From Candidatus Saccharimonadota bacterium (GTDB taxonomy: Bacteria > Patescibacteriota > Saccharimonadia > Saccharimonadales > Saccharimonadaceae): DNA of 64,000 bases. Made by a program: the position numbers and the translations under genes. The notes below the pieces were generated by a model. That model saw nothing but the letters and a program-made list of their open reading frames with translations. It ran no database searches and was not told the origin of the DNA. The DNA lies in contig JAUSMW010000149.1 in assembly GCA_030645815.1 (NCBI GenBank), positions 22,510 to 86,509 on the forward strand. The letters are read 5' to 3'. Of the stretch, positions 1 through 64,000 are shown one piece after another; position 1 is the stretch's first letter, and each line of letters opens with the position of its first letter.

Positions 1-2
1 AT

Positions 3-392
3 GTAAAAGATTTTATCAACAATGCTGCCAGCGGCACAAAGCGAGATGACAGTTTAGTCTTGTTAGAGATGTTTACGAAAATAACTGGTGAGCAGCCAAA
101 GATGTGGGGTACGAGCATCATCGGTTTTGGCCAATATCACTACAAATCCGAACGTAGTAATCAAGAAGGCGATTGGCCGCTAATTGGCTTTTCGCCTAGA
201 AAGCAGAATTTAACACTATACATCATGCCTGGATTTGGTGATTATACTAATTTTCTGGCAAATCTAGGCAAGCACAAAACCAGCAAAGGGTGTCTATATA
301 TCAATAAATTAGCAGATGTAGATATGACTGTCCTAGGGCAGTTAATCGAAAAGTCATATGTGGATATGAAGAAAAAGCATAATTTGTCATGA
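3..392 (+). CDS. DUF1801 (YdhG-like) domain protein; 5' end may lie outside the window
   Basis: The frame is open from nt 3, with no stop before the TTG at 60 used by the ORF track. The core ...[41 protein letters not shown]... looks like DUF1801. Confidence 0.65.
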
Positions 393-742
393 CAAAACAT
401 AGAATTTACACAATGAGCTTTGCCAGTGTATATCCGTTGTATATAGCCAAGGCCGAGAAAAAAGGTCGCACGAAAGCAGAGGTCGATGAAATCATTTGTT
501 GGCTAACGGGTCATGACCAAAAAAGCCTAAACGTCGAGATAGAAAAACAGACAGATTTTGAGACTTTCTTTACCGAGGCACCAAAGATGAATCCTGCTCG
601 AAAACAAATCACAGGCATGATCTGTGGTGTTAGGGTAGAAGAAATAAAAGAACCAACTATGCGAGAAATTCGCTACCTAGATAAGTTAATCGATGAACTA
701 GCAAAAGGCAAGGTGATGGAGAAGATTCTACGCCAAGATTAG
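389..742 (+). CDS. DUF2200 domain protein
   Basis: [34 protein letters not shown] is the N-terminal signature I recognise for DUF2200. It overlaps the upstream gene by 4 nt (ATGA). Confidence 0.7.
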
Positions 743-750
743 TTACAAAA

Positions 751-1164
751 CTATTGCCAAATTGAAAGGATGATTGAGCCGATTGTCATGACGACTAAAA
801 AGTAGCTGCTGTTGAGCCATAGAAATTTCCAGCTACGACGTGAATATAGCGTCACGCCGACAGTTGTTGCTGCTGTGAAACCAAGCCACAACACTAGTCC
901 AGCTTTGACGCCCTCGTATACGTCATTGACGCCTAGCGAATTGAGCACTATAGCCAATGCCGATGCTTGTACTAACGCAGACAATGCGACAAAGCCTATG
1001 ATTTTGTTCGCTTCGTTGGTTGGAATTTTCAAAATGTCGATTTTTGTGTATTTGGTCCATAGCTTTGCAAAGCCCATTGGCGAGTACCAAAACGCCCCAA
1101 TAAACATATATATCAGCCATACGAGTGCGACTGCCCAAATATTGATTCCTTGTAGTTCTAACAT
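751..1164 (-). CDS. DUF1761-like integral membrane protein
   Basis: 137 aa with about 4 hydrophobic segments. The N-terminal ...IGAFWYSPMGFAKLW... is typical of DUF1761. The overlapping plus-strand ORFs look like shadows. Confidence 0.65.
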   Translation of the reverse strand: MLELQGINIWAVALVWLIYMFIGAFWYSPMGFAKLWTKYTKIDILKIPTNEANKIIGFVALSALVQASALAIVLNSLGVNDVYEGVKAGLVLWLGFTAATTVGVTLYSRRSWKFLWLNSSYFLVVMTIGSIILSIWQ

Positions 1165-1194
1165 ATAACCTCCTGATTAATACTGTCATTATAG

Positions 1195-1264
1195 CAAATA
1201 AAAATGCCCACACGTGGTGGGCGGTGTACTCCGGCTGACGACTCAGTGTTGTCAGCCGGAGTAC
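1195..1264 (-). terminator. Tandem hairpins downstream of the pilin-like gene
   Basis: A perfect 14-bp stem (1226-1239/1251-1264, 11-nt loop). A second 6-bp GC stem (1206-1211/1217-1222) is followed on the minus strand by ATTTTTATTT. Confidence 0.7.
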
Positions 1265-1270
1265 TGCAGT

Positions 1271-1681
1271 TCATTTGGGCCAGCCTTTGGGGCAGAAGAT
1301 TGGGGCATCTTCTTTCGGATCAGCACAGATGCGGACAGTTTTACCTGTTTTGTACCGCACGATAGTGAAGACATGACCGGACTTGGAGTGCTTTTCCAGA
1401 GTGAAGCCATCCTTGGCGACATCTACGACAGTCACGTTGCTCGGTTTGCTGCACTTGCGAAAGTCAAGCAGCTGCTCTTTGCCGTCGTAGCAGCCGATAA
1501 GTGCTCTTTCGGCTTTCTCAAGTGCACCGGTTGCTCCGTTGTCGAAGGCCTTGTTCTCTCGTTTTGTAAATTCAGAGCTCACCATCATGACCAGGATTGC
1601 GATAATCAGAATGACCACCACCACCTCGGCCAGGTTAAAACCCTGCTCACTCTCTTTTAAATCTTTAAAGCGTTGGAGCAT
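1271..1681 (-). CDS. Type IV pilin-like protein (prepilin-type N-terminus)
   Basis: ...ESEQG|FNLAEVVVVILIIAILV has Gly-1, Phe+1 and Glu+5 followed by a hydrophobic helix. A C-terminal Cys-x10-Cys (CADPKEDAPIFC) sits where a pilin D-loop would. G+C is richer than in the neighbours. Confidence 0.7.
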   Translation of the reverse strand: MLQRFKDLKESEQGFNLAEVVVVILIIAILVMMVSSEFTKRENKAFDNGATGALEKAERALIGCYDGKEQLLDFRKCSKPSNVTVVDVAKDGFTLEKHSKSGHVFTIVRYKTGKTVRICADPKEDAPIFCPKGWPK

Positions 1682-1764
1682 TTAGCACCAGCCTCTCGGT
1701 TCTTTGTTGAATATCCAAATGGAAGCCTACAATATTAGTATTTTAATATAAAATAGCTATAAAG

Positions 1765-2157
1765 TCAATTAGCGTGTTTTGCCACCTCTCGCCAGCCACC
1801 TGCGCGATTGTTGGCAATGACAGCTTTGAACATATATAACAGGGCCTTTTTGTTGATGCTATCACCTTTGTAAAGTTGGATTGAGCGAGCAGTCGCATTG
1901 CCGTGACCTTGGTTGATGATTTTGTGAGGGTCTGGGGCGATTGGGTCATAAATAAACACATTCAGATGATCCTTTGTCCCCAGCAACGCACAAATATTAC
2001 CGTCTAGTACAAAATAGGGTTGGATAGATCTTTTGATAGTTTCAGTCACATCAGTATCTGCCCCGTGCACAATATCTCGTACCTGCCGGGCTAAAACTTG
2101 CTGCCATTCAGGCAGAGCCTCGATATAATCATCAACTCGCGGGTCAATCTTTGTCAT
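1765..2157 (-). CDS. DUF1801 (YdhG-like) domain protein
   Basis: MTKIDPRVDDYIEALPEWQQVLARQVRDIV...LNVFIYDP... shows the YdhG/DUF1801 layout. It is a second copy of the family seen at 3-392. Confidence 0.7.
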   Translation of the reverse strand: MTKIDPRVDDYIEALPEWQQVLARQVRDIVHGADTDVTETIKRSIQPYFVLDGNICALLGTKDHLNVFIYDPIAPDPHKIINQGHGNATARSIQLYKGDSINKKALLYMFKAVIANNRAGGWREVAKHAN

Positions 2158-2177
2158 ACAAATATGATACCAAATTA

Positions 2178-2630
2178 CTAGACTAGATTCTTTTCATGCA
2201 CAAACTGATCGATATTATGAACGATTTCTTCATATATTTCTTCGTCATACTGATAATCATCTCCGCCAGGTTGAACGATACGTTGACCTTCGCCTGTATC
2301 ATCAATATCCCATATAACTATATCGCCTGGTAAAGTGACTAATTTCTCACACTCATCAACAACAATTTGGTTCATAAAGATAGTAATGTCGCCACTTTCT
2401 ACTCTGGCTTGTGTTAATTGGTCAGAATGGGTCTTTGAGTAGTTATCAATACCGTGTTTTTTTAGTAGCGCGATTGTATGTGGAAGAACGCGTTCGTTGA
2501 GTGTATGATTTGCATTAGCTATTACTCCGCTAGAAATGACTTTTATATCTTTGAGCTGCAAAGATTTTAAGTATGCCTCTGCCATGATGGTCCTATGGGA
2601 ATTCCCACGGCAGATGAAGTGTATCGTCAT
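2178..2630 (-). CDS. Low-molecular-weight phosphotyrosine phosphatase / ArsC-like phosphatase
   Basis: N-terminal CX5R(S/T) P-loop: FICRGNSHRT. 150 aa. Confidence 0.75.
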   Translation of the reverse strand: MTIHFICRGNSHRTIMAEAYLKSLQLKDIKVISSGVIANANHTLNERVLPHTIALLKKHGIDNYSKTHSDQLTQARVESGDITIFMNQIVVDECEKLVTLPGDIVIWDIDDTGEGQRIVQPGGDDYQYDEEIYEEIVHNIDQFVHEKNLV

Positions 2631-3154
2631 GAAGATTTTTTTTCTGATTTCCCTAAAATGTCAAAACGCACAATACCGACAAGAACCGAAACCAATATAA
2701 ATAGCTCAGCAGCCGTACCAGCATAAGAGCCAACTACAAAATTATAGGTAAGCCACAAAGGTCGCGGAAGTAGCATGATAAATCTAATAGCCCTAGGATT
2801 AGTTTGCCAAACTGCAATTGTGCCAAATATTTGCGCCAAAACCGGCAGGTAATCTACCAAAGACTTTGCAGTTAGTGCACCAACAGCAATAAAAATTGCT
2901 ATAAAAAAATATGGCCAGAACCTTTTTTGCGCCCAAGTATCGGTTTCTTTCTTGTACGCAACAAATACAACCGCCGCCTCTATAAGGTTCATCAATGAAC
3001 CAGCCCATGCACCAAGTAGGGCGTAGTGGACAACAAACAAGAGTATACCTATTAGCATAAAGAAAAGGAGCTTTACGCGAGTATTATTCTGAAAGGAAAG
3101 GACTACAAATAAAAGCGCTAAATAGCCAACTCCTTGAATAAATATCTGGTCCAT
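2627..3154 (-). CDS. YgjV-family inner membrane protein
   Basis: 175 aa with about 5 TM segments and a YgjV-like repeat layout. There is a 4-nt overlap with the downstream phosphatase gene. Confidence 0.6.
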   Translation of the reverse strand: MDQIFIQGVGYLALLFVVLSFQNNTRVKLLFFMLIGILLFVVHYALLGAWAGSLMNLIEAAVVFVAYKKETDTWAQKRFWPYFFIAIFIAVGALTAKSLVDYLPVLAQIFGTIAVWQTNPRAIRFIMLLPRPLWLTYNFVVGSYAGTAAELFILVSVLVGIVRFDILGKSEKKSS

Positions 3155-3188
3155 ATATCTCCTTGTATCTAGATTAATACACTTGTCT

Positions 3189-3262
3189 TGGCTAGGGTGG
3201 AGGGATTCGAACCCCCGATCACGGGACCAGAACCCGTTGCCTTACCACTTGGCCACACCCTA
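3189..3262 (-). tRNA. tRNA-Gln (anticodon CTG), CCA encoded
   Basis: The reverse complement folds as a cloverleaf: acceptor TAGGGTG/CACCCTA, D arm GCC-AAGTGGTAA-GGC, anticodon stem ACGGG/CCCGT with loop TTCTGGT, T arm GGGGG-TTCGAAT-CCCTC, then G-CCA. Confidence 0.88.
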
Positions 3263-3321
3263 TCAGTCCAAGAAAAGTGTAGTAATAACCCTACTATTTT
3301 GCCAGATTACCTAGAAAAACT

Positions 3322-3879
3322 CTAGTCTTCTATGCCTTGTGCAACTCTCACTAGGTTTTGCACAACAATAACTTTTTCAATTTCATCATCACTGAGTTCG
3401 CAAAATTTTAGGATATCGTTAGTAGGTACCTTTGAGGCTTTTTGCAAGAATTCTACAAATTCTTGACCTTTTCTAGCGCCTAAATTTGTCTTGAAAAAAT
3501 GTATCGCTCGCTTGTAGTCATCATCTTTATGGCTGAGTTCTATTATTCGCAGTAAAGAACCGTCGTCGTCGATAGTGAATAAAAAACGTTGGCCTGTGTA
3601 CGGAGAATCATTGCCCGCTATCTGCTTTGAAAGCTCTGTATTTTTATCAAAACGTACGCCCACAAAGTAACGGTCATTCTTTGGTGTTTCGCCAAAGCTA
3701 AAGTGAACCTCTGGCAAGTGTTTTGAAAATGCCGAAGCTTCCTGGGGTTCATAGTAAAGAGTATTTTCGATGAATTCATCAAATTCACTCACGTACGCAG
3801 GCTCCTCACCTACAATAATACCAACATCGCTGCGCGGTTCGAGTTCTTCTAAAGCGGGACCTTTAACCTGTTTACTCAT
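3322..3879 (-). CDS. Hypothetical acidic protein
   Basis: A clean 185-aa ORF with no motif recognised. Confidence 0.5.
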   Translation of the reverse strand: MSKQVKGPALEELEPRSDVGIIVGEEPAYVSEFDEFIENTLYYEPQEASAFSKHLPEVHFSFGETPKNDRYFVGVRFDKNTELSKQIAGNDSPYTGQRFLFTIDDDGSLLRIIELSHKDDDYKRAIHFFKTNLGARKGQEFVEFLQKASKVPTNDILKFCELSDDEIEKVIVVQNLVRVAQGIED

Positions 3880-3976
3880 ATGCTCCTCAACCCACCACTT
3901 AACAGTTTAATTGTAGCAGACAATGACTTGATATTATACTGGGATAAATGCTAAGCTAAATATACATTAACAATTT

Positions 3977-4073
3977 AATATCAAGAGTGCAGCGAGGGAC
4001 CTAGCCCTATGACCTGCCAGCAACCCTTTTAGTTGGGTGCTACATCTAGTTCCGATTTTCGGAAACAGATATT
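3977..4073 (+). promoter_or_regulatory. SAM-I (S-box) riboswitch aptamer
   Basis: AATATC-AAGAG-TGCAGCGAGGGACCTAGCCCTATGACCTGCCAGCAACC...GGGTGCTACATCTAG-TTCCGATTTTCGGAA-ACA-GATATT. Conserved S-box blocks are AUCAAGAG, GAGGGA, GCCC, UGA, GCAACC and GGUGCUA. P1 is AATATC/GATATT, and the P4 hairpin is present. Confidence 0.85.
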
Positions 4074-4087
4074 TTATGAGTCACTTC

Positions 4088-4123
4088 AATATCCTTTCCG
4101 ACTATTGGTGAAAGGATATTTTT
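4088..4123 (+). terminator. Riboswitch expression platform: terminator that also sequesters the SD
   Basis: An 11-bp stem AATATCCTTTC (4088-4098) / GAAAGGATATT (4110-4120) with TTTTT at 4119-4123 abutting the ATG at 4124. The 3' arm contains AAGGA, the likely SD. The 3' P1 strand GATATT can alternatively pair with AATATC at 4088-4093 as an antiterminator. Confidence 0.75.
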
Positions 4124-4792
4124 ATGTCATTAGAAACACTATCAAAGCCAGAGGTCGATTTTACAGACTATGCGTTAGAACAAGTCAACACCGAGCTAGA
4201 GCACGCTAGCCCTCTAGAAATAGTACAGTGGGCCTATGAAACATTTGGTGATGATTTGATTGGGGCAACAAACTTTAGAGAGACTTCACCAGTCATGCTA
4301 GCGCTGATTAGTAAAATTAATCATGATATTCAGGTAGTCACTGTGCGCCTAGGGCACGAGTCCGAGAAAACCAAGACGCTCGCCAGATGGTACGAGGCGA
4401 CATTGGGCTTGAACCTAGCAATTCATGGCGATGATATTCAAATCGCCCATGGTGCAAAAGCCGTCAGTGATAGAAAAGCTGAGCTATTTCAACGGGAGGT
4501 AGTTGAGCGTTATAAACCCCAAGCCATTTTGTTCGGTTTAATGCGACAAGGCGAAACAGAAGGCAGAGAAAACATACCAATTATAGAGCGTAGAGATTCT
4601 TTTTTTGCCATAAACCCCGTTGCAAATGTTACGCCGCAAGATGTCGATGAGTTTTTCAGACTTTCTAGCTATCCAAGGAATAGAAACTACCATGATCCAG
4701 CAAAAGGCCCAGATCAAAAATCAGAGTGTGGGTTACATCGACCTAGGCCGAAGCAGAGTATTTCTGACCCCAGCTTGTCATCGCTTCGATAG
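4124..4792 (+). CDS. PAPS/APS reductase (CysH)-like protein, divergent
   Basis: C-terminal ECGLH motif (KSECGLH). It aligns by eye to E. coli CysH blocks, for example ILFGLMRQGETEGRENIPII against WFAGLRREQSGSRANLPVL. The N-terminal nucleotide-binding block is degenerate (ATNFRETSP). Confidence 0.6.
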   Translation: MSLETLSKPEVDFTDYALEQVNTELEHASPLEIVQWAYETFGDDLIGATNFRETSPVMLALISKINHDIQVVTVRLGHESEKTKTLARWYEATLGLNLAIHGDDIQIAHGAKAVSDRKAELFQREVVERYKPQAILFGLMRQGETEGRENIPIIERRDSFFAINPVANVTPQDVDEFFRLSSYPRNRNYHDPAKGPDQKSECGLHRPRPKQSISDPSLSSLR

Positions 4793-5075
4793 CTGGCAGT
4801 AGGTCTAGACCTTTTTGCTCTAGCTGGTATTGGTCGCCAGCACAGTCCGTCATAGGTTGACGAGACACAATGTTTTCAGCCTCTAAATCATCGAGTCTAG
4901 CAGAAAGGGTGCGAGGGTTAACACCACCAACTGAACGTTGGATTTGGCAAAAGCGTTGCGGGCTGAGGCTCAGCACGTATAGAATTTCCGCATTCCATTT
5001 GTGCCCAAGCGCATTTGCGGCTGCGCTAACTTCGCTGCGAAGCGGTGTAGAAATTACAGTTGTTTTATTATTCAT
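4743..5075 (-). CDS. HxlR-family winged-helix transcriptional regulator
   Basis: ...LGHKWNAEILYVLSLSPQRFCQIQRSVGGVNPRTLSARLDDLEAENIVSR... is the canonical HxlR pattern. The 3' end overlaps the convergent CysH-like gene by 50 nt. Confidence 0.8.
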   Translation of the reverse strand: MNNKTTVISTPLRSEVSAAANALGHKWNAEILYVLSLSPQRFCQIQRSVGGVNPRTLSARLDDLEAENIVSRQPMTDCAGDQYQLEQKGLDLLPAIEAMTSWGQKYSASA

Positions 5076-5091
5076 AATTCTGCTATACTTT

Positions 5092-5105
5092 GTATAGTAC
5101 TATAC
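5092..5105. promoter_or_regulatory. Perfect 14-bp palindrome in the hxlR / FMN-reductase divergent region (candidate operator)
   Basis: GTATAGTACTATAC is its own reverse complement. It is flanked by CTATAC..TTT..TATAG-like half-repeats. Confidence 0.35.
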
Positions 5106-5146
5106 ACTTTATAGTTATATCTAAATATTACCACAGAGGAGGAAAC

Positions 5147-5713
5147 ATGGCAAAAATAGCAATAATAGTAGGTTCAACACGACCGAACCGAGTTGGCGCA
5201 AAGGTAGCAGATTGGTTTTATGAAACAGCCAAAAAATCACAAGATGCAGAGTTTGAGGTAGTCGATTTGATTGACTACAAACTACCAATCTTGGACGAGC
5301 CAACACCAGGCGCCACAACGCACGAAAATAGTAAAAAATGGTCTGCAAAAATAGCTGAATTTGATGGGTTCGTATTTGTCACACCAGAATACAATCACGG
5401 AATACCGGGTAGTTTTAAAAACGCCATAGATTTCCTAAACCGTGAGTGGCAACACAAACCAGTCAGCTATGTCAGCTATGGTGTTATCGGCGGCCATCGA
5501 GCAGTCGAGCAGCACCGACAGATTGCGGCACAATTCAAAATGTATGACTTGCGAGAACAGGTGTCGATTATTGCGCCTTGGGAGCTATTTGATGAGTCAG
5601 GTGTGTTGCAGGCAGATGAAACGTATGGAGACAGTGCCGAGAGGGTAATTGAAGAAATCAGTTTTTGGTCAAATGAACTAAAGCCAATACGAGAAAAGCT
5701 GCAAAAAGACTAA
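5147..5713 (+). CDS. NAD(P)H-dependent FMN reductase family oxidoreductase
   Basis: MAKIAIIVGSTRPNRVGAKVADW...FVFVTPEYNHGIPGSFKNAIDFL. The ATG at 5147 is preceded by GAGGAGG (5136-5142). The ORF-track start at 5090 lacks an SD. Confidence 0.8.
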   Translation: MAKIAIIVGSTRPNRVGAKVADWFYETAKKSQDAEFEVVDLIDYKLPILDEPTPGATTHENSKKWSAKIAEFDGFVFVTPEYNHGIPGSFKNAIDFLNREWQHKPVSYVSYGVIGGHRAVEQHRQIAAQFKMYDLREQVSIIAPWELFDESGVLQADETYGDSAERVIEEISFWSNELKPIREKLQKD

Positions 5714-5755
5714 AAGCTTGTGCTTTTAATCCATATCTGATATCTTGTTAATATT

Positions 5756-6301
5756 ATGGATTCATCATCACAAACACCCCAACCAGAGAAAAAACAAGGA
5801 TTTTTGTCAAAACTTTTTGGCGGCAAAAAATCAGAACCAACTGTGCCAGTAACACCAATTAGTGCTACACCTAGTGAGCCAATTGCAAGTGAACCTGTCG
5901 CTCCTAGCGAGCCGTCTACACCAGCATTTTCTAGCACACCATTGTCAGATGTTACTCCAACTACATTTGGCGATGCTACAACACCATCTACGCCAGTTGT
6001 AGATGACCAACCGCTAACTCCGATTAACGACGAAGTACCAGTGGCGCCTGCTGTTTCTGACACATCGGAACCTATAGTTGACCCAGCACCTATTGCAGAA
6101 GTTCCGCAAGACGACTTTAACAAAGTAGATGAAGCGTTAAATGCACTACCCCCACTGCCTGTAACTCCTGACGAGCCACCAGCTCCAGTAGACGAAGTGC
6201 CGCAACCGCCAATTGACCCTATGGTTAATCCGGTGACGCCAGTTGAAGACCCAGCACCAGTTGATGAACAAGCTCCACCGAGTCCAACTAACCCTCTATA
6301 G
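5756..6301 (+). CDS. Proline-rich, acidic low-complexity protein
   Basis: 181 aa rich in P/T/S/E/D/V, with the N-terminal basic-amphipathic motif KKQGFLSKLFGGKK. The antisense 206-aa G/S-rich ORF is judged a shadow. Confidence 0.5.
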   Translation: MDSSSQTPQPEKKQGFLSKLFGGKKSEPTVPVTPISATPSEPIASEPVAPSEPSTPAFSSTPLSDVTPTTFGDATTPSTPVVDDQPLTPINDEVPVAPAVSDTSEPIVDPAPIAEVPQDDFNKVDEALNALPPLPVTPDEPPAPVDEVPQPPIDPMVNPVTPVEDPAPVDEQAPPSPTNPL

Positions 6302-6402
6302 AAAATTATTAGAACATCCTGATAGAGCATAAGCTTTTCTTAAGCTTTGCTATTCATAATAAAAATACACCAACCTTTTCAATGTAAGAGAGGAGTACAT
6401 GC

Positions 6403-6771
6403 ATGAAAATAGCAACAAAAACACTAGTCAGCCTGTTGATAGTGACGGTACTAACAATAGGTAATAGTAGCTTTACCTCTGCAACTAGCGGTTCAGGTAG
6501 TCGTAGCGAGTCTAGAATAGAGCGAGTCACTCGTCGCCATGATCGCAAACTTGAGCTTCGTGCTAGTGTACTAGGTATTTCAACTGATCAACTGCGAGAA
6601 GAGTTGAAAACATCAGACTTTGACCAAGTGTTAAAAAAGCATGGCTTTAAAACCCGAGAAGATTTCCGTACGGCAATGGCCGGCAAGATAAAAGACGAAT
6701 TAAAAAACCGTGGTTGGTCTGATGAAAAGATACAAAAGGTCATTGATTCTAGGCTAGCGCGAATGAACTAA
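6403..6771 (+). CDS. Small secreted or membrane-anchored protein
   Basis: SD GAGGAG lies upstream. The N-terminal signal-like segment MKIATKTLVSLLIVTVLTIGNSSFTSA is followed by a charged helical region. Confidence 0.55.
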   Translation: MKIATKTLVSLLIVTVLTIGNSSFTSATSGSGSRSESRIERVTRRHDRKLELRASVLGISTDQLREELKTSDFDQVLKKHGFKTREDFRTAMAGKIKDELKNRGWSDEKIQKVIDSRLARMN

Positions 6772-6792
6772 AAGACATAAAATATAAAGCAT

Positions 6793-7263
6793 ATGGATAT
6801 TTTCATACGCTTTATAGCTGACGGGCTGGTACTAGTAATTGCAGCCATAGGCGCCTATTTTCTGATATTTAAATTACCAAAAGGTTCTAATCGACTGCAT
6901 GCATACGCTCGTATAGTAATGGCTGGATTAACTGCAGTATTGGCCGCTAAATTAGTGGCTAGCTTTTATCAACCTGATGTGGCTCGACCGTTTGTTGAAC
7001 TAGGTGTTGCAGCAAAAGCGGCGTATTTGGATAATGCTGGTTTTCCATCCGACCACGTACTATTTACTTCTGCGATTGCCTATGCCGTATGGTTTGAGAC
7101 AAAGCAAAAAAACATCGCAATTTTATTGTTTATATTAGTTGCATTTGTTGCACTGGGTAGAGTATTGGCACTGGTACACTCGCCAACAGATGTGCTGGGT
7201 GGATTTGTTTTTGCGTCATTTGGTGCGCTTTGGTACCTGACAAAGCCAAAAAAACAGTTTTAA
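6793..7263 (+). CDS. PAP2-family phosphatase (BcrC/undecaprenyl-diphosphatase-like)
   Basis: PAP2 motifs PSDH and GRVLALVHSPTDVLGG (SRxxxxxHxxxD-type) in a polytopic membrane protein. Confidence 0.75.
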   Translation: MDIFIRFIADGLVLVIAAIGAYFLIFKLPKGSNRLHAYARIVMAGLTAVLAAKLVASFYQPDVARPFVELGVAAKAAYLDNAGFPSDHVLFTSAIAYAVWFETKQKNIAILLFILVAFVALGRVLALVHSPTDVLGGFVFASFGALWYLTKPKKQF

Positions 7264-8006
7264 TGTCGTGGATCTATGCCGGATTTCATCAAGTTAACGG
7301 TAGAAAATGCCATAATCATTGCTGCAGAGGGTTCTGTATCGTCAGAAAAAATATTTTTAGCTAAGGATTTTTCAAAGGCTGTTAAAACTTCTTCTCTTTC
7401 CCCCCGGATACACCATTCGTCCCACAAAATCGGTATCATACGCTGTAAGATTGCCGCGTCAAGCTCAGCGTACTCCATGTTAGGAATAATATAGGGATCA
7501 AGGTCGATAAATTTAGGAATATCGACACCTTGGCTTTGATCAACAACAATCATATCGCTCATTATCATTTGTAGCCCTGGTCTATATTCATGATCTTTGT
7601 TAAACAATTTTCCTAGGCTAGTAGCTAGCTTAATTTTAATTTCGGTTGATGCCTCTGATACAGGAATTGTGTTTGTGAGATCTTCAACAATAAGTACAGC
7701 GGACTTTTCATCGACACTGATTACAGAATGGCGGGCCGTCTCAATGCCAATTTCTTCAAATAATTCATTAAATCGCTGTAGAGATATGGAGAATGGAGGA
7801 CTATTTGGCGATGCTTCAGAAAAGCCATCAAGGTTATATTTTCGAACAACAAATGTTTGACCGTCTTCCTCTTTGCAGCGGATAACCTCTTTGCCACTTC
7901 CGTAACTTAATAGTTCTATATGTTCAGCTGCTTGCAACCTGTCTAATAGCAGTTGGGATGCTGTGTCAACTTGCTCTTGTGGAGAAAGTGTTTCGGTTAT
8001 GGCCAT
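7260..8006 (-). CDS. Hypothetical protein (weak kinase-like pattern)
   Basis: 248 aa. FVVRKY, LIVEDL and FIDLDPY are spaced like the beta3-Lys, hinge and DFG-like elements of APH/kinase folds, but there is no clear HxD catalytic loop. Confidence 0.45.
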   Translation of the reverse strand: MAITETLSPQEQVDTASQLLLDRLQAAEHIELLSYGSGKEVIRCKEEDGQTFVVRKYNLDGFSEASPNSPPFSISLQRFNELFEEIGIETARHSVISVDEKSAVLIVEDLTNTIPVSEASTEIKIKLATSLGKLFNKDHEYRPGLQMIMSDMIVVDQSQGVDIPKFIDLDPYIIPNMEYAELDAAILQRMIPILWDEWCIRGEREEVLTAFEKSLAKNIFSDDTEPSAAMIMAFSTVNLMKSGIDPRH

Positions 8007-8088
8007 TGTTTGTAACTCCTAAATTATTTTCGAATCATATCATCAGAATTGAGAGTATGCAAGCATAGGCCTGATATCATGTTTATTT

Positions 8089-8097
8089 TGCTACAAT
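8089..8097 (+). promoter_or_regulatory. Extended -10 box (TGcTACAAT) 6 nt upstream of the rmuC ATG
   Basis: TGCTACAAT at 8089-8097, then AGGTAT, then ATG at 8104. There is no SD. Confidence 0.35.
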
Positions 8098-8103
8098 AGG
8101 TAT

Positions 8104-9171
8104 ATGGATAGTTTGGGCGTCATCATAGGGGTAATTATTATTGCAGTGGTTGTTATTGTTGCAGCAATTTATTTTGTTGGCCAAAAGATGTTGTTACAGC
8201 TCGCAACTGCGAACGAGGACAAACGAAAAGGCAGTAAAGAAGAGATAGAATCTGGTGTTAAGGGGATATTGGCTGATAACCAAAAACTACTGGCCGAAAT
8301 AACCAAAAACCTCGAAAAGCAGCTAGATAACAGCCGCAGAGAAGTGGGTGGTTTAAAAGAGCAAAATGCAGCAATTCGTGAGCAGCTGCTCAATACAGCA
8401 AAAATCACCGAAGGTCTGCAGGTTTCGACTGACGGGCTAAAGAACCTACTGTCAAATAATCGGCTGCGCGGTGAATGGGGCGAGCAGATTGCCGAAGATT
8501 TGCTATTAGCCGCTGGTTTTGTTGAAAAAGTAAACTTTGTAAAACAAAGCACAACGGCTGCTGGTAGGCCTGATTTCACAATCTTGTTGCCAGATGGTTC
8601 AAAACTAAATGTCGATGCCAAGTTTCCGTTTGACGAACTAATCACCTATCAAAATGCCAAAACACCACAGGAACGCAAGCAAATACTAAAGAAATTTTCA
8701 GACTCGATAAAGACAAAGGTCAAAGAGGTGACATCGAAAGATTATATAAATCCGCAAGACAGTACCTTGGATTTTGTAGTCATGTTCATACCTAACGAGA
8801 TGATTTTTAGTTTTATCTACGAAAAACTACCAGAGATAAACGAGTACTGTAACCAGCGCAAAGTTATATTAGCTGGTCCATTTGGCTTTACTGCAGTACT
8901 GCGCCTCGTTATGCAGGCCTACAAAAACTTTGGTTACGAAAAGAACCTACAGGAAATATTTGGTTTGGTCTCAAAGTTCCAGGACGAGTATGTAAAATTT
9001 GGTGACCATGTACAGCGTCTCGGCAGCCAAATAGACACTGCGCAAAAGACCTTTCACGAAGTCGAAGGGGTTCGTAGTAGGACACTGACAAAAGTTGCCG
9101 ACCAAATAGCTAGTAAATCACAGCTATCAGCTGGAAAACCAGGCAATGACAAATTAAAGATTAGTGACTAG
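8104..9171 (+). CDS. rmuC: DNA recombination protein RmuC
   Basis: N-terminal TM and coiled coil, then ...RLRGEWGEQIAEDLL...RPDFTILLPDGSKLNVDAKFP..., a typical RmuC nuclease-like core. Confidence 0.85.
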   Translation: MDSLGVIIGVIIIAVVVIVAAIYFVGQKMLLQLATANEDKRKGSKEEIESGVKGILADNQKLLAEITKNLEKQLDNSRREVGGLKEQNAAIREQLLNTAKITEGLQVSTDGLKNLLSNNRLRGEWGEQIAEDLLLAAGFVEKVNFVKQSTTAAGRPDFTILLPDGSKLNVDAKFPFDELITYQNAKTPQERKQILKKFSDSIKTKVKEVTSKDYINPQDSTLDFVVMFIPNEMIFSFIYEKLPEINEYCNQRKVILAGPFGFTAVLRLVMQAYKNFGYEKNLQEIFGLVSKFQDEYVKFGDHVQRLGSQIDTAQKTFHEVEGVRSRTLTKVADQIASKSQLSAGKPGNDKLKISD

Positions 9172-9639
9172 TAGAGATATTGCGACTAATACGATGGTTG
9201 ATACCAACGCAATAATCAAGCTATAAGTTCGTAGCAGCCAAGTAAATGCTACATATGCCAAAATACTGAGGATTGTCAGGATGAGCAACTGCAAAGGCCA
9301 TGCAGCTTTAGCCAAGAATACGCCATATATGCTCCACAGGCTGATGGTGACGGCTAGGGCGACTAGTAATGGTCTGTAGACAGAAGCTTGCAAGAGCATC
9401 ACGACGGCGAGGATTGCAGCTATGACGCTGGCGATATGAAATGAGATTTGTGCGCTTTGCGTACAGTTTCCTACCTCATTAGCGTTACATATAGCAGGTT
9501 GTAAAACTACTTTGTCAATCGCAAAGGTCAAGAGAAGCGTCACTATACTAGCGACAATAGCTGTCAAGACAACACCAATAAAAGTGCGTCGGGTAAAGTT
9601 TGCGAACGGCGAATCTAGTTGGGCTAAATCAGAATCCAT
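9154..9639 (-). CDS. Hypothetical polytopic membrane protein
   Basis: 161 aa with about 4 TM segments. The 3' end overlaps the convergent rmuC by 18 nt. Confidence 0.5.
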   Translation of the reverse strand: MDSDLAQLDSPFANFTRRTFIGVVLTAIVASIVTLLLTFAIDKVVLQPAICNANEVGNCTQSAQISFHIASVIAAILAVVMLLQASVYRPLLVALAVTISLWSIYGVFLAKAAWPLQLLILTILSILAYVAFTWLLRTYSLIIALVSTIVLVAISLLVTNL

Positions 9640-9677
9640 AATCTCTCTCTTTTCTACAATTATAATAAACTATTTAT

Positions 9678-9695
9678 AACTATTGTGCAATAGTT
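9678..9695. promoter_or_regulatory. 18-bp palindrome AACTATTG-TG-CAATAGTT in a divergent intergenic region
   Basis: Perfect 8-bp arms (9678-9685/9688-9695) between the 9639 membrane gene and the MIP channel gene. Confidence 0.3.
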
Positions 9696-9722
9696 GCCTC
9701 CTCCAGCTGGGTAGTCATCGCA

Positions 9723-9752
9723 TTGACAAACCAATCAACACTTATGTACAAT
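9723..9752 (+). promoter_or_regulatory. Sigma70-like promoter of the MIP channel gene
   Basis: TTGACA (9723-9728), N18, TACAAT (9747-9752). SD GGAGGG lies upstream of the ATG at 9793. Confidence 0.5.
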
Positions 9753-9792
9753 TAGCTCCATAAAGATAGATAAACGGAGGGATTACCGGATT

Positions 9793-10560
9793 ATGGCAAC
9801 TAAAAAAGCCAGTACAAAGAAGAAAACAACAACTGTAAGAAAAAGTGTTAGTAGCTCATCAAACTCAAAAGATTTGATTTTGAATGCACCAATAGGTGCC
9901 TTGTTCGGCGAACTAATCGGAACATTTTTGCTAGCAGCAATAGTGATTTCAACGCAAGGTCAACCAATTTTCGTATTGTTTGCACTAACTGCAATTGTGT
10001 TAACTGTAGGTAACCTATCAGGTGCACACGTTAACCCAGCTATCACATTTGGTGCTTGGGCAACCAAAAAAATTCCTACTGCAAAAGCAGTTGGGTACAT
10101 CATTTTCCAGGTTCTAGGTGCAATGCTCGCATTTGCAGCTTTGAATGCACTACTAGGCGGTCAAGCATCTAGTGCGAGCCCATACACTGGTCAGGTAACA
10201 AAACCAGAGCTATTTGCTGCAACGCAATTGGTGAGTGGTAAAGAATGGTACGCGTTCTACGCTAGCGTTCTAGGTATGAGCATATTTGGATTTGCAGTTG
10301 CTGCTGCACTACGTGAAACCAAGGAACGCTTTGCTGCAGCCTTTACAGTAGGTGGTGGTTTGTTCCTAGGTTTGATTGTTGCTGGCTCTACAGCAATCTT
10401 GAACCCAGCAGTCGCAGTTGCCTTGCAAGCCTTCTCCAACCTAAAAGGTAGTGATGCCCTATGGTATGCAATCCTAGCACAAGTTATTGCGCCACTAATA
10501 GGTTCAGCAATTGGCTTCTTTATCTATGACTATCTACGTCGTGATGTTGATGGCAAGTAA
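9793..10560 (+). CDS. MIP/aquaporin-family channel
   Basis: Two NPA boxes (GAHVNPAITFG and ILNPAVAVA) and six hydrophobic segments. There is an unusual K/S/T-rich 30-aa N-terminal tail. Confidence 0.85.
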   Translation: MATKKASTKKKTTTVRKSVSSSSNSKDLILNAPIGALFGELIGTFLLAAIVISTQGQPIFVLFALTAIVLTVGNLSGAHVNPAITFGAWATKKIPTAKAVGYIIFQVLGAMLAFAALNALLGGQASSASPYTGQVTKPELFAATQLVSGKEWYAFYASVLGMSIFGFAVAAALRETKERFAAAFTVGGGLFLGLIVAGSTAILNPAVAVALQAFSNLKGSDALWYAILAQVIAPLIGSAIGFFIYDYLRRDVDGK

Positions 10561-10582
10561 GAACTAGCTTATAGTATCGTGC

Positions 10583-10613
10583 AAAAACCCGCCTGTGTGT
10601 CAGGCGGGTTTTT
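10583..10613 (+). terminator. Rho-independent terminator after the MIP gene
   Basis: AAAAACCCGCCTG-TGTGT-CAGGCGGGTTTTT. The 8-bp GC stem is 10588-10595/10601-10608, with the T-run at 10609-10613. Confidence 0.85.
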
Positions 10614-10632
10614 CGTGCTAGAATATTAAGCA

Positions 10633-10854
10633 ATGGCATTATACGTAAATAGAGACGAAAAACGTTCACAGTATCAAGAAAAAATTGCTGCTGATTTAAA
10701 AGGCAAGCTAAAGACCACGGATATCCAGGCTGAAAAAGTCGAGTCAACAATGCTAGAAGGCGTTCATCAGACACGTACAGCAGGCTTGGTTATTGCAGGC
10801 TTGCTGTTGCTAGTTGTTATTGTAGCCGTTATCGTGATGTTTAAGAACGGGTAA
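10633..10854 (+). CDS. Small tail-anchored membrane protein
   Basis: 73 aa: a charged N-terminal half and a C-terminal TM (AGLVIAGLLLLVVIVAVIVMF). Confidence 0.45.
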   Translation: MALYVNRDEKRSQYQEKIAADLKGKLKTTDIQAEKVESTMLEGVHQTRTAGLVIAGLLLLVVIVAVIVMFKNG

Positions 10855-10860
10855 ATTAGC

Positions 10861-11730
10861 ATGAGTTCACAACAAACAAATAACCAGTCATCCCCAGTTA
10901 ATAAACCGTCGCAAGGCGATAATATTTTTGTCGTCAAACCAGAACCTAAAAAACCTGTTAACAAAAAAACTATATGGCTGACAATTATCTTGACGACACT
11001 TGGAATTTTGGTTCTTATTGCAGTTTTTTTCGCAGCAATAGTTGGTTCGGCTGGTAGCCTAGCTAATGATTATCGTAATTTGGCACACAAGCAAATTAAA
11101 AAATTAGATACACCGATAAAAAACATTGAACCTAGACTAGTTTTGAGCAATCGCAATATTGATTCGTCACTCAACACGATATATGTCAGCAGGCAATCCC
11201 AGCCTGCTCTAGAAAACACACTGTTTGTTGGCGGATGGAGCTCGCAATATGTCAAAGCCGAAAAGCTACAAGTATCAGTAAAAGCTCACTACAAATCGCT
11301 AGACACGTACACAGTACAGTTAGACAAGCTAATAAAATTTGATGATGGTGTAACCGCTATCATGCAACAAGAGCCTGGTCTAATAGCTAAAGCTAACCCG
11401 GACGATTCATTAAGTCTTCGCTCGGTTGGTGGCAGTTATCAAGATTTCGCAAGTCAAATAGAAAAGCTCGATAGTCCAGAACAATTAACTGCTATCAAAA
11501 AAGATTTAGTACAAACATACAAGAATCGTGCAACCATATACAAAAAATGGGCACTGGCTGTAGAGGCAGGTGATAAATCTACCACAGCAACTAACCAAGC
11601 CTTGCTGATAGAGCAAAATAACAAAGCTATCGTCTTGGTAACTGACAAAAAATACATCGCATTATTTACACCTAGCTACAAAAAAATACTCGTCACCCAA
11701 AAAGCACTCGAAACTGCCCTCTCAAACTGA
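10861..11730 (+). CDS. Membrane-anchored hypothetical protein
   Basis: 289 aa with one N-terminal TM (IWLTIILTTLGILVLIAVFFAAIV) and a helical extracytoplasmic part. Confidence 0.55.
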   Translation: MSSQQTNNQSSPVNKPSQGDNIFVVKPEPKKPVNKKTIWLTIILTTLGILVLIAVFFAAIVGSAGSLANDYRNLAHKQIKKLDTPIKNIEPRLVLSNRNIDSSLNTIYVSRQSQPALENTLFVGGWSSQYVKAEKLQVSVKAHYKSLDTYTVQLDKLIKFDDGVTAIMQQEPGLIAKANPDDSLSLRSVGGSYQDFASQIEKLDSPEQLTAIKKDLVQTYKNRATIYKKWALAVEAGDKSTTATNQALLIEQNNKAIVLVTDKKYIALFTPSYKKILVTQKALETALSN

Positions 11731-11748
11731 TATACTAGCTAGCAGTAT

Positions 11749-12759
11749 ATGAGTGATTCTGTTGACCAAGTACAAAAGAAATTAACTCAGTTGATTTCCC
11801 AATCAACTTCGCCGCGCGAAGCTTTGAGGTCTAGTGAGCTAAAGTCGCTGTATGCAGAGTTACCAAAGCTGCCCGTCAATGAACGCTCTGCATATGGTCA
11901 AAAGATTAATAATCTAAAACAAAAACTAGAAACCGCTGTGAATGAGCGCGAAGAGTCTTTAGCTCAGTCTGACCGTGAGCCAATAGATGTGACTGCTCCT
12001 TTTGATATTAATGCGCCATCGCCAGATTTGTTACCAACTGGGCAGGGTACAACCCACCCACTCAATACAGAACTAGCGAATGTTATCGATATTTTCACTC
12101 GAATGGGGTTTGCGGCGGTAGAATCTCGCCAGATAGATGATGATTATCACATGTTCACCAGTTTAAACTTTCCCGAGAATCATCCAGCACGTGATGGATA
12201 CGATACATTCCGAACCTCGGAAGGATTAGTACCACCAGCTCATACCAGTACAATGCAAAATCGCATACTAAAGGCTGGCAAGAAAGATTTGGAAAATGGC
12301 GGGCAGATTGCCGCAATTAGCTATGGTCGTGTATTTCGTAACGAAGATTTGGATGCTACGCACGAGCATACTTTTTATCAGGTAGAAGGCATATTTGTTA
12401 GCAGCGATGCTAATTTAGCACAAATGATGGGTACATTACGTAGCTTTTTCGAAGTATATTATGGGCAAAAGCTCAAAACAAAAACTCAACCAGCATATTT
12501 TCCATTTGTAGAGCCTGGACTAGAGTTTGCAATTGAAAAACCTGCTGCGCTAGGTGGCAAACCTGGCGAATGGCTAGAAATGCTCGGTTGTGGAATGATA
12601 CATCCAAATGTCTTACGCGAGGCAGGTATTGATTCTGCAAAATATCGTGGCTTTGCCTGGGGTGGTGGTGTTGAGCGCTTAGTTATGCTCAAATACGGTA
12701 TCGAGGACCTACGTCATTTCGAGTCGGGTAAACTAGCATTTTTGAGGAAATTCGCATGA
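11749..12759 (+). CDS. pheS: Phenylalanine--tRNA ligase alpha subunit
   Basis: Class II aaRS motifs: ...HPARDGYDTF..., ...GRVFRNEDLDATHEHTFYQVEG..., ...GFAWGGGVERLVMLKYGIEDLR. Confidence 0.95.
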   Translation: MSDSVDQVQKKLTQLISQSTSPREALRSSELKSLYAELPKLPVNERSAYGQKINNLKQKLETAVNEREESLAQSDREPIDVTAPFDINAPSPDLLPTGQGTTHPLNTELANVIDIFTRMGFAAVESRQIDDDYHMFTSLNFPENHPARDGYDTFRTSEGLVPPAHTSTMQNRILKAGKKDLENGGQIAAISYGRVFRNEDLDATHEHTFYQVEGIFVSSDANLAQMMGTLRSFFEVYYGQKLKTKTQPAYFPFVEPGLEFAIEKPAALGGKPGEWLEMLGCGMIHPNVLREAGIDSAKYRGFAWGGGVERLVMLKYGIEDLRHFESGKLAFLRKFA

Positions 12760-13259
12760 TGGAAAATATACAAATTGTTGACGAAAACGACGTAATAATT
12801 GGGTACAAGCCGCGCAATCAAGTTGACTATGAAAAAGACATCTATCGTTCATCAGTCATCTGGATAATAAATTCTGATGGCGAAGCATTGATTGCTCAAA
12901 GGAAAATGACTAAAGATAAAGATCCAGGGTTGTGGGGCCCATCTGTTGCGGGCACAGTCGAACAGGATGAGACCTACGACTCAAATGCCTACAAAGAAGC
13001 TGAGGAAGAAGTCGGCTTGACTGGCTATACACTTGAAAAACTCGAAAAGAATCTAGTAATCACTACGCGACGTCATTTTGTGCAGCTATACAAAGCTGTG
13101 GTTGACGAGCCATTAGAATATTTCACACCTCAGCCCGAAGAGGTAGAAGCAGTAGAATGGGTTAAATTAGTAGATTTGCTAAAGGATATAGAGGTTAATT
13201 CTGATAAATATGTTCCTAGTATTAGTCTAGGCCTTAAGGTTTTGGAGAAGTCACTATGA
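12756..13259 (+). CDS. Nudix hydrolase (IDI/YfcD-like subfamily)
   Basis: Nudix box GTVEQDETYDSNAYKEAEEEVGL. There are ATGA overlaps with both pheS and pheT. Confidence 0.8.
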   Translation: MMENIQIVDENDVIIGYKPRNQVDYEKDIYRSSVIWIINSDGEALIAQRKMTKDKDPGLWGPSVAGTVEQDETYDSNAYKEAEEEVGLTGYTLEKLEKNLVITTRRHFVQLYKAVVDEPLEYFTPQPEEVEAVEWVKLVDLLKDIEVNSDKYVPSISLGLKVLEKSL

Positions 13260-15751
13260 TTGTCTCGATAAATTGGCTCAAACAATATGTCAAAATTGAC
13301 AGACCAATCGAGGAGCTTGCAACTATCATTGGTGCGCGCCTAGTTGAGATAGAAGAAATCATAGATTTGGGCAAAAAATACCAAGGTATAGTTGTTGCCA
13401 AAATAGTATCTGTCGACAAACATCCAAATGCTGACAAGCTACACATCTGTAAAATCGATGACGGAGGAAAAACAAAAGGCGTGAAACGCGATAGCGATGG
13501 GTTGGTACAAGTCGTCTGTGGAGCGCCAAATGTTCGCAAAGGATTATTAGTTGCCTGGTTGCCACCGAAATCTACTGTTCCAGCTAGCTTTGACGACGAC
13601 GAACCATTTATATTAGGTGCGCGCGAGCTCCGTGGCGTTGTCAGCAACGGTATGTTGGCTAGTGCAAAAGAACTAGCAATCGGCGATAGCCATGAGGGCA
13701 TATTAGAAGTTGATGTCAATGCCAAGCCAGGTGATGATTTTGCTCTAGCTTATGAGCTAAATGATTATCTATTAGATATTGAAAACAAATCGCTGACTCA
13801 TCGTCCAGACTGTTTCGGTATCATCGGATTGGCTCGTGAAATTGCAGCCATAACCAATCAGCAATTCAAAACACCAAACTGGCTACTAGAGACTAAAACC
13901 ACTATCAAACGCAATCCATCTGCTTCTGCTCCACTAAAGGTTAATATCAAAAATACAGAGCTTTCAAGTCGTTACCAGGCAGTTGTGCTTAATAGTGATA
14001 GTGAAAAAACTATCTCTCCTATTTTGGTACAAAGCTGGCTAGCTAGAACTGGAATAAAGCCAATTAGTCCAATCGTCGACGTGACAAACTATTTAATGGC
14101 TCTAACGGGACAACCACTACATGCTTTTGATTATGACAAATTTACAAGTTTAAATAGTGGCAAAGCCGAGATAGTTGTTCGTGCTGGTAAAAAAGGTGAA
14201 AAATTAAAATTATTAGATACTCGTGAGATTATCTTGACGCCACAAGATATCGTAATTGCTAGCGGTGATACGCCTGTAGCGCTTGCAGGGGCAATGGGCG
14301 GGTTATCAACGGCGATTGATGGCAGCACCAAAAACATCTTGCTAGAAAGCGCGAGTTTCAACCTATATAACCTTCGCAGTACGCAAATGCGGCATGGTAT
14401 ATTCACCGACGCAATAACTCGCTTTACTAAAGGCCAGTCACCCGAACAAACTGCACCAGTACTATCACAAGCAGTCGATATGCTCTATAATTTAGTCGAT
14501 GCCGAAGTGACCAGCCCTGTAGTTGAACAATATCCTGGCAAGCAAAAGCCAGTTGTTGTAGAGACAAAAACTTCAATAATCAACCAAATCTTGGGTGCTG
14601 ATTATACGAACAGTTTGATAACCTCTACGCTCAAGCATGCCGAGTTTGATGTGACTGGTAGTGGTGACCAACTGAAAATCACCACTCCATACTGGCGCGC
14701 AGATATACATATAGCAGAGGATATTGCCGAAGAAATCGGTCGTATAAATGGTTACGACGAAATCACGACTGGCTTGCCAGTTCGACCATTCGTTGCAACT
14801 AGCCCTACGGATCTAGAGGAACTAAAGCAGAATATTCGCTCTATCTTGGTACGGTCCGGAGCTAACGATATCTTGAGCTACAGTTTTGTGCACGGTGATT
14901 TGTTGCAATCAGTCGGACAAAAAACGAGTGATTCATTTGCGATAACAAATGCAATCAGTCCAAAACTGCAATACTATCGCCAAACACTGACGCCGAGCTT
15001 ACTCGAACTAGTGCATCCTAATATAAAGGCAGGATATGGTGAATTCTCGTTATTTGAAATAAACAAAACTCATAACAAGGTGCATAGTAAAGATAGCGAT
15101 GGGCTGCCCGACGAGTTAGAAATGACAGCTTTGGTTTACGCTAATAAAAAATCGTCCAAGAGCTCAGCCTTTTATAACGTTAGATCCCAGCTAGACTTTT
15201 TGGCTACTCAGCTTGGTTTGGTTTTTGAGTATTCAACAATAGATAAAAAACCTAATTATCCAGTTACTGCACCTTTCGACTACAGTCGCAGTGCGTATAT
15301 AACCGAGAAAAATTCAGGCGTGTTTATAGGTATTATTGGCGAATATCGCCAGACAGTTATCAAAAACCTCAAGCTACCGAACACCGTCGCTGGATGCGAA
15401 CTAGGTACAGAAGATATTTTAAAGGCCGTTAACCTAACAAAAGGTACTAGTTATAGGTCAATTAGCAAGTACCCAGGCACTTCACAGGATATTACTTTGC
15501 AGGTAACGCAACAGACTAGCTTTGCGCAAGTTTGGAACGTCCTTTTCGACGATGCTCTAAAGGACGTCGAACTAGAGTGGAGTCTGCGACCAATAGGCGT
15601 GTATCAACCAGATGACGCAAAGACGAAAAATATGACTTTCCGTATTCAACTCACCGACCACGACAAAACAATTACCCGTGAACAGGCAAACGAGGTCATT
15701 ACCTTGGTGACAAGCACTGCCGCAAAGAAACTAGACGCAAGAATAGTCTGA
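13256..15751 (+). CDS. pheT: Phenylalanine--tRNA ligase beta subunit
   Basis: 831 aa. N-terminal tRNA-binding (EMAP/OB) domain ...HPNADKLHICKIDDGG...VCGAPN..., plus B3/4 and B5 domains and a C-terminal FDX-ACB-like domain. Confidence 0.95.
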   Translation: MIVSINWLKQYVKIDRPIEELATIIGARLVEIEEIIDLGKKYQGIVVAKIVSVDKHPNADKLHICKIDDGGKTKGVKRDSDGLVQVVCGAPNVRKGLLVAWLPPKSTVPASFDDDEPFILGARELRGVVSNGMLASAKELAIGDSHEGILEVDVNAKPGDDFALAYELNDYLLDIENKSLTHRPDCFGIIGLAREIAAITNQQFKTPNWLLETKTTIKRNPSASAPLKVNIKNTELSSRYQAVVLNSDSEKTISPILVQSWLARTGIKPISPIVDVTNYLMALTGQPLHAFDYDKFTSLNSGKAEIVVRAGKKGEKLKLLDTREIILTPQDIVIASGDTPVALAGAMGGLSTAIDGSTKNILLESASFNLYNLRSTQMRHGIFTDAITRFTKGQSPEQTAPVLSQAVDMLYNLVDAEVTSPVVEQYPGKQKPVVVETKTSIINQILGADYTNSLITSTLKHAEFDVTGSGDQLKITTPYWRADIHIAEDIAEEIGRINGYDEITTGLPVRPFVATSPTDLEELKQNIRSILVRSGANDILSYSFVHGDLLQSVGQKTSDSFAITNAISPKLQYYRQTLTPSLLELVHPNIKAGYGEFSLFEINKTHNKVHSKDSDGLPDELEMTALVYANKKSSKSSAFYNVRSQLDFLATQLGLVFEYSTIDKKPNYPVTAPFDYSRSAYITEKNSGVFIGIIGEYRQTVIKNLKLPNTVAGCELGTEDILKAVNLTKGTSYRSISKYPGTSQDITLQVTQQTSFAQVWNVLFDDALKDVELEWSLRPIGVYQPDDAKTKNMTFRIQLTDHDKTITREQANEVITLVTSTAAKKLDARIV

Positions 15752-15785
15752 TATAATACATAGTTAATGCAAAGAGAGGCAGTAA

Positions 15786-16355
15786 ATGGAAAAATCATCA
15801 ACATCTAGAGCACAAAAAATTGTCATTTGGTTTATCATCGTAGCGATGTCAATCGGTTCAGTTGGTGCATATTTCGTAGTGATTATCGCGAATGAAAACC
15901 AAAAACGTGATACCGAAAAACAAGCAGCGGCACAAAAAGTAGCGCAGAAAAAAGCAGCAGAGGAGGCAGCGAAAGTGAAAGAACCATTAGACGGATATAC
16001 AGCAGAGGCTTTTGACAAAGCAACAGTGACCAAATTAAACGTAGAAACTCTAGTAGCAGGCACCGGCAAAGCGGCAAAGAAGACATCGACTGTTAGCGCA
16101 AACTACTTTGGATGGACTAGTGATGGCAAAATTTTCGATAGTAGCAAAAAAGACGGCGTGACTACACCTGTGAGTTTCCCGCTCAACCAAGTTATATCGG
16201 GGTGGACAGAGAGTCTAACTGGAGTAAAAGAAGGCAGCGTGGTTAAACTAACTATACCTAGTGACAAAGCGTACGGTGAAACCGGAGCACCATCTGGCGG
16301 CATTGGTCCGAACGAACCACTTGTCTTTATTGTCGAGCTAAAATCCGTCAAATAA
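15786..16355 (+). CDS. FKBP-type peptidyl-prolyl isomerase, membrane-anchored
   Basis: N-terminal TM, then ...VSANYFGWTSDGKIFDSS...VISGWTESLTGVKEGSVVKLTIPSDKAYGE...PLVFIVELKSV. Confidence 0.85.
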   Translation: MEKSSTSRAQKIVIWFIIVAMSIGSVGAYFVVIIANENQKRDTEKQAAAQKVAQKKAAEEAAKVKEPLDGYTAEAFDKATVTKLNVETLVAGTGKAAKKTSTVSANYFGWTSDGKIFDSSKKDGVTTPVSFPLNQVISGWTESLTGVKEGSVVKLTIPSDKAYGETGAPSGGIGPNEPLVFIVELKSVK

Positions 16356-16391
16356 CGCTACATATAGTACAAAACTACAACATATAGTGTC

Positions 16392-16421
16392 TTGACCCAA
16401 GGTGCTAACGCTATATATAAT
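16392..16421 (+). promoter_or_regulatory. Sigma70-like promoter of the grx-trxB operon
   Basis: TTGACC (16392-16397), N18, TATAAT (16416-16421). The ORF-track TTG start at 16392 is this -35 box. Confidence 0.5.
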
Positions 16422-16460
16422 AATGATAAAGCTATTACAAAAACAGACATAGGAGATAAA

Positions 16461-16712
16461 ATGTCAAAAAACATCACCGTTTATACAACCAACGCCTGCG
16501 CATATTGCTTGATGGTTAAAAAATACCTAGAAAGCAAAGGCCAAGAATATAAAATCGTTAATCTTGATGAACAGCCAGAGCAGCGTGAAACATTACGCAA
16601 GATTAGCGGTGTTCAAACGGTACCAGTCACGGTTATTCAGAACGAGTCAGCCGAACCATCTATCACGGTTGGTTGGAATCCTAGTAAACTATCAGCAGCA
16701 CTCGCAGCCTAA
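16461..16712 (+). CDS. Glutaredoxin/NrdH-like redoxin
   Basis: The ATG at 16461 is preceded by AGGAG (16451-16455). CAYC active site and cis-Pro motif TVP. Confidence 0.8.
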   Translation: MSKNITVYTTNACAYCLMVKKYLESKGQEYKIVNLDEQPEQRETLRKISGVQTVPVTVIQNESAEPSITVGWNPSKLSAALAA

Positions 16713-17635
16713 TGTCTGACATTCACCCGTTAGTCATTATTGGCGCAGGTCCGTCTGCGCTTGCAGCGGCCGTGTATACTTCACGCGAAGATATCGACAC
16801 TACTTTGTATGAAAAAGGTGTAATTGGTGGCTTGGCAGCAATAACTGACCAGGTAGACAATTACCCCGGCTTTGCCGAAGGTATAGAAGGCTTGAAACTG
16901 GCAGAACAACTACAAGCTCAAGCTGAACGCTTTGGTGCAAAAATTGAGTTTGGTGATGTACAAGCTATTACTGATAGTGGTGACCACAAAGTTTTAAAAA
17001 TTGATGGCAATGATATATTGGCCAAGGTCGTACTGATTGCAACTGGTTGTGATTACAAGAAAATTGGCGTTCCTGGTGAAGCAGAGTACTTTGGCCGCGG
17101 CGTTCATTATTGTGCAACATGTGATGGTGCATTTTATCGCGACAAAAAACTAGTTGTGGTCGGTGGCGGTAACTCTGCTCTGCAAGAAGCACTGTTTTTG
17201 ACTCGTTTTACAACTCACATTGATTTACTAGTTCGTTCTACCATCAAAGCCAGCGAAGTATTGCAGCATGATCTAGACAAGGCTGTCAGCGAAGGTAAAA
17301 TAACAGTCCACCTCAACACTACGACCGACGAGATTGTCGCTACCGATAATATAGTTAACAAGGTGTTAGCCACAAAAGATGGTGAAAAAACCGAAATTGA
17401 AACAGATGGGGTGTTTGTGTTTGTAGGACTATTGCCAAATACACAATTCTTACAGAGCTCAAGTGTAGACTTAGATGAACAGAACTTTATAAAAACAGAT
17501 GGCAAATTAAAAACTAGCATACCCGGAGTATTCGCTAGCGGCGATGTTCGTAGCGGCGCAACTATGCAAATTGCTAGTGCGGTTGGCGAAGGTGCCACCG
17601 CAGCGCTGAATATTCGTGAATATTTAGAGTCATAA
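16712..17635 (+). CDS. trxB: Thioredoxin-disulfide reductase
   Basis: GAGPSALAAAVY (FAD), the redox CATCDG, and VVGGGNSALQEA (NADPH). TAATG overlap with the grx gene. Confidence 0.92.
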   Translation: MSDIHPLVIIGAGPSALAAAVYTSREDIDTTLYEKGVIGGLAAITDQVDNYPGFAEGIEGLKLAEQLQAQAERFGAKIEFGDVQAITDSGDHKVLKIDGNDILAKVVLIATGCDYKKIGVPGEAEYFGRGVHYCATCDGAFYRDKKLVVVGGGNSALQEALFLTRFTTHIDLLVRSTIKASEVLQHDLDKAVSEGKITVHLNTTTDEIVATDNIVNKVLATKDGEKTEIETDGVFVFVGLLPNTQFLQSSSVDLDEQNFIKTDGKLKTSIPGVFASGDVRSGATMQIASAVGEGATAALNIREYLES

Positions 17636-17700
17636 AAAGCGAACACCCCGCCTGATACCTGGAGGCACCAGGGAGGTGTCTGCGACAGGTAGGGCGGGGT
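17634..17700 (-). terminator. Long G+C-rich hairpin downstream of the 17700-18008 orphan gene
   Basis: ACCCCGCC (17645-17652) pairs with GGCGGGGT (17693-17700). An inner stem is TACCTG/CAGGTA. On the minus strand GTTCGC-TTTTT follows, so the T-run is 6 nt from the stem. Confidence 0.4.
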
Positions 17701-18008
17701 TAGGGGCTTTGCACCAAGACGGTGTAAGACCTGAAAGATGCATCTTGCGCCTTGTTGAGGAATGCGAGAAATTCCGCAACCTCTTCTGTAGGCAGCTTGA
17801 CACGAGCCTTGAGGAGGATAACAACCTCTTCCTGGATACCGGCTGCTGAGGCAATGTGCCCAACAACCTTTGTCTGAACATTGTTATCCCATTGGTAAAC
17901 GTGTTCGAATGAACGCTGGGCCGCGACTTTGATTGGTATCAAAAACACGTCCTGGCTGACTTCACCCCCAACGTCAATGGAAGTAAATACGTCTATTTCA
18001 AACAGCAT
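17700..18008 (-). CDS. Hypothetical 102-aa protein (G+C-rich orphan)
   Basis: This is the most protein-like of three overlapping frames and has its own hairpin downstream. No motif recognised. Confidence 0.45.
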   Translation of the reverse strand: MLFEIDVFTSIDVGGEVSQDVFLIPIKVAAQRSFEHVYQWDNNVQTKVVGHIASAAGIQEEVVILLKARVKLPTEEVAEFLAFLNKAQDASFRSYTVLVQSP

Positions 18009-18114
18009 TAGTTTCTCTCTGTTCTTTGTAGGTGCTATAACGAAGTTTTCGCAATCAGAACTCTAACAAGAGCTTGTTATTTATTATAGCGTAAATTTAT
18101 ATAAATGTCAATAT

Positions 18115-19092
18115 CTAGGTAATATTATCTTTGTAGAAATTCTCGAGCTGTGAAATTACTTTTTTATCATTGGTTTCTAACTCTACCTCACGTGTACCTA
18201 GCCGTACGCCGCTATAGCTAAAATTATGACTGCCTGTTAGTGCTACTTTCGAGCCGTCATGCATAGTGAATACGATAAATTTTCCGTGTAGATAGTTTTG
18301 TTTTTTGTATCTAGATTTTAGACCAGTTGTCAGCCTACTGTAGCGCAGCATAATATTAGTCCAGCGGTGAGAATTTTTTGGTTGATTGTAGTAGACTACA
18401 GCTTTTTTATAACGTAGCACTTTTGCCAGCTTGCCAGTTGGGCAATATTGTGACACAAACAATATAGATTGTGATTGCTGTGCTAACTCGACAGCACGCT
18501 CATATATCATAGACTCGTTTTTTTGCCCGCTATCTATTAGTAGGTTGCCATAGCCTAGTTGCCTGTAAAAGCCAGAATAATCTGTCGGGTCTCGGTCGGT
18601 TTGCACAATTTTTTTGTGTTCGTTCGCTAGTAAATCAGCTAGCTTGCCATCACGGACCTTGAACATATAGTCCGTATTTTTTGCACCTTTGCCATACATA
18701 TTAACGCCTCCAAAACAATAAATGGTGTCGTCAACAATTGTCCATTTGACATGGGTCACGCCTGCAAATGGGTTAATCCGCCAATTGCCGCCTAGCCAAC
18801 GGAACTCGGCGCCATTAGACCGCAGCTTGTTAGCGAGCTTTTTGGCTGCGCGGCTGTTGTGGTGTAATCGCTTGAACGGCGAAAAGTAGCCACCAAACGC
18901 ACTAAAGGTAAAAGTGTCTGCTGCGATGCTAACATCGACACCTTTTTTGGCGGCAATAACGAGATTATCCATAAACTCTTCTGTCCCCGATTCACGGGAT
19001 ATACACAGGGTCATCACAATCACTCGCTTTTTGCTGCGAGCTATTGCCTCCGACGCGTCGGCTATATAGTCTGATGTAGTGAGAAGTTTCAT
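18115..19092 (-). CDS. Phospholipase D-family protein with two HKD motifs
   Basis: HKD motifs THVKWTIVDD and LHGKFIVF...GSHNFS. 325 aa with no TM segment seen. Confidence 0.8.
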   Translation of the reverse strand: MKLLTTSDYIADASEAIARSKKRVIVMTLCISRESGTEEFMDNLVIAAKKGVDVSIAADTFTFSAFGGYFSPFKRLHHNSRAAKKLANKLRSNGAEFRWLGGNWRINPFAGVTHVKWTIVDDTIYCFGGVNMYGKGAKNTDYMFKVRDGKLADLLANEHKKIVQTDRDPTDYSGFYRQLGYGNLLIDSGQKNESMIYERAVELAQQSQSILFVSQYCPTGKLAKVLRYKKAVVYYNQPKNSHRWTNIMLRYSRLTTGLKSRYKKQNYLHGKFIVFTMHDGSKVALTGSHNFSYSGVRLGTREVELETNDKKVISQLENFYKDNIT

Positions 19093-19134
19093 GATAAAAT
19101 ACTGATAACATTATAACGCACCAGGAGAAACAAA

Positions 19135-19665
19135 ATGGCAGATTTTAATCAAATACTCGATGCAGGCGACGTTCAGGCGGGCATCATCAATACAGTTGTA
19201 GAGATTCCAAAGTGGTCAACGCTGAAGATTGAATGGAACCGAGAACTTGCAGTATTTGAACTGGACCGAGTCGAGCCAAGTATTTTTGCAAAGCCAGTAA
19301 ACTATGGCTTTATCCCACAGACGCTAGATGAAGATGGTGATGAGCTAGATACGCTGATTATCACAAACGACCCAATCCCAACGGGCGTGTATCTAAAAGG
19401 TCGTGTCATTGGTGTGATGAAATTTGTTGATGATGGCGAAGTCGATGACAAAATAATCGTTGTACCGGCAGATGACCGTAACACTGGCGATCAGATAAAC
19501 TCTATTGACGACGTCCACGAACAGTGGAAGCAAAAAGTAGAACACCATTTCAACCACTACAAAGATTTGAAAAAACCTGGTAGTACCAAGGTTGAGAGTT
19601 GGGGCGGAGTGCAGGAAGCCAAGAAAGTAATAAACGAGTCTATCGAGCGTTGGAAGAACCAATAG
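19135..19665 (+). CDS. ppa: Inorganic diphosphatase (family I)
   Basis: ...VVEIPKWSTLKIEW...YGFIPQTLDEDGDELDTLI...VDDGEVDDKIIVVPADD. Confidence 0.9.
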   Translation: MADFNQILDAGDVQAGIINTVVEIPKWSTLKIEWNRELAVFELDRVEPSIFAKPVNYGFIPQTLDEDGDELDTLIITNDPIPTGVYLKGRVIGVMKFVDDGEVDDKIIVVPADDRNTGDQINSIDDVHEQWKQKVEHHFNHYKDLKKPGSTKVESWGGVQEAKKVINESIERWKNQ

Positions 19666-19679
19666 TAAAAGGAGGTGGT

Positions 19680-20126
19680 ATGAGCGAAATATTTGGACTG
19701 ATATTCACGGTATTATTCTTAGCTGTGCTTGTTGGAGCTCTCATATATTATTTTATTTCTGAAAAGAAACGAAAAGACTCGCAGTGGGTTGGTGTTGTTA
19801 TTGATAAGAATATTCGCGAAACAGTACACGATGATAGTAATTCACATAGAGATAGTGGCGGCGGGATTAATATAATCAGTATTAGTGCAAACGATCGCTC
19901 AGGGCCTGTAGTTACCCATAGGTTTGAACTGACAATAAAAACCGACACCGGAGAACAGATTAACAATTGGGAGGTTACTAGCGGTTCGTATGAATTAATA
20001 AATATTGGTGACCGATGCAAGAAAAACAAGGGGACAAATGTTTTAGAACCTTTGAAAAAAACAGAGCCTATTCAATCTGAAACACCACCTACAACTACAC
20101 CGCCTCCAGTTCCACCGCAGGTATAA
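19680..20126 (+). CDS. Membrane-anchored hypothetical protein with a Pro-rich C-terminal tail
   Basis: The ATG at 19680 is preceded by GGAGGTGG. N-terminal TM IFGLIFTVLFLAVLVGALIYYF and C-terminus ETPPTTTPPPVPPQV. The ORF-track start at 19599 lies inside ppa. Confidence 0.55.
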   Translation: MSEIFGLIFTVLFLAVLVGALIYYFISEKKRKDSQWVGVVIDKNIRETVHDDSNSHRDSGGGINIISISANDRSGPVVTHRFELTIKTDTGEQINNWEVTSGSYELINIGDRCKKNKGTNVLEPLKKTEPIQSETPPTTTPPPVPPQV

Positions 20127-20133
20127 TTAAAAT

Positions 20134-21681
20134 TTATTTAATACTTTTTCTAGCTTTGCGAACGGCCTTGTCGCGAATAATCGCACTAGCACTAGTCAAT
20201 GTTTCGATAATCCCTAGTTGCTTCAGTTGAGCGCGCAATTTATTGCGAGCATGAACAGTTGTCACCAAGTCCATCCAGGCTTGGCGAGGCAGGGACAATT
20301 TACGCGTCACAACCTCTATCACATCGCCATTATGTAGCTTGCGGTCAAATGGTGCAATGTTGCCGTTGATACGAAAACTGTAGGCATGTTTACCGATGTC
20401 GCTATGAACAAGATAGGCGAAATCTAGTGGCAGGGCGCCTTGTGGCAGATTATAAATATCGCCTTTTGGTGAATACACAAAAATGCGCTGGTCGAACAAA
20501 TCAACCTTGAGCTCGTCAAAAGCTACTTCATCACCCTCGCTCAATTTGTCGGCGACTTCTTGCATTTGTGAAATCCACTGCAGCTGGGCGGGTAGAGTGC
20601 TGGTACCACGTTTCTTTTTGTAATCTTTGGCCTGTTTTTGTTCGTGATAATGAAAGCTGGCAGCCAAACCGCGTTCGGCATATTCGTGCATTTTGCGTGT
20701 GCGCACCTGGAACTCCACAACTTGTTTTGTTGGTGTGATGACTGTTGTGTGCAAACTCTGGTAGCCATTTGGTTTTGGTGCTGCGATGTAATCTTTGATA
20801 CGACCGAGCATTGGCTGATACTGACTGTGCAGCATACCTAAAACCCTGTAACAGGTTTCTTGGTCCTCAACTATTATGCGTAGGGCAATCAGGTCATAAA
20901 TATCGTCTATGTTGTCATCTGTTTTTTCTAGCTTGCGTTTGAGGCTGTAGATACTTTTCACTCGACCATCCATTTCGTGTGTGATACCTTGGCGAGTCAA
21001 TTCTTCGGAAAACTCTTTGCGAACGACCGCTAGTTTACGGTGGGATTTACCTAAACGGTCTTTCATAATTTTACGCAGACGTCGAAATTCTTTTGGCTCC
21101 AAAAAGCTAAAGGCCAATTCTTCCATTTGCATACGGACGCGTCCCATACCTAGGCGGTCGGCCATTGGCGCAAAAACCTCCAAGCTCTCGCGCGCAATTT
21201 TGAGTTGTTTGTCGCGAGGCATATGTTCGAGAGTTTGTAAGTTGTGCAAGCGGTCAGCTAGTTTAATGATAATAACTCGGAGGTCTTGGCCGACCGCGAT
21301 CAGTAGTTTTGATAAATTGTCGCGGGTACTAGGTAGATAGCTGTCGATATCGCGCATACCAGCACGTGCTTGACCAACCTTTGTCACACCATCGACTAGA
21401 AATGCGACATCATGGCCAAAAGAGCTCTCTATTTTTTCTAATGTCAGCTCGGTGTCTTCGACGGTGTCGTGCAGGACTCCTGCAATCACAGTATCGATAT
21501 CCATACCCCATTCAATCAAGGTGTTGGCCACGTTTAGTGGGTGAGCAACATATTCTTCACCACTACGACGTTTTTGGCCTTCATGTGCTGTAATGGCTGT
21601 GTCAATTGCTAGCTCCAGCTCTAACACTTCATTTTTGTCGTAATGTGGTTCGGCGCTTTTGAGGACATCTCGCTTTTTCAT
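20134..21681 (-). CDS. rel: Bifunctional (p)ppGpp synthetase/hydrolase (Rel/SpoT homolog), short form
   Basis: HD domain (HPLNVA...GVLHDTVEDT), synthetase domain (RVKSIYSLKRKL...DLIALRIIV...YQSLHT) and TGS domain (IFVYSPKGDIYNLPQGALPLDFAYLVHSDIG). The protein ends about 45 aa after TGS. Confidence 0.9.
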   Translation of the reverse strand: MKKRDVLKSAEPHYDKNEVLELELAIDTAITAHEGQKRRSGEEYVAHPLNVANTLIEWGMDIDTVIAGVLHDTVEDTELTLEKIESSFGHDVAFLVDGVTKVGQARAGMRDIDSYLPSTRDNLSKLLIAVGQDLRVIIIKLADRLHNLQTLEHMPRDKQLKIARESLEVFAPMADRLGMGRVRMQMEELAFSFLEPKEFRRLRKIMKDRLGKSHRKLAVVRKEFSEELTRQGITHEMDGRVKSIYSLKRKLEKTDDNIDDIYDLIALRIIVEDQETCYRVLGMLHSQYQPMLGRIKDYIAAPKPNGYQSLHTTVITPTKQVVEFQVRTRKMHEYAERGLAASFHYHEQKQAKDYKKKRGTSTLPAQLQWISQMQEVADKLSEGDEVAFDELKVDLFDQRIFVYSPKGDIYNLPQGALPLDFAYLVHSDIGKHAYSFRINGNIAPFDRKLHNGDVIEVVTRKLSLPRQAWMDLVTTVHARNKLRAQLKQLGIIETLTSASAIIRDKAVRKARKSIK

Positions 21682-21699
21682 AATTTAATTATACGACAA

Positions 21700-21737
21700 A
21701 AGAAAAAGCGGTGTGGAATTGTTACATTCCACACCGC
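21700..21737 (-). terminator. Rho-independent terminator of the 21754-22125 orphan gene
   Basis: A perfect 12-bp stem GCGGTGTGGAAT (21708-21719) / ATTCCACACCGC (21726-21737), followed on the minus strand by TTTTTCTTTT. Confidence 0.75.
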
Positions 21738-21753
21738 GCAGCCTGAAGCTGAT

Positions 21754-22125
21754 TTAGGCCATAAGCCCAAGATTCAGTAGTTGCCCGAAGCTAGGAGCTT
21801 CCAGCTGCATTGAATCGTGCACGATTGCCCCGACTGTGTTTACAAAAGCCCATCCACCGTGAATGTCTCGTAAAACCATCAGGTAGCGCTTGCTGAGCAT
21901 TGGCTCAACAAAGTCTTCATCGAGCACGACCAGGATTAAGCCCGCAGGCTCTCGAACCTCGTTGTTGATGACAAGGTATGGCTTGCAGGTGTAGGTGATG
22001 GCGTAGCTCTCTCGGACGAAAATATCTATCGAGAGCTCTTTCCAGCCGTGCCAATCTGTTGCTGCACGGCGGGCAATCACCTCCATCTCATGTTGGTCAA
22101 ATGTGGGTTGTACTACAGTATGCAT
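21754..22125 (-). CDS. Hypothetical 123-aa protein (G+C-rich orphan)
   Basis: The ATG at 22125 is preceded by AGGAAGGA with 7-nt spacing. The TTG at 22161 used by the ORF track has no SD. No motif recognised. Confidence 0.5.
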   Translation of the reverse strand: MHTVVQPTFDQHEMEVIARRAATDWHGWKELSIDIFVRESYAITYTCKPYLVINNEVREPAGLILVVLDEDFVEPMLSKRYLMVLRDIHGGWAFVNTVGAIVHDSMQLEAPSFGQLLNLGLMA

Positions 22126-22274
22126 AACCCATTCCTTCCTACGACTGTTGTGGTTTGACAATACGTAAAAACTAGTACTATTCTAGTATATATTATATTT
22201 ATTGTCAAGTATTGGAATAGTTATGTATATGATACAATATCTCTAAATAATACTAATGCTTATAGGAGTGGCTA

Positions 22275-23294
22275 GTGTCTAAAACAAAAGTAGCAATTAA
22301 TGGTTTTGGTAGAATTGGCCGCAATGCCTTCAAGATTGCATTTGAACGCAGCGATCTCGAAATCGTCGCAATAAATGATTTGACTGACAATAAGACGCTC
22401 GCGCACTTGTTAAAACACGATAGTTCATATGGTACATACGAACACGAGGTTGGCTTTGATGATGACGGGATAACTGTTGATGGACAGAAAATCAAAATAT
22501 TGGCTGAAAAAGAACCAGCTAGCCTACCTTGGGGCGACCTAGGCGTCGACATTGTCATCGAGAGTACAGGCTTTTTTGTAAAGCCAGAGCTAGCTCAAGC
22601 CCACATAGATGGCGGTGGAGCTAAAAAAGTCGTTATATCTGCCCCAGCAAAGGGCGATGGCGCTGACACAATTGTACTAGGTGTCAATGAAGACAAAATC
22701 GCTACTTCTACAGACGTTGTCAGCAACGCGAGCTGTACAACGAATTGTATTACACCTGTTATGGCAGTGCTCGAGAGTAATTTTGGCATCGAAAAAGCCA
22801 TGATGACGACCGTTCACAGCTATACTGCGAGCCAAAAACTTCAGGATGCTCCGGCCAAAGATTTACGTGAAGCCCGTGCCGCAGCACAAAATATCGTGCC
22901 AACAACGACTGGCGCATCAATTGCAGCTGCTAAAGCCTTGCCGGCATTGGACGGTATATTCGGTGGCCTAAGCGTCCGTGTACCTACGCCAGTTGTCAGT
23001 ATGAGCGATTTTGTAGTACTGATAAAACGCGACACAACTGTTGATGAAATCAAAGAAGTCTTTAAAAAAGCCGCAAAGCAGCCATTTTACCAAGGCATCC
23101 TGGCCGCCACAGAGGAAGACTTAGTTTCGAGCGATTTCAAGGGCAACTCACACAGTGCAATCGTCGATTTAAATCTCACAAATGTCGTCGGCGGAAATCT
23201 AATAAAAGTAGTTGCATGGTATGACAACGAATGGGGTTATAGCAACCGATTGATTGAACTGACAGCCGACATCGGTAAAACGTTGCAGAGCTAA
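22275..23294 (+). CDS. gap: Type I glyceraldehyde-3-phosphate dehydrogenase
   Basis: GTG start after AGGAG. NGFGRIGRN and the active site SNASCTTN. Confidence 0.95.
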   Translation: MSKTKVAINGFGRIGRNAFKIAFERSDLEIVAINDLTDNKTLAHLLKHDSSYGTYEHEVGFDDDGITVDGQKIKILAEKEPASLPWGDLGVDIVIESTGFFVKPELAQAHIDGGGAKKVVISAPAKGDGADTIVLGVNEDKIATSTDVVSNASCTTNCITPVMAVLESNFGIEKAMMTTVHSYTASQKLQDAPAKDLREARAAAQNIVPTTTGASIAAAKALPALDGIFGGLSVRVPTPVVSMSDFVVLIKRDTTVDEIKEVFKKAAKQPFYQGILAATEEDLVSSDFKGNSHSAIVDLNLTNVVGGNLIKVVAWYDNEWGYSNRLIELTADIGKTLQS

Positions 23295-23323
23295 GCCAAA
23301 ACGCTTATACTAATTGGTAGATT

Positions 23324-23776
23324 ATGAAGATTTATTTGGGCAGTGATCACAATGGCTTTCATCTCAAGGAAGATGTGTTTGCTTATCTGTCCAAGCGTGG
23401 CATTGATACAGAAGACGTAGGTGACGCAGTTTTAGATAAAGAAGACGACTTTCCACAATTCGCTGCCAAGGCTGCTATAAAAGTTTTGGGAAGCGAGGAC
23501 GAAGATGCACGAGCAATCTTACTATGTGGTGGAGCTCAGGGTATGAGTATGGCCGCTAACCGATTTGATGGTATACGAGCCAGTGTCGTGTGGGACGCAC
23601 ATGAGGCAAAAATAACCCGAAATGACAATGACAGCAATGTATTGTGTCTACCATCTAGAATTTTGGACGACGAACCCGAGCAATGGCAAAACATAATAGA
23701 TACGTGGTTAGGTACTCCGTTTGCAAACGCCGAACGGTACCGACGGCGAAATCATCAATTGGATAATTTACGATGA
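23324..23776 (+). CDS. rpiB: Ribose-5-phosphate isomerase B (RpiB/LacAB family)
   Basis: MKIYLGSDHNGFHLKE...ILLCGGAQGMSMAANR...NDNDSNVLCLPSR. Confidence 0.88.
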   Translation: MKIYLGSDHNGFHLKEDVFAYLSKRGIDTEDVGDAVLDKEDDFPQFAAKAAIKVLGSEDEDARAILLCGGAQGMSMAANRFDGIRASVVWDAHEAKITRNDNDSNVLCLPSRILDDEPEQWQNIIDTWLGTPFANAERYRRRNHQLDNLR

Positions 23777-24447
23777 GTATAGTAGTACCAGCTATAACCG
23801 AGCAAAACGTAGAGGATGTTAACGCCGAGTGGCTGAGGATGCAACCTTTTGCTAGTCGAATACATCTGGACCTGATGGATGGTCAATTTGCTCCCGGTCA
23901 GCCAATCCCTATAGGAGATTTATCATGGTCCGAGGGCTGGCAGGTAGATATGCATTTAATGTACCAAAACCCAAATGAGCAACTAGCGGCTATTACTGCT
24001 ATGAACCCAAAGCCAAGCTTGGTCGTATTTCATGCCGAGGCGGATGGGGATTTATTAGCGTTTACCCAAGGCTTAAAGGATGCTGGTATAAAAGTAGGCA
24101 TTGCATTGATGCGGGCTACTGTACCTGCCGACAAAGCAGATTTGATAAACGCTGTTGATCACGTCTTGATTTTTAGTGGCGACCTAGGCAAACATGGCGG
24201 GAAGGCTAATATGTTGCAACTAGAGAAAGTACAACTGATTCATAAAATCAATGACGCAGTTGAGATAGGCTGGGATGGTGGTGCAAATGTCGACAATTCT
24301 TATACCCTTGCGTTAGGTGGTATAGATGTAATTAATGTTGGCCATGCGTTGGCTGACGTTCAAGACCCAGAAGAAGTCTATCGAAAGTTTGACTTTGAAG
24401 TTCACCGCAAAGACCTGCTCAAGAAAAAGAAAGAAGAAAAGGCCTAG
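23773..24447 (+). CDS. Ribulose-phosphate 3-epimerase-like TIM-barrel protein (divergent)
   Basis: Aligns by eye to Rpe blocks: IHLDLMDGQFAPG, VDMHLMY, VVFHAEA, IGWDGGA. The usual PGFGGQ block is degenerate (GDLGKHGGKA). ATGA overlap with rpiB. Confidence 0.65.
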   Translation: MSIVVPAITEQNVEDVNAEWLRMQPFASRIHLDLMDGQFAPGQPIPIGDLSWSEGWQVDMHLMYQNPNEQLAAITAMNPKPSLVVFHAEADGDLLAFTQGLKDAGIKVGIALMRATVPADKADLINAVDHVLIFSGDLGKHGGKANMLQLEKVQLIHKINDAVEIGWDGGANVDNSYTLALGGIDVINVGHALADVQDPEEVYRKFDFEVHRKDLLKKKKEEKA

Positions 24448-24452
24448 TAACT

Positions 24453-25334
24453 ATGGGTGGGAGATTAACAACCAAACAACTAGAGGCAAAAGCTGAAACA
24501 ATTCGTGAAGATATAATCGCGATGCTAGAAGAAGCCGGTTCTGGCCACAGTGCCGGCCCACTAGGCTTGGCCGATATATTTGCTGCATTGTATTTTGATA
24601 TTTTGAAAATCGACCCTAGCAATCCATCGTGGGATGAACGCGACAGGCTGTTACTGTCAAACGGCCACTGTGTACCTGTGCAATATGCGGCTATGGCAGA
24701 AGCAGGGTTTTTCGAACGTGACGAACTAATGACTCTCAGAAAACTTGGGTCTAGGTTGCAGGGCCACCCCGAACGTGAAAAACTACCAGGTTTAGAAACA
24801 ACTTCTGGGCCACTAGGCTCGGGTCTATCACAAGCTGCTGGTATGGCATATGTCATGGAAAATATCGATAAAACGCGCGACCAGTGGGTTTATGTTGTGA
24901 TGGGTGACGGTGAACTGGACGAAGGTAATATCTGGGAGGCAGCAATGTTTGCTGGCAAAAACAAACTTTCACGTCTAATTGGTATTGTTGACCGCAACAA
25001 TATCCAGATTGATGGTCCTACAGAATCCGTCATGCCACTCGAGGACCTCAAGGGTAAATGGGAGTCGTTCGGTTGGCACGTTCAGGAAATTGATGGCAAT
25101 AATATTGAAAGTATTATCGATGGTGTTGCGATGGCGCGTTCGATTACTAATCGGCCCAGTGTAATAATTGCACATACTGTCCCGGGTAAAGGTGTTGATT
25201 TTATGGAATATGATTACCATTGGCATGGTTATTTTGTCGACACCCCAGGTGGTCCATCTAAAAATGAAGTTGCAAAAGAAGCCATAGCCAAGCTACGCAG
25301 TCTCAACGGCAAAATAAAAGGAGAACACGAATGA
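24453..25334 (+). CDS. Transketolase, N-terminal (ThDP-binding) subunit
   Basis: SGHSAGPLG...GDGELDEGNIWEA (the ThDP GDG...N motif). Split-gene form. Confidence 0.9.
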   Translation: MGGRLTTKQLEAKAETIREDIIAMLEEAGSGHSAGPLGLADIFAALYFDILKIDPSNPSWDERDRLLLSNGHCVPVQYAAMAEAGFFERDELMTLRKLGSRLQGHPEREKLPGLETTSGPLGSGLSQAAGMAYVMENIDKTRDQWVYVVMGDGELDEGNIWEAAMFAGKNKLSRLIGIVDRNNIQIDGPTESVMPLEDLKGKWESFGWHVQEIDGNNIESIIDGVAMARSITNRPSVIIAHTVPGKGVDFMEYDYHWHGYFVDTPGGPSKNEVAKEAIAKLRSLNGKIKGEHE

Positions 25335-26329
25335 GCGACTTTGCCTTAAATCCGAAATTATACGACCAGGACGTCGAACAAGAACCAATTCGTGCTGGTT
25401 TCGGCCGTGGTCTCAAAGCTGCAGGTGAGAAAAACGAACAAATTGTTGCTTTGTGCGCCGATTTGACAGAATCAACCCAAATGCATCATTTTCGCGATGC
25501 ATTCCCAGAGCGTTTTATTGAAATTGGCGTAGCCGAGCAAAACCTGGTGACAGTCGCCAGTGGTATGGCTGCTATGGGCAAGATTCCGTTTACATCTAGC
25601 TACGCAGCATTTAGCCCTGGTCGTAACTGGGAGCAAATTCGCACAACTATCGCACTAAATAACCAGCCTGTGAGGATTGTTGGCTCACACGCTGGTATAT
25701 CTGTAGGGCCAGACGGCGCAACCCACCAAATGCTAGAAGACATTGCCTTGATGCGCGTTATGCCAAATATGGTCGTTATAGCACCAGGTGACGCAAAAGA
25801 AGCAGAAAAGGCAACTTTAGCTTTGGCAGAAGACAGCCGTCCGGCATATATACGACTGGCTCGTGAAAAAACACCGATTTTTAGTACCGACGAAGCACCA
25901 TTCGAAATCGGCAAAGCTCATGTTCTGCGTGACGGCCGAGATATAACGTTACTAGGCACTGGTACAATGACCTATCAGTTACTAGTCGCAGCGAATATAT
26001 TAGCTCAGGAGGGGATTGAAGCTGAGGTAGTACATGTGCCGACCATCAAGCCGCTAGATGACCACACTATATTGGCATCACTTCGTAAAACTGGCCGTGC
26101 CTTAACCGCCGAAGAAGCCCAGAGAGATGGTGGATTTGGTGGTGCGGTATCAGAACTACTGAGCTCTAAATTGCCTATGCCTTTAAAGCGTATAGGTATG
26201 AGGGACCGTTTTGGTGAAAGTGGTGATCCAAATGAGTTATTACAAAAATTCGAACTAACGAGTGAGAGTATTGTATACAAAGCTCGTACATTTGTTCACA
26301 GTATTCCACAATACAGGCAGGGATTTTAA
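25331..26329 (+). CDS. Transketolase, C-terminal (pyrimidine-binding) subunit
   Basis: ...FIEIGVAEQNLVTVASGMA...GPDGATHQMLEDIALMR... ATGA overlap with the N-terminal subunit gene. Confidence 0.9.
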   Translation: MSDFALNPKLYDQDVEQEPIRAGFGRGLKAAGEKNEQIVALCADLTESTQMHHFRDAFPERFIEIGVAEQNLVTVASGMAAMGKIPFTSSYAAFSPGRNWEQIRTTIALNNQPVRIVGSHAGISVGPDGATHQMLEDIALMRVMPNMVVIAPGDAKEAEKATLALAEDSRPAYIRLAREKTPIFSTDEAPFEIGKAHVLRDGRDITLLGTGTMTYQLLVAANILAQEGIEAEVVHVPTIKPLDDHTILASLRKTGRALTAEEAQRDGGFGGAVSELLSSKLPMPLKRIGMRDRFGESGDPNELLQKFELTSESIVYKARTFVHSIPQYRQGF

Positions 26330-26338
26330 GGAGGCAAC

Positions 26339-27250
26339 ATGGCATTATCAATCAGCGAAATTCGAGATAGAACAGCTAGAGCTAGGCATTTAATGCAGCG
26401 CTCACGTCAGCAAAAATTTGCTGTTGGTGCGTTTAATATAGATAACCAGGAAACCCTCATCGCAGTATCCAAGGCCGCTCAGAAATTAAACTCACCAGTG
26501 TTGGTAGAAGTTAGTGATGGTGAAGTAAAGGCATTGGGACTCGACAATATTCGTGACATGGTAGATAACTACCGTGCCGAATATAATATTGAAATGTATA
26601 TCAATCTTGACCATGCTCCAACAGTCGAAGCTTGTAAACGAGCAATTGATGCTGGGTTCGAGTTTATACATATAGATGTTTCACAGGCTAATCACGAAGC
26701 TACAACCGAAGAGATAATTGCTGCAACAAAAGAGGTTGTTGAGTATGCAAAGTTTACCGGCGCACTAGTCGAAAGCGAGCCACACTATTTCGGTGGTAGT
26801 TCGAATGTACACGAAGAGGACATAGATTATGAAGAGATTAAAAAAACATTCTCAACTCCGGATGGTACAAAATCATTCGTTGATGCCACAGGCATTGATA
26901 CATATGCCGCAGCTATCGGTAACTTGCATGGTAAATATCCAGTGCCAAAAGTATTGGATTTGGAGTTGCTACAACGCATTCGTGACAGTATAGACTGTCA
27001 AATATCATTACATGGTGGCTCTGGTACACCACTCAATTTCTTTGAACGGGCAGCCCAGATTGGTGTGAGCAAGATTAATATCAATAGTGATATGCGTGTG
27101 GCTTTTCGTGAAACGTTAGAAAAGGTCCTCGCTGACAATCCCAAAGAATTTGCGATTGTGAAATTAATGCCAACTGTTTACGGTGCAGTGCAAGAAGTAG
27201 TAGAAGAAAAAATAAAAGCCTTTGGTAGTGAAGGAAAAGCAGTTGTCTAA
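26339..27250 (+). CDS. fba: Class II fructose-bisphosphate aldolase
   Basis: SD AAGGAGG. ...FNIDNQETL...INLDHAP...SLHGGSG...KININSDM. Confidence 0.9.
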   Translation: MALSISEIRDRTARARHLMQRSRQQKFAVGAFNIDNQETLIAVSKAAQKLNSPVLVEVSDGEVKALGLDNIRDMVDNYRAEYNIEMYINLDHAPTVEACKRAIDAGFEFIHIDVSQANHEATTEEIIAATKEVVEYAKFTGALVESEPHYFGGSSNVHEEDIDYEEIKKTFSTPDGTKSFVDATGIDTYAAAIGNLHGKYPVPKVLDLELLQRIRDSIDCQISLHGGSGTPLNFFERAAQIGVSKININSDMRVAFRETLEKVLADNPKEFAIVKLMPTVYGAVQEVVEEKIKAFGSEGKAVV

Positions 27251-28211
27251 GGTCCCGACAATTTTGTGTATTGGCAAGTCAACCCAGGATGTCTTTTTGC
27301 TGAGCGAGAAAAACTTTGCTGCGCATGGTCGCGGTAGTGACAAATACGAACAGCTGCCACTCGGCAATAAACTAGAGCTGGATGATGTCGTGTTTTCAAC
27401 CGGCGGCAATGTCACGAATGCTGCGGTTACATTTGCGCGTCAAAACCTGCATAGTAAATATGTTTGGGCAATAGGAACTGATTTGGCCTCCGAGACTATT
27501 TTAAAATCTCTAGATGACGAAGGTGTTGAAACATCGGGTGTCGTACAAGACGAAAAGTATCGTGCTAGCTACTCGACTATATTATTGGCCAACAATGGGG
27601 AGCGTACGATTTTGAACTATCATGGCACAAAGCTCGCTAGCGATGGCCATCCTCTAGGCTTGGATGCGTTGGAAGCGGCCGACTGGGTGTACCTGTCGTC
27701 GCTAGGTGATATCAAGTTGTTAGAAAAAATTATTAGTCTTGCTGCTCGTTATAATACAAAAGTCATGCTCAACCCAGCGGGCACTGAACTACAAGAAAAA
27801 GTAAAACTGAAAAGTTTACTAGATGACGTAGAAATATTGGCGGTTAACAAAGAGGAAGCCAAAAAATTAGTTAGCGGAGAAACTCTGGATGAACTAGTTC
27901 GTCACGCAACAAATTATTGTCCTGTTGTTATCGTGTCTGATGGTCCAAATGGTGTTGTTGCCACCGATAGCAAAGAAATAGTGCGAGCCGGTATGTACGA
28001 AGACGTACCGGTCATCGACCGAACAGGTGCAGGTGATGCCTTTGGTTCCGGTTTTTTGAGCCAGTGGGTACAAGGCAGAAGTTTGAGTGAGTCGATTATA
28101 TTTGCTAGTGCTAATTCTACCTCTGTTGTTACAAAAATTGGGGCAAAAGAGGGTATTCTGCACGAAGGCGTAAAATTACACCATATGCCTATTGATACAA
28201 AGCCGTTCTAA
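27222..28211 (+). CDS. PfkB-family carbohydrate kinase (ribokinase/fructokinase-like)
   Basis: ...ILCIGKSTQDVF...GGNVTNAAV...DRTGAGDAFGSGFL. The start is uncertain: either the ATG at 27222 or the TTG at 27243, which has GAAGGA 7 nt upstream. Confidence 0.8.
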   Translation: MVVKEKQLSKVPTILCIGKSTQDVFLLSEKNFAAHGRGSDKYEQLPLGNKLELDDVVFSTGGNVTNAAVTFARQNLHSKYVWAIGTDLASETILKSLDDEGVETSGVVQDEKYRASYSTILLANNGERTILNYHGTKLASDGHPLGLDALEAADWVYLSSLGDIKLLEKIISLAARYNTKVMLNPAGTELQEKVKLKSLLDDVEILAVNKEEAKKLVSGETLDELVRHATNYCPVVIVSDGPNGVVATDSKEIVRAGMYEDVPVIDRTGAGDAFGSGFLSQWVQGRSLSESIIFASANSTSVVTKIGAKEGILHEGVKLHHMPIDTKPF

Positions 28212-28254
28212 TCTGATATAATCATTAGCATAATATGGTGGGAAAATAGAAAGA

Positions 28255-30264
28255 ATGTCAAAATTTTTACGAGATTTACTAGATGCCGAAGAACCTATCT
28301 TTAGCCTCAGTCTACGTGACCTAGAAAAGGCCAGTGGTCATCAAGCTGTCGATGTAAAATTGATTGCCGATATTACCCGCGAAACACACGCTGCAACCAA
28401 AGAGTTGGGGTTGGATCATAAAAATACAACAGGCAAAGAACTCTATCAGGCACTTTTAGCACGAATAGCAGCCGACAACGAACGCGTCACCAAGCTTATT
28501 GGGGGTCATGATTCTGATGATGTTCGTCACATTGTACCGTTTTTGGTTGATGCCGCAAACAAAGTAAAGTTCAACCGCAAAGTTTTTGTACTCAAGCATG
28601 ACAAGGCAAAAGATTTGCTACGTCAAATGCCACCACAAAAACTAATGGAGCGCTTGGGCTACAAAGACATAGAAGATTTATTTAATGGTGAGAATTTCTC
28701 GGAAATGTACACAGCGCTACGTTTTTCAGAAGGCCCTGATTGGTTGAACGAATATGACGAGTTATTTAAATCAGTTACGGCTAGCGATTACGAAGAGCGT
28801 GATATTGAAATAGTTGTAATGGACCATGACAAATACGTTGATTTGGCCGAGCATTTTGTTGAAAAAAAGTTACACAATGTCACACACACAAAAGAGCTCG
28901 GCGTTATCGTCGTCGTCCCTATGAAGGCCGAGCGCGTCAAAGGTCTGACACTCAAGACATTACCGCTGTTATTTCACTATATGAACGAAGTGAAATTATA
29001 TTCGACATTCTTTAAATTAAAATCCAAAACATCAAAACATTTTGGTGAAACTGTTATGGAGACGTTGATTGCCGACCCAGGTAAAGCAGCACAAATGGCA
29101 GGGCAACATGTGCATTGGCGAGTTATTCAACGCTATTTCGGTAAATTAAAAGACGAATCACACTTAGAGGCATTCGAGCCGCATGTTCAACCAGAAGATT
29201 TACATTGGCGCCGTGCCGAGAGTCTACTATATGAACTCGACCCAGAGATGTCATTTTGGAAAAACCGAGATTGGGTCGGTATGGACTTTGACGGACGTCC
29301 AGTGACACTTAACTTTGTAGATGTAGCCTTGAGCTATTCAAATAACATTAGTTACCAAGACCGCTATGTGTATCACTTTCGTGAGAGTCTATGGAACGAA
29401 CTGTTCGCTCGTTACATGGGCATGCCAAATCTAGAACACCAAATACTACGGCAACTCGATAACGATATGATTGTGCCTGAAAAGCTCAGTGTGGGTAAAA
29501 AAAAACTAGCTAAACCCATGGGGCTCAAAAAAGCTCCATATGATGCAAAGGCACTGATTGAGCAAAACAAGCTAAAACACCTGCTGGTTCGGGAAAAGTT
29601 GGTCGATGCCGCTGCTGGCAAATTGATTGGTGTTATTGACGAGTTTGAAAAAGCCTTTGAGGTGTTAGGTAAATATCCTAGAACTGTTAGTGTATTTGGC
29701 TCGGCTAGATTGTCGCAAGATGACCCTGCCTGCAAAGCTGCGTATGAATTGACCAAAAAAATTGCCCAGGAAGATTATGCGATAGTCACGGGTGGCGGAC
29801 ACGGTATTATGGAGGCAGCTAATCATGCCGCATACGATGTTGGCAATGGCTCCGTTGGTTTGAATATTGAGCTACCAACTGAACAGAGCCTCAACCCATA
29901 TACGACTGACCATTATACATTCGAACATTTTTTTAGCCGCAAGGTAGCACTGACATTCGACGCCAGTGGTTATGTATTTTGCGCTGGCGGTTTCGGAACA
30001 TTAGATGAATTGTTCGAGATAACTACGCTTGCGCAAACTGGTATCATACCCAAAGCTCCAATCATTTTGTATGGTAGCGATTTCTGGAATCCATTGGCAG
30101 ACTATATACAACAAACGTTAAACAAAAAATTCAAAACTATCGGCCCCGACGATCCTGATTTACATATCATCACCGACGACCCGTTGGAAATAATAGCTTA
30201 TATCGAAGCTTATGAAAACGGTCGGCCTACCTTTACGAACTACTCGAGCATACATCCGTTATAA
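28255..30264 (+). CDS. LOG-family (TIGR00730-type) nucleotide phosphoribohydrolase fused to a ~450-aa uncharacterised N-terminal domain
   Basis: The C-terminal ~200 aa carry [16 protein letters not shown] and [12 protein letters not shown] (the PGGxGTxxE motif). No motif recognised in the N-terminal 450 aa. Confidence 0.75.
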
Positions 30265-30271
30265 TAAAAGG

Positions 30272-32236
30272 ATGACGAAGTTCAAACTAAAAACTAATTA
30301 TCAGCCAACAGGTGATCAGCCAACAGCTATTGCTCAGTTGATTGATGGGCTGGAACAAGGTGAGCGCGAACAAACTCTACTAGGGGTTACGGGTAGCGGC
30401 AAGACTTTTACGATGGCGAATATTATTGCCAATCGTCAGACCCCTACGCTAGTACTAGCTCACAACAAAACACTAGCGGCCCAGTTATACAGTGAATTTA
30501 AAGCTTTTTTCCCCGAGAACGAAGTACATTATTTCGTGAGCTACTTTGACTATTACCAGCCAGAGGCATATATAGCTAGCCGCGATGTCTACATAGAAAA
30601 AGACAGTAAAATCAACGAAGAAATTGACAAGTTACGACATGCAGCGACTTCGGCACTACTAACACGTCGTGACGTCATCATAGTCGCTAGTGTGAGCTGT
30701 ATCTACGGTATAGGTTCGCCCGAAGATTACAATCACATGTCGGTCATCGTCAAAAAAGACGAAAAGCGTTCACTCGATAAATTTATACGGCACTTGACCG
30801 ATATTCAGTATCAACGAAATGATATAGATTTTTCTCGTGGTACATTCCGTCAACGCGGTGACATCATAGACGTCTTTCCAGCGGGTGGAGATAATGCCTA
30901 TCGCATAGAATTTTTTGGTGACGATGTCGAAAGTATTAGCGAAATCAACCCGCTGACTGGTGAGATATTGCGAAAACCTAGCGAAGTGCATATTTTTCCG
31001 AGCTCACACTATGTTACGCCAAAGGAAAAACTTGGACATGCGTTGACGGGTATAAAAAAGGAATTTGAAGAACGTGTGCAGTATTTTGAAAAAGCTGGAA
31101 AGTTTCTAGAAGCCCAACGTCTAACTCAACGAACAAAATACGACATCGAAATGCTAGAGGAGACTGGATTCGTCAAGGGCATTGAAAACTACTCGCGCTA
31201 TCTCACCGACCGTGAGCCAGGTGCGCAACCAGCAACCCTAATCGATTATTTCCCAGATGATTGGCTACTACTAGTCGACGAATCGCACATGAGCTTGCCG
31301 CAGGTTCGCGGAATGTACAACGGCGACCGTGCTCGCAAAGAGACATTGGTCGAACACGGCTTTCGCATGCCGAGTGCGCTTGATAACCGACCGCTTCGCT
31401 TTGATGAGTTTAATAGTCACATCAATCAAACTATTTATGTGTCAGCCACGCCAGGTGATTACGAGCTAGAACATTCACCACCACCCGCTCAACAAGTGAT
31501 TCGTCCAACAGGTCTGCTAGACCCTGTCATTGACGTCCGTCCATCGGAAGGTCAAGTTGATGATTTGATAGCAGAAATTCGTGAACGTACGGCCAATCAT
31601 CAGCGAGTGATAGTCACGACGCTGACGAAGCGTATGGCAGAAGATTTAACTACACATTTACAGGAACTTGGTATTAAAACTGCGTATATTCATAGCGATA
31701 TCGACACCTTAGAGCGCGGTGATATATTGAAGTCCCTACGTCTAGGCGAGTTTGATGTGTTGGTTGGTATTAACTTACTACGTGAGGGTTTAGATTTGCC
31801 AGAGGTCAGCTTAGTAGCAATTATTGATGCTGACAAAGAAGGTTTCCTACGTAGTAGCAGTGCCTTGATACAAACTATCGGTCGTGCGGCCAGGCACCTA
31901 GATGGCAAAGTCATCATGTATGCTGATCACGAAACAGACTCTATGAAAAAAGCGATTGGCGAAACCAACCGTCGTCGTGAAATCCAAGAGGCCTACAACA
32001 TCGCGCACAACATCACACCCGAAAGCATCGCCAAAGAAATTAGCGAAGGGTTGCGGGCAATCATACCTGAAAAAGATAAAGGCCCGACCCTGAACCTAAA
32101 GAAAATTCCAGTCGATGAGTATCCGCACTTATTAAAAGAATTAACTGGGCAAATGGAACTAGCTAGCGCGAACTTAGAATTTGAAAAAGCCGCCGAGTTA
32201 CGTGATTCGATTAATGAGATAAAAGCAAAAATGTAA
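30272..32236 (+). CDS. uvrB: Excinuclease ABC subunit B
   Basis: The start [17 protein letters not shown] is the typical UvrB N-terminus. [13 protein letters not shown], and a C-terminal UVR domain ([16 protein letters not shown]). Confidence 0.95.
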
Positions 32237-32270
32237 AAAAAAGTCCCGACGGCCGCAAAGCCATCGGGAC
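32235..32270 (-). terminator. Rho-independent terminator of the 32293-32727 orphan gene
   Basis: GTCCCGATGGC-TTTGCG-GCCGTCGGGAC (one mismatch) followed by TTTTTTTT on the minus strand. There is no T-run in the plus orientation. Confidence 0.65.
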
Positions 32271-32292
32271 ATATGTAAGCAGAACTAATCTG

Positions 32293-32727
32293 CTATTTTT
32301 GTAGTGGTCCACACCAGCGCTTTACCGAAGGCCGAGCCGCGGTGTACCAAGCGTTAATGACTGGACTATCGTCCTTGACGCCAGCAATCGTTGCGTACCA
32401 ATCCTTGCCTTGTTGCTTGAGGGTAATACGACAACCGATCGGAAGCCTGGGAAGGCTAACCCTCGCATCGTCTTTAAATTCCATATCGACGACACGAAAC
32501 CCAAGGGATTGGAGATCAGCCCTGTTTGCTCGAGATGTACGTGAGTCATCGACCGAGCTAGCAATAAGCAAGGCGGCGAGGACTCCAATCAGCGAGGCGA
32601 AAAATACGTAGCCCAAGAACTTTGAAAGCTTCTTGTATTTCTCCTCACTGACCGACAGGAACACAACGATAACTCCGACGACTGCCATTATGCAGGCAAT
32701 CATCACATACCACCATACATTCATCCT
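32293..32727 (-). CDS. Hypothetical membrane protein (G+C-rich orphan)
   Basis: The ATG at 32727 is preceded by AAAGGTGGTG. Two TM segments are followed by a ~80-aa C-terminal domain. Hand count 34/60 G+C at 32301-32360. Confidence 0.5.
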   Translation of the reverse strand, partial: RMNVWWYVMIACIMAVVGVIVVFLSVSEEKYKKLSKFLGYVFFASLIGVLAALLIASSVDDSRTSRANRADLQSLGFRVVDMEFKDDARVSLPRLPIGCRITLKQQGKDWYATIAGVKDDSPVINAWYTAARPSVKRWCGPLQK

Positions 32728-32824
32728 CACACCACCTTTTCGATAGATTTCAAAAATATGAAGATTAATAATTATTATGTAGAAAGAAATCATATTTGTC
32801 AAGTAGTTACACCTCGGTAATCTT

Positions 32825-32833
32825 TGGTATAAT
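32825..32833 (+). promoter_or_regulatory. Extended -10 box (TGgTATAAT) 8 nt upstream of the gatC ATG
   Basis: TGGTATAAT at 32825-32833 and ATG at 32842, with no SD between. Confidence 0.35.
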
Positions 32834-32841
32834 GATGGTCA

Positions 32842-33132
32842 ATGGCGAGCATCTCAAAAGACGAGGTCGTGCATTTAGCACACCTCAGTAACATCACCTT
32901 GACCGACGACGAAGTCGAGTCAATGCAGGGTGATTTAGAAAATATCCTAACTTATGTCAGTACCCTTTCAGAATTAGATACCAATGGAGTTGAGCCGACA
33001 TATCAGGTGAACGGCTTGGAAAACGTTAATCGTCCGGACGAAGTGATAAACTACGGAGTAACACGTGGAGAGCTATTGGCAACTGCGCCTGAACAAAAAG
33101 ACGACCAAATAAAGGTACCGAAGGTAATCTGA
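32842..33132 (+). CDS. gatC: Asp/Glu-tRNA amidotransferase subunit C
   Basis: ISKDEVVHLAHLSNITLTDDEVESMQGDLENILTYVSTLSELDT is typical GatC. Confidence 0.9.
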   Translation: MASISKDEVVHLAHLSNITLTDDEVESMQGDLENILTYVSTLSELDTNGVEPTYQVNGLENVNRPDEVINYGVTRGELLATAPEQKDDQIKVPKVI

Positions 33133-34538
33133 TGACCAATATCAAAGGTATTGTTGATGCAGTTACTAGTGGTAATTCTAGCGCCAAACAGCAAGTAAAA
33201 GATGCATTGCAACGAGCCGAATCAAAAAAAGACTATAACGCAATCTTGAGTCTAACGAGCGAACGAGCCTATGCTCGTGCAGGCGAGATTGATACTCGAA
33301 TCAAAAATGGTGAAAAAGTTGGTCGACTAGCAGGTGTGCCATTCATAGCAAAAGACAACTTTTTAACATTTGGTACAGCCACAACTGCAGCAAGCAAAAT
33401 TTTGGAAAACTTTGAAGCACCGATGCAAGCAACCACTATCGAAAAACTAGAAGCAGAGGGCGCGATATGTATCGGCAAAGCTAACCTAGATGCATTTGCC
33501 CATGGTGGTAGTACCGAAAACTCAGCCTACGGCCCAACCAAAAACGCAGCTGATGATACGCGTGTAGCGGGTGGTTCGTCTGGCGGCTCGGCAGTTGCTG
33601 TAGCCCTCGGTATTGTGCCATTTGCACTCGGTAGCGATACTGGTGGCTCTATACGTCAGCCAGCAAGCTTTAACGGTGTAGTTGGCGTCAAACCAACCTA
33701 CGGAACTGTCAGTCGTTTTGGTGTAGTTGCTATGGCTAGTAGCACAGATGTTATCGGTCCAATCACCAAAAACGTCGCTGATGCAGAACTCGTACTAGAT
33801 ATTTTGGCTGGCAAAGACGACTATGACGGGACAACACTACCGGATTTCTTTACACCATCTGGCAACGCACCAAAGCAATTAAAAATAGGTATTATCAGCG
33901 AAGCAATGGACGAAGGTGTGGATGATGATGTGAAAGATGCAGTGACAAAATACGCTGACAGCCTACAGGCGAAAGGCCACACAGTCAGCCAGGTGAGCTT
34001 ACCGCTAGCTCCAGCGAGCCTCGCTATGTACTATGTTATTGTTCCAGCCGAAATTAGCTCGAATTTGGCACGTTACGATGGTATCCGATACGGTGTCCGA
34101 GCTGACGCAAAAGACCTAGCTGACCTATACGGCAAAAGCCGTGACCAAGGTTTTGAGTCAGAAAACAAACGACGTATTTTGATTGGTAGCTACGTATTAT
34201 CCAGCGGTTATTACGACGCATACTTTAACCAAGCAGCCAAAGCTCGAACCCTATTGATACAACAATTCAACGAACTATTTGAAAATTACGATGCGCTAGT
34301 CAGCCCAGTCGCACCATCGCCAGCATTCAAAATAGGCGAAAACACAGACGACCCGCTAAAAATGTACAAAGCAGATGTTATGACCGTACCCGCCAGTTTG
34401 GCTGGTCTGCCAGCGATTAGTGTACCTGCAGGGACAAACAGTGAAGGTCTACCTATCGGTGTTCAACTCATAGGCCAGCGTAAAAATGATGCATTGTTGT
34501 TAGCTCTGGCAAAATCAATGGAGGCGAACAATGAATAG
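33132..34538 (+). CDS. gatA: Asp/Glu-tRNA amidotransferase subunit A
   Basis: Amidase signature ...GGSSGGSAVAVA...GSDTGGSIRQPA. Confidence 0.95.
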   Translation: MTNIKGIVDAVTSGNSSAKQQVKDALQRAESKKDYNAILSLTSERAYARAGEIDTRIKNGEKVGRLAGVPFIAKDNFLTFGTATTAASKILENFEAPMQATTIEKLEAEGAICIGKANLDAFAHGGSTENSAYGPTKNAADDTRVAGGSSGGSAVAVALGIVPFALGSDTGGSIRQPASFNGVVGVKPTYGTVSRFGVVAMASSTDVIGPITKNVADAELVLDILAGKDDYDGTTLPDFFTPSGNAPKQLKIGIISEAMDEGVDDDVKDAVTKYADSLQAKGHTVSQVSLPLAPASLAMYYVIVPAEISSNLARYDGIRYGVRADAKDLADLYGKSRDQGFESENKRRILIGSYVLSSGYYDAYFNQAAKARTLLIQQFNELFENYDALVSPVAPSPAFKIGENTDDPLKMYKADVMTVPASLAGLPAISVPAGTNSEGLPIGVQLIGQRKNDALLLALAKSMEANNE

Positions 34539-34947
34539 TATTGTGGTCATCATGGTCATTGGTATCTTGATATTAGGTTTTGTCATGCTCGGCATCATGG
34601 CGGCAACCCGCAAAAAATCTCCTGGTTTAGACGTCGAGGCATTTCGCAGTAAGTGGCTCAAAATAGAAGCCAGTATCATTGACGATGAAGCGTCATGTCA
34701 TTTGGCAATCTTGAACGCCGATAAATTATTGGGCGCTGCGCTGCAAGCTCGTGGCTTTTCAGGGCAGACAATGGGCGAACGAATGAAAAGTGCACGCAGT
34801 ACTTTTAGCAATAACAATGCCGTGTGGGCAGCTCACAAATTACGCAATCAAATTGCTCATGAACCAGATGTTTCAGTAAAGCCTAAGACTGCTAGGTATG
34901 CACTAAAAGCTTTCAAGCAAGCATTGAAAGATGTGGGGGCGCTATGA
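34531..34947 (+). CDS. Small TM-anchored protein with an RNxxxH (HEPN-like) motif, embedded in gatCAB
   Basis: SD GGAGG. N-terminal TM IVVIMVIGILILGFVMLGIMAA, then a helical domain with ...AVWAAHKLRNQIAHEP... (Rx4H). It overlaps gatA by 8 nt and gatB by 4 nt. Confidence 0.6.
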   Translation: MNSIVVIMVIGILILGFVMLGIMAATRKKSPGLDVEAFRSKWLKIEASIIDDEASCHLAILNADKLLGAALQARGFSGQTMGERMKSARSTFSNNNAVWAAHKLRNQIAHEPDVSVKPKTARYALKAFKQALKDVGAL

Positions 34948-36365
34948 CGAAATTTGTACCAACAATAGGCATAGAATGTCATGTACAATTGGCCACTAAA
35001 ACGAAACTATTCAGTGGTGCTAATAACGATGCACGTGACGAGTCACCAAATAGCGTAGTATCACCGATTGATTATGGTTTGCCCGGTATGTTGCCAGTGT
35101 TGAACCAGGGCGCGGTTGAACTAGCTATCAAAGCTGGCCTAGCGCTTGGCAGCGAGATTGCGCTGACTAGTCGCTTTGATCGCAAACATTATTTTTATCC
35201 GGATTTACCAAATGGTTACCAGATTACTCAGCTATATGAGCCGATTATTTTAGAAGGTTTAGTAAAAGTACCAATAGATGGTGAAACTTTTGATGTTCGT
35301 ATACACCATGCTCACCTAGAGGCTGACGCTGGCAAGCTAACTCATTATAATGATTATAGTTTGGTTGATTTGAATCGCGTCGGTACACCGTTAATCGAAA
35401 TTGTATCTGAACCTGATATACATAGTGCTCAGCAAGCCAAAGCTTATGCCCAGGAACTTTATTTGCTAATGACTTATGTCGGTGCAACGCATGGCGACCT
35501 GTACCACGGGAATATGCGTTTTGACGTGAATATCTCTGTGGCACCAGAAGGTGCTAGCGAGCTGGGCAAACGTGCCGAAGTCAAAAACCTCAACTCATTC
35601 AAAGCTGTAGAAAAAGTTGTCGAGTACGAGACAAAGCGACAAATTGAGATTTTGGAAAAAAGTAACGAAGTAGAACAGGAAACTCGTGGCTGGGATGATG
35701 CCAAACAAAAAACCTTTACACAGCGGTCCAAAGAAAACGCACCAGATTATCGTTATATGCCCGACCCAGATTTACCTCCGATTGTATTGAAGCCAGAGCA
35801 AATCGATACAGCAGAAAGTGAACTTCCAGCGCTACCAAATGTGTATCGCCAGGCTTGGTCAGAACTGGGATTAGATATATCCGTTATCAATACAATTTTG
35901 TCAGACCAAAAAGTAGCTCAGTTGATTTTGAATGTACAAGATTCTACCAACCCTACTATCACAAAGAGAATTGGCAACTGGTTCGCTAGTTCAGTCGATG
36001 CTGAAAGTAACAATGAAAAACTTATACTAAACAAAGACAAGTTGGTTGAATTATCAGAAATGGTTGAAAAAAATGAACTGAGCTCAACTGCAGCCAAAGA
36101 AATCTTTAACAAACTGATATCAAGTGATGACAAGTTACCTCGTGAAATCGCTAATGAAAAAAACCTACTGCAAGTCAGTGATGAAGGTGAAATCATCAGA
36201 ATTGTTGAGCAAGTACTGTCAGACCCTGCATCGCAAAAGGCAGTCGAGGACATTAAAGCTGGTAGCGACAAAGCCATTGGCTTCCTCGTTGGACAGGTAA
36301 TGAAACAATCCCAGGGCAGAGCAAACCCAGCCTTGGCTCAAAAGCTGATTCGCGAACGTTTATAA
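34944..36365 (+). CDS. gatB: Asp/Glu-tRNA amidotransferase subunit B
   Basis: ...IGIECHVQL...KLFS...DRKHYFYPDLPNGYQITQ... with a C-terminal YqeY-like domain. Confidence 0.95.
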   Translation: MTKFVPTIGIECHVQLATKTKLFSGANNDARDESPNSVVSPIDYGLPGMLPVLNQGAVELAIKAGLALGSEIALTSRFDRKHYFYPDLPNGYQITQLYEPIILEGLVKVPIDGETFDVRIHHAHLEADAGKLTHYNDYSLVDLNRVGTPLIEIVSEPDIHSAQQAKAYAQELYLLMTYVGATHGDLYHGNMRFDVNISVAPEGASELGKRAEVKNLNSFKAVEKVVEYETKRQIEILEKSNEVEQETRGWDDAKQKTFTQRSKENAPDYRYMPDPDLPPIVLKPEQIDTAESELPALPNVYRQAWSELGLDISVINTILSDQKVAQLILNVQDSTNPTITKRIGNWFASSVDAESNNEKLILNKDKLVELSEMVEKNELSSTAAKEIFNKLISSDDKLPREIANEKNLLQVSDEGEIIRIVEQVLSDPASQKAVEDIKAGSDKAIGFLVGQVMKQSQGRANPALAQKLIRERL

Positions 36366-36447
36366 CTGTGGCAATTTGTATTATTTGTACACCTTCTGGT
36401 GGTATAATATAGACAGAACACAAAATAGTGCACTATAGGAGAGGTAC

Positions 36448-36702
36448 ATGTCAGACCCAGCGTATATATTAGTCATAATCTTGAGCGTATTTTTAGCAGT
36501 ATCACTGCTACTATCTATTATTTTACTGATAATGGTGATTACTTTTGTGCGACGAGTTAATTCGGTTGCAGCGTCAGTACAAGCAACGGCAGAAAATGTA
36601 GAAACGGTAGTCAGTGGTGTGAGTAAAGTAACATCACCGATGATAATCGCAAAACTAATCTTGAAACAATTTAACCAAGCAGCAAAAGGAAAGGGGAAAT
36701 AA
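36448..36702 (+). CDS. DUF948 (YtxG)-like small membrane protein
   Basis: An N-terminal TM followed by a helical segment. Its position upstream of a YtxH-like gene matches Firmicute ytxG-ytxH. SD GGAGAGG. Confidence 0.55.
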   Translation: MSDPAYILVIILSVFLAVSLLLSIILLIMVITFVRRVNSVAASVQATAENVETVVSGVSKVTSPMIIAKLILKQFNQAAKGKGK

Positions 36703-36703
36703 A

Positions 36704-37012
36704 ATGAGTAAAAAATTCGCAGCAGGAGCATTTCTAGGTGCTATAGCAGGTGCAGTAGCTGGAGTACTAGCAGCACCAAAAAGTGGTAAAGAAACTCGTG
36801 AAGATATCAAAAGAAAAGCCGACGAAGCAAAACAAGAAACAGTCGACGCTTATGAGTCTACAAAGGCGGAAGTAAGCAAACAAACTGCTGAAGCTAAAAA
36901 AGAAGCAAAAGCCAAGGTCAACGAAGCCAAGGCTACTGCCGAAGACTTGAAAAAACGCACAGAAAAAGCAGCAGACGCAGCTAAAAGAGAGTTTAACAAG
37001 TCCAGCAAATAG
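36704..37012 (+). CDS. YtxH-domain protein
   Basis: ...FLGAIAGAVAGVLAAPKSGKETREDIKRKADEAK... with an A/E/K-rich helix. Confidence 0.75.
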   Translation: MSKKFAAGAFLGAIAGAVAGVLAAPKSGKETREDIKRKADEAKQETVDAYESTKAEVSKQTAEAKKEAKAKVNEAKATAEDLKKRTEKAADAAKREFNKSSK

Positions 37013-37014
37013 AT

Positions 37015-37296
37015 ATGTCTAAAAACGTGCTACAAGATACAAAAGACAATGTGAAAAGAGACCAGGTTATCGGTGCTCATCGTGAATTATTAGAACAACT
37101 TTTTGATGATCACTACAAGTACAGGTGGCGCGTGTACAAGATGAACTTTGTACGTGGTATATTTTTTGGACTCGGCTCGGTCATAGGCGCGACCATTATT
37201 GTGTCTTTTGTGATATGGATACTCACATTATTAAATGTACCGGATAATTTGATTGAATCTATAGAAACAAAACAAAGCCAGACAGTACAGCAATAA
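37015..37296 (+). CDS. DUF5665-like small membrane protein
   Basis: ...YRWRVYKMNFVRGIFFGLGSVIGATIIVSFVIWIL... The family assignment is from memory of the motif. Confidence 0.5.
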   Translation: MSKNVLQDTKDNVKRDQVIGAHRELLEQLFDDHYKYRWRVYKMNFVRGIFFGLGSVIGATIIVSFVIWILTLLNVPDNLIESIETKQSQTVQQ

Positions 37297-37319
37297 AGGG
37301 TGTGAGAAGGGCAAGGTGA

Positions 37320-40300
37320 GTGAGTAAGCAAACAGTTTCGTTACAGCCGTCTGATTATGTGCACCTACATAACCACACGCACCACAGCTTGCTCGATGGC
37401 ATGACTAAAATTGACGCCCTGGTAGAGCGTGTCAAAATGATGGGTATGGAAGCGGTGGCTATGACTGACCACGGAACGCTCTCTGGAACAATTGATTTTT
37501 ATAAGGCCTGTAAGGGTGAGGGCATCAAACCAATCATCGGCATGGAAGCCTATGTTGCCGCCCGAAAACATACTGACAAAGAAGCTCAACATGATAAAGC
37601 TCGCTATCACCTCATCATTTTAGCGATGAATAACAAGGGTTACGAAAACTTGATGCGGCTTTCTACCATAGCTAACCTAGATGGCTTGTACTATAAACCC
37701 CGCATAGACCATGACCTGCTAGAAAAGTATAACGAGGGACTCATTATCCTCAGCGGCTGTGCCAGTGGCGAAGTAGGCGAATCACTCAAAAACGGCAACT
37801 ACGAACCTGCTAAAAAAATCGCTAGTTGGTATAAAAAAATATTTGGTGACCGATATTACCTAGAAATCCAAGACCATGGTGACTGGGAAGACCAGTTAAA
37901 AATTAACGAAGGTGTCGAGAGGTTATCTAAAGAGCTAGACATCCCTCGCGTATTAACCGGTGACGCCCATTATCTCAACAAGGATGATGCACCAGCTCAC
38001 GAAATATTACTATGCGTTGGTACAAACGCCTATTTGTCTGACAAAAACCGCATGAGCCTGGATGGTTTTCATCTGCATGTTCGTGACCCGAACGAAATTA
38101 TAGAAAAGTGGGGCGACCAGCCAGAGCTCATCACAACTAGCAAAGCCATCGCTGATCGCTGTGATGTTGAAATTGAACTAGGTAGTATATTGATTCCTAC
38201 CTTTCCTACACCACCAAAAGAAACCGAAAAAAGCTATCTGCAAAAACTCGTCTATCAAGGCTTGGCATGGCGTTATGGCAACACCGAGCGTAAAAAAGCC
38301 TTACAGTTGACTATTGCAGAGGCAAAAAAGAATTTGCCAGAAGACGTGCTAGAACGAGCAAAGTTTGAGCTCAGCGTTATTGATAATATGGGTTTTAACG
38401 GGTACTTTTTGATTGTCCAAGATTTTATCAACTGGGGCAAAGACCGTGGCATTATCTTTGGTCCAGGTCGTGGTAGTGCTGCTGGCTCTATCATCTCGTA
38501 CGCCCTCAATACCACCGACCTAGACCCTATTCATTATGATTTGCTGTTCGAGAGGTTTCTCAACCCTGACCGTATATCAATGCCTGATATTGATATCGAT
38601 ATCCAGGACACGCGTCGTGATGAAGTAATCCAATATTGTATCGACAAGTACGGTCATGACCGTGTCGCGAATATTGTTACTTTTGGTACCATGGCTGCTC
38701 GTGCGGCAGTTCGTGATGTAGCACGTGTACTAGAAGTGCCATATGCAGAGGCAGACCACTTGGCAAAGATGATCCCACCGCCAGTCCAGGGGCGGCATAT
38801 CCCACTAGCAAAAAGCATTCAGGATGATGCTGATTTAAAAAACGAATACGAAACTAACGAACGAGCTCATGAAGTCATTGATTTTGCATCCAGGTTGGAA
38901 GGGACTATTCGCTCGCACGGTGTGCATGCCGCCGGAGTCGTGATTGCACCTGATGATTTGGTAAAATTCGCACCACTGGAAATGGCACAAAAAGGAGTCA
39001 TATCGACGCAGTATCCAATGTTTCCGATTGAAGATTTAGGCCTACTAAAGATGGATTTTTTGGGGTTATCTAACTTGACCACAATCAACAACGCAATGCG
39101 AATCATCAAAAAGGTCTACAAAGTCGACATTGATTTAAACACACTGAAACTAGATGACAAAAAAACATACGAGTTATTCCAACGCGGGGACACAACGGGG
39201 GTATTTCAGCTAGAATCGGCCGGTATGAAACGCTATCTCAAACAATTAAAACCAAGTGTTTTTGATGACATCATTGCTATGGTGGCATTGTACCGACCAG
39301 GCCCGATGCAGTTTATCGACAGCTTTATCAAGCGAAAACATGGTAAAGAAAAGATTAGCTATCTGCACCCGAAAATGGAAAATGCACTATCAAACACGTA
39401 TGGGATTTTAGTATATCAAGAGCAGTTTATGCAGATATCTAAAGACCTCGCCGGTTTTACTGGTGGTCAGGCTGATACCCTACGTAAAGCAGTCGGTAAA
39501 AAGATTATGACAATGATGAAAAAAATCAAACCAGAGTTCGTCGAAGGTGCAATCAAACACAGCGGTGCAGATCGTAAAACTATGGAGTTATTTTGGGACC
39601 AGCTAGAAGAGTTCGCCAACTATTGTTTCAACAAATCTCACGCCGCGTGTTACGCATTGATTTCATACTGGACAGCATACCTAAAGGCTCACTTTCCAGA
39701 CGCGTTTATGGCGGCGCTTATGACTAGTGATCAGGGGGATATTGACCGTCTAGCAATTGAAATCGCCGAGGCGCAACATATGGGTCTAAAAGTCCTTTCA
39801 CCAGATATCAATCTCAGTTTCGTCGAGTTTTCTGTAGTGCCAGGTGAAAATGAAATCCGCTTTGGTCTCGCCGCTGTCAAAGGTGTTGGTGTAGGTGCAG
39901 TTGAGGCAATATTGTTAGCACGAGAAGACGGACCATTCACTTCACCAGAAGATTTCGCAAAACGCGTGCCATCTAACAAGGTCAACCGTCGAGTTTGGGA
40001 ATCATTAGTAAAATCAGGTGCTTTCGATTCCATGGGTGATCGTTCCGACCTGTTGTTTAATATGGACCTTATCTTGGCGTTTGCTTCAAAGCTGCAAAAA
40101 GACGCTCTGTCTGGCCAAACTGATTTGTTTGCTGGACTAGGCGAAGCTGCTGCTGATATTGCGCCTAGTTTGGACCTAAAGCCTGCTCCAACCAAACACA
40201 CCGAAAAAGAACGCCTGACATGGGAGCGTGAACTCCTCGGCCTATACCTCAGCTCGCATCCACTTGACCCGTATTCTGTCTATCTAAATGAGCAGACCGT

Positions 40301-40937
40301 TCCACTGGACCAAGTAACCATTGAGGCAGACGGCAAGTCATTAACAGTTGGCGGTATCATCAGTACAGTCAGGGCTATAACAACCAAAAATGGCAGCAAA
40401 ATGGCATTTCTCAAACTAGAAGATAAATTTGGTGAAACTGAAATTATTATTTTTCCAAAGTTATACCAAGAAATTGGTGAACAGTTATTGCAAGACACAG
40501 TTATCAGGGTCAACGGCCGCGTTAATGCACGAAACCAAGCTGGCAACATACAAGATGAAGCCAAAGTTGTCGTCGATAAAATTATCATTGTCTCTCAACA
40601 AGAGCTCGACAACTACAAACCGACGGGTGAGCAACAAAAAGTCCCCGAAGGTAAAAAATCGCCTAAAGGTGTCAAGAAATCAGCAGCTGTCGCAGAAATC
40701 CCAGAGGAAAGCAAAGTTAAAACCATATACATTCATGTCAAAGACACAAACGATCATGAGAGTTTACGTGAAATGAAAAAAGAACTCAGCAGCACTCCTG
40801 GTGAAAATCACGTTATATTAGTTCTAGGTGAAGACAAATCCAACGCAATTAGGTTGCCATTTACCACACAAATATCCGACAGGCTCATTGCAAGCATACA
40901 AAGTTTGTACGGTCCTGACCAAGTGGTTGTTAAATAG
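37320..40937 (+). CDS. dnaE: DNA polymerase III alpha subunit
   Basis: 1205 aa. PHP domain (HLHNHTHHSLLDG), polymerase core (...PDIDIDI...GVHAAGVVI...), HhH and OB domains. GTG start. Confidence 0.95.
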   Translation: MSKQTVSLQPSDYVHLHNHTHHSLLDGMTKIDALVERVKMMGMEAVAMTDHGTLSGTIDFYKACKGEGIKPIIGMEAYVAARKHTDKEAQHDKARYHLIILAMNNKGYENLMRLSTIANLDGLYYKPRIDHDLLEKYNEGLIILSGCASGEVGESLKNGNYEPAKKIASWYKKIFGDRYYLEIQDHGDWEDQLKINEGVERLSKELDIPRVLTGDAHYLNKDDAPAHEILLCVGTNAYLSDKNRMSLDGFHLHVRDPNEIIEKWGDQPELITTSKAIADRCDVEIELGSILIPTFPTPPKETEKSYLQKLVYQGLAWRYGNTERKKALQLTIAEAKKNLPEDVLERAKFELSVIDNMGFNGYFLIVQDFINWGKDRGIIFGPGRGSAAGSIISYALNTTDLDPIHYDLLFERFLNPDRISMPDIDIDIQDTRRDEVIQYCIDKYGHDRVANIVTFGTMAARAAVRDVARVLEVPYAEADHLAKMIPPPVQGRHIPLAKSIQDDADLKNEYETNERAHEVIDFASRLEGTIRSHGVHAAGVVIAPDDLVKFAPLEMAQKGVISTQYPMFPIEDLGLLKMDFLGLSNLTTINNAMRIIKKVYKVDIDLNTLKLDDKKTYELFQRGDTTGVFQLESAGMKRYLKQLKPSVFDDIIAMVALYRPGPMQFIDSFIKRKHGKEKISYLHPKMENALSNTYGILVYQEQFMQISKDLAGFTGGQADTLRKAVGKKIMTMMKKIKPEFVEGAIKHSGADRKTMELFWDQLEEFANYCFNKSHAACYALISYWTAYLKAHFPDAFMAALMTSDQGDIDRLAIEIAEAQHMGLKVLSPDINLSFVEFSVVPGENEIRFGLAAVKGVGVGAVEAILLAREDGPFTSPEDFAKRVPSNKVNRRVWESLVKSGAFDSMGDRSDLLFNMDLILAFASKLQKDALSGQTDLFAGLGEAAADIAPSLDLKPAPTKHTEKERLTWERELLGLYLSSHPLDPYSVYLNEQTVPLDQVTIEADGKSLTVGGIISTVRAITTKNGSKMAFLKLEDKFGETEIIIFPKLYQEIGEQLLQDTVIRVNGRVNARNQAGNIQDEAKVVVDKIIIVSQQELDNYKPTGEQQKVPEGKKSPKGVKKSAAVAEIPEESKVKTIYIHVKDTNDHESLREMKKELSSTPGENHVILVLGEDKSNAIRLPFTTQISDRLIASIQSLYGPDQVVVK

Positions 40938-40965
40938 TTAACGCTAATGGTAAAATTATAGGCAT

Positions 40966-42411
40966 ATGGCACATATAGCTAGCCTGATGAGGGATAGGAT
41001 TTTTGGTAGATGGTCACAGGCCGTCCTAATAGCCTTGATTTTATTGGGCGTGGTCACGGTTAGTTTATACACAAATAATTTATCTTCGTTACACAAATCA
41101 GGTAGCGAGACATACAGCTCCGTAAAATCTTTTGGGGCAGCGTTTACTGTAAACCGTACATACACGTCTAAAAATAATGTCATAGTTAACAACCTATGGC
41201 GCCCATCTGTACAACTATCGGGCGGAGGCTCTCATAACTGTGCGCTATCAAATGGCAATATATATTGCTGGGGAAGAGGAGGTGATGGACAACTTGGCAA
41301 TAATGGTACTGCTGACAGCATTACGCCAATCCCAGTAGTAAAGGGTACGTCAGATATATTTAATGGTCAACGGATGACTCAGATATCAGGTGGTCAGAGT
41401 CATATGTGCGCGGTTAACAGTGGTCTAGTTGCTTGTTGGGGTAAAAATACTAATGGCCAATTGGGTCGTGCCTCTGGTAATACAACTAGTTCTTCTGTTC
41501 CTGTTCAGGTAGCAACTCTTGGTCCCACCCTGATAACCAATCAGATATCTGCTGGTGGACAAAGTACATGTGCTGTTGTAGCTAATAATGCACTCTGTTG
41601 GGGGGATAACTCCAAAGGTCAGCTTGGTGACGGTACCACTACTATGCGCACCATACCTCCGCCACCAACTGGTACACCTCAGCGTTCCGTAGCACCTAAA
41701 GCTACAGCTTCTGGGGATGCGCTATACGACAAGTATATTTCCCAGGTTCAAGTGGGGGGCTTGTTTGCCTGTGCAATCGCTAATGGAGAAGTATATTGTT
41801 GGGGTGACAATACCTATGGTCAGCTAGGTAATAGTGCGGGTGGTGCTGGTGTTACCAGTACGGTTCCTGTACCAGTAACCAAAGCATCAGGTGTATTGCT
41901 AGGTAAAACCGTGACACAAATAGCTACAGGCTACGACTACGCTTGTGCGATTGCGGACGGACAAGCTTATTGCTGGGGACGTAATACCTATGGTCAGTTA
42001 GGCCGTGCAGCTGGCAACACTACAGATAGTAATGTACCTATAGCGGTAAAAGCAGATACAGGTACGGATGCGCTCAACGGCAAGACGGTTACCAATATAT
42101 CTAGTGGTGGTTCTGGCCATACCTGCGCCATAGCGGACAGTAAAGCTTATTGCTGGGGTCGTAACGACTACGGACAGCTTGGGAATGGCAACAGCCCTAC
42201 AAACTCAGGTGTGCCAGTTGACGTTAGCCTAGCTGGAGTACTAAGTGGTAAAACTGCGACGCAGCTAGTAGGTGGCGAATTGTATACGTGTGCGATAGCA
42301 AATGGTCGTGCTTATTGCTGGGGTCGTAACGACTACGGACAGCTAGGCACCAACAATTCTGCGCAAACTAGCGTAAATGTACCGTATAGGGTGAACGATT
42401 CATATTATTAA
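40966..42411 (+). CDS. RCC1-repeat (seven-bladed beta-propeller) protein with an N-terminal signal anchor
   Basis: Seven repeats of CA[LIV]x3-5[YAL]CWGxNxxGQLG, for example CALSNGNIYCWGRGGDGQLG ... CAIANGRAYCWGRNDYGQLG. N-terminal TM AVLIALILLGVVTVSLY. Confidence 0.8.
   Translation: MAHIASLMRDRIFGRWSQAVLIALILLGVVTVSLYTNNLSSLHKSGSETYSSVKSFGAAFTVNRTYTSKNNVIVNNLWRPSVQLSGGGSHNCALSNGNIYCWGRGGDGQLGNNGTADSITPIPVVKGTSDIFNGQRMTQISGGQSHMCAVNSGLVACWGKNTNGQLGRASGNTTSSSVPVQVATLGPTLITNQISAGGQSTCAVVANNALCWGDNSKGQLGDGTTTMRTIPPPPTGTPQRSVAPKATASGDALYDKYISQVQVGGLFACAIANGEVYCWGDNTYGQLGNSAGGAGVTSTVPVPVTKASGVLLGKTVTQIATGYDYACAIADGQAYCWGRNTYGQLGRAAGNTTDSNVPIAVKADTGTDALNGKTVTNISSGGSGHTCAIADSKAYCWGRNDYGQLGNGNSPTNSGVPVDVSLAGVLSGKTATQLVGGELYTCAIANGRAYCWGRNDYGQLGTNNSAQTSVNVPYRVNDSYY
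42145..42179 (+). repeat. 35-nt perfect direct repeat, copy 1 (inside an RCC1 gene)
   Basis: GCTTATTGCTGGGGTCGTAACGACTACGGACAGCT is identical to 42310-42344. Confidence 0.9.
42310..42344 (+). repeat. 35-nt perfect direct repeat, copy 2
   Basis: Identical to 42145-42179. It encodes AYCWGRNDYGQL in adjacent blades. Confidence 0.9.
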
Positions 42412-42413
42412 GG

Positions 42414-44261
42414 ATGTATGAGATGAAAATATTTTATAACAAAAAAACAGACAGCAACGGATTCGTTCTACCAACAGTCCTTGTGCTGTCAGTTGTGTTA
42501 CTGACACTTGGACTCTCTGTATTTCAATTGACGTCTAGCATCGCTAGGTCATTAACTGACCAATATTGGCAACGTCTGGCTAAACAAACCTCGCAGGCGG
42601 GCGTGTCGTATGTGTCTGCCTGTGTTGATCAGGGTCTTAGCCCTAGTACTTGGCCAACGCTCATAACCCAAGACACGACATGCCTCGGAGGCTCGCTCTC
42701 TACCTCGGTGCCGACTGTTCATTCTAACTATACAGACAAAAACCCAGGTACTGGAACCTTATGTACTCCAAACCCTACCACTTGTAGCCCAGACACTACG
42801 CCATCTCCATACAAGACTACCTTTACCGTAAAACGGCCAGAAATTGGCGCAGATAGTATTGCCAAGGCTCGCATAGTTGGCAAGGTAGAGTTTCAAAGCT
42901 CTGCTCAAAAGGACATTACTGGTAAATATATTGTGTCAAACGGTATATTACTGAGAAATACAGTACGAACATACACATACGAAACAGTGATTATCGTTAA
43001 CGGTCCTACACAGGCATTCACGCAGATTAGTGCTGGTAAAAAGCACGTCTGTGCGCTGACTGATGGTCGTGTATATTGCTGGGGCTCAAATGCTGCTAAT
43101 CCATTTGCTATTAGCCCTGATACTACTGACAATACCATCACAGGCCAACTAGGTATTGGTTCATCTGCCATTAATGTCAACAAGCCAAGTCTTGTCGGGG
43201 GTTTACTGGCTAGCAAGTTCGTAACTTCTATCTCTAGCGGGTCTAACTTTACATGTGCTATAGCCAACGGAGCAGTTTACTGCTGGGGTGCAAACAATAT
43301 GGGCCAATTGGGAAATGGAAACAACACTACCAGCAACGTACCAGTAGCTGTTAAAGCAGATACAGGCACGCTAGCAGGTAAAAGGGTTACAGATATTTCG
43401 GCCGGTCAAGATTTTGCCTGTGCCCTATCAAACGGAGCAGTTTACTGCTGGGGTAATGGCGCAAGTGGTCAGCACGGTAACGGTACAAACAATACTACTA
43501 ATATTCCTGATGCAGCGGTATCGACTATCGGCAGAGTCAGTGCTATTTCAGCTGGAGCAAGTCATATCTGTGCAGTTGACGGAGGTGTGGCTGAAGCCGG
43601 CGCAGGCTATTGCTGGGGGAATGGCACTAATGGACAGCTAGGTGATGGTGCTACCAGTTCTCGAACAAGTCCTGTAAAAGTCTACAATACTGGAGTGCCT
43701 AGCGGAACGCCATCTGGTCGGTATGTTAAAAAAATATACGCAAACAAGAGCTATACTTGTGCATTAGCCTATGGAGCTGAACCATACTGCTGGGGTTACA
43801 ATAGTAATGGTCAGCTTGGTAATAACTCGACTACTCAGCAAACTATCACTTCACCTGTAACCACTAATATTGTTGTATCAACTCCCCCTCCTGTTACCAA
43901 TGTCGTAGGTTTAATGACAGACATGACATCTTCTTCTTCAGCCGAGTATCATACCTGCGCCCTTGCAAATGGTAATGCTTTTTGTTGGGGTAAAAATGAC
44001 AGGGGCCAGATTGGTAATAATTCTACTACTCAGGCACTTTACCCTAGAGCTGTGGATACATCGGGTCTATTGCCTACAGACAGGACTATCACCGCTATTA
44101 CCACGGGAGGTGATTTTACTTGCGCGTTGGCCGAAGGGCAGCCTTATTGTTGGGGAAGCGGGGTAGCCGGTCAGCTTGGTAATGGTGTTGACAACACTTC
44201 ATGCGGATGTACTAACTCTCAAAACCTTGTACCAAAGAAAACGATTAATACTTATCAGTAA
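42414..44261 (+). CDS. RCC1-repeat beta-propeller protein with a PilX/minor-pilin-like N-terminus
   Basis: N-terminus ...SNGFVLPTVLVLSVVLLTLGLSVFQL...AKQTSQAGVSYVSA resembles PilX_N. Seven CWG..GQLG blades follow a ~190-aa linker domain. The ATG at 42423 (AAGGA 9 nt upstream) is an alternative start. Confidence 0.78.
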   Translation: MYEMKIFYNKKTDSNGFVLPTVLVLSVVLLTLGLSVFQLTSSIARSLTDQYWQRLAKQTSQAGVSYVSACVDQGLSPSTWPTLITQDTTCLGGSLSTSVPTVHSNYTDKNPGTGTLCTPNPTTCSPDTTPSPYKTTFTVKRPEIGADSIAKARIVGKVEFQSSAQKDITGKYIVSNGILLRNTVRTYTYETVIIVNGPTQAFTQISAGKKHVCALTDGRVYCWGSNAANPFAISPDTTDNTITGQLGIGSSAINVNKPSLVGGLLASKFVTSISSGSNFTCAIANGAVYCWGANNMGQLGNGNNTTSNVPVAVKADTGTLAGKRVTDISAGQDFACALSNGAVYCWGNGASGQHGNGTNNTTNIPDAAVSTIGRVSAISAGASHICAVDGGVAEAGAGYCWGNGTNGQLGDGATSSRTSPVKVYNTGVPSGTPSGRYVKKIYANKSYTCALAYGAEPYCWGYNSNGQLGNNSTTQQTITSPVTTNIVVSTPPPVTNVVGLMTDMTSSSSAEYHTCALANGNAFCWGKNDRGQIGNNSTTQALYPRAVDTSGLLPTDRTITAITTGGDFTCALAEGQPYCWGSGVAGQLGNGVDNTSCGCTNSQNLVPKKTINTYQ

Positions 44262-44752
44262 TTTAACGCGTATAGGGCTATACCCGCTGCAACGCTGACG
44301 TTGAAAGATTCTTTTTGTCCGCGCATAGGTATTTCTATCAATGTGTCACAGTGTTTTTGTATCTCTGCGGGTATTCCCTGCACCTCTTCGCCTAGTATCA
44401 GCATAATTTTTGCGGGTGGTTGAAAATCGGGCAATTGAACTGCTGTTTCACCTTGTTCTAAACCAATGATGCTATAGCCATGGGCTTTGAACGCATCAAT
44501 TGTGCTGGTGATATTAGTAACGTGGGTAAAAGGTACCGTCTTTTCTGCACCTAGTGCGGTCTTTGAAATATCTGATGATACTCGTTCCGCAACGTGCGGC
44601 AACCGGGTGTCATCTGGTATTGCAGGATACGGCGAATACCCACTAATGTATAAATGCTCAACACCCAGACCGTCACAAGTACGAAAAATCGAGCCGATAT
44701 TGTGGCTAGAACGAATATTGTGTGCAACAACTGATATCTGAGGGCTTGTCAT
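44255..44752 (-). CDS. TrmH/SpoU-family RNA 2'-O-methyltransferase
   Basis: ...HNIRSSHNIGSIFRTCDGLGV...LILGEEVQGIP...IEIPMRGQKESFNVSVAAGIALY. There is a 7-nt convergent overlap with the RCC1 gene. Confidence 0.85.
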   Translation of the reverse strand: MTSPQISVVAHNIRSSHNIGSIFRTCDGLGVEHLYISGYSPYPAIPDDTRLPHVAERVSSDISKTALGAEKTVPFTHVTNITSTIDAFKAHGYSIIGLEQGETAVQLPDFQPPAKIMLILGEEVQGIPAEIQKHCDTLIEIPMRGQKESFNVSVAAGIALYALNY

Positions 44753-44799
44753 AGTGCCAATATAACACAGAACGTTGGTGTATAATAAACGCTAGCAGT

Positions 44800-46431
44800 A
44801 TGGATACAAATGACAAACAAGCTATTCGCTTTCGCGAGACGGATGAAAGTGCTACCCAGAAACGGGCAGCACTGATTGGCTTGGATTATCTAGACACTCG
44901 CGGTATATCTGACGCGGGACCGTTACTAGATGGCGTGCTCACGATAGAGCAAATGTATCAGGGCAAGCTAATACCTCTAAAAAAAGGTAGTGACCGCGAA
45001 CCATATATGTATGGTGTGACTAGCGATACACCGCAATCTCTGACCCAAAAATTACATGCAGACTGGGCCGAAAAAGGCATTAATACAAAATTCTTGTTGA
45101 TTAGCAAAGCCGGGTACCGCGAGTTTATGCAACGATACGACCCACCAAAAGAGGTGGTGTACGATGATGTCGAAATAGCCAAAGAAGGTGATAGTGACAC
45201 AATCGATGCGGTATCAAAAACATTAGACACAGTACGAACTGATGACATTTTAGATTATTTGATTGACCAGGCAGATAACCTGGGTGCCAGTGATATTCAT
45301 ATCGAAAACCAGCGCGAGAACGTTCGTATCCGTTTTCGTGTTGACGGTGCATTGCACTCGGTTGCAAACCTAACCCACGAAAAATACCGAATACTCAAGG
45401 CATCACTAGCTACCAAAGCTAACATTTCAACAGCCAGCAATGACGCACAGAGTGGTAGCATGCAAAAAGCAGTGCCAGCGCGTGGTGATATTGCAGAGCA
45501 CTTTCTAAATATGCGTATCGAGACAGTACCAACCGTCTATGGCCAAGATGTTGTGATTCGTTTGTTTAACTTTGACGAAACTTTACTAGACCTGGCAAAA
45601 ATTGGCGTAAATGAACGCGAATTGGCGCAAATAAATGAGATTGTGTCTCATCCGCGCGGTATGGTCCTGATGGTTGGTCCAACAGGTTCTGGTAAATCGA
45701 CAACCTTGTACAGTATGATAAATGCCCTAAATACACCAGACCGCAAGATATTGACGCTAGAAGACCCAGTCGAGTTTCGTATACCAGGTGTCAGTCAAAT
45801 TCCTGTTAACACTGGCGGCGGACAAACCTTCGCTGAAAAGCTACGCGCGGTGCTTCGTCTAGACCCAGATATTGTGATGGTAGGTGAAATTCGTGACAAT
45901 GACACCGCTCGTACAACTATACAGGCAGCTATCACGGGCCACTTGGTACTTTCAACTTTTCATGCCGAGACCGCCAGTGCGGCATTCTCGCGCATGATTG
46001 ATATGATTGGTATAAATCCAATCTTTTCGACAGCTATTCGTTTGGTTATTGGGCAACGGTTGGTCCGAAAGCTAGATGATAACAAAGAATCTTATACTGC
46101 GGACGAAGCTACTAGCAAATGGATACGTGAAGTTTTGAGTGATTTGCCAGCGAACATAGAAAAGCCAAATGTCGATGGTGACATAACATTATATAAACCA
46201 GTCGTCAGCCAGGAAAATCCTTTTGGTTACAAAGGTCGTGTTGTATTGATGGAACAGTTGGTTGTTGATGAGGAAATCCAAAAATTCCTACGTGGCGAAT
46301 TGGCTGATGCTCACGCAGAGACCATAGAAAAAGTCGCTAAACAACAAGGAATGGTGACAATGATTCAGTCTGGAATATTGCGCGCACTTGCGGGCGAGAC
46401 TACGCTAGAGGAAATCCACAGAGTACTATAG
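44800..46431 (+). CDS. pilB: Type IV pilus / type II secretion assembly ATPase (PilB/GspE family)
   Basis: N-terminal T2SSE_N-like domain. ...ASDIHIE...RFRVDG..., Walker A GPTGSGKST, and Asp/His boxes (...VGEIRD...GHLVLSTFH). Confidence 0.9.
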   Translation: MDTNDKQAIRFRETDESATQKRAALIGLDYLDTRGISDAGPLLDGVLTIEQMYQGKLIPLKKGSDREPYMYGVTSDTPQSLTQKLHADWAEKGINTKFLLISKAGYREFMQRYDPPKEVVYDDVEIAKEGDSDTIDAVSKTLDTVRTDDILDYLIDQADNLGASDIHIENQRENVRIRFRVDGALHSVANLTHEKYRILKASLATKANISTASNDAQSGSMQKAVPARGDIAEHFLNMRIETVPTVYGQDVVIRLFNFDETLLDLAKIGVNERELAQINEIVSHPRGMVLMVGPTGSGKSTTLYSMINALNTPDRKILTLEDPVEFRIPGVSQIPVNTGGGQTFAEKLRAVLRLDPDIVMVGEIRDNDTARTTIQAAITGHLVLSTFHAETASAAFSRMIDMIGINPIFSTAIRLVIGQRLVRKLDDNKESYTADEATSKWIREVLSDLPANIEKPNVDGDITLYKPVVSQENPFGYKGRVVLMEQLVVDEEIQKFLRGELADAHAETIEKVAKQQGMVTMIQSGILRALAGETTLEEIHRVL

Positions 46432-46764
46432 CTATCTTTTGCCGACTAATGTAGGAGTTTGTTGCAATAAAGCGCTTCTAGCAACCGCAATCAACTGTTC
46501 ATCGCTATACAATGAACGATTCGATTCAAAATCTACAGGCTGATTTAGGCCATTTAAAGGATAGACACAAAATCCGTCTGGGATATTGCTCAGAAACATT
46601 GTTGAAAAAATTTCTGTATCGATGACCTTGCCACTTGCAAGCGTTACACGAACACCATAATTTGCTTCACTATTATCCAAGACAGCATCATCGGTTGCTT
46701 CAAATACGGCGTCCTCGAGCAATGATTCATTTACTCTTCGTCTCTCTCTGTCCATGCGTCTCAT
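46432..46764 (-). CDS. Hypothetical protein downstream of malic enzyme
   Basis: 110 aa with no motif recognised. Its stop abuts the convergent pilB stop. Confidence 0.45.
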   Translation of the reverse strand: MRRMDRERRRVNESLLEDAVFEATDDAVLDNSEANYGVRVTLASGKVIDTEIFSTMFLSNIPDGFCVYPLNGLNQPVDFESNRSLYSDEQLIAVARSALLQQTPTLVGKR

Positions 46765-46784
46765 ATCTAAAACTTACTATAATC

Positions 46785-47921
46785 TTAAATAATGACTTTT
46801 GCAATGGCGGGTACTAGCCGCTCGTCCATAACGGAAGGTATAATTTCGATTGCAGTAGGGTTTTTGACTAATGCCGCAATGACTTTTGCCGCCGAGATTT
46901 TATGCTCATCTGTAATTTGCTGTACGTTATTGTCTAATGCTCCACGGAAAATTCCAGGAAATGCCAGCGCATTGTTGACTTGGTTAGGCAGGTCGCTACG
47001 ACCGGTCGCTACTACCGCAGCACCAGCAGCCTTTGCAATGTCAGGCATGATTTCGGGCGTTGGGTTGGCTAGTGCAAAAATGATAGGGTCTTTATCCATT
47101 GTTTCAACCATGTCGGCAGTCAATAGCCCGGCACGTGAAACGCCAATGAATATGTCAGCACCCTGCAAGATATCACTCAGCGAACCATCGATGCCTGAAA
47201 TATTACTGTATTTTAGAATCTCTTTTTTGTGTTCGTTGAGGTCAGTACGATTTTTACTGATGATACCTTTGCTGTCTACGGCAAATATGCGAGGCTGGGC
47301 ATATTTGTTGAGTAGTTTGATAATAGCAGTCCCAGCTGCGCCAACGCCTGACACGACTATCTTTGCATCAGATAGTTCACGGCCTGTGACCTCCATAGCA
47401 TTAATCAGACCTGCCAAAACGACGATAGCAGTCCCATGCTGGTCATCATGAAACACTGGTATGTCCAGTTCTGCTTTGAGCCTTTCTTCTATTTCAAAGC
47501 ACTGAGGCGCGCCTATGTCTTCTAGATTGATGGCTCCAAAGCTTGGGGCTATTGCTTTAATTGTAGCGACAATTTCATCTGGAGTGTGAACATCTAGGGT
47601 AATTGGCACAGAGTTGATGTCTGCAAAATGTTTAAAGAGTAGCGCTTTGCCCTCCATAACAGGCATACTAGCTTTTGGCCCAATGTTACCGAGACCTAGG
47701 ACGGATGAACCGTCAGATATCACAGCCACTAAATTATTCGTCCAAGTGTAATCTTTTAGTTTTTCAGGATTTTCGACAATTGCTTTGCTGACCGCAGCAA
47801 CGCCAGGCGTATAGTATGCACTCAGTTTTTCACGAGTAAGCTCCTCGTTATCACGTAACTGTGTGGTCATTTTACCTTTGTATTTTTTATGTAGCTCTAA
47901 CGCCAATTCGTCAAAATTCAT
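46785..47921 (-). CDS. NAD(P)-dependent malic enzyme (short, MaeB N-terminal type)
   Basis: ...LSAYYTPGVA...VAVISDGSSVLGLGNIGP...MEGKALLFK...GVGAAGTAI. Confidence 0.9.
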   Translation of the reverse strand: MNFDELALELHKKYKGKMTTQLRDNEELTREKLSAYYTPGVAAVSKAIVENPEKLKDYTWTNNLVAVISDGSSVLGLGNIGPKASMPVMEGKALLFKHFADINSVPITLDVHTPDEIVATIKAIAPSFGAINLEDIGAPQCFEIEERLKAELDIPVFHDDQHGTAIVVLAGLINAMEVTGRELSDAKIVVSGVGAAGTAIIKLLNKYAQPRIFAVDSKGIISKNRTDLNEHKKEILKYSNISGIDGSLSDILQGADIFIGVSRAGLLTADMVETMDKDPIIFALANPTPEIMPDIAKAAGAAVVATGRSDLPNQVNNALAFPGIFRGALDNNVQQITDEHKISAAKVIAALVKNPTAIEIIPSVMDERLVPAIAKVII

Positions 47922-48013
47922 AAGTACCAGTATATCACCTCTTGTATATCAGGGGTACTTTGTGATACAATTTGTAACTAACTGAGAAATAAAGTTTAAG
48001 AGAGATAAAGTAT

Positions 48014-48541
48014 ATGAGTTTTGCATTAATCGACAAAGTAAACAAAGCGCAGATGAAGCCGTCTGTTGTTGATGCTCGTAGTGGTGACACGGTGAAGGTT
48101 CACCAAAAGATTAAAGAAGGTAACAAAGAGCGTATTCAGATTTTTGAAGGCGTTGTTATCCGTACTGATCGCAAAAACAGCCACACTAGCCGCATAACTG
48201 TACGCAAAATTGCCAGTGGTGTAGGTGTAGAAAAAAGCTTTCTACTACACAGCCCACTAGTAGAAAAAGTTGAAGTTGTTCGACGTTCTAAAGTCCGTCG
48301 TAACTACCTCAGCTACCTACGTGCTCGTAGTGGTAAGAGTGCTCGTCTGAAAGGTACAGACTTTGACCGTTTAGCTGTCAATGACGTACACGACCCTAAA
48401 GCTGAAGCCGAAGCATTGCGACTAAAAGAAGAAACAGCTAAAGCTGCTGCTGAAAAAGAAGCCGCTAAAAAAGCGGAAGATGAAGCATTGGCAGCAAAGC
48501 AAGCTGAAGTCGAAGCCCGACATTCTGAGTCAGCAGAATAA
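48014..48541 (+). CDS. rplS: 50S ribosomal protein L19 with a ~55-aa A/E/K-rich C-terminal extension
   Basis: ...GDTVKVHQKIKEGNKERIQIFEGVVI...ITVRKIASGVGVEKSFLLHSP...VRRNYLSYLR... then ...AEAEALRLKEETAKAAAEKEAAKKAEDEALAAKQAEVEA. Confidence 0.9.
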   Translation: MSFALIDKVNKAQMKPSVVDARSGDTVKVHQKIKEGNKERIQIFEGVVIRTDRKNSHTSRITVRKIASGVGVEKSFLLHSPLVEKVEVVRRSKVRRNYLSYLRARSGKSARLKGTDFDRLAVNDVHDPKAEAEALRLKEETAKAAAEKEAAKKAEDEALAAKQAEVEARHSESAE

Positions 48542-48555
48542 GGTCATTGAATAAT

Positions 48556-48586
48556 AAAAAAAACCACCCGAAATAGGGTGGTTTTT
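48556..48586 (+). terminator. Rho-independent terminator of rplS
   Basis: AAAAAAAACCACCC-GAAATA-GGGTGGTTTTT. Confidence 0.85.
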
Positions 48587-48593
48587 GGTTTGT

Positions 48594-48648
48594 TAAAAAA
48601 AGAGACCTCCCCCGGGCAGCACCAATGAATGGTGGCCCGGGGTGGTCT
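48594..48648 (-). terminator. G+C-rich terminator of the 56-aa micro-ORF
   Basis: AGACCTCCCCCGGGC (48603-48617) pairs with GCCCGGGGTGGTCT (48635-48648), and there is an inner CACCA/TGGTG stem. On the minus strand TCTCTTTTTTT follows. Confidence 0.6.
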
Positions 48649-48736
48649 GTGTGCCGTGAGGTTTCTTGGGCGGCTATTAGCTAGCCGGTATGAGCCAAGT
48701 TCTCACAGCGCGGGGAAACGCGGCGACGGGTCAGGG

Positions 48737-48907
48737 TCAGTCAGGCGCGAAGCCGAGCTGGTCCGAGATGTCGTCGTGTGCGGCCGGCTTGTGGCCAAGG
48801 ATGCCGCCGGTGGCGGCCGAGCTGTCAGTTCCGAATACCTGGTCGGAGTTCGACGAGCCGACAGGTGTGCCGTGTGCCGCGGCGAGAGTGATGATGGTCG
48901 TCTTCAT
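48737..48907 (-). CDS. Unannotated 56-aa micro-ORF (MKTTIITLAAAHGTPVGSSNSDQVFGTDSSAATGGILGHKPAAHDDISDQLGFAPD)
   Basis: The ATG is preceded by AGAAGAAGG. Codons are strongly G/C-ending, and a hand count gives 41/60 G+C at 48721-48780. It has its own promoter-like boxes and terminator, and there is an in-frame TAG upstream. It is below the 60-aa ORF-track cutoff. Confidence 0.45.
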   Translation of the reverse strand: MKTTIITLAAAHGTPVGSSNSDQVFGTDSSAATGGILGHKPAAHDDISDQLGFAPD

Positions 48908-48977
48908 GTAGAGGTAACCTTCTTCTCTTCGATTGCGTTTGGTTGTGCATATCAGACGGGTGTCTGGTATGAGGATA

Positions 48978-49007
48978 ATAATAACATAATACTAAAAAAC
49001 TTGTCAA
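48978..49007 (-). promoter_or_regulatory. Candidate promoter for the 56-aa micro-ORF
   Basis: On the minus strand: TTGACA (49007-49002), N18, TATTAT (48983-48978). A second TTGACA lies 12 nt further upstream (49019-49014). Confidence 0.4.
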
Positions 49008-49058
49008 TACTTTTGTCAAACTATTTCTGGGTATGAAAAAAGACGAGAGGGACCTTGT

Positions 49059-49090
49059 GGCGGACGATGCTGGTGAAAGCATCGTCCGCC
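49059..49090. other. Perfect 13-bp G+C-rich hairpin
   Basis: GGCGGACGATGCT (49059-49071), GGTGAA, AGCATCGTCCGCC (49078-49090). On the minus strand CTTTTTTC follows only about 15 nt later. Confidence 0.6.
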
Positions 49091-49355
49091 GTACTAATCA
49101 CCAAATGGCCGCAACGACGTTAGTTCCGAGATGGAGCAAACTCGAGTTGCATGAAATTCATCGATACTCCGTCATCCATGATGAGAACGGCTCGTGATGA
49201 AAATCATTTTATGGTGAAAGTTTTTGGTTTCTCGTCTTGTTTGTGTTTGTACTGGCGAAACTCTCCGCATCATGCGTGGTCTTTCGCTATCTAAACCTAA
49301 TATCTACTATAGACCTTATGTTTTTACATGTAAACCCTTTTTTTGTAAAAATAAC

Positions 49356-49378
49356 AAAAACTACCTAAAGGTAGTTTT
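49356..49378 (-). terminator. A/T-flanked hairpin (potentially bidirectional terminator)
   Basis: AAAAACTACC-TAAA-GGTAGTTTT. On the minus strand TGTTATTTTT follows. Confidence 0.5.
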
Positions 49379-49419
49379 AAGAAAGTTCAATAAAGTGACA
49401 GACAAGGAGTAAAGCTGCG

Positions 49420-49456
49420 AAAAGGTGGTGGCGTGCTAAGAGAACACACCACCACC
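49420..49456 (-). terminator. Terminator downstream of the Gly-rich micro-ORF
   Basis: On the minus strand GGTGGTGGTGTG, 9-nt loop, CACGCCACCACC (12-bp stem with 1 mismatch), followed by TTTTCGCAGCTTT. Confidence 0.55.
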
Positions 49457-49575
49457 CACGCAATATGCAACCCACCAACACTCACGAGGGCGAAGAGTGA
49501 GTGTAGTGTTTGATGGTTAGCGGCATCGATCATACCATCATCACGATAGCAGGCTGCATGTCGGGAAGCTGGGTT

Positions 49576-49689
49576 TTAACCCCTGCCTGAGCCGCCAACG
49601 CGAAGCGTGAACTCCTGAGCACCGCCTCCACCTCCGCGGGCAGGTCCGCCCTTACCGCCTCCGCAGTTAGTACCACGTATTCCTGTCAT
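49576..49689 (-). CDS. Unannotated 37-aa glycine-rich micro-ORF (MTGIRGTNCGGGKGGPARGGGGGAQEFTLRVGGSGRG)
   Basis: Strong SD AAAGGAG 6 nt upstream of the ATG and an in-frame TAA two codons upstream. The patch is G+C-rich and a terminator lies about 120 nt downstream. It is below the ORF-track cutoff. Confidence 0.45.
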   Translation of the reverse strand: MTGIRGTNCGGGKGGPARGGGGGAQEFTLRVGGSGRG

Positions 49690-49793
49690 CGTTTACTCCT
49701 TTGTCTGTGTAGGTGCGACTCCGTCCGATTAAAAATCCTTCGTAATCCCTGTTATCTTAATATAAATGTTTGCAATAGTCTATAGTAGGAGCC

Positions 49794-50723
49794 ATGATAC
49801 TGGGGATAGACGAAGTCGGTAGGGGTGCGTGGGCAGGACCATTAGTTGTTGGCGCTGTGGTTTTAGGAGGCCAACAAATCGATGGCTTGACTGACAGTAA
49901 AAAACTAACACCAAAACGACGCAGTGTACTGGCGCGGGAAATAAAAGAAAAGGCCACCGCAATAGGTTTGGGTTGGGTGTCAGCCGAGACTATCGACAAG
50001 ATTGGTTTGTCCGAAGCGTTAAAAATGGCAACTCGTTTAGCGGTGAAAGATATCGATACACCTTACGACGAAATAATCATTGATGGAACAATCAAATTAT
50101 TAGACGACCCTAGGGTAACGACCATGAAGCAGGCAGATTTGTTGGTACCTAGTGTGTCAGCTGCTAGTATAATTGCCAAAGTTGCCAGGGACTACTATAT
50201 GAGCGAAGTTGCTAACAAAGATTACCCACAATATGGCTTTAAAAAGCATGTCGGCTACGGCACAGCTATACATAGTGAAACTTTAGCTAAAAATGGACCT
50301 AGTCTACTGCACAGGCTTAGTTTTACACCAGTTAAAAAAACCTTAGGAATGGAATTCAAATCAACTAAAAAATCCGACAAAATCACGTCTACAGCAGGGC
50401 GTATAGCCGAAGATGCAGCTGCTACCCATCTAGAAGGTTTAGGTTTCAGAATTATTGATAAAAATTGGCGAACAAAACTATGTGAAGTCGACGTTGTGGC
50501 CCAAAAAGACAGCATTGTACATCTAATAGAAGTAAAATATCGCAAAATTGCCTCTCACGGTGATGGTCTCAACGCCATCACGCCCAAAAAACTGAAACAA
50601 ATGAAGTTTGCAGCCAGAGTTTGGCAGCACTGGCACAGCCATAATGGGGATATCCAGCTCGATGCTATATCTATGAGTGGCACGCCACCTGTAGTAGATG
50701 ATTTTTTAGAAAACCTACGATAA
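49794..50723 (+). CDS. rnhB: Ribonuclease HII fused to a YraN (UPF0102) endonuclease-like domain
   Basis: N-terminus: ILGIDEVGRGAWAGPLVVGAV...DSKKLTPKRR (RNase HII). C-terminal ~110 aa: GRIAEDAAATHLEGLGFRIIDKNWRTKLCEVDVVAQKDSIVHLIEVKYR...AITPKKLKQM (YraN pattern). SD TAGGAG. Confidence 0.85.
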   Translation: MILGIDEVGRGAWAGPLVVGAVVLGGQQIDGLTDSKKLTPKRRSVLAREIKEKATAIGLGWVSAETIDKIGLSEALKMATRLAVKDIDTPYDEIIIDGTIKLLDDPRVTTMKQADLLVPSVSAASIIAKVARDYYMSEVANKDYPQYGFKKHVGYGTAIHSETLAKNGPSLLHRLSFTPVKKTLGMEFKSTKKSDKITSTAGRIAEDAAATHLEGLGFRIIDKNWRTKLCEVDVVAQKDSIVHLIEVKYRKIASHGDGLNAITPKKLKQMKFAARVWQHWHSHNGDIQLDAISMSGTPPVVDDFLENLR

Positions 50724-51977
50724 ATTACCAAAGGCTATCGAATCACCAGCAATATCGTCGGTGCCAATCATAGTTGCCGGTATCAGCGCAAAATCACCAT
50801 AGCGACTATTGACGATGTTCATAGCCTTGGAGATTGCAGACCTATTTACCAGGGGTCTATCGGTCATATTAAATGCTAATTGCTCTGGGTCAACGGACTG
50901 AAAATCAAAAGTTGTGACGGATAGCAAACTAACCAGCCCAGCATTTTTGGGTGCATGGATGTCGATGAGGTCACGTGCCGCACGAAATATGTCCTGCGTT
51001 GTAATCAGCTGGTGTGATAGATGCGTTGACTTGTGCCAATAGGGCGAGCGCACGTAGCGTAGACCCACGCGTATACCAACGGCCTTGAGGTCTTTATTAC
51101 TGAGTCGGCGAGCGATTTTTTGTGACAATTTAAATATAATTGGGTCTAGTTGATCGTGAGGTAATTTTTCTTTCATAGCGTATTGGTGTCCTATTTGGCT
51201 ACCAGTCTTCCAGTCGCGGTCATCGATTTCCCAACCACGCAGCCTCAACCACCAATAATAACCGACTATACCGCCAAAGATACCACGTAATTGTTGTGCA
51301 TCAGCCTCGAACATACTGGTAACAGTACCAATGCCTCCAATGCGCAACCGTGCATCGTAGCGTCGGTTAATACCAGGCAAGTCCTGCAAATCTAGTCGGG
51401 CGTATATCTCATCCATATTATTGCTATCAATCGTGTCGAGCCCGTTTGGCTTGTTCAGTCCGGACGCTAATTTTGCTAAAAAACGATTCGGTCCGATGCC
51501 GACGTTACAGCTCACTGCCTCACCAACATGTCTATACACCTCTTGTTTGATTTCATATCCTATTTGCTGCATGGTTTTGCCGTCCCTGATAGCTTTGCTA
51601 TCAGACAAATCCAGTACAAACTCGTCGATACTGCGAGCTTTTATGTTATTAGTGTAATTTTCCAACACTTCGCGAAATAACCTATGTGCTTCGCGGTATT
51701 TTGGAGGATCAACGCAGCATATGTGTATGCCGGGGCTAATTTTTTGCGCTTCCCATACACGAGTGCCTAGTTTGATACCTAATCGCTTTGCTTCATAACT
51801 AGCTGCCAGTATGATACCGCCAGGGCTGTCATAAGCCACAACGCCAACTGGCTGACCACGCCAGTGGCGCTTGGCCTGTTGCTCAATCGTTGCAAAGCAC
51901 GAGTTGAGGTCGATATGCATGATTCTAGGCTCTATTTTATTGATGCCCAGCTCAACTTTACCGGCCGTATGTTTCAT
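50715..51977 (-). CDS. Y-family DNA polymerase (DinB/UmuC-like)
   Basis: ...IMHIDLNSCFATIEQQ...ASYEAKRLGIK...SIDEFVLDLS... carries the catalytic D/E motifs. 9-nt convergent overlap with rnhB. Confidence 0.85.
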   Translation of the reverse strand: MKHTAGKVELGINKIEPRIMHIDLNSCFATIEQQAKRHWRGQPVGVVAYDSPGGIILAASYEAKRLGIKLGTRVWEAQKISPGIHICCVDPPKYREAHRLFREVLENYTNNIKARSIDEFVLDLSDSKAIRDGKTMQQIGYEIKQEVYRHVGEAVSCNVGIGPNRFLAKLASGLNKPNGLDTIDSNNMDEIYARLDLQDLPGINRRYDARLRIGGIGTVTSMFEADAQQLRGIFGGIVGYYWWLRLRGWEIDDRDWKTGSQIGHQYAMKEKLPHDQLDPIIFKLSQKIARRLSNKDLKAVGIRVGLRYVRSPYWHKSTHLSHQLITTQDIFRAARDLIDIHAPKNAGLVSLLSVTTFDFQSVDPEQLAFNMTDRPLVNRSAISKAMNIVNSRYGDFALIPATMIGTDDIAGDSIAFGNLS

Positions 51978-52234
51978 TGACAGGCCTCGGTTTCTTGTAG
52001 CGTCCAGGTTAAATTACCACTATTAAAAGCCAGTTTCATATACATCGACTGCTCTTCATCTGTCAGCGAAAAATGGTGGACTGTATGATGTCCGTCTCGG
52101 GTTGTGTGATAAAAATCTACTTTGCCTAGTCTGTATTGTTTCTTACCCCAGCGCATATGCACGGGAGTTAGCGGTGCTGTTTTATCAGCAAATACCGCTA
52201 CTACTGTTATTCGTTCATTGATTGTTAGAGACAC
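51974..52234 (-). CDS. Small (86-aa) protein translationally coupled to the Y-family polymerase
   Basis: GTG start with AAGGA 8 nt upstream and a 4-nt overlap with the polymerase start. ...VHMRWGKKQYRLGKVDFYHTTRDG...LTWTLQE. No family recognised. Confidence 0.6.
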   Translation of the reverse strand: MSLTINERITVVAVFADKTAPLTPVHMRWGKKQYRLGKVDFYHTTRDGHHTVHHFSLTDEEQSMYMKLAFNSGNLTWTLQETEACQ

Positions 52235-52265
52235 TTTAATAATCCTTTATTTGCTAAGGTTTTTT

Positions 52266-52288
52266 ACTGGCGGTGACGCTAGGCCAGT
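52266..52288. promoter_or_regulatory. Inverted repeat ACTGGC-N11-GCCAGT over the putative promoter of the polymerase operon
   Basis: On the minus strand TTGACTGGC...GCCAGTAAAAA. The repeat spans a TTGACT -35-like box and an A/T-rich -10-like region. Confidence 0.3.
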
Positions 52289-52400
52289 CAAGGCACGTCG
52301 GTAAAAGATTATTAAAGCTTGTCTGTGGAAATTTGCTAACGCAAAAGTACAAACATTGCTATATATATAGTAACAATTTGGTCGTCGTACAACAAGCCAT

Positions 52401-52430
52401 TTGTCAGTCTGCTCACTGTTCGGGTATACT
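52401..52430 (+). promoter_or_regulatory. Sigma70-like promoter 8 nt upstream of the M13 peptidase ATG
   Basis: TTGTCA (52401-52406), N18, TATACT (52425-52430). ATG at 52439 with no SD. Confidence 0.45.
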
Positions 52431-52438
52431 CGATATTA

Positions 52439-54376
52439 ATGACAAAGGATGCTTCCCAATCAAAACTCGATAGCACTATCCGCCCACAAGACGATTTCTA
52501 TGGTCACGTCAATAATATCTGGACCAAAAACAACCCAATCCCCGATAGTGAATCTCGCTGGGGTATTTTTAATGTCCTACGAGAAGATTCTTGGTCAAAG
52601 GTGCGTGATATATATGAAGGGCTGCAAAATAGCGAAGCAAAGGACGTGACAACTCAGCAAGCAAAGGATTTTTATTATACTGGTATCAATTTTGACAACT
52701 TTAGCACAAAACACATGGATATCGCGCAGGAATACTTGTCAAAAGTTGCTGCAATAACCGACACCGCATCGCTATCATTACTGCTAGGCCAATTACATCG
52801 TATAGGTCTGGATAGCCCGTGGCAGATTTATATAGACACGGATGATACCGACTCATCAAAATACATACTGCGCTTGTACCAGTCAGGCTTATCATTGCCT
52901 GATCGTGATTATTATCTGTCTGATAGTACAGATATGAAGAAGACACGCCAAAAGTATGAACATTTGCTAGTACAAGCTAGAGGTATATTCGAGGAATTGG
53001 CACCGAGTAATGAAAAGTTCGTAAAGACGATTATTGATTTTGAAACAGCTATGGCCAAAAAACAGCGTACAAACTCTGAGCTGCGCGATGTAGAAGGTAA
53101 CTACAACCCAATCACATTTAATAATCTGAAAAAACAATATTCTAATATTGACTGGGACGGTTTTGCCCAAGGGTTAGGATGGACGAATACAGATAATATT
53201 ACTGTTGATCAACCGGAATTTATAACATTTATTAACGAGCAATTTGTTGATAGCAACCTAGATCAGTGGAAGATGTATCTGCAATGGCACCTCGTCAGAA
53301 AATTTCTGCCACTTATCTCTAGCCAGACCTCAGAACTCCACTTTCAGTTTTACGGCAAGGCTATAACTGGCGCAAAAGAGAATATGCCACTGTGGAAGCG
53401 TGTTGTGCTACGGGGTGAGTATTTGATGGGTGAAAATATTGGCAAAATATATGCCCAAAGGCATTTCCCTGAAGCTTCAAAAAAACAAGTAGTGTCTATG
53501 GTTGACGATGTTTCCAAAACCTTTGCCCGTAGAATTGGTGAACTAGATTGGATGAGTGATAAAACCAAGCAATATGCAGTGAAAAAACTTAACAACATGA
53601 AGGTTTTAGTCGGATACCCTGATGTTTGGCGTGATTTTAGCAACATGACGGTTACGAGAGACTCATATTTGGGTAATGTACTTGCCATGGAACAGTACAA
53701 TACAGACTACTCGTTAGCCAAATTAGGACAGGCCAATAGCCGAGAAGAATGGCATATGAGCCCACAAACAGTGAACGCATATCACGATCCAAATCGTTTG
53801 GTCATATGTTTTCCGGCTGCCATTCTGCAGCCCCCGTTTTTTGATCCAGCTGCGTCACATGCGCACAATTTCAGCGGTATAGGCGCAGTGATTGGGCACG
53901 AGCTAACGCATGGCTTTGATGACCAAGGCTGCCAGTTTGATGCAGATGGAAATGTGCGCCAATGGCAAACGGCTGCTGAAAGAAAACGCTTTTCTAAAAA
54001 GGCACAAATTATCAAAGACCAAGCGAATGGTTTTGAAGTACTGCCAGGCATTACTCTTAATGGCGAGCTAGTGATAGGCGAAGCCATTGCGGATTTAGGG
54101 GGTATAGAACTAGCACTTGATGCTTTGCGACAGAAAATGGGTGAAAAAATAACTGATCAAGATGTACAAGATTTTTTCATTAACTTTGCTAGAACGGAAG
54201 TTGGCCAAGATCGAGAGCAAAAGGCCAGAGAGTTTGCACTGACTGACCCACATCCACCAGGAGAATTTAGGGTGAATGCTATGTTGCAGCATGTTGATAG
54301 TTTTTATGATGCGTTTTCATTAATTCCCTATGACCAGTTGTTTAGGCTAGAGAGAGAGCGCGCTAAAATCTGGTAA
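52439..54376 (+). CDS. pepO: M13-family zinc metallopeptidase (PepO/neprilysin-like)
   Basis: HELTHGFDDQG (HExxH) and GEAIADLGG. About 645 aa, typical of M13. Confidence 0.9.
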   Translation: MTKDASQSKLDSTIRPQDDFYGHVNNIWTKNNPIPDSESRWGIFNVLREDSWSKVRDIYEGLQNSEAKDVTTQQAKDFYYTGINFDNFSTKHMDIAQEYLSKVAAITDTASLSLLLGQLHRIGLDSPWQIYIDTDDTDSSKYILRLYQSGLSLPDRDYYLSDSTDMKKTRQKYEHLLVQARGIFEELAPSNEKFVKTIIDFETAMAKKQRTNSELRDVEGNYNPITFNNLKKQYSNIDWDGFAQGLGWTNTDNITVDQPEFITFINEQFVDSNLDQWKMYLQWHLVRKFLPLISSQTSELHFQFYGKAITGAKENMPLWKRVVLRGEYLMGENIGKIYAQRHFPEASKKQVVSMVDDVSKTFARRIGELDWMSDKTKQYAVKKLNNMKVLVGYPDVWRDFSNMTVTRDSYLGNVLAMEQYNTDYSLAKLGQANSREEWHMSPQTVNAYHDPNRLVICFPAAILQPPFFDPAASHAHNFSGIGAVIGHELTHGFDDQGCQFDADGNVRQWQTAAERKRFSKKAQIIKDQANGFEVLPGITLNGELVIGEAIADLGGIELALDALRQKMGEKITDQDVQDFFINFARTEVGQDREQKAREFALTDPHPPGEFRVNAMLQHVDSFYDAFSLIPYDQLFRLERERAKIW

Positions 54377-54379
54377 TAC

Positions 54380-54408
54380 TTGCGCTAAGAGCGAAAGTTT
54401 TATATAAT
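54380..54408 (+). promoter_or_regulatory. Candidate nusA promoter
   Basis: TTGCGC (54380-54385), N17, TATAAT (54403-54408), immediately after the pepO stop codon. Confidence 0.45.
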
Positions 54409-54419
54409 GGCAAACAGTT

Positions 54420-54446
54420 AACCGGACCGAAAGGCCCGGGTTTTTT
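54420..54446 (+). terminator. Intrinsic terminator: 3' of pepO and inside the nusA leader
   Basis: CCGGACC-GAAA-GGCCCGG (one A-C mismatch), then G and TTTTTT (54441-54446). It lies between the candidate promoter and the nusA SD AAAGGAG. Confidence 0.65.
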
Positions 54447-54466
54447 AATCAAAGGAGCTTAGAACA

Positions 54467-55591
54467 ATGGATGGATTAGACCTCAAACAACTAACAATGG
54501 CAGTTCGTACAATTGCCGAAGAAAAAAACCTACCCGAAGAAACGGTGGTAGAAGTAATCGAACAAGCAATCGCTGCTGCATGGCGTCGTGATAACGGCGA
54601 GCGTGACCAATTGGTGAAAGCAGTACTAAATACTAGCAGTGGCGAAGCATCTATCTCTGTCGGCCGCGAAGTCGTCGAGGAAGTTGAGAACGACATCAAT
54701 GAAATCAGTCTCGAGGACGCTCAAAAAGTCCAAAAAGATGCTAAAATTGGTGACTTTATCGAGGAACAAACTGCAAAAGCTACGACTTTCGGTCGTGTAG
54801 CTGCACAAACCGCAAAGCAAGTTGTATTGCAACGTCTACGTGAAGCTGAGCGCGAAGTAGTCAGCGCAGCATTCGAAGACAAGGTCGGTGAAATCCTCAA
54901 TGGTACAGTACAGCGTGTTGAACCCCGTGTCGTACGTATTGACCTAGGTAACGCTACTGGTATCATCCCAGCTAGTGAACAAATACAGGGTGAATATTAT
55001 TCTGTTGGCTCACGTGTGAAGGTCCTACTAAAAGAAATCGAGCGAGGCAACCGTGGTCCACAACTTATCCTATCTCGTGCTAGCACAGGGTTTATCAAAC
55101 TATTGTTTGCCAGTGAAGTCCCAGAAATCGAAACAGGCGCAGTTGAAATCAAGACTATCGCTCGTGAGGCTGGACGCCGTTCTAAAATCGCTGTTGTCTC
55201 GAACGTTCCAGGCGTCGACCCAGTAGGTACCTTTGTTGGTAGTCATGGTACACGTATCCAGGCTGTTATGAACGAAGTCGGTGACCAAGAAAAAATCGAC
55301 ATCATTTCGTATAGTGATGATACCGAAACCTTCATCAAAGCAGCTCTATCTCCTGCCGAAGTGCAGAAGATAGAGATTGTTAGCGACAAGGAAGGCGATA
55401 GACGAGCCAAAGTCTTTGTTAACGAAGACCAGCAATCAATCGCAATCGGTCGTGGTGGACAAAACGTACGACTTGCTTCACAACTAGCTGGCTACGAACT
55501 AGATATCGAAACAGCCTCGAAGCCTGCTGAAAAACCACGCAAAAACATCGAAGACTCACTACTCAACGCCGTCGAAGAAGCAACAGAGTAA
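54467..55591 (+). CDS. nusA: Transcription termination/antitermination factor NusA
   Basis: N-terminal domain, S1 (...GEILNGTVQRVEPRVVRIDLG...) and two KH domains (...GVDPVGTFVGSHGTRIQ..., ...AIGRGGQNVRLASQLAG...). No C-terminal AR repeats. Confidence 0.95.
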   Translation: MDGLDLKQLTMAVRTIAEEKNLPEETVVEVIEQAIAAAWRRDNGERDQLVKAVLNTSSGEASISVGREVVEEVENDINEISLEDAQKVQKDAKIGDFIEEQTAKATTFGRVAAQTAKQVVLQRLREAEREVVSAAFEDKVGEILNGTVQRVEPRVVRIDLGNATGIIPASEQIQGEYYSVGSRVKVLLKEIERGNRGPQLILSRASTGFIKLLFASEVPEIETGAVEIKTIAREAGRRSKIAVVSNVPGVDPVGTFVGSHGTRIQAVMNEVGDQEKIDIISYSDDTETFIKAALSPAEVQKIEIVSDKEGDRRAKVFVNEDQQSIAIGRGGQNVRLASQLAGYELDIETASKPAEKPRKNIEDSLLNAVEEATE

Positions 55592-55605
55592 ATAAAATTA
55601 CCCAA

Positions 55606-55632
55606 TTAGCACTCACTTGACATGAGTGCTAA
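55606..55632. promoter_or_regulatory. CIRCE element (HrcA operator), perfect consensus
   Basis: TTAGCACTC-ACTTGACAT-GAGTGCTAA matches TTAGCACTC-N9-GAGTGCTAA. Confidence 0.85.
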
Positions 55633-55644
55633 TTTATATATAAT
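55617..55644 (+). promoter_or_regulatory. Consensus sigma70 promoter of clpC, with its -35 inside the CIRCE spacer
   Basis: TTGACA (55617-55622), N16, TATAAT (55639-55644). SD GGAGG lies before the ATG at 55687. Confidence 0.65.
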
Positions 55645-55686
55645 TTTAGGTATACATATAGACATATTTGGAGGTAGAATATAAGT

Positions 55687-58155
55687 ATGCCAGAAAACTT
55701 TCAAGATTTTGCTCAGTATCTAACTGACAATGCACGAGGAAGCCTACAACAGGCTGAGGTTATTGCACGTAGTCTTGGTAGTTCGTATATAGGGACCGAA
55801 CATTTATTGCTCGGCCTTTTATCTCAACCCGAATCTGTTGGCGGTAGAATATTATTTGACAATGGTGTGACATTAGAGCGGGCTCACACAGCGCTCAACC
55901 TCACGCCTCGCTCATTAGTTATTAGTGCAGGCGCAACAGGTCTCAGCGAAACGGCTAAACTAACACTAAAGATGAGCTGGGAAACTGCTCAAGAATTCCA
56001 CCAAGATTATTGTGGCACCGAACATATTTTATTCAGCATAATGTCACAAAAGAATGCTCGTGCTAGCGTGCTACTGCGTGACATGAATATCGATATGCAA
56101 GAAATTACGAACGAGCTCGATGATTATTTGCGTGATCAAAAAGAAGCCTACCACCTAGGTAGCTCTGGAGCCAAAATTGGCTTTAAACGTAAAACAAAGA
56201 AAGGTATGTTAGACACATTTGGTATCGACTTAACAGCCTTGGCAGCCAAGGATGAATTAGACCCAGTAATTGGCCGAGATGAGCAAATCAATCGTATGAT
56301 TACTATTTTGTCTCGTCGAACCAAAAACAACCCAGTACTAATTGGCGACCCTGGCGTCGGAAAGACTGCAATTGTTGAAGGTTTAGCACAACGAATAGCC
56401 AGTGAAAAGGCCCCAGAGCATTTACTAGACAAACGGATTATTCAATTAGACCTACCCGGTATGATTGCTGGCACAAAATATCGTGGTGAGTTCGAAGAGC
56501 GCCTAAAGAAAGTCATGAACGAAATTCGCGACGACTCGAATATTATTGTATTTGTTGATGAACTACACCTCATCATCGGCGCCGGTGCCGCCGAGGGCTC
56601 TATGGATGCAGCGAATATCCTCAAACCAGCCCTAGCACGTGGACAAATGCGCCTAATCGGTGCGACGACTATTGATGAATATCGAAAACATATCGAAAAA
56701 GACGCAGCTCTAGAGCGTCGTCTACAATCAATCATTGTTCCTGAACCAAAGCTTAAAGACGTGGTAGCGATTCTCAAAGGTCTACGCCATCATTACGAAG
56801 ATTTCCATGGGGTCAAATTGAGTGATGAAATTATAGATGACACAGTCAATTTAGCCGACCGCTATGTTAGTGAGCGATTCATGCCAGATAAAGCTATCGA
56901 CGTTATCGACGAAGCTGCCAGCAAAGTACGTGTCAAAAATGGTGTCTTATTACCCGAAGCTCGTAATATACAGCGCGAAATCAATCTCTTGAATGACAAG
57001 ATGGAAGAAGCCGTCACGAACGAAAACTACGAGCGTGCTGCTATGTGCAAAACACGCATATCGCAACTAACCGACAAACTAAAGAAACTTCACATAGATG
57101 AAAAGCGTGACGCAATTGCTATAACTACCGACGATGTAGCCGCCGCAATCTCAACTATGACGGGTATTCCAGTCAATAGAGTTGTATCCAAAGAAGCCGC
57201 ACTACTACGCAACCTCGAAGGTCACCTCAGCAAATCAGTTATCGGACAAAAAGAAGCTATCGAAAAAGTTTCCAAAAGCATCCGTCGTAGCCGTTCAGGT
57301 ATTGCCAGTAAAAAACGCCCAATCGGATCATTCATCTTTATGGGTCCAACTGGCGTAGGTAAAACAGAGCTAGCACGCGTATTGGCCCGTGAGGTCTTTG
57401 GCAACGAAGACGCACTAATCAAAATTGATATGAGTGAGTTTGGCGAACGGCACAGCGCCAGTCGTTTGGTTGGTGCGCCAGCTGGATATGTTGGCTATGA
57501 TGATGGGGGTCAACTCACCGATAAAATTCGTCGACAGCCGTATAGTGTAGTTCTACTCGATGAAATCGAAAAAGCACACTCGGATGTATTCCAATTGCTA
57601 CTACAACTACTAGAAGACGGTCGTTTGACAGATGCCAAGGGTCGTAGCGTCGACTTTTCTAACACGATTGTTATATTGACCAGCAACCTAGGTGCAGAAT
57701 CTATGAAGAAAGAGGCCAGTCTAGGGTTTAAGGTAAAGTCGGCCAGCGACACAAAAAAACTAGATGATTTACATCAAAAGAACGAATCTGCTGCAAGGGA
57801 AGCTTTGTCTAAAATGATGCGTCCAGAACTCATTAATCGTTTTGATGGGGTGATTGTATTTCATGCACTGACTCGGCCAGAGATTGGTAAAATTTTTAAC
57901 CTGCAAGTAAAAGACCTCAAAGACCGACTAAATATCCAAGGTCTCAGTGTCGTCGTAAACCCTCAGGCAAAAAAATGGATGATAGACAAAGGCTACGACG
58001 AATTCAATGGCGCACGGCCTTTGCGGCGCGTGTTACAAGATGAACTAGAACACATCATTGCCGATGGTATGTTGTCAGGCGACTTTAAAAAAGGCGATGT
58101 GTTGCAAGCGACAGTTGCTAACAATGCTTTAAAGGTTGATTTAAAGGCCGAATAG
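55687..58155 (+). CDS. clpC: ATP-dependent Clp protease ATP-binding subunit ClpC
   Basis: Two Clp_N repeats, Walker A GDPGVGKT and GPTGVGKT, and a UVR-like linker ([16 protein letters not shown]). 822 aa. Confidence 0.95.
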
Positions 58156-58156
58156 A

Positions 58157-59143
58157 GTGCAGTCAAAACATATAACCTCTCTTATAACAACAATGCTTAT
58201 CCTAGCTGGATTTCTTTTGCTTGCACTCAACTATCAGAACATTATTGACCAGTTTGTGGTTGCACAGGTCTACAAACCCAGCCAAGAAGTAAACCAAGTT
58301 GCGGATCAAATACAATTTACCGAAAAAGGCAAATTCCTGTTCCTTGCAGCGCAACCCGAACTCAATAGTCGAGACACTTTTAACAAGCATTGCGAGAAAA
58401 AAGTAGAGCAGACTGTAGTCCTAGGTTGTTATATCGGCCCTCAGCACATGTATATATATAATGTAACCGACCCACGTTTGGCAGGTGTTAGACAGGTTAC
58501 AGCGGCTCATGAGATGTTACACGGCGCCTATGATAGGCTTTCGTATATCGAGAAAAAGAACGTCAACAAAATGATTGAAGCTGCCTTGCCCAGCGTGCAA
58601 AAAGCTAACCCAGAATTAGCCGAGCGCTTAAAGATATATGACAAAACCGAACCAGGCGAGCGCAATAACGAACTACACTCTATACTAGGCACAGAGTCAG
58701 CCAATTTGCCGACCGACCTAGAAGATTACTACAAGCAGTATTTTATTAACAGAAGTATTATTACTACGTTTGCATCACAATATGACAAAATATTTAACGA
58801 TGTCAAAAACCAGCAAAACCAACTTGTTGCTCAACTCGACGCACTCGCAACCGAAATCAATACATTAACTGAGCAATACAATGCCGATACCACAAAGCTT
58901 AATAGTGATATTGATGATTTCAACAATCGTGCTGACATGCAGGGCTCATTTGCTTCGCAATCAGAATTTAATACAGCTAGGGCAGAGTTAGTATCACGCC
59001 ATGCAGCATTGAGTGATCAAAAAGATTTAATTGACGCCAAAATTGCCTCGTACGAAGCTATGCGCACACAACTAGAAGACCTCAATATCAAGGTGAAAGA
59101 TTTAAATTCAAAGGTCGATAGCACCAGCGTGCCAAGCCTGTAG
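58157..59143 (+). CDS. Membrane-anchored protein with an HExxH motif and a long C-terminal coiled coil
   Basis: GTG start 1 nt after the clpC stop. TM LITTMLILAGFLLLAL, the motif AAHEMLHGAY, and Q/N/D/L-rich heptad-like C-terminal ~120 aa. Confidence 0.55.
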   Translation: MQSKHITSLITTMLILAGFLLLALNYQNIIDQFVVAQVYKPSQEVNQVADQIQFTEKGKFLFLAAQPELNSRDTFNKHCEKKVEQTVVLGCYIGPQHMYIYNVTDPRLAGVRQVTAAHEMLHGAYDRLSYIEKKNVNKMIEAALPSVQKANPELAERLKIYDKTEPGERNNELHSILGTESANLPTDLEDYYKQYFINRSIITTFASQYDKIFNDVKNQQNQLVAQLDALATEINTLTEQYNADTTKLNSDIDDFNNRADMQGSFASQSEFNTARAELVSRHAALSDQKDLIDAKIASYEAMRTQLEDLNIKVKDLNSKVDSTSVPSL

Positions 59144-59164
59144 ATATCTGATAAACTAGTACTA

Positions 59165-60511
59165 ATGGCAAAATCAACAACTCAATATACATGTCAGCAA
59201 TGTGGGGCTGTATACAGCAAATGGGTAGGCAAGTGTGAAAATTGTGGTTCGTGGAACTCACTGCTCGAGTCCACACCAGTCTCGACTGGTAAATCTGCAG
59301 TGGCTAAAAGTCGGGGTACGCCGCTAAAAGCAAAGAAATTATCCCAAGTCCAGTTAGACAATGTCAAAAACCGACTGGTAACTGGTTTTGGCGAACTAGA
59401 CGTAGTATTGGGTGGCGGATTAATGTCTGGCGGAGTGTTGTTGATGGCCGGCCAGCCTGGCATCGGCAAGAGCACCCTGCTGCTACAAATTGCAGCAAAT
59501 GTTGCTAATAAAAAATCAGTTCTATACGTTAGCGGCGAGGAATCAGCAGGCCAAATAAAGTTACGTGCCGAGCGTTTAGGTGCGCACGAGCAGGAAGCAT
59601 TGAGCCTGGCTAGCAGTACTAGTGCCGACGATATTGCGGCAACCATATCTGAAGGCACCTATGATTTGGTTATTGTTGATTCCATCCAAACCCTATCACT
59701 CAACGAAATAACATCTGCACCTGGCACAGTCAGTCAAATCACTAACTCGAGTAACGTTATCATACGTGCGGCCAAATCATCAAATACATCTGTCGTATTG
59801 GTTGGCCATGTCACAAAGGAAGGCTCGATTGCCGGTCCGAAAGTTCTAGAGCATTTAGTGGATGTTGTTTTGAACTTTGAAGGTGACCGTTACGGTGGCT
59901 TCAAGATTATACGCGCTATCAAAAACCGTTACGGTAGTACATCTGAGGCTGCGATTTTAGAGATGGTCGAAGAGGGATTGAAGCAAGTTGAAAACCCGTC
60001 TGCCGCACTACTAGCCGAGCGCCAAAACACCGACGGGTCAGTCATATTAGCAACACTAGAGGGCAACCGTCCGCTGCTGGTTGAGATACAAGCCCTTGTA
60101 AATCCGACGCATTTCGGCTATCCTAAACGTACCGCTAGTGGCTTTGATATCAATCGGCTCAATCTTTTAATCGCAGTTTTAGAAAAGCGTACAAAGTTGA
60201 AATTATCTGAGAGCGATATTTATATCAATGTTGTTGGCGGACTCAAATTAGCTGATCCAGCTGCAGATTTAGCCGTCGCTATGGCAATTGCATCTGCCGC
60301 TGCATCACGCAAGATAGGTGACGGAGTCGTTGTCTTTGGTGAAGTTGGTTTAGGTGGTGAAATACGCTCGGCCATAGCCAGCGACCGACGTCTGGACGAG
60401 GCAAAGAAACTTGGGTTTACCCAAGCAATTACGCCAAAACTACGAACCAGTACAAAGTTTGCCAAACAGGTAACTGACCTGCGCTCGGCTCTAGTCGACT
60501 ATCTCAAATAA
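59165..60511 (+). CDS. radA: DNA repair protein RadA/Sms
   Basis: Zinc finger CQQCGAVYSKWVGKCENCGSW, Walker A GQPGIGKST, KNRYG motif, and a Lon-like C-terminal domain. Confidence 0.95.
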   Translation: MAKSTTQYTCQQCGAVYSKWVGKCENCGSWNSLLESTPVSTGKSAVAKSRGTPLKAKKLSQVQLDNVKNRLVTGFGELDVVLGGGLMSGGVLLMAGQPGIGKSTLLLQIAANVANKKSVLYVSGEESAGQIKLRAERLGAHEQEALSLASSTSADDIAATISEGTYDLVIVDSIQTLSLNEITSAPGTVSQITNSSNVIIRAAKSSNTSVVLVGHVTKEGSIAGPKVLEHLVDVVLNFEGDRYGGFKIIRAIKNRYGSTSEAAILEMVEEGLKQVENPSAALLAERQNTDGSVILATLEGNRPLLVEIQALVNPTHFGYPKRTASGFDINRLNLLIAVLEKRTKLKLSESDIYINVVGGLKLADPAADLAVAMAIASAAASRKIGDGVVVFGEVGLGGEIRSAIASDRRLDEAKKLGFTQAITPKLRTSTKFAKQVTDLRSALVDYLK

Positions 60512-60528
60512 ACTAAAAAGGAAATTAT

Positions 60529-61356
60529 ATGGAAATAATTCAAACAATTATATTGCTATTGGTGTTACTTTTGACGCTATACATCGCAATGAAACAAACT
60601 AGAAACCCGCGAATAAAGAGCACATCACTAAAAGCTATTCTACTAGACAGTTCCGCACTGATTGACGGGCGAATAGTTGACGTGGCGCGGATTGGTTTCC
60701 TAGGTGGAGCCCTAATCGTACCTAGCTCAGTACTACGCGAAATGCAGTATTTAGCCGATAACGCTGATAGCGAAAAACGTTCACGTGCACGGCACGGTCT
60801 AGATGTAGTCAAGCAACTACAAGATTTGCCACATACAGATGTTGAAATACTAGACGACGGGCTACCTGGTGAAGGCGGAGTCGACGAACGCTTGGTTCAG
60901 TTAGCCAAGGCTTCAGGCGCTGACTTGTTGACGCTAGATTTTAACCTCAACAAGGTTGCAGCAGCAGAAGGTATACGAGTACTAAATATCAATGAACTGG
61001 CTCAGACACTACGTATGAGCTACTTGCCAGGCGAAAAACGCCACATCACACTCGTCAACAAAGGCCAGGACAAAACCCAAGCAGTTGGTTATCTAGAAGA
61101 CGGTACTATGGTTGTTGTTGAAAATGCTGGTAGTCAAATCGGACAATCAGTCGAAGTCGAGTTTACTCGTGCACTGCAAACTGCAGCAGGTAAAATGTTA
61201 TTTGCCAAAAAACTTCATGGAGCTAAAACGCAGCAGCAGAAACCTAACAAGTCAAACGCTAAACCTATTGCTAAAAAAGCTAATCCAAACGCTACAAGGC
61301 AACCGCGCAAGAGACAAACTCCCGAAGATTCACTAGTCAAACTAGCTAATCAATAG
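60529..61356 (+). CDS. PIN/TRAM-domain protein (YacL-like)
   Basis: An N-terminal TM, a PIN domain (LLDSSALIDGRI...LTLDFNLNKVA), a TRAM domain (...GYLEDGTMVVVENAGSQIGQSVEVEFTRALQTAAGKMLFA), and a basic tail. Confidence 0.85.
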   Translation: MEIIQTIILLLVLLLTLYIAMKQTRNPRIKSTSLKAILLDSSALIDGRIVDVARIGFLGGALIVPSSVLREMQYLADNADSEKRSRARHGLDVVKQLQDLPHTDVEILDDGLPGEGGVDERLVQLAKASGADLLTLDFNLNKVAAAEGIRVLNINELAQTLRMSYLPGEKRHITLVNKGQDKTQAVGYLEDGTMVVVENAGSQIGQSVEVEFTRALQTAAGKMLFAKKLHGAKTQQQKPNKSNAKPIAKKANPNATRQPRKRQTPEDSLVKLANQ

Positions 61357-61370
61357 TAACTATATTCTAG

Positions 61371-63998
61371 TTACGGTCCTACAGTAACAGTGATTTTTGG
61401 ATTTGTATTGGTGTAGAAAGCCGAGTCAGTAGCTGTGACACTCACTTCGTAAACACCAGGTCCGGCGACGGTTAGGTCATAACCACCAGCCGCTGAACCG
61501 GATGTTGTTGGTCCGTTAGTAACGGTTATCGACACGCTCTGTATAGGATGCTTGCCCGGAGCAACTTCGACATGAATTTTGTTAGTGCCTTGTCCTGTTG
61601 CTACGACTGTGGGCTGAGCATCACCACAAATATGTACGTCATCATCGGCACTAGCATCGTAACCACCTTCTGCCATCACGGCATTTTTCTTTGTGACGGG
61701 GTCTAGCATAGTTGTAACATTAATATTCACCTTTGCACCTTCTGGTGTACAGCTCGTAGCTTTTTTCTTTGATACTTTATCAAATGCTAATTGCGAGCTG
61801 GTGGAAGCTTGTTTTTGGTTGTACCATGACGGGTAGAATTCGCCCTTGATGTTCTGTATACCAGCGGGCTGTGTGAACCAATCACCACTTTTCCATGTAC
61901 CATCTTTGGCAAATATTTCGGTGTGAATCGGGCCCATAATCCTGTTAACAGTAGGCCCGACGATACTGGATAGTGCGTTACTCATAGGGCGTGTATCGTG
62001 GTTACCGACCCAAATACTCATACTGACTTTCGGACTAACACTGTTCATCCAAAGGTCCTTTGATTTAGTACCCAGGTTTGATGTACCAGTCTTTGTAAAG
62101 GTTTTTACACCCGGTACGTTCAATCCACTGGCGCCACGACCAAAGCTTGGTGCTCTAGCATTGTCGTCACTCAAAATACTTTGTAGTAGGAAAGGTACCT
62201 GAGCATCGATAACGCGCTTGCTGTTCTCTTTCCATTTTTTGACCACATCGCCTTGTGCGTTCTTTACCTCTAAAACTGTTGCAGGTGGTATATATATGCC
62301 GCCTCGAGCTAATGTAGCAAACGTATCGGCATGTTCGATTTGTTTCAATCCACAACCACCAATAGCCGAAGCCAATCCAACCTGTTTGTCTACACCGTCC
62401 ATACAGTAGCTTTTGTCACCCATGTCACGTATTGTTTTCAACGTCTCATCACGACCTGTTATATACATGGCTTTTACGGCTGGAATGTTTCGTGATTGGG
62501 CCAGAGCGCTTCTAATTGTCATATTTCCCATATATTTGTGGTCAAAGTTCTCTAACTTCGCGCCATAAATTTGGTCGATTGGCTCATCCTTTAGGATAGA
62601 ACCGGTGCCGTAGTTTTGTTGGCCATTTGGCTTTTGCTTGAATAGGGCCGAGTATACAAAAGGCTTGATAGATGAACCTGGCTGTATGTATGAAATAGAT
62701 GCATTGTCTTGTCCGTAACCAGGGTGATTATAATCACGACTACCTTGCATAGCTAGTACCTGTCCGGTCTTGTTGTCGATTATTACAACCGAACCATTAT
62801 CAAAGTTCGCCGAACGGGGCAGTGATGAACTAAAGAGTGTCTTCATTGCGCCCTCAACCTTTTCCTGAACCCTATAGTCAAGAGTTGTTTTAACAGTTAG
62901 ACCACCTTTACCAACCGTGGCTTTACCCAGCTCCTTCTCTAGTTGTGAGCGAACGTACTGTATAAAATGCGGTGCACGCAGGTTTGCATATTGATCTGTC
63001 TCTGGCTTTATCTCATCTAGCACTGCCACCTTTTTCGCATCGCTAGCTTGTTTCTCTGTGATGTAGCCTTGTTCTGCCATGTTGTCTAGTACGAGCTTTT
63101 GTCGTTTTAGCAGGGATTCATGACCAGCGACGTTATATGGGTCATATAGCCCGGGCTGTTGCGGTATAGAAGCTAGTAGTGCTGCCTCCGGTAGGGTCAA
63201 ATCTTTTGCTGATTTTGCAAAGTACGTTTGAGATGCTGACTCGACACCATTACGCCTACCACCATATGGTGACTCATTTAGATATAGATTGATAATCTGA
63301 TCTTTGTTGTACATACGTTCAACTTCAACCGCCAGGATTGCCTCTTTGAATTTCCTCGGTATACCAGCAACACCACGCTGCTGAGCCTCATCGGCAAAGA
63401 ATACTTGTTTAACTAGTTGCTGAGTCAGTGTTGACCCACCCTGGGTACTACCGCCAGAAAAGTTATTATAGGTTGCCCTAGCGATACCACTAAAGCTCAC
63501 TCCGCCGTGTTTATAAAAGTCCTTGTCCTCGATAGCAATCGTTGCCTCTCTCATATACGGAGAAATGTCTTTGGAAGGCACAACTAATCTGTAGTTACCA
63601 GCTCCTTTATCTTCCCACAACAATACATTGTTGCGGTCATAGTATTTTGTGACAGTTGTAGAAACGCGCTTTGATAGCTCAGACGGACGAATAGCATCTA
63701 GTTCTTTTCGATAATAGGCAAAAACAGCACCAGTAGCTAGTACTCCAAACAATATTGCGACACCCAATATCTTGAGGCCCATCATAACGCCTTCGCGACT
63801 GGTCCAATATTTCGCAACTCTCTTTGGATGCATACGGTGCGCAGTCCTAGCTATAGGATTTTTTGGCAAACTAGCCAAGTACTCTGCTTTTTTGCGCGAC
63901 CGAGCATCATTTTTGGCTTTACGCTTTGATGACAAGTTAGAGTAGACGCTTAGTTTTTTACCAGCACTGGCAAGTCTAGAACTCCGTTTTCGAATCAC
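61371..63998 (-). CDS. Class A penicillin-binding protein (PBP1A-type) with a C-terminal Ig-like extension; 5' end at the window edge
   Basis: GT51 motifs AIEDKDFYKHGG and GGSTLTQQL. Transpeptidase motifs GSSIKPF (SxxK) and KTGTS. About 140 aa of extra C-terminal beta-rich sequence. The GTG at 63998 may not be the true start because the frame reaches the window end. Confidence 0.9.
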   Translation of the reverse strand: MIRKRSSRLASAGKKLSVYSNLSSKRKAKNDARSRKKAEYLASLPKNPIARTAHRMHPKRVAKYWTSREGVMMGLKILGVAILFGVLATGAVFAYYRKELDAIRPSELSKRVSTTVTKYYDRNNVLLWEDKGAGNYRLVVPSKDISPYMREATIAIEDKDFYKHGGVSFSGIARATYNNFSGGSTQGGSTLTQQLVKQVFFADEAQQRGVAGIPRKFKEAILAVEVERMYNKDQIINLYLNESPYGGRRNGVESASQTYFAKSAKDLTLPEAALLASIPQQPGLYDPYNVAGHESLLKRQKLVLDNMAEQGYITEKQASDAKKVAVLDEIKPETDQYANLRAPHFIQYVRSQLEKELGKATVGKGGLTVKTTLDYRVQEKVEGAMKTLFSSSLPRSANFDNGSVVIIDNKTGQVLAMQGSRDYNHPGYGQDNASISYIQPGSSIKPFVYSALFKQKPNGQQNYGTGSILKDEPIDQIYGAKLENFDHKYMGNMTIRSALAQSRNIPAVKAMYITGRDETLKTIRDMGDKSYCMDGVDKQVGLASAIGGCGLKQIEHADTFATLARGGIYIPPATVLEVKNAQGDVVKKWKENSKRVIDAQVPFLLQSILSDDNARAPSFGRGASGLNVPGVKTFTKTGTSNLGTKSKDLWMNSVSPKVSMSIWVGNHDTRPMSNALSSIVGPTVNRIMGPIHTEIFAKDGTWKSGDWFTQPAGIQNIKGEFYPSWYNQKQASTSSQLAFDKVSKKKATSCTPEGAKVNINVTTMLDPVTKKNAVMAEGGYDASADDDVHICGDAQPTVVATGQGTNKIHVEVAPGKHPIQSVSITVTNGPTTSGSAAGGYDLTVAGPGVYEVSVTATDSAFYTNTNPKITVTVGP

Positions 63999-64000
63999 TT

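Follow-up and report, generated by a model that had tools for sequence, protein, structure and literature searches.

A PilX2-type candidate minor pilin with an RCC1 propeller, and its membrane-anchored paralogue, in a genome of uncultured Saccharibacteria

To our knowledge, host recognition by the ultrasmall epibionts of the Patescibacteria is largely unknown, and among pilus-associated candidate adhesins only PilX2 of TM7x has so far gained genetic support. PilX2 is a minor pilin of the T4P-2 system of Nanosynbacter lyticus TM7x (Grossman et al., ISME J 2025, PMC12206443); it is built as a lollipop pilin, has a non-canonical signal and carries a hepta-bladed RCC1 propeller, and SignalP calls no PilD site in it. 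Deletion of pilX2 halves host binding, the same effect as deleting pilA2, pilB2 or pilC2, and it impairs competition; thin pili still form, with altered number, diameter and length, and the incorporation of PilX2 into the pilus was deduced from the mutant phenotypes (PMC12206443). Because work published in 2024/2025 (PMC11623550, PMC12206443) both described this RCC1-propeller minor pilin and made a mutant of it, the presence of RCC1 repeats on a type IV pilus protein is already described, and the remark in an earlier note on the present DNA, that no characterised example was known, is outdated.

The locus analysed here lies in a window of 64,000 nt, a term used for the whole stretch of DNA under study, and it is centred on two adjacent genes for RCC1-repeat proteins, ORF1 and ORF2. 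The relevant features are the following:

1271 to 1681, minus strand: orphan canonical prepilin-like gene (EQG/FNLAEVVVV..., Glu at +5), 40 kb from the pair
40966 to 42411, plus strand: ORF1, membrane-anchored seven-bladed RCC1 propeller protein (Pfam and motif regular expression)
41011 to 41079, plus strand: single-pass membrane anchor of ORF1, residues ~16-38 (hydrophobic segment)
42423 to 44261, plus strand: ORF2, 612 aa from the likely start, candidate PilX2-type non-canonical minor pilin with an RCC1 propeller
42423 to 42461, plus strand: basic leader of ORF2, MKIFYNKKTDSNG, ending in the conserved Gly at -1 (family conservation)
42462 to 42629, plus strand: alpha1 helix of the putative pilin module of ORF2, with the membrane span and the LAKQ..QAGVSY..AC segment
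42630 to 43013, plus strand: predicted globular pilin head of ORF2, with an antiparallel β-sheet, two invariant cysteines and a Cys/Pro/Thr-rich loop
43014 to 44258, plus strand: RCC1-like seven-bladed β-propeller of ORF2 (Pfam, seven motif copies, AlphaFold2, Foldseek)
44255 to 44752, minus strand: SpoU-family methylase gene in the 540-nt interval between ORF2 and pilB, with a 7-nt overlap between its 3' end and the ORF2 stop
44800 to 46431, plus strand: PilB/GspE-type assembly ATPase gene (Pfam T2SSE, E 5e-90)

Both open frames were confirmed on the plus strand, that of ORF1 at 40966-42411 (481 aa) and that of ORF2 at 42414-44261 (615 aa counted from the ATG at 42414). The frame of ORF2 stands as first called and its start probably does not: the second ATG, at 42423, is most likely the true one, because a Shine-Dalgarno-like AAGGA lies 8 nt upstream of it, the NCBI model agrees, and all orthologues begin with MKIF. 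The NCBI entry Q7T74_04680, a MAG protein from Candidatus Saccharibacteria, has the same sequence as ORF2.

As for the propellers, the proposal that both proteins hold a complete set of seven RCC1 copies was borne out. The Pfam models RCC1 (PF00415) and WD40_RLD (PF25390) found seven stretches in each protein, with repeats above the family cut-offs (RCC1 E 1e-63, 212 bits, and WD40_RLD 250 bits for ORF1; E 2.9e-59, 198 bits, and 221 bits for ORF2), and a regular expression for CA..G..YCWG..GQLG counted exactly seven copies per protein. The full-length AlphaFold2 model, built for ORF2 only (pLDDT 81, pTM 0.71), predicts a closed seven-bladed propeller, for which Foldseek retrieved UVR8 (TM 0.91, E 4e-36), and then HERC2, RPGR and RCC1; this propeller is presumed to be the ligand-binding domain. 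Each protein has a single hydrophobic segment, at the N-terminus, in line with the anchor helix noticed earlier in ORF1; GAST residues make up 42 % of both, against 25-27 % for PilB and DnaE, an extracellular-type composition that was counted in favour of displayed proteins.

Regarding the N-terminal module of ORF2 (hereafter the N-module), a short basic leader ending in Gly is followed by about 20 hydrophobic residues (MKIFYNKKTDSNG / FVLPTVLVLSVVLLTLGLSVF), and the G/FVLPT junction between them is a putative prepilin-peptidase site that lacks Glu at +5. The motif G[FY]xLP occurs in 143 of 147 representatives of the N-module family: Gly(-1), Phe(+1) and Leu(+3) are at least 90 % conserved, Pro(+4) is invariant or nearly so, and position +5, Thr in ORF2, varies among T, V, A, S, I and M across 143 relatives, with E in none of them. 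The modelling recommended by the earlier note returned a pilin-like helix and sheet head ahead of the propeller, and the supposed Cys/Pro/Thr-rich linker of ~190 aa is instead predicted to be a helix of about 55 residues packed on a β-sheet, in a pilin-like head. Modelled alone (pLDDT 83), the N-module has a helix at residues 19-72 (numbered from M1, pLDDT >90) and a three-stranded sheet; the helix spans residues 15-69 in the full-length model, the head strands are placed at 133-140, 150-164 and 181-194, and the Cys/Pro/Thr loop is confined to residues ~100-130 (counted from the ATG at 42414, as in the 615-aa form; pLDDT <55). Two head cysteines, C70 and C90, are invariant in 66 sequences; the head has 125 aa, against 91-103 aa in orthologues, and its loops are lineage-specific.

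The PilX-like character first ascribed to this N-terminus survives in part: the Gly-Phe junction and the homology to PilX2 are pilin-like, and the HMM check that recovered seven RCC1 stretches in both proteins found no PilX_N in ORF2. PilX_N (PF14341) gave no match at E <= 10 when only the first 75 or 200 residues of ORF2 were searched, and PilX_N, N_methyl and ComGG did not match ORF2 in Pfam even at that limit; no pilin family of Pfam or NCBIfam matched, and neither N_methyl (PF07963) nor a canonical pilin profile did so significantly. PilX_N matched 2 of 89 N-module relatives, weakly (best E ~7e-4), and hhalign against 10 canonical pilins reached a probability of 22 % over 24 columns, in register at the G/F position. 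Foldseek with the N-module found no solved pilin in the PDB at E <= 0.001 (best E 0.08), with T2SS entries at E ~0.8-1, a comparison weakened by the fact that solved pilins usually lack the N-terminal helix; a sequence-profile search of the PDB with the N-module found nothing. The weak similarity to canonical pilins, the lack of a structural match to solved ones, and the absence of Glu5 and of a pilin family match speak for an alternative in which ORF1 and ORF2 are ordinary surface lectins or adhesins, held by an uncleaved N-terminal membrane helix on the cell body, outside any pilus; ORF1, which clearly has a simple anchor only, suits it as well. A membrane anchor, however, needs neither a short basic leader with a conserved Gly-Phe junction behind it nor 85-95 % identity over 60 residues, half of them outside the membrane, and the predicted helix-on-sheet head suits a pilin better than an anchor.

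More direct is the comparison with PilX2. Its gene was placed at 3018-4769 of the TM7x-type locus L009 by the published deletion primers, Up_R overlapping the ATG and Dwn_F beginning one base past the stop; it sits there among four canonical pilin genes, including pilA2. BLASTP aligned ORF2 with PilX2 collinearly across residues 10-614 (E 2e-41, 26 % identity), and hhalign matched the N-module profile to residues 1-170 of PilX2 (99.5 %, E 1.5e-22). Judged by these alignments, ORF2 is a full-length, distant homologue of the one protein of such design with genetic evidence for host attachment. Both the canonical pilin genes around pilX2 and the shared phenotype of ΔpilX2, ΔpilA2, ΔpilB2 and ΔpilC2 weigh against a purely cell-body location, whereas the thin pili that TM7x forms without PilX2 agree with it.

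The best explanation, at a probability of roughly 60 %, is that ORF2 belongs to a Saccharibacteria type IV pilus as a minor pilin of the PilX2 type, with a propeller that tethers the epibiont to its host, and that ORF1 is an anchored paralogue. The earlier idea of displayed propeller adhesins of an epibiont is kept for ORF2 as a probable pilus-associated adhesin, because of its pilin-like N-terminus and full-length PilX2 homology, and is given up for ORF1 as far as pilin likeness is concerned. ORF2 would be inserted in the membrane, with prepilin peptidase perhaps removing the leader at the conserved Gly-Phe site, and its helix and small β-sheet head would form the pilin-like "lollipop" that bears the C-terminal propeller. 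It may then enter the pilus at the top of the filament, or prime it, rather than polymerise along the shaft, a position that fits the absence of Glu5, as in PilX, PilK and GspK; PilX and GspK are tip pilins that likewise lack this residue (PMC7541494). ORF2 could be described as one chain that combines a tip pilin like GspK/PilX with a propeller adhesin like PilY1, the propeller being its variable, outward-facing and probably glycan-binding part.

The ORFs were first placed 540 nt upstream of pilB; the ATPase gene is indeed a neighbour, and the gap is not empty, given the minus-strand SpoU gene inside it. NCBIfam GspE and PilB both match the ATPase below their equivalog cut-offs. The flanking order is dnaE, ORF1 and, beyond ORF2, spoU, pilB and a malic enzyme gene; the ORF2-spoU-pilB order is repeated in the related loci L002, L004, L005 and L010, within a broad general synteny, and pilB is a conserved neighbour in a transcription unit separate from that of the pair. 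No pilin, pilC, pilM or pilD gene lies near the pair in the window, the remainder of which is housekeeping, and no PilD gene was found anywhere in it. Within 40 kb of ORF2 there is no pilin gene, and the pilin-cluster setting of pilX2 is absent. The prepilin-type gene reported at 1271-1681 was confirmed by its canonical EQG/FNLAE motif, and no Pfam family matched it at E <= 0.001. More distant members of the N-module family lie among housekeeping genes, and therefore linkage to T4P genes, a check proposed in the earlier note, is not general. The lack of nearby pilin genes and the housekeeping setting of distant relatives again favour a position on the cell body; weighed against the conserved junction, the head and the PilX2 genetics, that explanation is considered rather unlikely.

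The N-module belongs to a large family of 484 cluster representatives, in which the heads are interchangeable: RCC1 was found in 51 of 89 relatives, and the other heads among these 89 are ricin-B lectin, LamG, CBM, fibrinogen-C, fn3 and Gly-rich domains. This family with exchangeable lectin-like heads is new here; fusions of a canonical prepilin (N_methyl) to an RCC1 propeller also exist, as in P0040, which adjoins a small pilin. Across orthologues, identity amounts to 85-95 % in the helix, 51-60 % in the head and 40-69 % in the propeller, a pattern to be expected of a helix in contact with conserved machinery and a propeller that follows variable ligands. The same data bear on the idea that ORF2 is mainly an assembly-priming subunit, as GspK or PilK with PilY1, and that its propeller has a structural or regulatory role in pilus initiation, not in host recognition. 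The absence of Glu5 is common to priming and tip pilins, PilK-family tip complexes license pilus assembly (PMC13533445), and ΔpilX2 changes the dimensions and number of the TM7x pili, but thin pili assemble without PilX2, the propeller is far less conserved than the helix, and relatives have unrelated lectin-like domains in its place, which a conserved structural role would not lead one to expect; priming as the main function is thus improbable.

As for ORF1, its anchor is followed by a short conserved strand from residue 64, RTYTSKNNVIVNN, and then by the propeller. BLASTP aligned it with ORF2 at E 6e-62 and 36 % identity, from ORF1 residue 64, which corresponds to ORF2 residue 182; by this alignment the two are paralogues, and ORF1 has a plain membrane anchor where ORF2 has the pilin module. 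A pilin-like nature of ORF1 was considered and rejected, its orthologues having no conserved G/F cleavage site. An ORF1-type gene directly adjoins an ORF2-type gene in loci L002 to L006, L010 and L012, and both the paralogy and the recurring pairing in relatives are new here. ORF1 may have kept the last head strand and the propeller while the pilin helix and head were swapped for the anchor, and its propeller, related to that of ORF2, would then sit directly on the cell surface and serve contact at close range. RCC1-like propellers can also act otherwise, BLIP-II being an inhibitor of β-lactamase; that the two proteins are exported to act as inhibitors or enzymes on molecules of the host or of competitors, unrelated to attachment, is nevertheless very improbable, since neither matches a catalytic or inhibitor family, the N-terminus of both is a membrane helix and not a secretion signal with a recognisable cleavage site, and the genetics of PilX2 point to binding.

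A wider reading, offered as tentative and on balance doubtful, joins these observations: the Gly-Phe-x-Leu-Pro-Thr N-module would mark a widespread family of tip-pilin scaffolds that exchange lectin-like heads (RCC1, ricin-B, LamG, CBM, fibrinogen-C, Gly-rich), and within this clade ORF2 and ORF1 would divide host recognition in two steps. ORF2 would provide long-range tethering via the pilus tip, after which ORF1 would attach the cell body to a host glycan, the one bound by ORF2 or a related one; if so, the variable propeller pair would help to set the host range. The locus reveals no new kind of system. It extends the PilX2 design beyond oral Nanosynbacter, to a large family in which the pilin-like helix is highly conserved and the ligand-binding heads change fast or are swapped, adds a membrane-anchored paralogue that accompanies the PilX2-type protein in one environmental clade, and yields a two-adhesin hypothesis that can be tested; searches of uncultivated lineages for candidate host-recognition proteins could use the N-module as their handle.

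Compared with known systems, ORF2 is closest to PilX2, also from Saccharibacteria: both have a short leader, a Gly-aromatic junction without Glu5, a long helix, a small β-sheet head with the AEAG..Y..AC..W...C.G signature and a seven-bladed RCC1 propeller, in the same order. They differ in the junction (GYSLVL in PilX2, GF(A/V)LPT as family consensus), in the lineage-specific loops of the ORF2 head, and in context: pilX2 is part of a five-pilin cluster with pilA2, whereas ORF2 lies between dnaE and spoU/pilB, away from pilin genes, and adjoins a conserved membrane-anchored RCC1 paralogue that the 8-kb L009 locus lacks.

The tip (pseudo)pilins PilX, PilK and GspK resemble ORF2 in the short leader, the hydrophobic helix without Glu5, the ..AEAG.. 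that follows the membrane span and the position proposed at the tip or in priming; PilX and GspK carry no propeller, and searches of Pfam and of the PDB, by sequence and by fold, gave no significant match of ORF2 to either. PilB and PilC of Streptococcus sanguinis are reportedly modular pilins with an adhesive or lectin module grafted C-terminally to the pilin module; unlike ORF2, they are said to be canonical class III pilins with Glu5, and the grafts to be vWA and lectin modules. The bacterial 'alpha-tubulin suppressor-like RCC1 family' surface proteins, with thousands of matches and often with fn3 or other surface modules, share the repeat family and the CA..G..YCWG..GQLG Cys motif, and are mostly double propellers of ~1000 aa without the pilin-like N-module. 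Finally, the tip adhesins PilY1/PilC share with ORF2 a seven-bladed β-propeller implicated in adhesion, located at the pilus tip in PilY1/PilC and putatively so in ORF2, and they work with a Glu5-less minor pilin. PilY1 is a non-pilin with a type I signal and a propeller family of its own, not RCC1, which docks in trans via a C-terminal strand (PMC13533445), whereas the propeller of ORF2 is fused in cis, C-terminal to its pilin-like module.

Regarding the two adjoining RCC1 genes of the window, here ORF1 and ORF2, the region is organized as follows:

37320-40937: dnaE, upstream of ORF1
40966-42411, plus strand: ORF1, an RCC1 protein of 481 aa
42414-44261, plus strand: ORF2, an RCC1 protein of 615 aa counted from the first ATG
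44255-44752, minus strand: SpoU-family RNA 2'-O-methyltransferase gene, between ORF2 and pilB (Pfam E 4e-35)
44800-46431: PilB/GspE-type ATPase gene (T2SSE E 5e-90)

In Pfam, ORF1 (RCC1 E 1e-63, WD40_RLD 250 bits) and ORF2 (RCC1 E 2.9e-59, WD40_RLD 221 bits) have seven RCC1 stretches each, and a regular expression for the motif CA..G..YCWG..GQLG recovers exactly seven copies per protein, as an earlier note on this DNA had read from the sequence. The translation start of ORF2 is most likely the second ATG, at 42423: it is preceded at 8 nt by AAGGA, NCBI models the protein at 612 aa, and all orthologues begin with MKIF. A MAG of Candidatus Saccharibacteria encodes an identical hypothetical protein, Q7T74_04680. 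ORF1 and ORF2 have a single hydrophobic segment each, which is N-terminal, and Gly, Ala, Ser and Thr make up 42% of both, compared with 25-27% in the cytoplasmic PilB and DnaE; in view of the membrane helix, this composition and the conserved cysteines, a cytoplasmic, GEF-like role was rejected. As for the C-termini, ORF1-type proteins conserve the tail PYRVNDSYY (window 42382-42408), while ORF2 and its six closest orthologues have VPKKTIN(S/T)Y after a C-x-C motif (window 44178-44240), replaced by PIKSINTF or similar in more distant orthologues. Both tails are probably the last propeller strand of the RCC1 repeat; a special docking peptide in PYRVNDSYY or VPKKTINTY was set aside, since they fit this usual strand.

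The AlphaFold2 model of full-length ORF2 (pLDDT 81, pTM 0.71) has an all-β domain at residues 201-606 that superposes on seven-bladed RCC1-like domains, first UVR8 (TM 0.91, E 4e-36) and then the HERC2 RLDs, RPGR and RCC1. The part before the propeller, the N-module, was modeled from a 66-sequence alignment (pLDDT 83, pTM 0.70) as a continuous helix at residues 19-72 followed by strands 133-140, 150-164 and 181-194. It is predicted to be a helix-on-sheet "lollipop", a folded region in place of the ~190-aa Cys/Pro/Thr-rich linker suggested earlier; that composition, and low model confidence, are confined to residues ~100-130. This stretch and a second insertion are lineage-specific in the head of ORF2, which measures 125 aa vs 91-103 aa in orthologues.

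PilX_N, N_methyl and ComGG were unmatched in Pfam at E <= 10 by ORF2, its first 200 or its first 75 residues, and an NCBIfam scan of its N-terminus gave no pilin match of these types. With the N-terminal 200 aa as query, a word-indexed homologue search returned zero matches, and with the N-module profile only two; HMMER, run exhaustively with residues 1-200, collected 484 cluster representatives at E <= 0.001. A short basic leader followed by G[FY]xLP occurs in 143 of the 147 representatives inspected, with Thr at position +5 in 114 of the 143 and Glu in none; L19, P20, G63, C70 and C90 are invariant in the 66-sequence alignment. The indications of a pilin fold are indirect: aligning the profile to ten canonical pilins gave only 24 columns at 22% probability, in register at the putative cleavage junction G|F, and PilX_N is reached by 2 of 89 N-module relatives (E ~7e-4). 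Foldseek gave weak levivirus-coat and miscellaneous matches and no solved pilin (best E 0.08), and the N-module profile found nothing above chance level among PDB sequences.

A closer relative is PilX2 of Nanosynbacter lyticus TM7x, a putative minor pilin of lollipop architecture that carries a hepta-bladed RCC1 β-propeller and has a signal peptide for which PilD processing is not predicted (Grossman et al., bioRxiv 2024, PMC11623550; ISME J 2025, PMC12206443). Its gene is part of a five-pilin locus with the major pilin gene pilA2; deletion of pilX2 halves host binding, as does deletion of pilA2, pilB2 or pilC2, and impairs competition with other Saccharibacteria, and the thin T4P-2 pilus was proposed to have PilX2 as its adhesin (PMC11623550, PMC12206443). 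The remark in the earlier note that it knew of no characterized RCC1 propeller on a type IV pilus is therefore out of date. The published deletion primers, used as exact DNA patterns, located the pilX2 locus in three TM7x-like MAGs; in one of them (L009), Up_R overlaps the ATG of a 583-aa ORF (3018-4769), Dwn_F begins one base past its stop, and the flanking genes encode canonical pilins with sites GYTLIE, GFTIVE, GFTITE and GFTLVE. ORF2 aligns collinearly with PilX2 over residues 10-614 (26% identity, E 2e-41, BLASTP), and hhalign pairs the N-module profile with residues 1-170 of PilX2 at 99.5% probability (E 1.5e-22); by these alignments, ORF2 is distantly homologous to PilX2 over its full length. 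The PilX-like N-terminus of the earlier note stands as kinship with a putative minor pilin, and not as a match to the PilX_N, N_methyl or ComGG families. We put at about 60% the probability that ORF2 is a PilX2-type minor pilin with an outward-facing, probably glycan-binding RCC1 propeller.

ORF1 is a paralogue of ORF2 (36% identity, E 6e-62, BLASTP). The alignment starts at ORF1 residue 64 (RTYTSKNNVIVNN), corresponding to ORF2 residue 182 (RTYTYETVIIVNG), in the final head strand of the pilin module; upstream of residue 64, ORF1 and its orthologues lack the conserved Gly-Phe site and have only a plain membrane helix. ORF1 would display a related propeller at the cell membrane itself, in some functional relation to ORF2. 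We hold at fairly low odds the possibility that ORF1 and ORF2 are simply surface lectins anchored in the membrane; the plain anchor of ORF1 speaks for it, the conserved Gly-Phe junction of ORF2 against it. The pair is adjacent in six related loci (L002, L003, L004, L005, L006, L010). The order dnaE, ORF1-type, ORF2-type, spoU on the minus strand, pilB and malic enzyme gene is kept in L002, L004 and L005, with parts of it in L003, L006 and L010. Locus L012 (10001-16353) has four RCC1 genes in a row, two successive pairs with the pilin-type gene (565 and 601 aa) before the anchored one (438 and 471 aa), the reverse of the order in the window.

As for pilB, the 540 nt that the earlier note took for a gap hold the spoU gene, whose 3' end overlaps the ORF2 stop codon by 7 nt, a convergent arrangement kept in L002, L004, L005 and L010. 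A gene on the opposite strand places pilB outside the transcription unit of ORF1 and ORF2 and rules out a single operon; the adjacency carries little weight, because it lies inside synteny broadly conserved in the clade. Promoter and terminator scans performed no better than on shuffled sequence. After pilB come a small ORF and the malic enzyme gene on the minus strand. Besides the ORF2 region and pilB, the window has only one pilus-related gene:

1271-1681, minus strand: orphan prepilin-like ORF with a canonical EQG|FNLAE site and Glu at +5

This is the prepilin-type gene of the earlier note; it has no Pfam family at E <= 0.001, and all pilus assembly genes are far from it, while a gene for tRNA-Gln (3189-3262, minus strand) is close by. 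Elsewhere the window carries housekeeping genes (glycolysis and pentose-phosphate genes, UvrB, GatCAB, PheST, RelA, NusA, a ClpB-type ATPase, RadA, PBP1 and others). It also holds a SAM (S-box) riboswitch at 3975-4075 on the plus strand (Rfam RF00162, 59 bits vs a gathering score of 44.4), just upstream of ORF 4124-4792, and a 669-aa protein (28255-30264, plus strand) whose sole family match is a LOG/Lysine_decarbox-type domain in the C-terminal ~190 residues, the N-terminal ~470 having no Pfam match. For ORFs 46432-46764 (minus), 48629-49036, 58157-59143 and 10861-11730 (the last three plus), which lie among the housekeeping genes, no Pfam family is convincing; 46432-46764 likewise lacks annotation in L005, a syntenic locus.

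Linkage to type IV pilus genes, which the earlier note proposed to test across CPR genomes, is not general, and distant members of the N-module family lie among housekeeping genes: no N_methyl protein is near the N-module genes of L012, the gene of L013 lies between a YjbR-type gene and dnaG/sigma-70, and in L014 a weak N_methyl protein is ~6 kb away. RCC1 is found on 51 of the 89 N-module relatives; others carry ricin-B lectin, LamG, CBM_4_9, fibrinogen-C, fn3 or Gly-rich domains. In the set P0121-P0268, relatives of ORF2 residues 1-200, the module carries unrelated C-terminal domains from this list (Laminin_G_3 and Gly_rich_2 for the LamG and Gly-rich types) and DUF6476; sizes range from 90 to 1300 aa, and some short proteins are the module alone. 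Canonical prepilins (N_methyl) fused to double RCC1 propellers also occur (P0040, P0046, P0069, P0087); in L011 (5463-8634), one of 890 aa with the site KKG|FTIVEL is directly followed by a 133-aa pilin closely similar to its N-terminus over the first ~90 residues.

Across 14 orthologues, identity to ORF2 is 85-95% in the helix (60 residues, from G|F to ACVDQGL), 51-60% in the head and 40-69% in the propeller, the pattern expected if the helix touches conserved machinery or the filament core and the propeller tracks variable ligands. As a PilX2-type minor pilin, ORF2 would be processed by PilD after Gly13, at the Gly-Phe junction that ends its short leader. Its helix without Glu at +5 would suit a place at the filament top, by analogy with PilX, PilK and GspK, top-of-filament subunits that also lack this residue (PMC7541494); from there, the propeller would face outward and probably bind a glycan. 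A main role in priming pilus assembly, which such a position would also suit and which is compatible with adhesion, is unlikely, and a function of the propellers as inhibitors or enzymes that are exported seems very improbable. On the whole, the observation of the earlier note was borne out and its interpretation upheld in part.

ORF2 would unite in one chain what other type IVa pili keep as two separate proteins, a tip pilin of the GspK/PilK kind and a seven-bladed propeller adhesin like PilY1, which docks by β-strand addition (PMC13533445). The N-module family could serve as a starting point in searches for candidate host-recognition proteins of uncultivated lineages. In conclusion, ORF2 is a new, divergent member of the design described in 2024/2025, and no new kind of system; it shares with PilX2 an N-module followed by a seven-bladed RCC1 propeller, whereas the TM7x-type locus L009 (8 kb) has no anchored RCC1 partner like ORF1. 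To that design the locus adds the pairing with an anchored paralogue, a very conserved helix and a large family with swapped heads.

Follow-up and report, generated by a model that had tools for sequence, protein, structure and literature searches.

The rplS-rnhB spacer carries three minus-strand units

The rplS and rnhB genes of a groundwater Saccharibacteria genome are separated by a gap of 1.25 kb, compared to a spacer of ~60 nt in most other Saccharibacteria. We analysed this gap within a 64-kb stretch of DNA (henceforth the window) and against a comparison set of 13 related Saccharibacteria loci, where L-numbers (L083, L100 and so on) denote the loci of relatives. Alignments and block mapping across the 13 loci show the spacer to be a tandem array of three small, unannotated minus-strand genes, in the order B, M and A, that are predicted to specify structured RNAs from predicted promoters and terminators (Table 1). 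Every unit opens with a sigma-70-type promoter that is conserved among the loci, followed by a 5' hairpin and a variable body, and closes with a covarying G+C hairpin and a terminator; the promoters and terminators are consensus matches. The predicted RNAs span 265-400 nt and follow a common plan of 5' hairpin, CA-rich/purine-rich stretch, variable core, 12-15-bp G+C hairpin, pyrimidine-rich 3' element and U-run. Consensus scanning of the gap returned four promoter-like sites versus 1.6 expected, and a terminator scan returned five sites versus 1.5 expected. The likeness of the three units is architectural only: paralogy at the sequence level was not significant in cross-matches of their nhmmer profiles (E = 0.75-36).

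All 13 loci of the clade have the cassette in syntenic position, and its A+T-rich promoters are conserved. Logan contigs from one DNA run were identical to the locus, with zero variants. The whole window has a G+C content of 0.436, but values rise to 0.65-0.67 at 48600-48900 and to 0.58 at 49500-49700. Nowhere else in the 64 kb does an island attain 60% G+C per 150 nt, and the unusual composition remarked on in an earlier, sequence-only reading of this DNA is real. That reading had also placed two small genes in the gap, and both frames, with their promoters, Shine-Dalgarno (SD) sites and G+C islands, lie where it put them; it overlooked the third unit, M, and the three structured RNAs as the conserved entities, which are retained even in loci lacking the ORFs. 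Its view of the plus-strand ORFs (135 aa and 73 aa) as antisense shadows was borne out; both run across promoters and terminators that belong to the minus-strand units.

Table 1. Predicted features of the rplS-rnhB gap, in window coordinates (z, folding z-score)
Feature	Position	Strand	Remarks
Bidirectional terminator hairpin after rplS	48559..48586	.	Terminator scan; outside the units, marks their boundary
Unit B promoter	49754..49782	-	-35 TAGACT (49782-49777), 17-nt spacer, -10 TAAGAT (49759-49754)
Unit B transcript, ~400 nt (predicted)	49347..49747	-	z -4.2; same layout in 11 loci
Unit B P1 5' strand, ACAGACAAAGGAGTAAA	49692..49708	-	Includes SD AAAGGAG (49702-49696)
sORF B, 37 aa, MTGIRGTNCGGGKGGPARGGGGGAQEFTLRVGGSGRG	49576..49689	-	AAAGGAG-N6-ATG
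Unit B internal hairpin 2, GGGTGGTGGTG.../...CACCACCACC (= GGTGGTGG...CCACCACC)	49424..49457	-	8/12 predicted pairs with compensatory double changes, 11 loci
Unit B P1 3' strand, TTTACTCCTTGTCTGT	49398..49413	-	Anti-SD-like CUCCUUGU, then T-rich stretch
Unit B intrinsic terminator, AAAACTACCTTTAGGTAGTTTT + T-run	49347..49378	-	Terminator scan, 49378-49357
Unit M promoter, TTTACA-17-TATAGT	49306..49334	-	10/12 consensus positions
Unit M transcript, ~265 nt (predicted)	49036..49299	-	z -5.9; without conserved ORF
Unit M P1, AAGACGAGA with TCTCGTC + U-run	49238-49230 with 49048-49036	-	
Unit M G+C hairpin	49059-49090	-	
Unit A promoter	48978..49019	-	Tandem TTGACA boxes, then TTGACA-18-TATTAT (49007..48978)
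Unit A transcript, ~380 nt (predicted)	48594..48971	-	z -5.1
Unit A 5' hairpin	48967-48952	-	Followed by CA-rich leader
Unit A SD, AGAAGAAGG	48927-48919	-	
sORF A, 56 aa, MKTTIITLAAAHGTPVGSSNSDQVFGTDSSAATGGILGHKPAAHDDISDQLGFAPD	48737..48907	-	Preceded by SD AGAAGAAGG
Unit A structured 3'UTR	48736-48650	-	
Unit A terminator, long G+C hairpin + T7	48648-48594	-	

A predicted long-range helix of unit B includes the ribosome-binding site

The unit B promoter overlaps the divergent rnhB promoter, and its pattern TAGACT-17-TAnnAT is present in every locus with unit B (found by eye in the alignment; absent from the consensus-scan output). Downstream follow a 5' hairpin, the SD-bearing strand of helix P1, the sORF, internal hairpins, the 3' strand of P1 and the terminator. 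The SD is itself part of one strand of a long-range helix, and the 5'-3' pairing hides the ribosome-binding site. Across seven loci the two P1 strands are 88% paired, compared to 44-51% when the partner is slid, and the 3-5 nt beside the SD covary (TAAA/TTTA, AAC/GTT, AATGC/GCATT, AGGC/GCCT and GAAG/CTTC). Because the P1 core is invariant, formal covariation is modest; this and the other covariation counts reported here come from 7-13 related sequences. The hairpin formed by GGTGGTGG had been read as a terminator with a T-run. No T-run follows it, and it is an internal conserved hairpin with compensatory changes. The canonical terminator lies farther downstream, and its stem is nearly invariant (eight of nine pairs unvarying and 97% of cells paired in seven loci).

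The 37-aa Gly/Arg-rich ORF, sORF B, and its SD agree exactly with the earlier description, in both the sequence and the ORF list. Homologs with conserved SD and start codon occur in L083, L002, L101, L004 and L005; the peptides are 26-76 aa long, Gly/Arg-rich and basic, and start with M-x-G-I-R-G-[ST]-N. Synonymous change is in excess (pN/pS 0.25-0.6), and the window copy differs from that of L083 by an in-frame indel of 117 nt (39 codons). sORF B has been lost, truncated or replaced in five of 11 relatives that keep the scaffold (L001, L100, L006, L099 and L095): L001 and L100 have the scaffold but no ORF, and the scaffolds of L006 and L099 carry a disrupted one. The GC3 of sORF B is ordinary (0.47), its high G+C being due to Gly, Arg and Ala codons, that is, to amino-acid content and not codon choice.

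Unit M is the best conserved unit and lacks a conserved ORF

The 13 loci share the promoter of the middle unit, which reads GTTTACA-N17-TATAGT or ends in TATACT, and the unit M profile matches every clade member and zero other Saccharibacteria loci. The sole ORF is broken by a 4-nt indel relative to L083. In helix P1 of unit M, whose strands were selected via a fixed sequence pattern, pairing amounts to 94% and two positions show AU<->GC compensation; none of 500 shuffles reached its covariation score.

Unit A encodes a predicted peptide with a conserved N-terminus and a hypervariable tail

The unit A promoter matches 11 of 12 consensus positions with a TG extension, and TTGACAAAAGTRTTGACAAG is conserved in nine loci. 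The 56-aa ORF, its promoter boxes and the terminal G+C hairpin with T7 are all as first described. Stems in the 3'UTR show compensatory changes by eye, with CTTGG/CCAAG in the window versus CTCGG/CCGAG in L083, and TTCGT/ACGAA in L001 versus TTTGT/ACAAA in L099.

Nine homologous copies of sORF A, with conserved SD and ATG, share the motif M-K-x(3-6)-[LPI]-AAARG-[ST]-[TP]; the window copy has H where its homologs have R (HGTP). Five copies are of type A1 (AAARGST), and those of L083, L095 and L099 are of type A2 (AAARGTP). In L100, AAARG is kept though four of its five codons are synonymous variants. The peptides (35-56 aa) combine this conserved N-terminus with a hypervariable tail rich in Gly, Ser, Ala, Thr and Asp. 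Tail modules are mosaic among loci: the ending IGGLHREC.SS is common to L095 and the second L002 copy, and TGGI[LA]G...PD to the window and L099. In distant pairs pN < pS over the first 16 codons; pN/pS is ~1 in the tails, which may therefore not be functional as peptides. AlphaFold2 predicted no secondary structure for the 56-aa peptide (pLDDT 58), which is probably disordered. In the sister subclade (L004-L006 and L101), unit A is without a conserved ORF.

sORF A maintains an extreme codon bias

The sequence-only reading had noted that nearly every codon of the 56-aa ORF ends in G or C. Indeed, GC3 is 0.81 in the window copy and 0.81-0.92 across copies, whereas the 66 window genes have 0.39 +/- 0.07 with a maximum of 0.60, placing sORF A more than 5 sd above the genome mean. 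The pooled unalignable tails give GC1/2/3 of 0.57/0.55/0.88 (p = 1e-18). sORF A alone shows three-nucleotide periodicity, in phase with its conserved SD-ATG; the controls, the 3'UTRs and other units are flat. Although the tails have diverged past alignment, their GC3 has not decayed towards 0.39. The codon choice of sORF A looks actinobacteria-like, and both sORFs use non-preferred codons (CAI-like index 0.58 vs 0.75 +/- 0.03 for window genes). Specific mRNA folding was considered as the source of the bias and rejected: folding of the coding region does not surpass that of its mononucleotide, synonymous-codon or codon-order shuffles (z +1.1 to -1.9), so RNA structure does not account for the GC3.

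Searches for known families, homologs and expression

Searching the gap against Rfam at gathering and permissive thresholds gave nothing, the matches at E <= 10 being terminator-like chance hits far below gathering scores; over the whole window, a tRNA and a SAM riboswitch alone reached the gathering threshold. ARAGORN found no tmRNA in the gap. Rejected candidates comprise tmRNA, RNase P, SRP, 6S, T-box, retron ncRNA, omega/reRNA and TIGR arrays, which lacked a model match and associated protein genes. Seven peptides had zero matches in Pfam and NCBIfam at E <= 10. A word-indexed search with the 56-aa peptide recovered itself alone, a profile of 10 sORF A peptides recovered just three sORF A peptides among 5.8 billion proteins, and exhaustive phmmer against 1.84 billion representatives returned the query and one low-complexity match. 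Neither blastn against phage and plasmid collections nor a scan of viral contigs with both promoter patterns gave a match. For the three loci searched, no RNA-seq run containing the locus was found. The genes neighbouring the array in six relatives encode malic enzyme, L19, RNase HII-YraN, DinB, M13/M1 peptidases and NusA. A preprint reports no validated small RNAs in Saccharibacteria (bioRxiv 10.1101/2022.03.25.485537).

Structured RNAs that may double as mRNAs

Both micro-ORFs appear to be genuine coding frames within units A and B, as the sequence-only reading had held: a motif is kept through synonymous changes, and there are codon periodicity, in-frame indels and pN/pS below 1. Judged by conservation, however, it is the RNA scaffolds rather than the ORFs that are the conserved entities, because unit M is ORF-less, the unit B scaffold outlasts its ORF, and unit A of the sister subclade has no conserved ORF. 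We therefore favour, at somewhat better than even chances, an array of structured small RNAs with dual function, in which structure would gate translation of the peptides. The scaffolds of units A and B would double as mRNAs. In unit B, the ribosome-binding site would be one strand of P1, with its partner CUCCUUGU ~300 nt downstream; given this distant 3' partner, sORF B could be translated only during RNA synthesis, or once P1 is opened or the 3' end trimmed. The finished RNA would be a closed, stable molecule, and the RNA part might act as a riboregulator or a protein-binding scaffold. The GC3 extreme of sORF A is real, yet it is left over by this dual-function model.

Alternatively, the peptides could be the sole functional products. 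In that case these would be plain small-protein genes whose RNA hairpins merely stabilise mRNAs, with peptides that act on the host bacterium after secretion or from the cell surface, RiPP-like precursors (conserved leader plus variable core) and small regulatory proteins as variants. The coding signatures of both sORFs suit such genes, and the conserved N-terminus, hypervariable tail and mosaic tail modules of sORF A are typical of precursor or polymorphic peptides. Against this, the best conserved unit is the ORF-less M, the unit B scaffold persists where its ORF is absent or disrupted, and in L004-L006 and L101 unit A lacks a conserved frame. The bacteriocin, microcin or RiPP precursor proposed at first finds no support: the sORF peptides have no signal or double-Gly leader and no family match, no tailoring, export or immunity genes were among the called genes within +/-3 kb in six relatives, and the Gly-rich ORF is dispensable in close relatives. 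We regard plain small-protein genes, all variants counted together, as an unlikely but credible explanation.

The sORFs could also be regulatory leaders, in which R-G-[ST]-P/N pauses or arrests the ribosome, as in RAPP-like arrest peptides, and ribosome position sets P1 folding; the sequence of the tail would not matter, and decoding would be slowed by its rare G/C-ending codons. For MsSecM, HAPIRGSP is enough to cause arrest though only eight residues long, and several arrest peptides have R-x-x-P motifs in common (PMC12526060). The AAARGTP of A2-type sORF A, the start of sORF B, tails at pN/pS ~1 with codon bias kept, the non-preferred codons of both sORFs and the unit B SD as a P1 strand are all in keeping with this. 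But the likeness spans just 4-5 residues, the window motif has H in place of the critical R, and Pro is missing from the five A1-type sORFs and every sORF B copy. Moreover, the motif lies at codons 5-15 and the nascent chain would therefore be very short, while terminators follow the sORFs and leave no downstream gene to regulate, the next unit having its own promoter. Leader function, with its corollaries, is improbable on this evidence.

Could the RNAs be purely non-coding, with the ORFs as untranslated by-products of stop-poor G+C-rich sequence? Chance open frames of 35-55 codons are expected at 65-70% G+C, the ORFs vary in length (28-76 codons) and are seldom called by gene callers, and sORF B is dispensable. 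The strong periodicity limited to sORF A in its SD-ATG frame, the survival of AAARG through four synonymous codon changes, the synonymous excess and in-frame indels of sORF B and the conserved SD and start codons speak against this, and we consider it distinctly improbable.

The GC3 of sORF A, its actinobacterial codon choice and an independent insertion at the same spot in the distant relative L022 (127-aa ORF, GC3 0.85) could point to foreign DNA whose donor had a high G+C content, for instance an actinobacterial host; it would be a remnant in decay, or a hot spot would take up such DNA again and again. Against capture from such a host, which the sequence-only reading had offered, stand the synteny and conserved A+T-rich promoters in all 13 loci, the tails that diverged beyond alignment with GC3 undecayed, and the amino-acid origin of the G+C of the Gly-rich ORF. 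A recently transferred islet would have a patchy presence and an identifiable donor; the cassette has neither, with no homolog outside the clade in the two protein libraries or in phage or plasmid DNA. Foreign origin is thus very unlikely.

Two readings aimed at the codon bias share a remote probability. In one, sORF A would be a fast-diversifying peptide gene with codons tuned to a high-G+C translation system, and the epibiont would aim its stable, structured mRNA, or a family of peptides, at its high-G+C host cell; delivery or processing would depend on the conserved N-terminus and RNA scaffold, with the hypervariable tail as the part that meets the host. In the milder version, this would be an expression locus diversified by recombination among A1/A2 paralog cassettes, with GC3 driven by GC-biased gene conversion. 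Finally, a type I toxin-antitoxin-like system, in which processing would activate a stable toxin mRNA whose translation is otherwise locked (cf. hok/sok, aapA1/IsoA1), would fit the ~400-nt, highly structured unit B RNA with its small ORF and an SD sequestered by a 5'-3' long-distance helix, but has next to no probability, as the peptides are polar, Gly-rich or acidic without a hydrophobic helix, the consensus scan found no plus-strand promoter-like site facing either ORF, and relatives lose the ORF while keeping the RNA.

Genomes of Saccharibacteria, as of other CPR bacteria, are tiny and densely packed. If the dual-function model is true, this clade maintains a conserved, unannotated cluster of three small-RNA genes in 1.25 kb where most relatives have ~60 nt, and the phylum would have in these units some of its first candidate riboregulators and micro-proteins. 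Gene callers miss such genes nearly everywhere, as the three sORF A peptides among 5.8 billion predicted proteins attest. sORF A also poses a sharp evolutionary puzzle, a GC3 near 0.9 held in a 0.39 genome while the sequence turns over, for which recent transfer, translational selection for genome-preferred codons and specific RNA folding each fail.

Comparison with known systems

RiPP and class II bacteriocin precursors share with the sORFs a small size, Gly/Ser/Cys content and a conserved N-terminal followed by a hypervariable C-terminal segment; here, by contrast, there is no recognisable leader type, no family match and no modification, immunity or export genes nearby. Unit B resembles the type I toxin mRNAs hok and aapA1, which use 5'-3' fold-back inhibition, in that its 5' ribosome-binding region is predicted to pair over a long range with a 3' element, which would leave the full-length RNA translationally closed. 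By contrast, neither sORF peptide is a membrane toxin, the consensus scan gave no sign of an antisense partner and the ORF is dispensable.

Tandem multicopy sRNA families such as Listeria LhrC1-5, Vibrio Qrr1-5 and the streptococcal csRNAs, the latter with anti-SD seeds, likewise consist of several sibling genes that follow one another head-to-tail within a single spacer, all with separate promoters and terminators (predicted ones in the array), and carry CU-rich (CUCCUU) elements complementary to SD sequences. The units described here are 3-4 times longer, their CU-rich element pairs within its own RNA, two of them are predicted from coding signatures to be translated, and their sibling status is only architectural.

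Among RAPP-like arrest peptides (EcSecM ...GIRAGP, MsSecM HAPIRGSP, ApdA/ApdP RAPP), the minimal MsSecM motif is resembled by R-G-[ST]-P of A2-type sORF A and I-R-G-[ST] of sORF B (PMC12526060). Unlike in those peptides, Pro is missing in most copies (RGTP occurs in three of nine sORF A) and Arg in the window, the motif lies within the first 15 codons and no downstream gene is regulated.

The dual-function sRNAs SgrS/SgrT, RNAIII/delta-hemolysin and SR1/SR1P have no sequence or structure homology to the array, on which Rfam is blank, and the host phylum is without a validated sRNA; the array also differs in having three tandem units on one plan and one sORF with extreme GC3 and a hypervariable tail. 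Like these sRNAs, however, units A and B are predicted to be stand-alone genes with their own promoter and intrinsic terminator, they would specify a structured RNA of a few hundred nucleotides with a short ORF, and conservation extends further for the RNA part than for the ORF.

A G+C-rich spacer with three minus-strand units

Of 80 Saccharibacteria loci, about 70 keep the rplS/rnhB synteny, and in most of them the spacer measures about 60 nt. In the window it reaches 1,252 nt. Spacers of this kind, with lengths of 830-1,716 nt and G+C islands of 0.57-0.71, are confined to the clade that shares at least 70% RnhB identity with the window. The 64-kb window holds two islands of at least 60% G+C, both in the spacer, and the ORFs, signals and islands listed in the sequence-only reading were all present upon checking. 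The nearest genome record is the groundwater MAG L001 (RnhB identity 81%), and a groundwater metagenome is the only run containing the window sequence. Logan contigs of this run are broken in the region of the unit B promoter and the beginning of rnhB, where word depth falls from about 9 to 0.6, which could reflect strain variation or an assembly artefact. A recent capture of the cassette from a high-G+C donor is not supported, given its clade-wide synteny and the absence of outside-clade relatives among 5.8 billion or 1.84 billion proteins and in phage, plasmid or viral DNA.

We compared the spacers of 13 relatives, obtained by a genome scan (L001-L006), a metagenome pattern scan (L083, spacer identity to the window 76%) and from RnhB homologs (L095-L101). 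Alignments and block mapping revealed one minus-strand layout at every locus. The two ORF-bearing units described earlier stand, but a third, unit M, had been overlooked between them. Promoters and terminators are far better conserved than unit bodies. Unit B is missing from L003 and L097, and unit A is present in two copies in L002 and its duplicate L098. L002:4285-6000 thus holds four units (same layout in L098) with tandem unit A copies, one per sORF type (see below), suggesting array growth by tandem duplication. We infer transcription of units B, M and A, and translation of the ORFs in B and A.

Features of the spacer, its flanks and other window elements
Feature	Position	Strand	Details
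rplS	48014-48541	+	flanks spacer
RplS C-terminal extension	48398-48541	+	Ala/Glu/Lys-rich, ~47 aa
rnhB-yraN fusion	49794-50723	+	flanks spacer; PF01351 + PF02021 (RNase HII-UPF0102/YraN)
Unit B		-	promoter TAGACT-17-TAnnAT, back to back with rnhB promoter; body ~300-650 nt; terminator
sORF B	49689-49576	-	37 aa
Hairpin GGTGGTGG/CCACCACC	49424-49457		in unit B
Canonical unit B terminator	49378-49357	-	terminator scan
Unit M		-	promoter GTTTACA-17-TATAGT or TATACT; body ~260-350 nt; ends in hairpin, pyrimidine strand, U-run
Big hairpin of unit M	49059-49090
Unit A		-	promoter TTGACAAAAGTRTTGACAAG...; body ~300-400 nt; long G+C terminator
sORF A	48907-48737	-	56 aa
Contig break	49767-49835		Logan contigs
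136-aa ORF	1271-1681	-	pilin-like N-terminus
tRNA-Gln(CTG)	3189-3262	-
SAM-I riboswitch	3975-4075	+	59 bits vs gathering score 44.4; upstream of ORF 4124-4792

Both flanking genes have features of their own. RplS of the window is 175 aa long, the conserved part in other Saccharibacteria covers about 128 aa, and the nearest relatives alone align over all 175. The RNase HII-YraN fusion is found in nearly all of the best 120 of 5,747 homologs. At a more distant Saccharibacteria locus (L022:4960-6000, CAWBLS010000001.1; RnhB identity 55%), 950 nt were inserted independently into the same spacer. They carry a minus-strand 127-aa ORF whose GC3 (G+C at third codon positions) is 0.85, against 0.50 G+C for the locus; its only Pfam match is a weak one to Metal_resist (E = 0.0026). 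This position may receive G+C-rich DNA repeatedly.

The conserved entities appear to be structured RNAs

The micro-genes proposed earlier appear real, but judged from comparative sequence, conservation centres on three sibling-like structured small RNAs, two of which would double as mRNAs. Units A, M and B of the window fold far more stably than shuffled sequence (z of -5.1, -5.9 and -4.2). In unit M, helix P1 is formed by AAGACGAGAAA, a purine strand on the 5' side, and TTTCTCGTCTT, which lies on the 3' side immediately upstream of the U-run. The helix occurs in three haplotypes (GACGAG/CTCGTC, GACAAG/CTTGTC and GGCAAG/CTTGCC) with two AU<->GC compensatory positions and 94% pairing, and its covariation was matched by 0 of 500 shuffles, the strands having been pulled out by a fixed sequence pattern. 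In unit B, P1 joins the Shine-Dalgarno strand ACAAGGAG to CUCCUUGU, some 300 nt further downstream. The adjoining 3-5 nt also belong to the helix and covary between loci (TAAA/TTTA, AAC/GTT, AATGC/GCATT, AGGC/GCCT, GAAG/CTTC), and P1 is 88% paired in a MAFFT alignment versus 44-51% for slid controls. As the helix core is invariant, the statistical signal of covariation is modest.

The unit B hairpin formed by GGTGGTGG and CCACCACC had been taken for a terminator, but no T-run lies behind it; compensatory double changes occur at 8 of its 12 pairs across 11 loci. Alignments also reveal compensatory changes in unit A 3'UTR stems. The spacer RNAs matched no Rfam family even at E <= 10, the SAM-I riboswitch and tRNA-Gln(CTG) being the only Rfam-level RNAs of the window, and a unit M profile found all clade members and nothing in the other ~70 Saccharibacteria loci. 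In unit M of L004, L005 and L101, the 5' element GAGGCAGG can pair with the big hairpin's 3' strand, CCTGCC, in place of the hairpin's own pairing, and may act as a structural switch.

The likeliest mechanism, to which we give slightly better than even chances, would be structure-gated translation carried on a stable RNA scaffold with a putative function of its own.

sORF A appears to be a real gene

Four lines of evidence agree with the earlier proposal that the 56-aa sORF A is a gene: a shared motif, synonymous recoding, periodicity and pN below pS. The ORF lies immediately 3' of a good Shine-Dalgarno sequence (AAGGAG or AAGGTGAT) in nine unit A copies, which have the N-terminal motif [LPI]-AAARG-[ST]-[TP] in common. 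The A2 type (AAARGTP) occurs in the window, L083, L095 and L099, and the A1 type (AAARGST) in L001, L003, L097, L100 and the first L002 copy; in the second L002 copy the motif is degenerate and the tail ends as in L095. L100 encodes AAARG with synonymous alternatives, relative to the other copies, at four of the five codons, and the small hairpin that elsewhere overlaps AAARG is displaced by three codons, arguing that constraint acts on the peptide.

The tails (codon 18 to stop) are unalignable even between the close relatives L003 and L097. Read in the ATG frame, G+C at codon positions 1/2/3 of all nine tails is 0.57/0.55/0.88 (pooled chi-square p = 1e-18), versus 0.64/0.63/0.62 in the 90 nt past the stop (p = 0.89); no such periodicity appears in the bodies of unit M, the 3' cores of unit B or the unit A copies of the L004 subclade. 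Over the first 16 codons pN is well below pS in distant pairs (for example 0.17 versus 0.81 for L001-L100), and pN/pS is about 1 in the tails, as computed from saturated alignments. A 9-nt indel separating the window from L083 keeps the frame, and start and stop codons are shared. L004-L006 and L101 keep the unit A scaffold without a conserved frame, which a 1-nt indel has shifted. The sORF A peptide is predicted to be unstructured, with pLDDT 58 and no secondary structure.

At 0.81, GC3 of sORF A exceeds the genome mean by more than 5 sd (0.39 +/- 0.07 for 66 window genes, maximum 0.60; rplS 0.31), and the bias is kept through rapid sequence turnover. The ordinary gene with the top value (0.60) encodes 136 aa and, judged by sequence alone, seems to have a type IV pilin-like N-terminus (..QGFNLAEVVVVILIIAILV..). 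Both sORFs use non-preferred codons (CAI-like index 0.58 versus 0.75 +/- 0.03 for window genes). The GC3 bias may stem from GC-biased gene conversion, from selection favouring rare codons or from codon usage resembling that of a host. Specific folding does not account for it: the coding region has the same minimum free energy as versions shuffled by composition, synonymous codons or codon order.

The A1/A2 distribution is incongruent with the RnhB tree: L001 (A1) and L095 (A2) have near-identical units B and M, L002 holds both types, and tail modules are mosaic. This suggests an old tandem duplication followed by differential loss and recombination.

sORF B appears to be an optional gene

The 37-aa Gly/Arg-rich sORF B likewise appears, from its substitution pattern, to be a gene where present, as had been proposed, but a dispensable one. 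Homologs share the start M-x-G-I-R-G-[ST]-N and a GGPARGGG core and measure 76 aa in L083, 66 aa in L002, 38 aa in L101 and, from a TTG start, 26 and 28 aa in L004 and L005. Their pN/pS is 0.25-0.6, and the window copy is shorter than that of L083 by 117 nt, exactly 39 codons in frame. Its GC3 is ordinary (0.47), codon positions 1 and 2 supplying the G+C. sORF B is absent from L001 and L100 and deleted in L006; in L099 a stop and a frameshift break it, and in L095 an Arg-rich ORF of 38 aa takes its place. These loci all retain P1 and the terminator, along with the 5' hairpin and hairpins 1 and 2.

The suggested bacteriocin, microcin or RiPP precursors are not supported, as the peptides have no recognisable leader type and no Pfam or NCBIfam match, and no tailoring enzymes or transporters lie within +/-3 kb in six relatives. 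A type I toxin is unlikely, the peptides being polar and a consensus scan having found no antisense promoter.

Resemblance to ribosome arrest peptides

A further lead is that the sORF motifs look similar to ribosome arrest peptides. The window sORF A has H in place of R, Pro is missing from A1 copies and sORF B, and there is no downstream gene to regulate, all of which speak against arrest. In its favour, R-G-T-P of the A2 type and I-R-G-[ST] of sORF B resemble both HAPIRGSP, the minimal MsSecM arrest peptide, and the RAPP-like class of motifs (PMC12526060).
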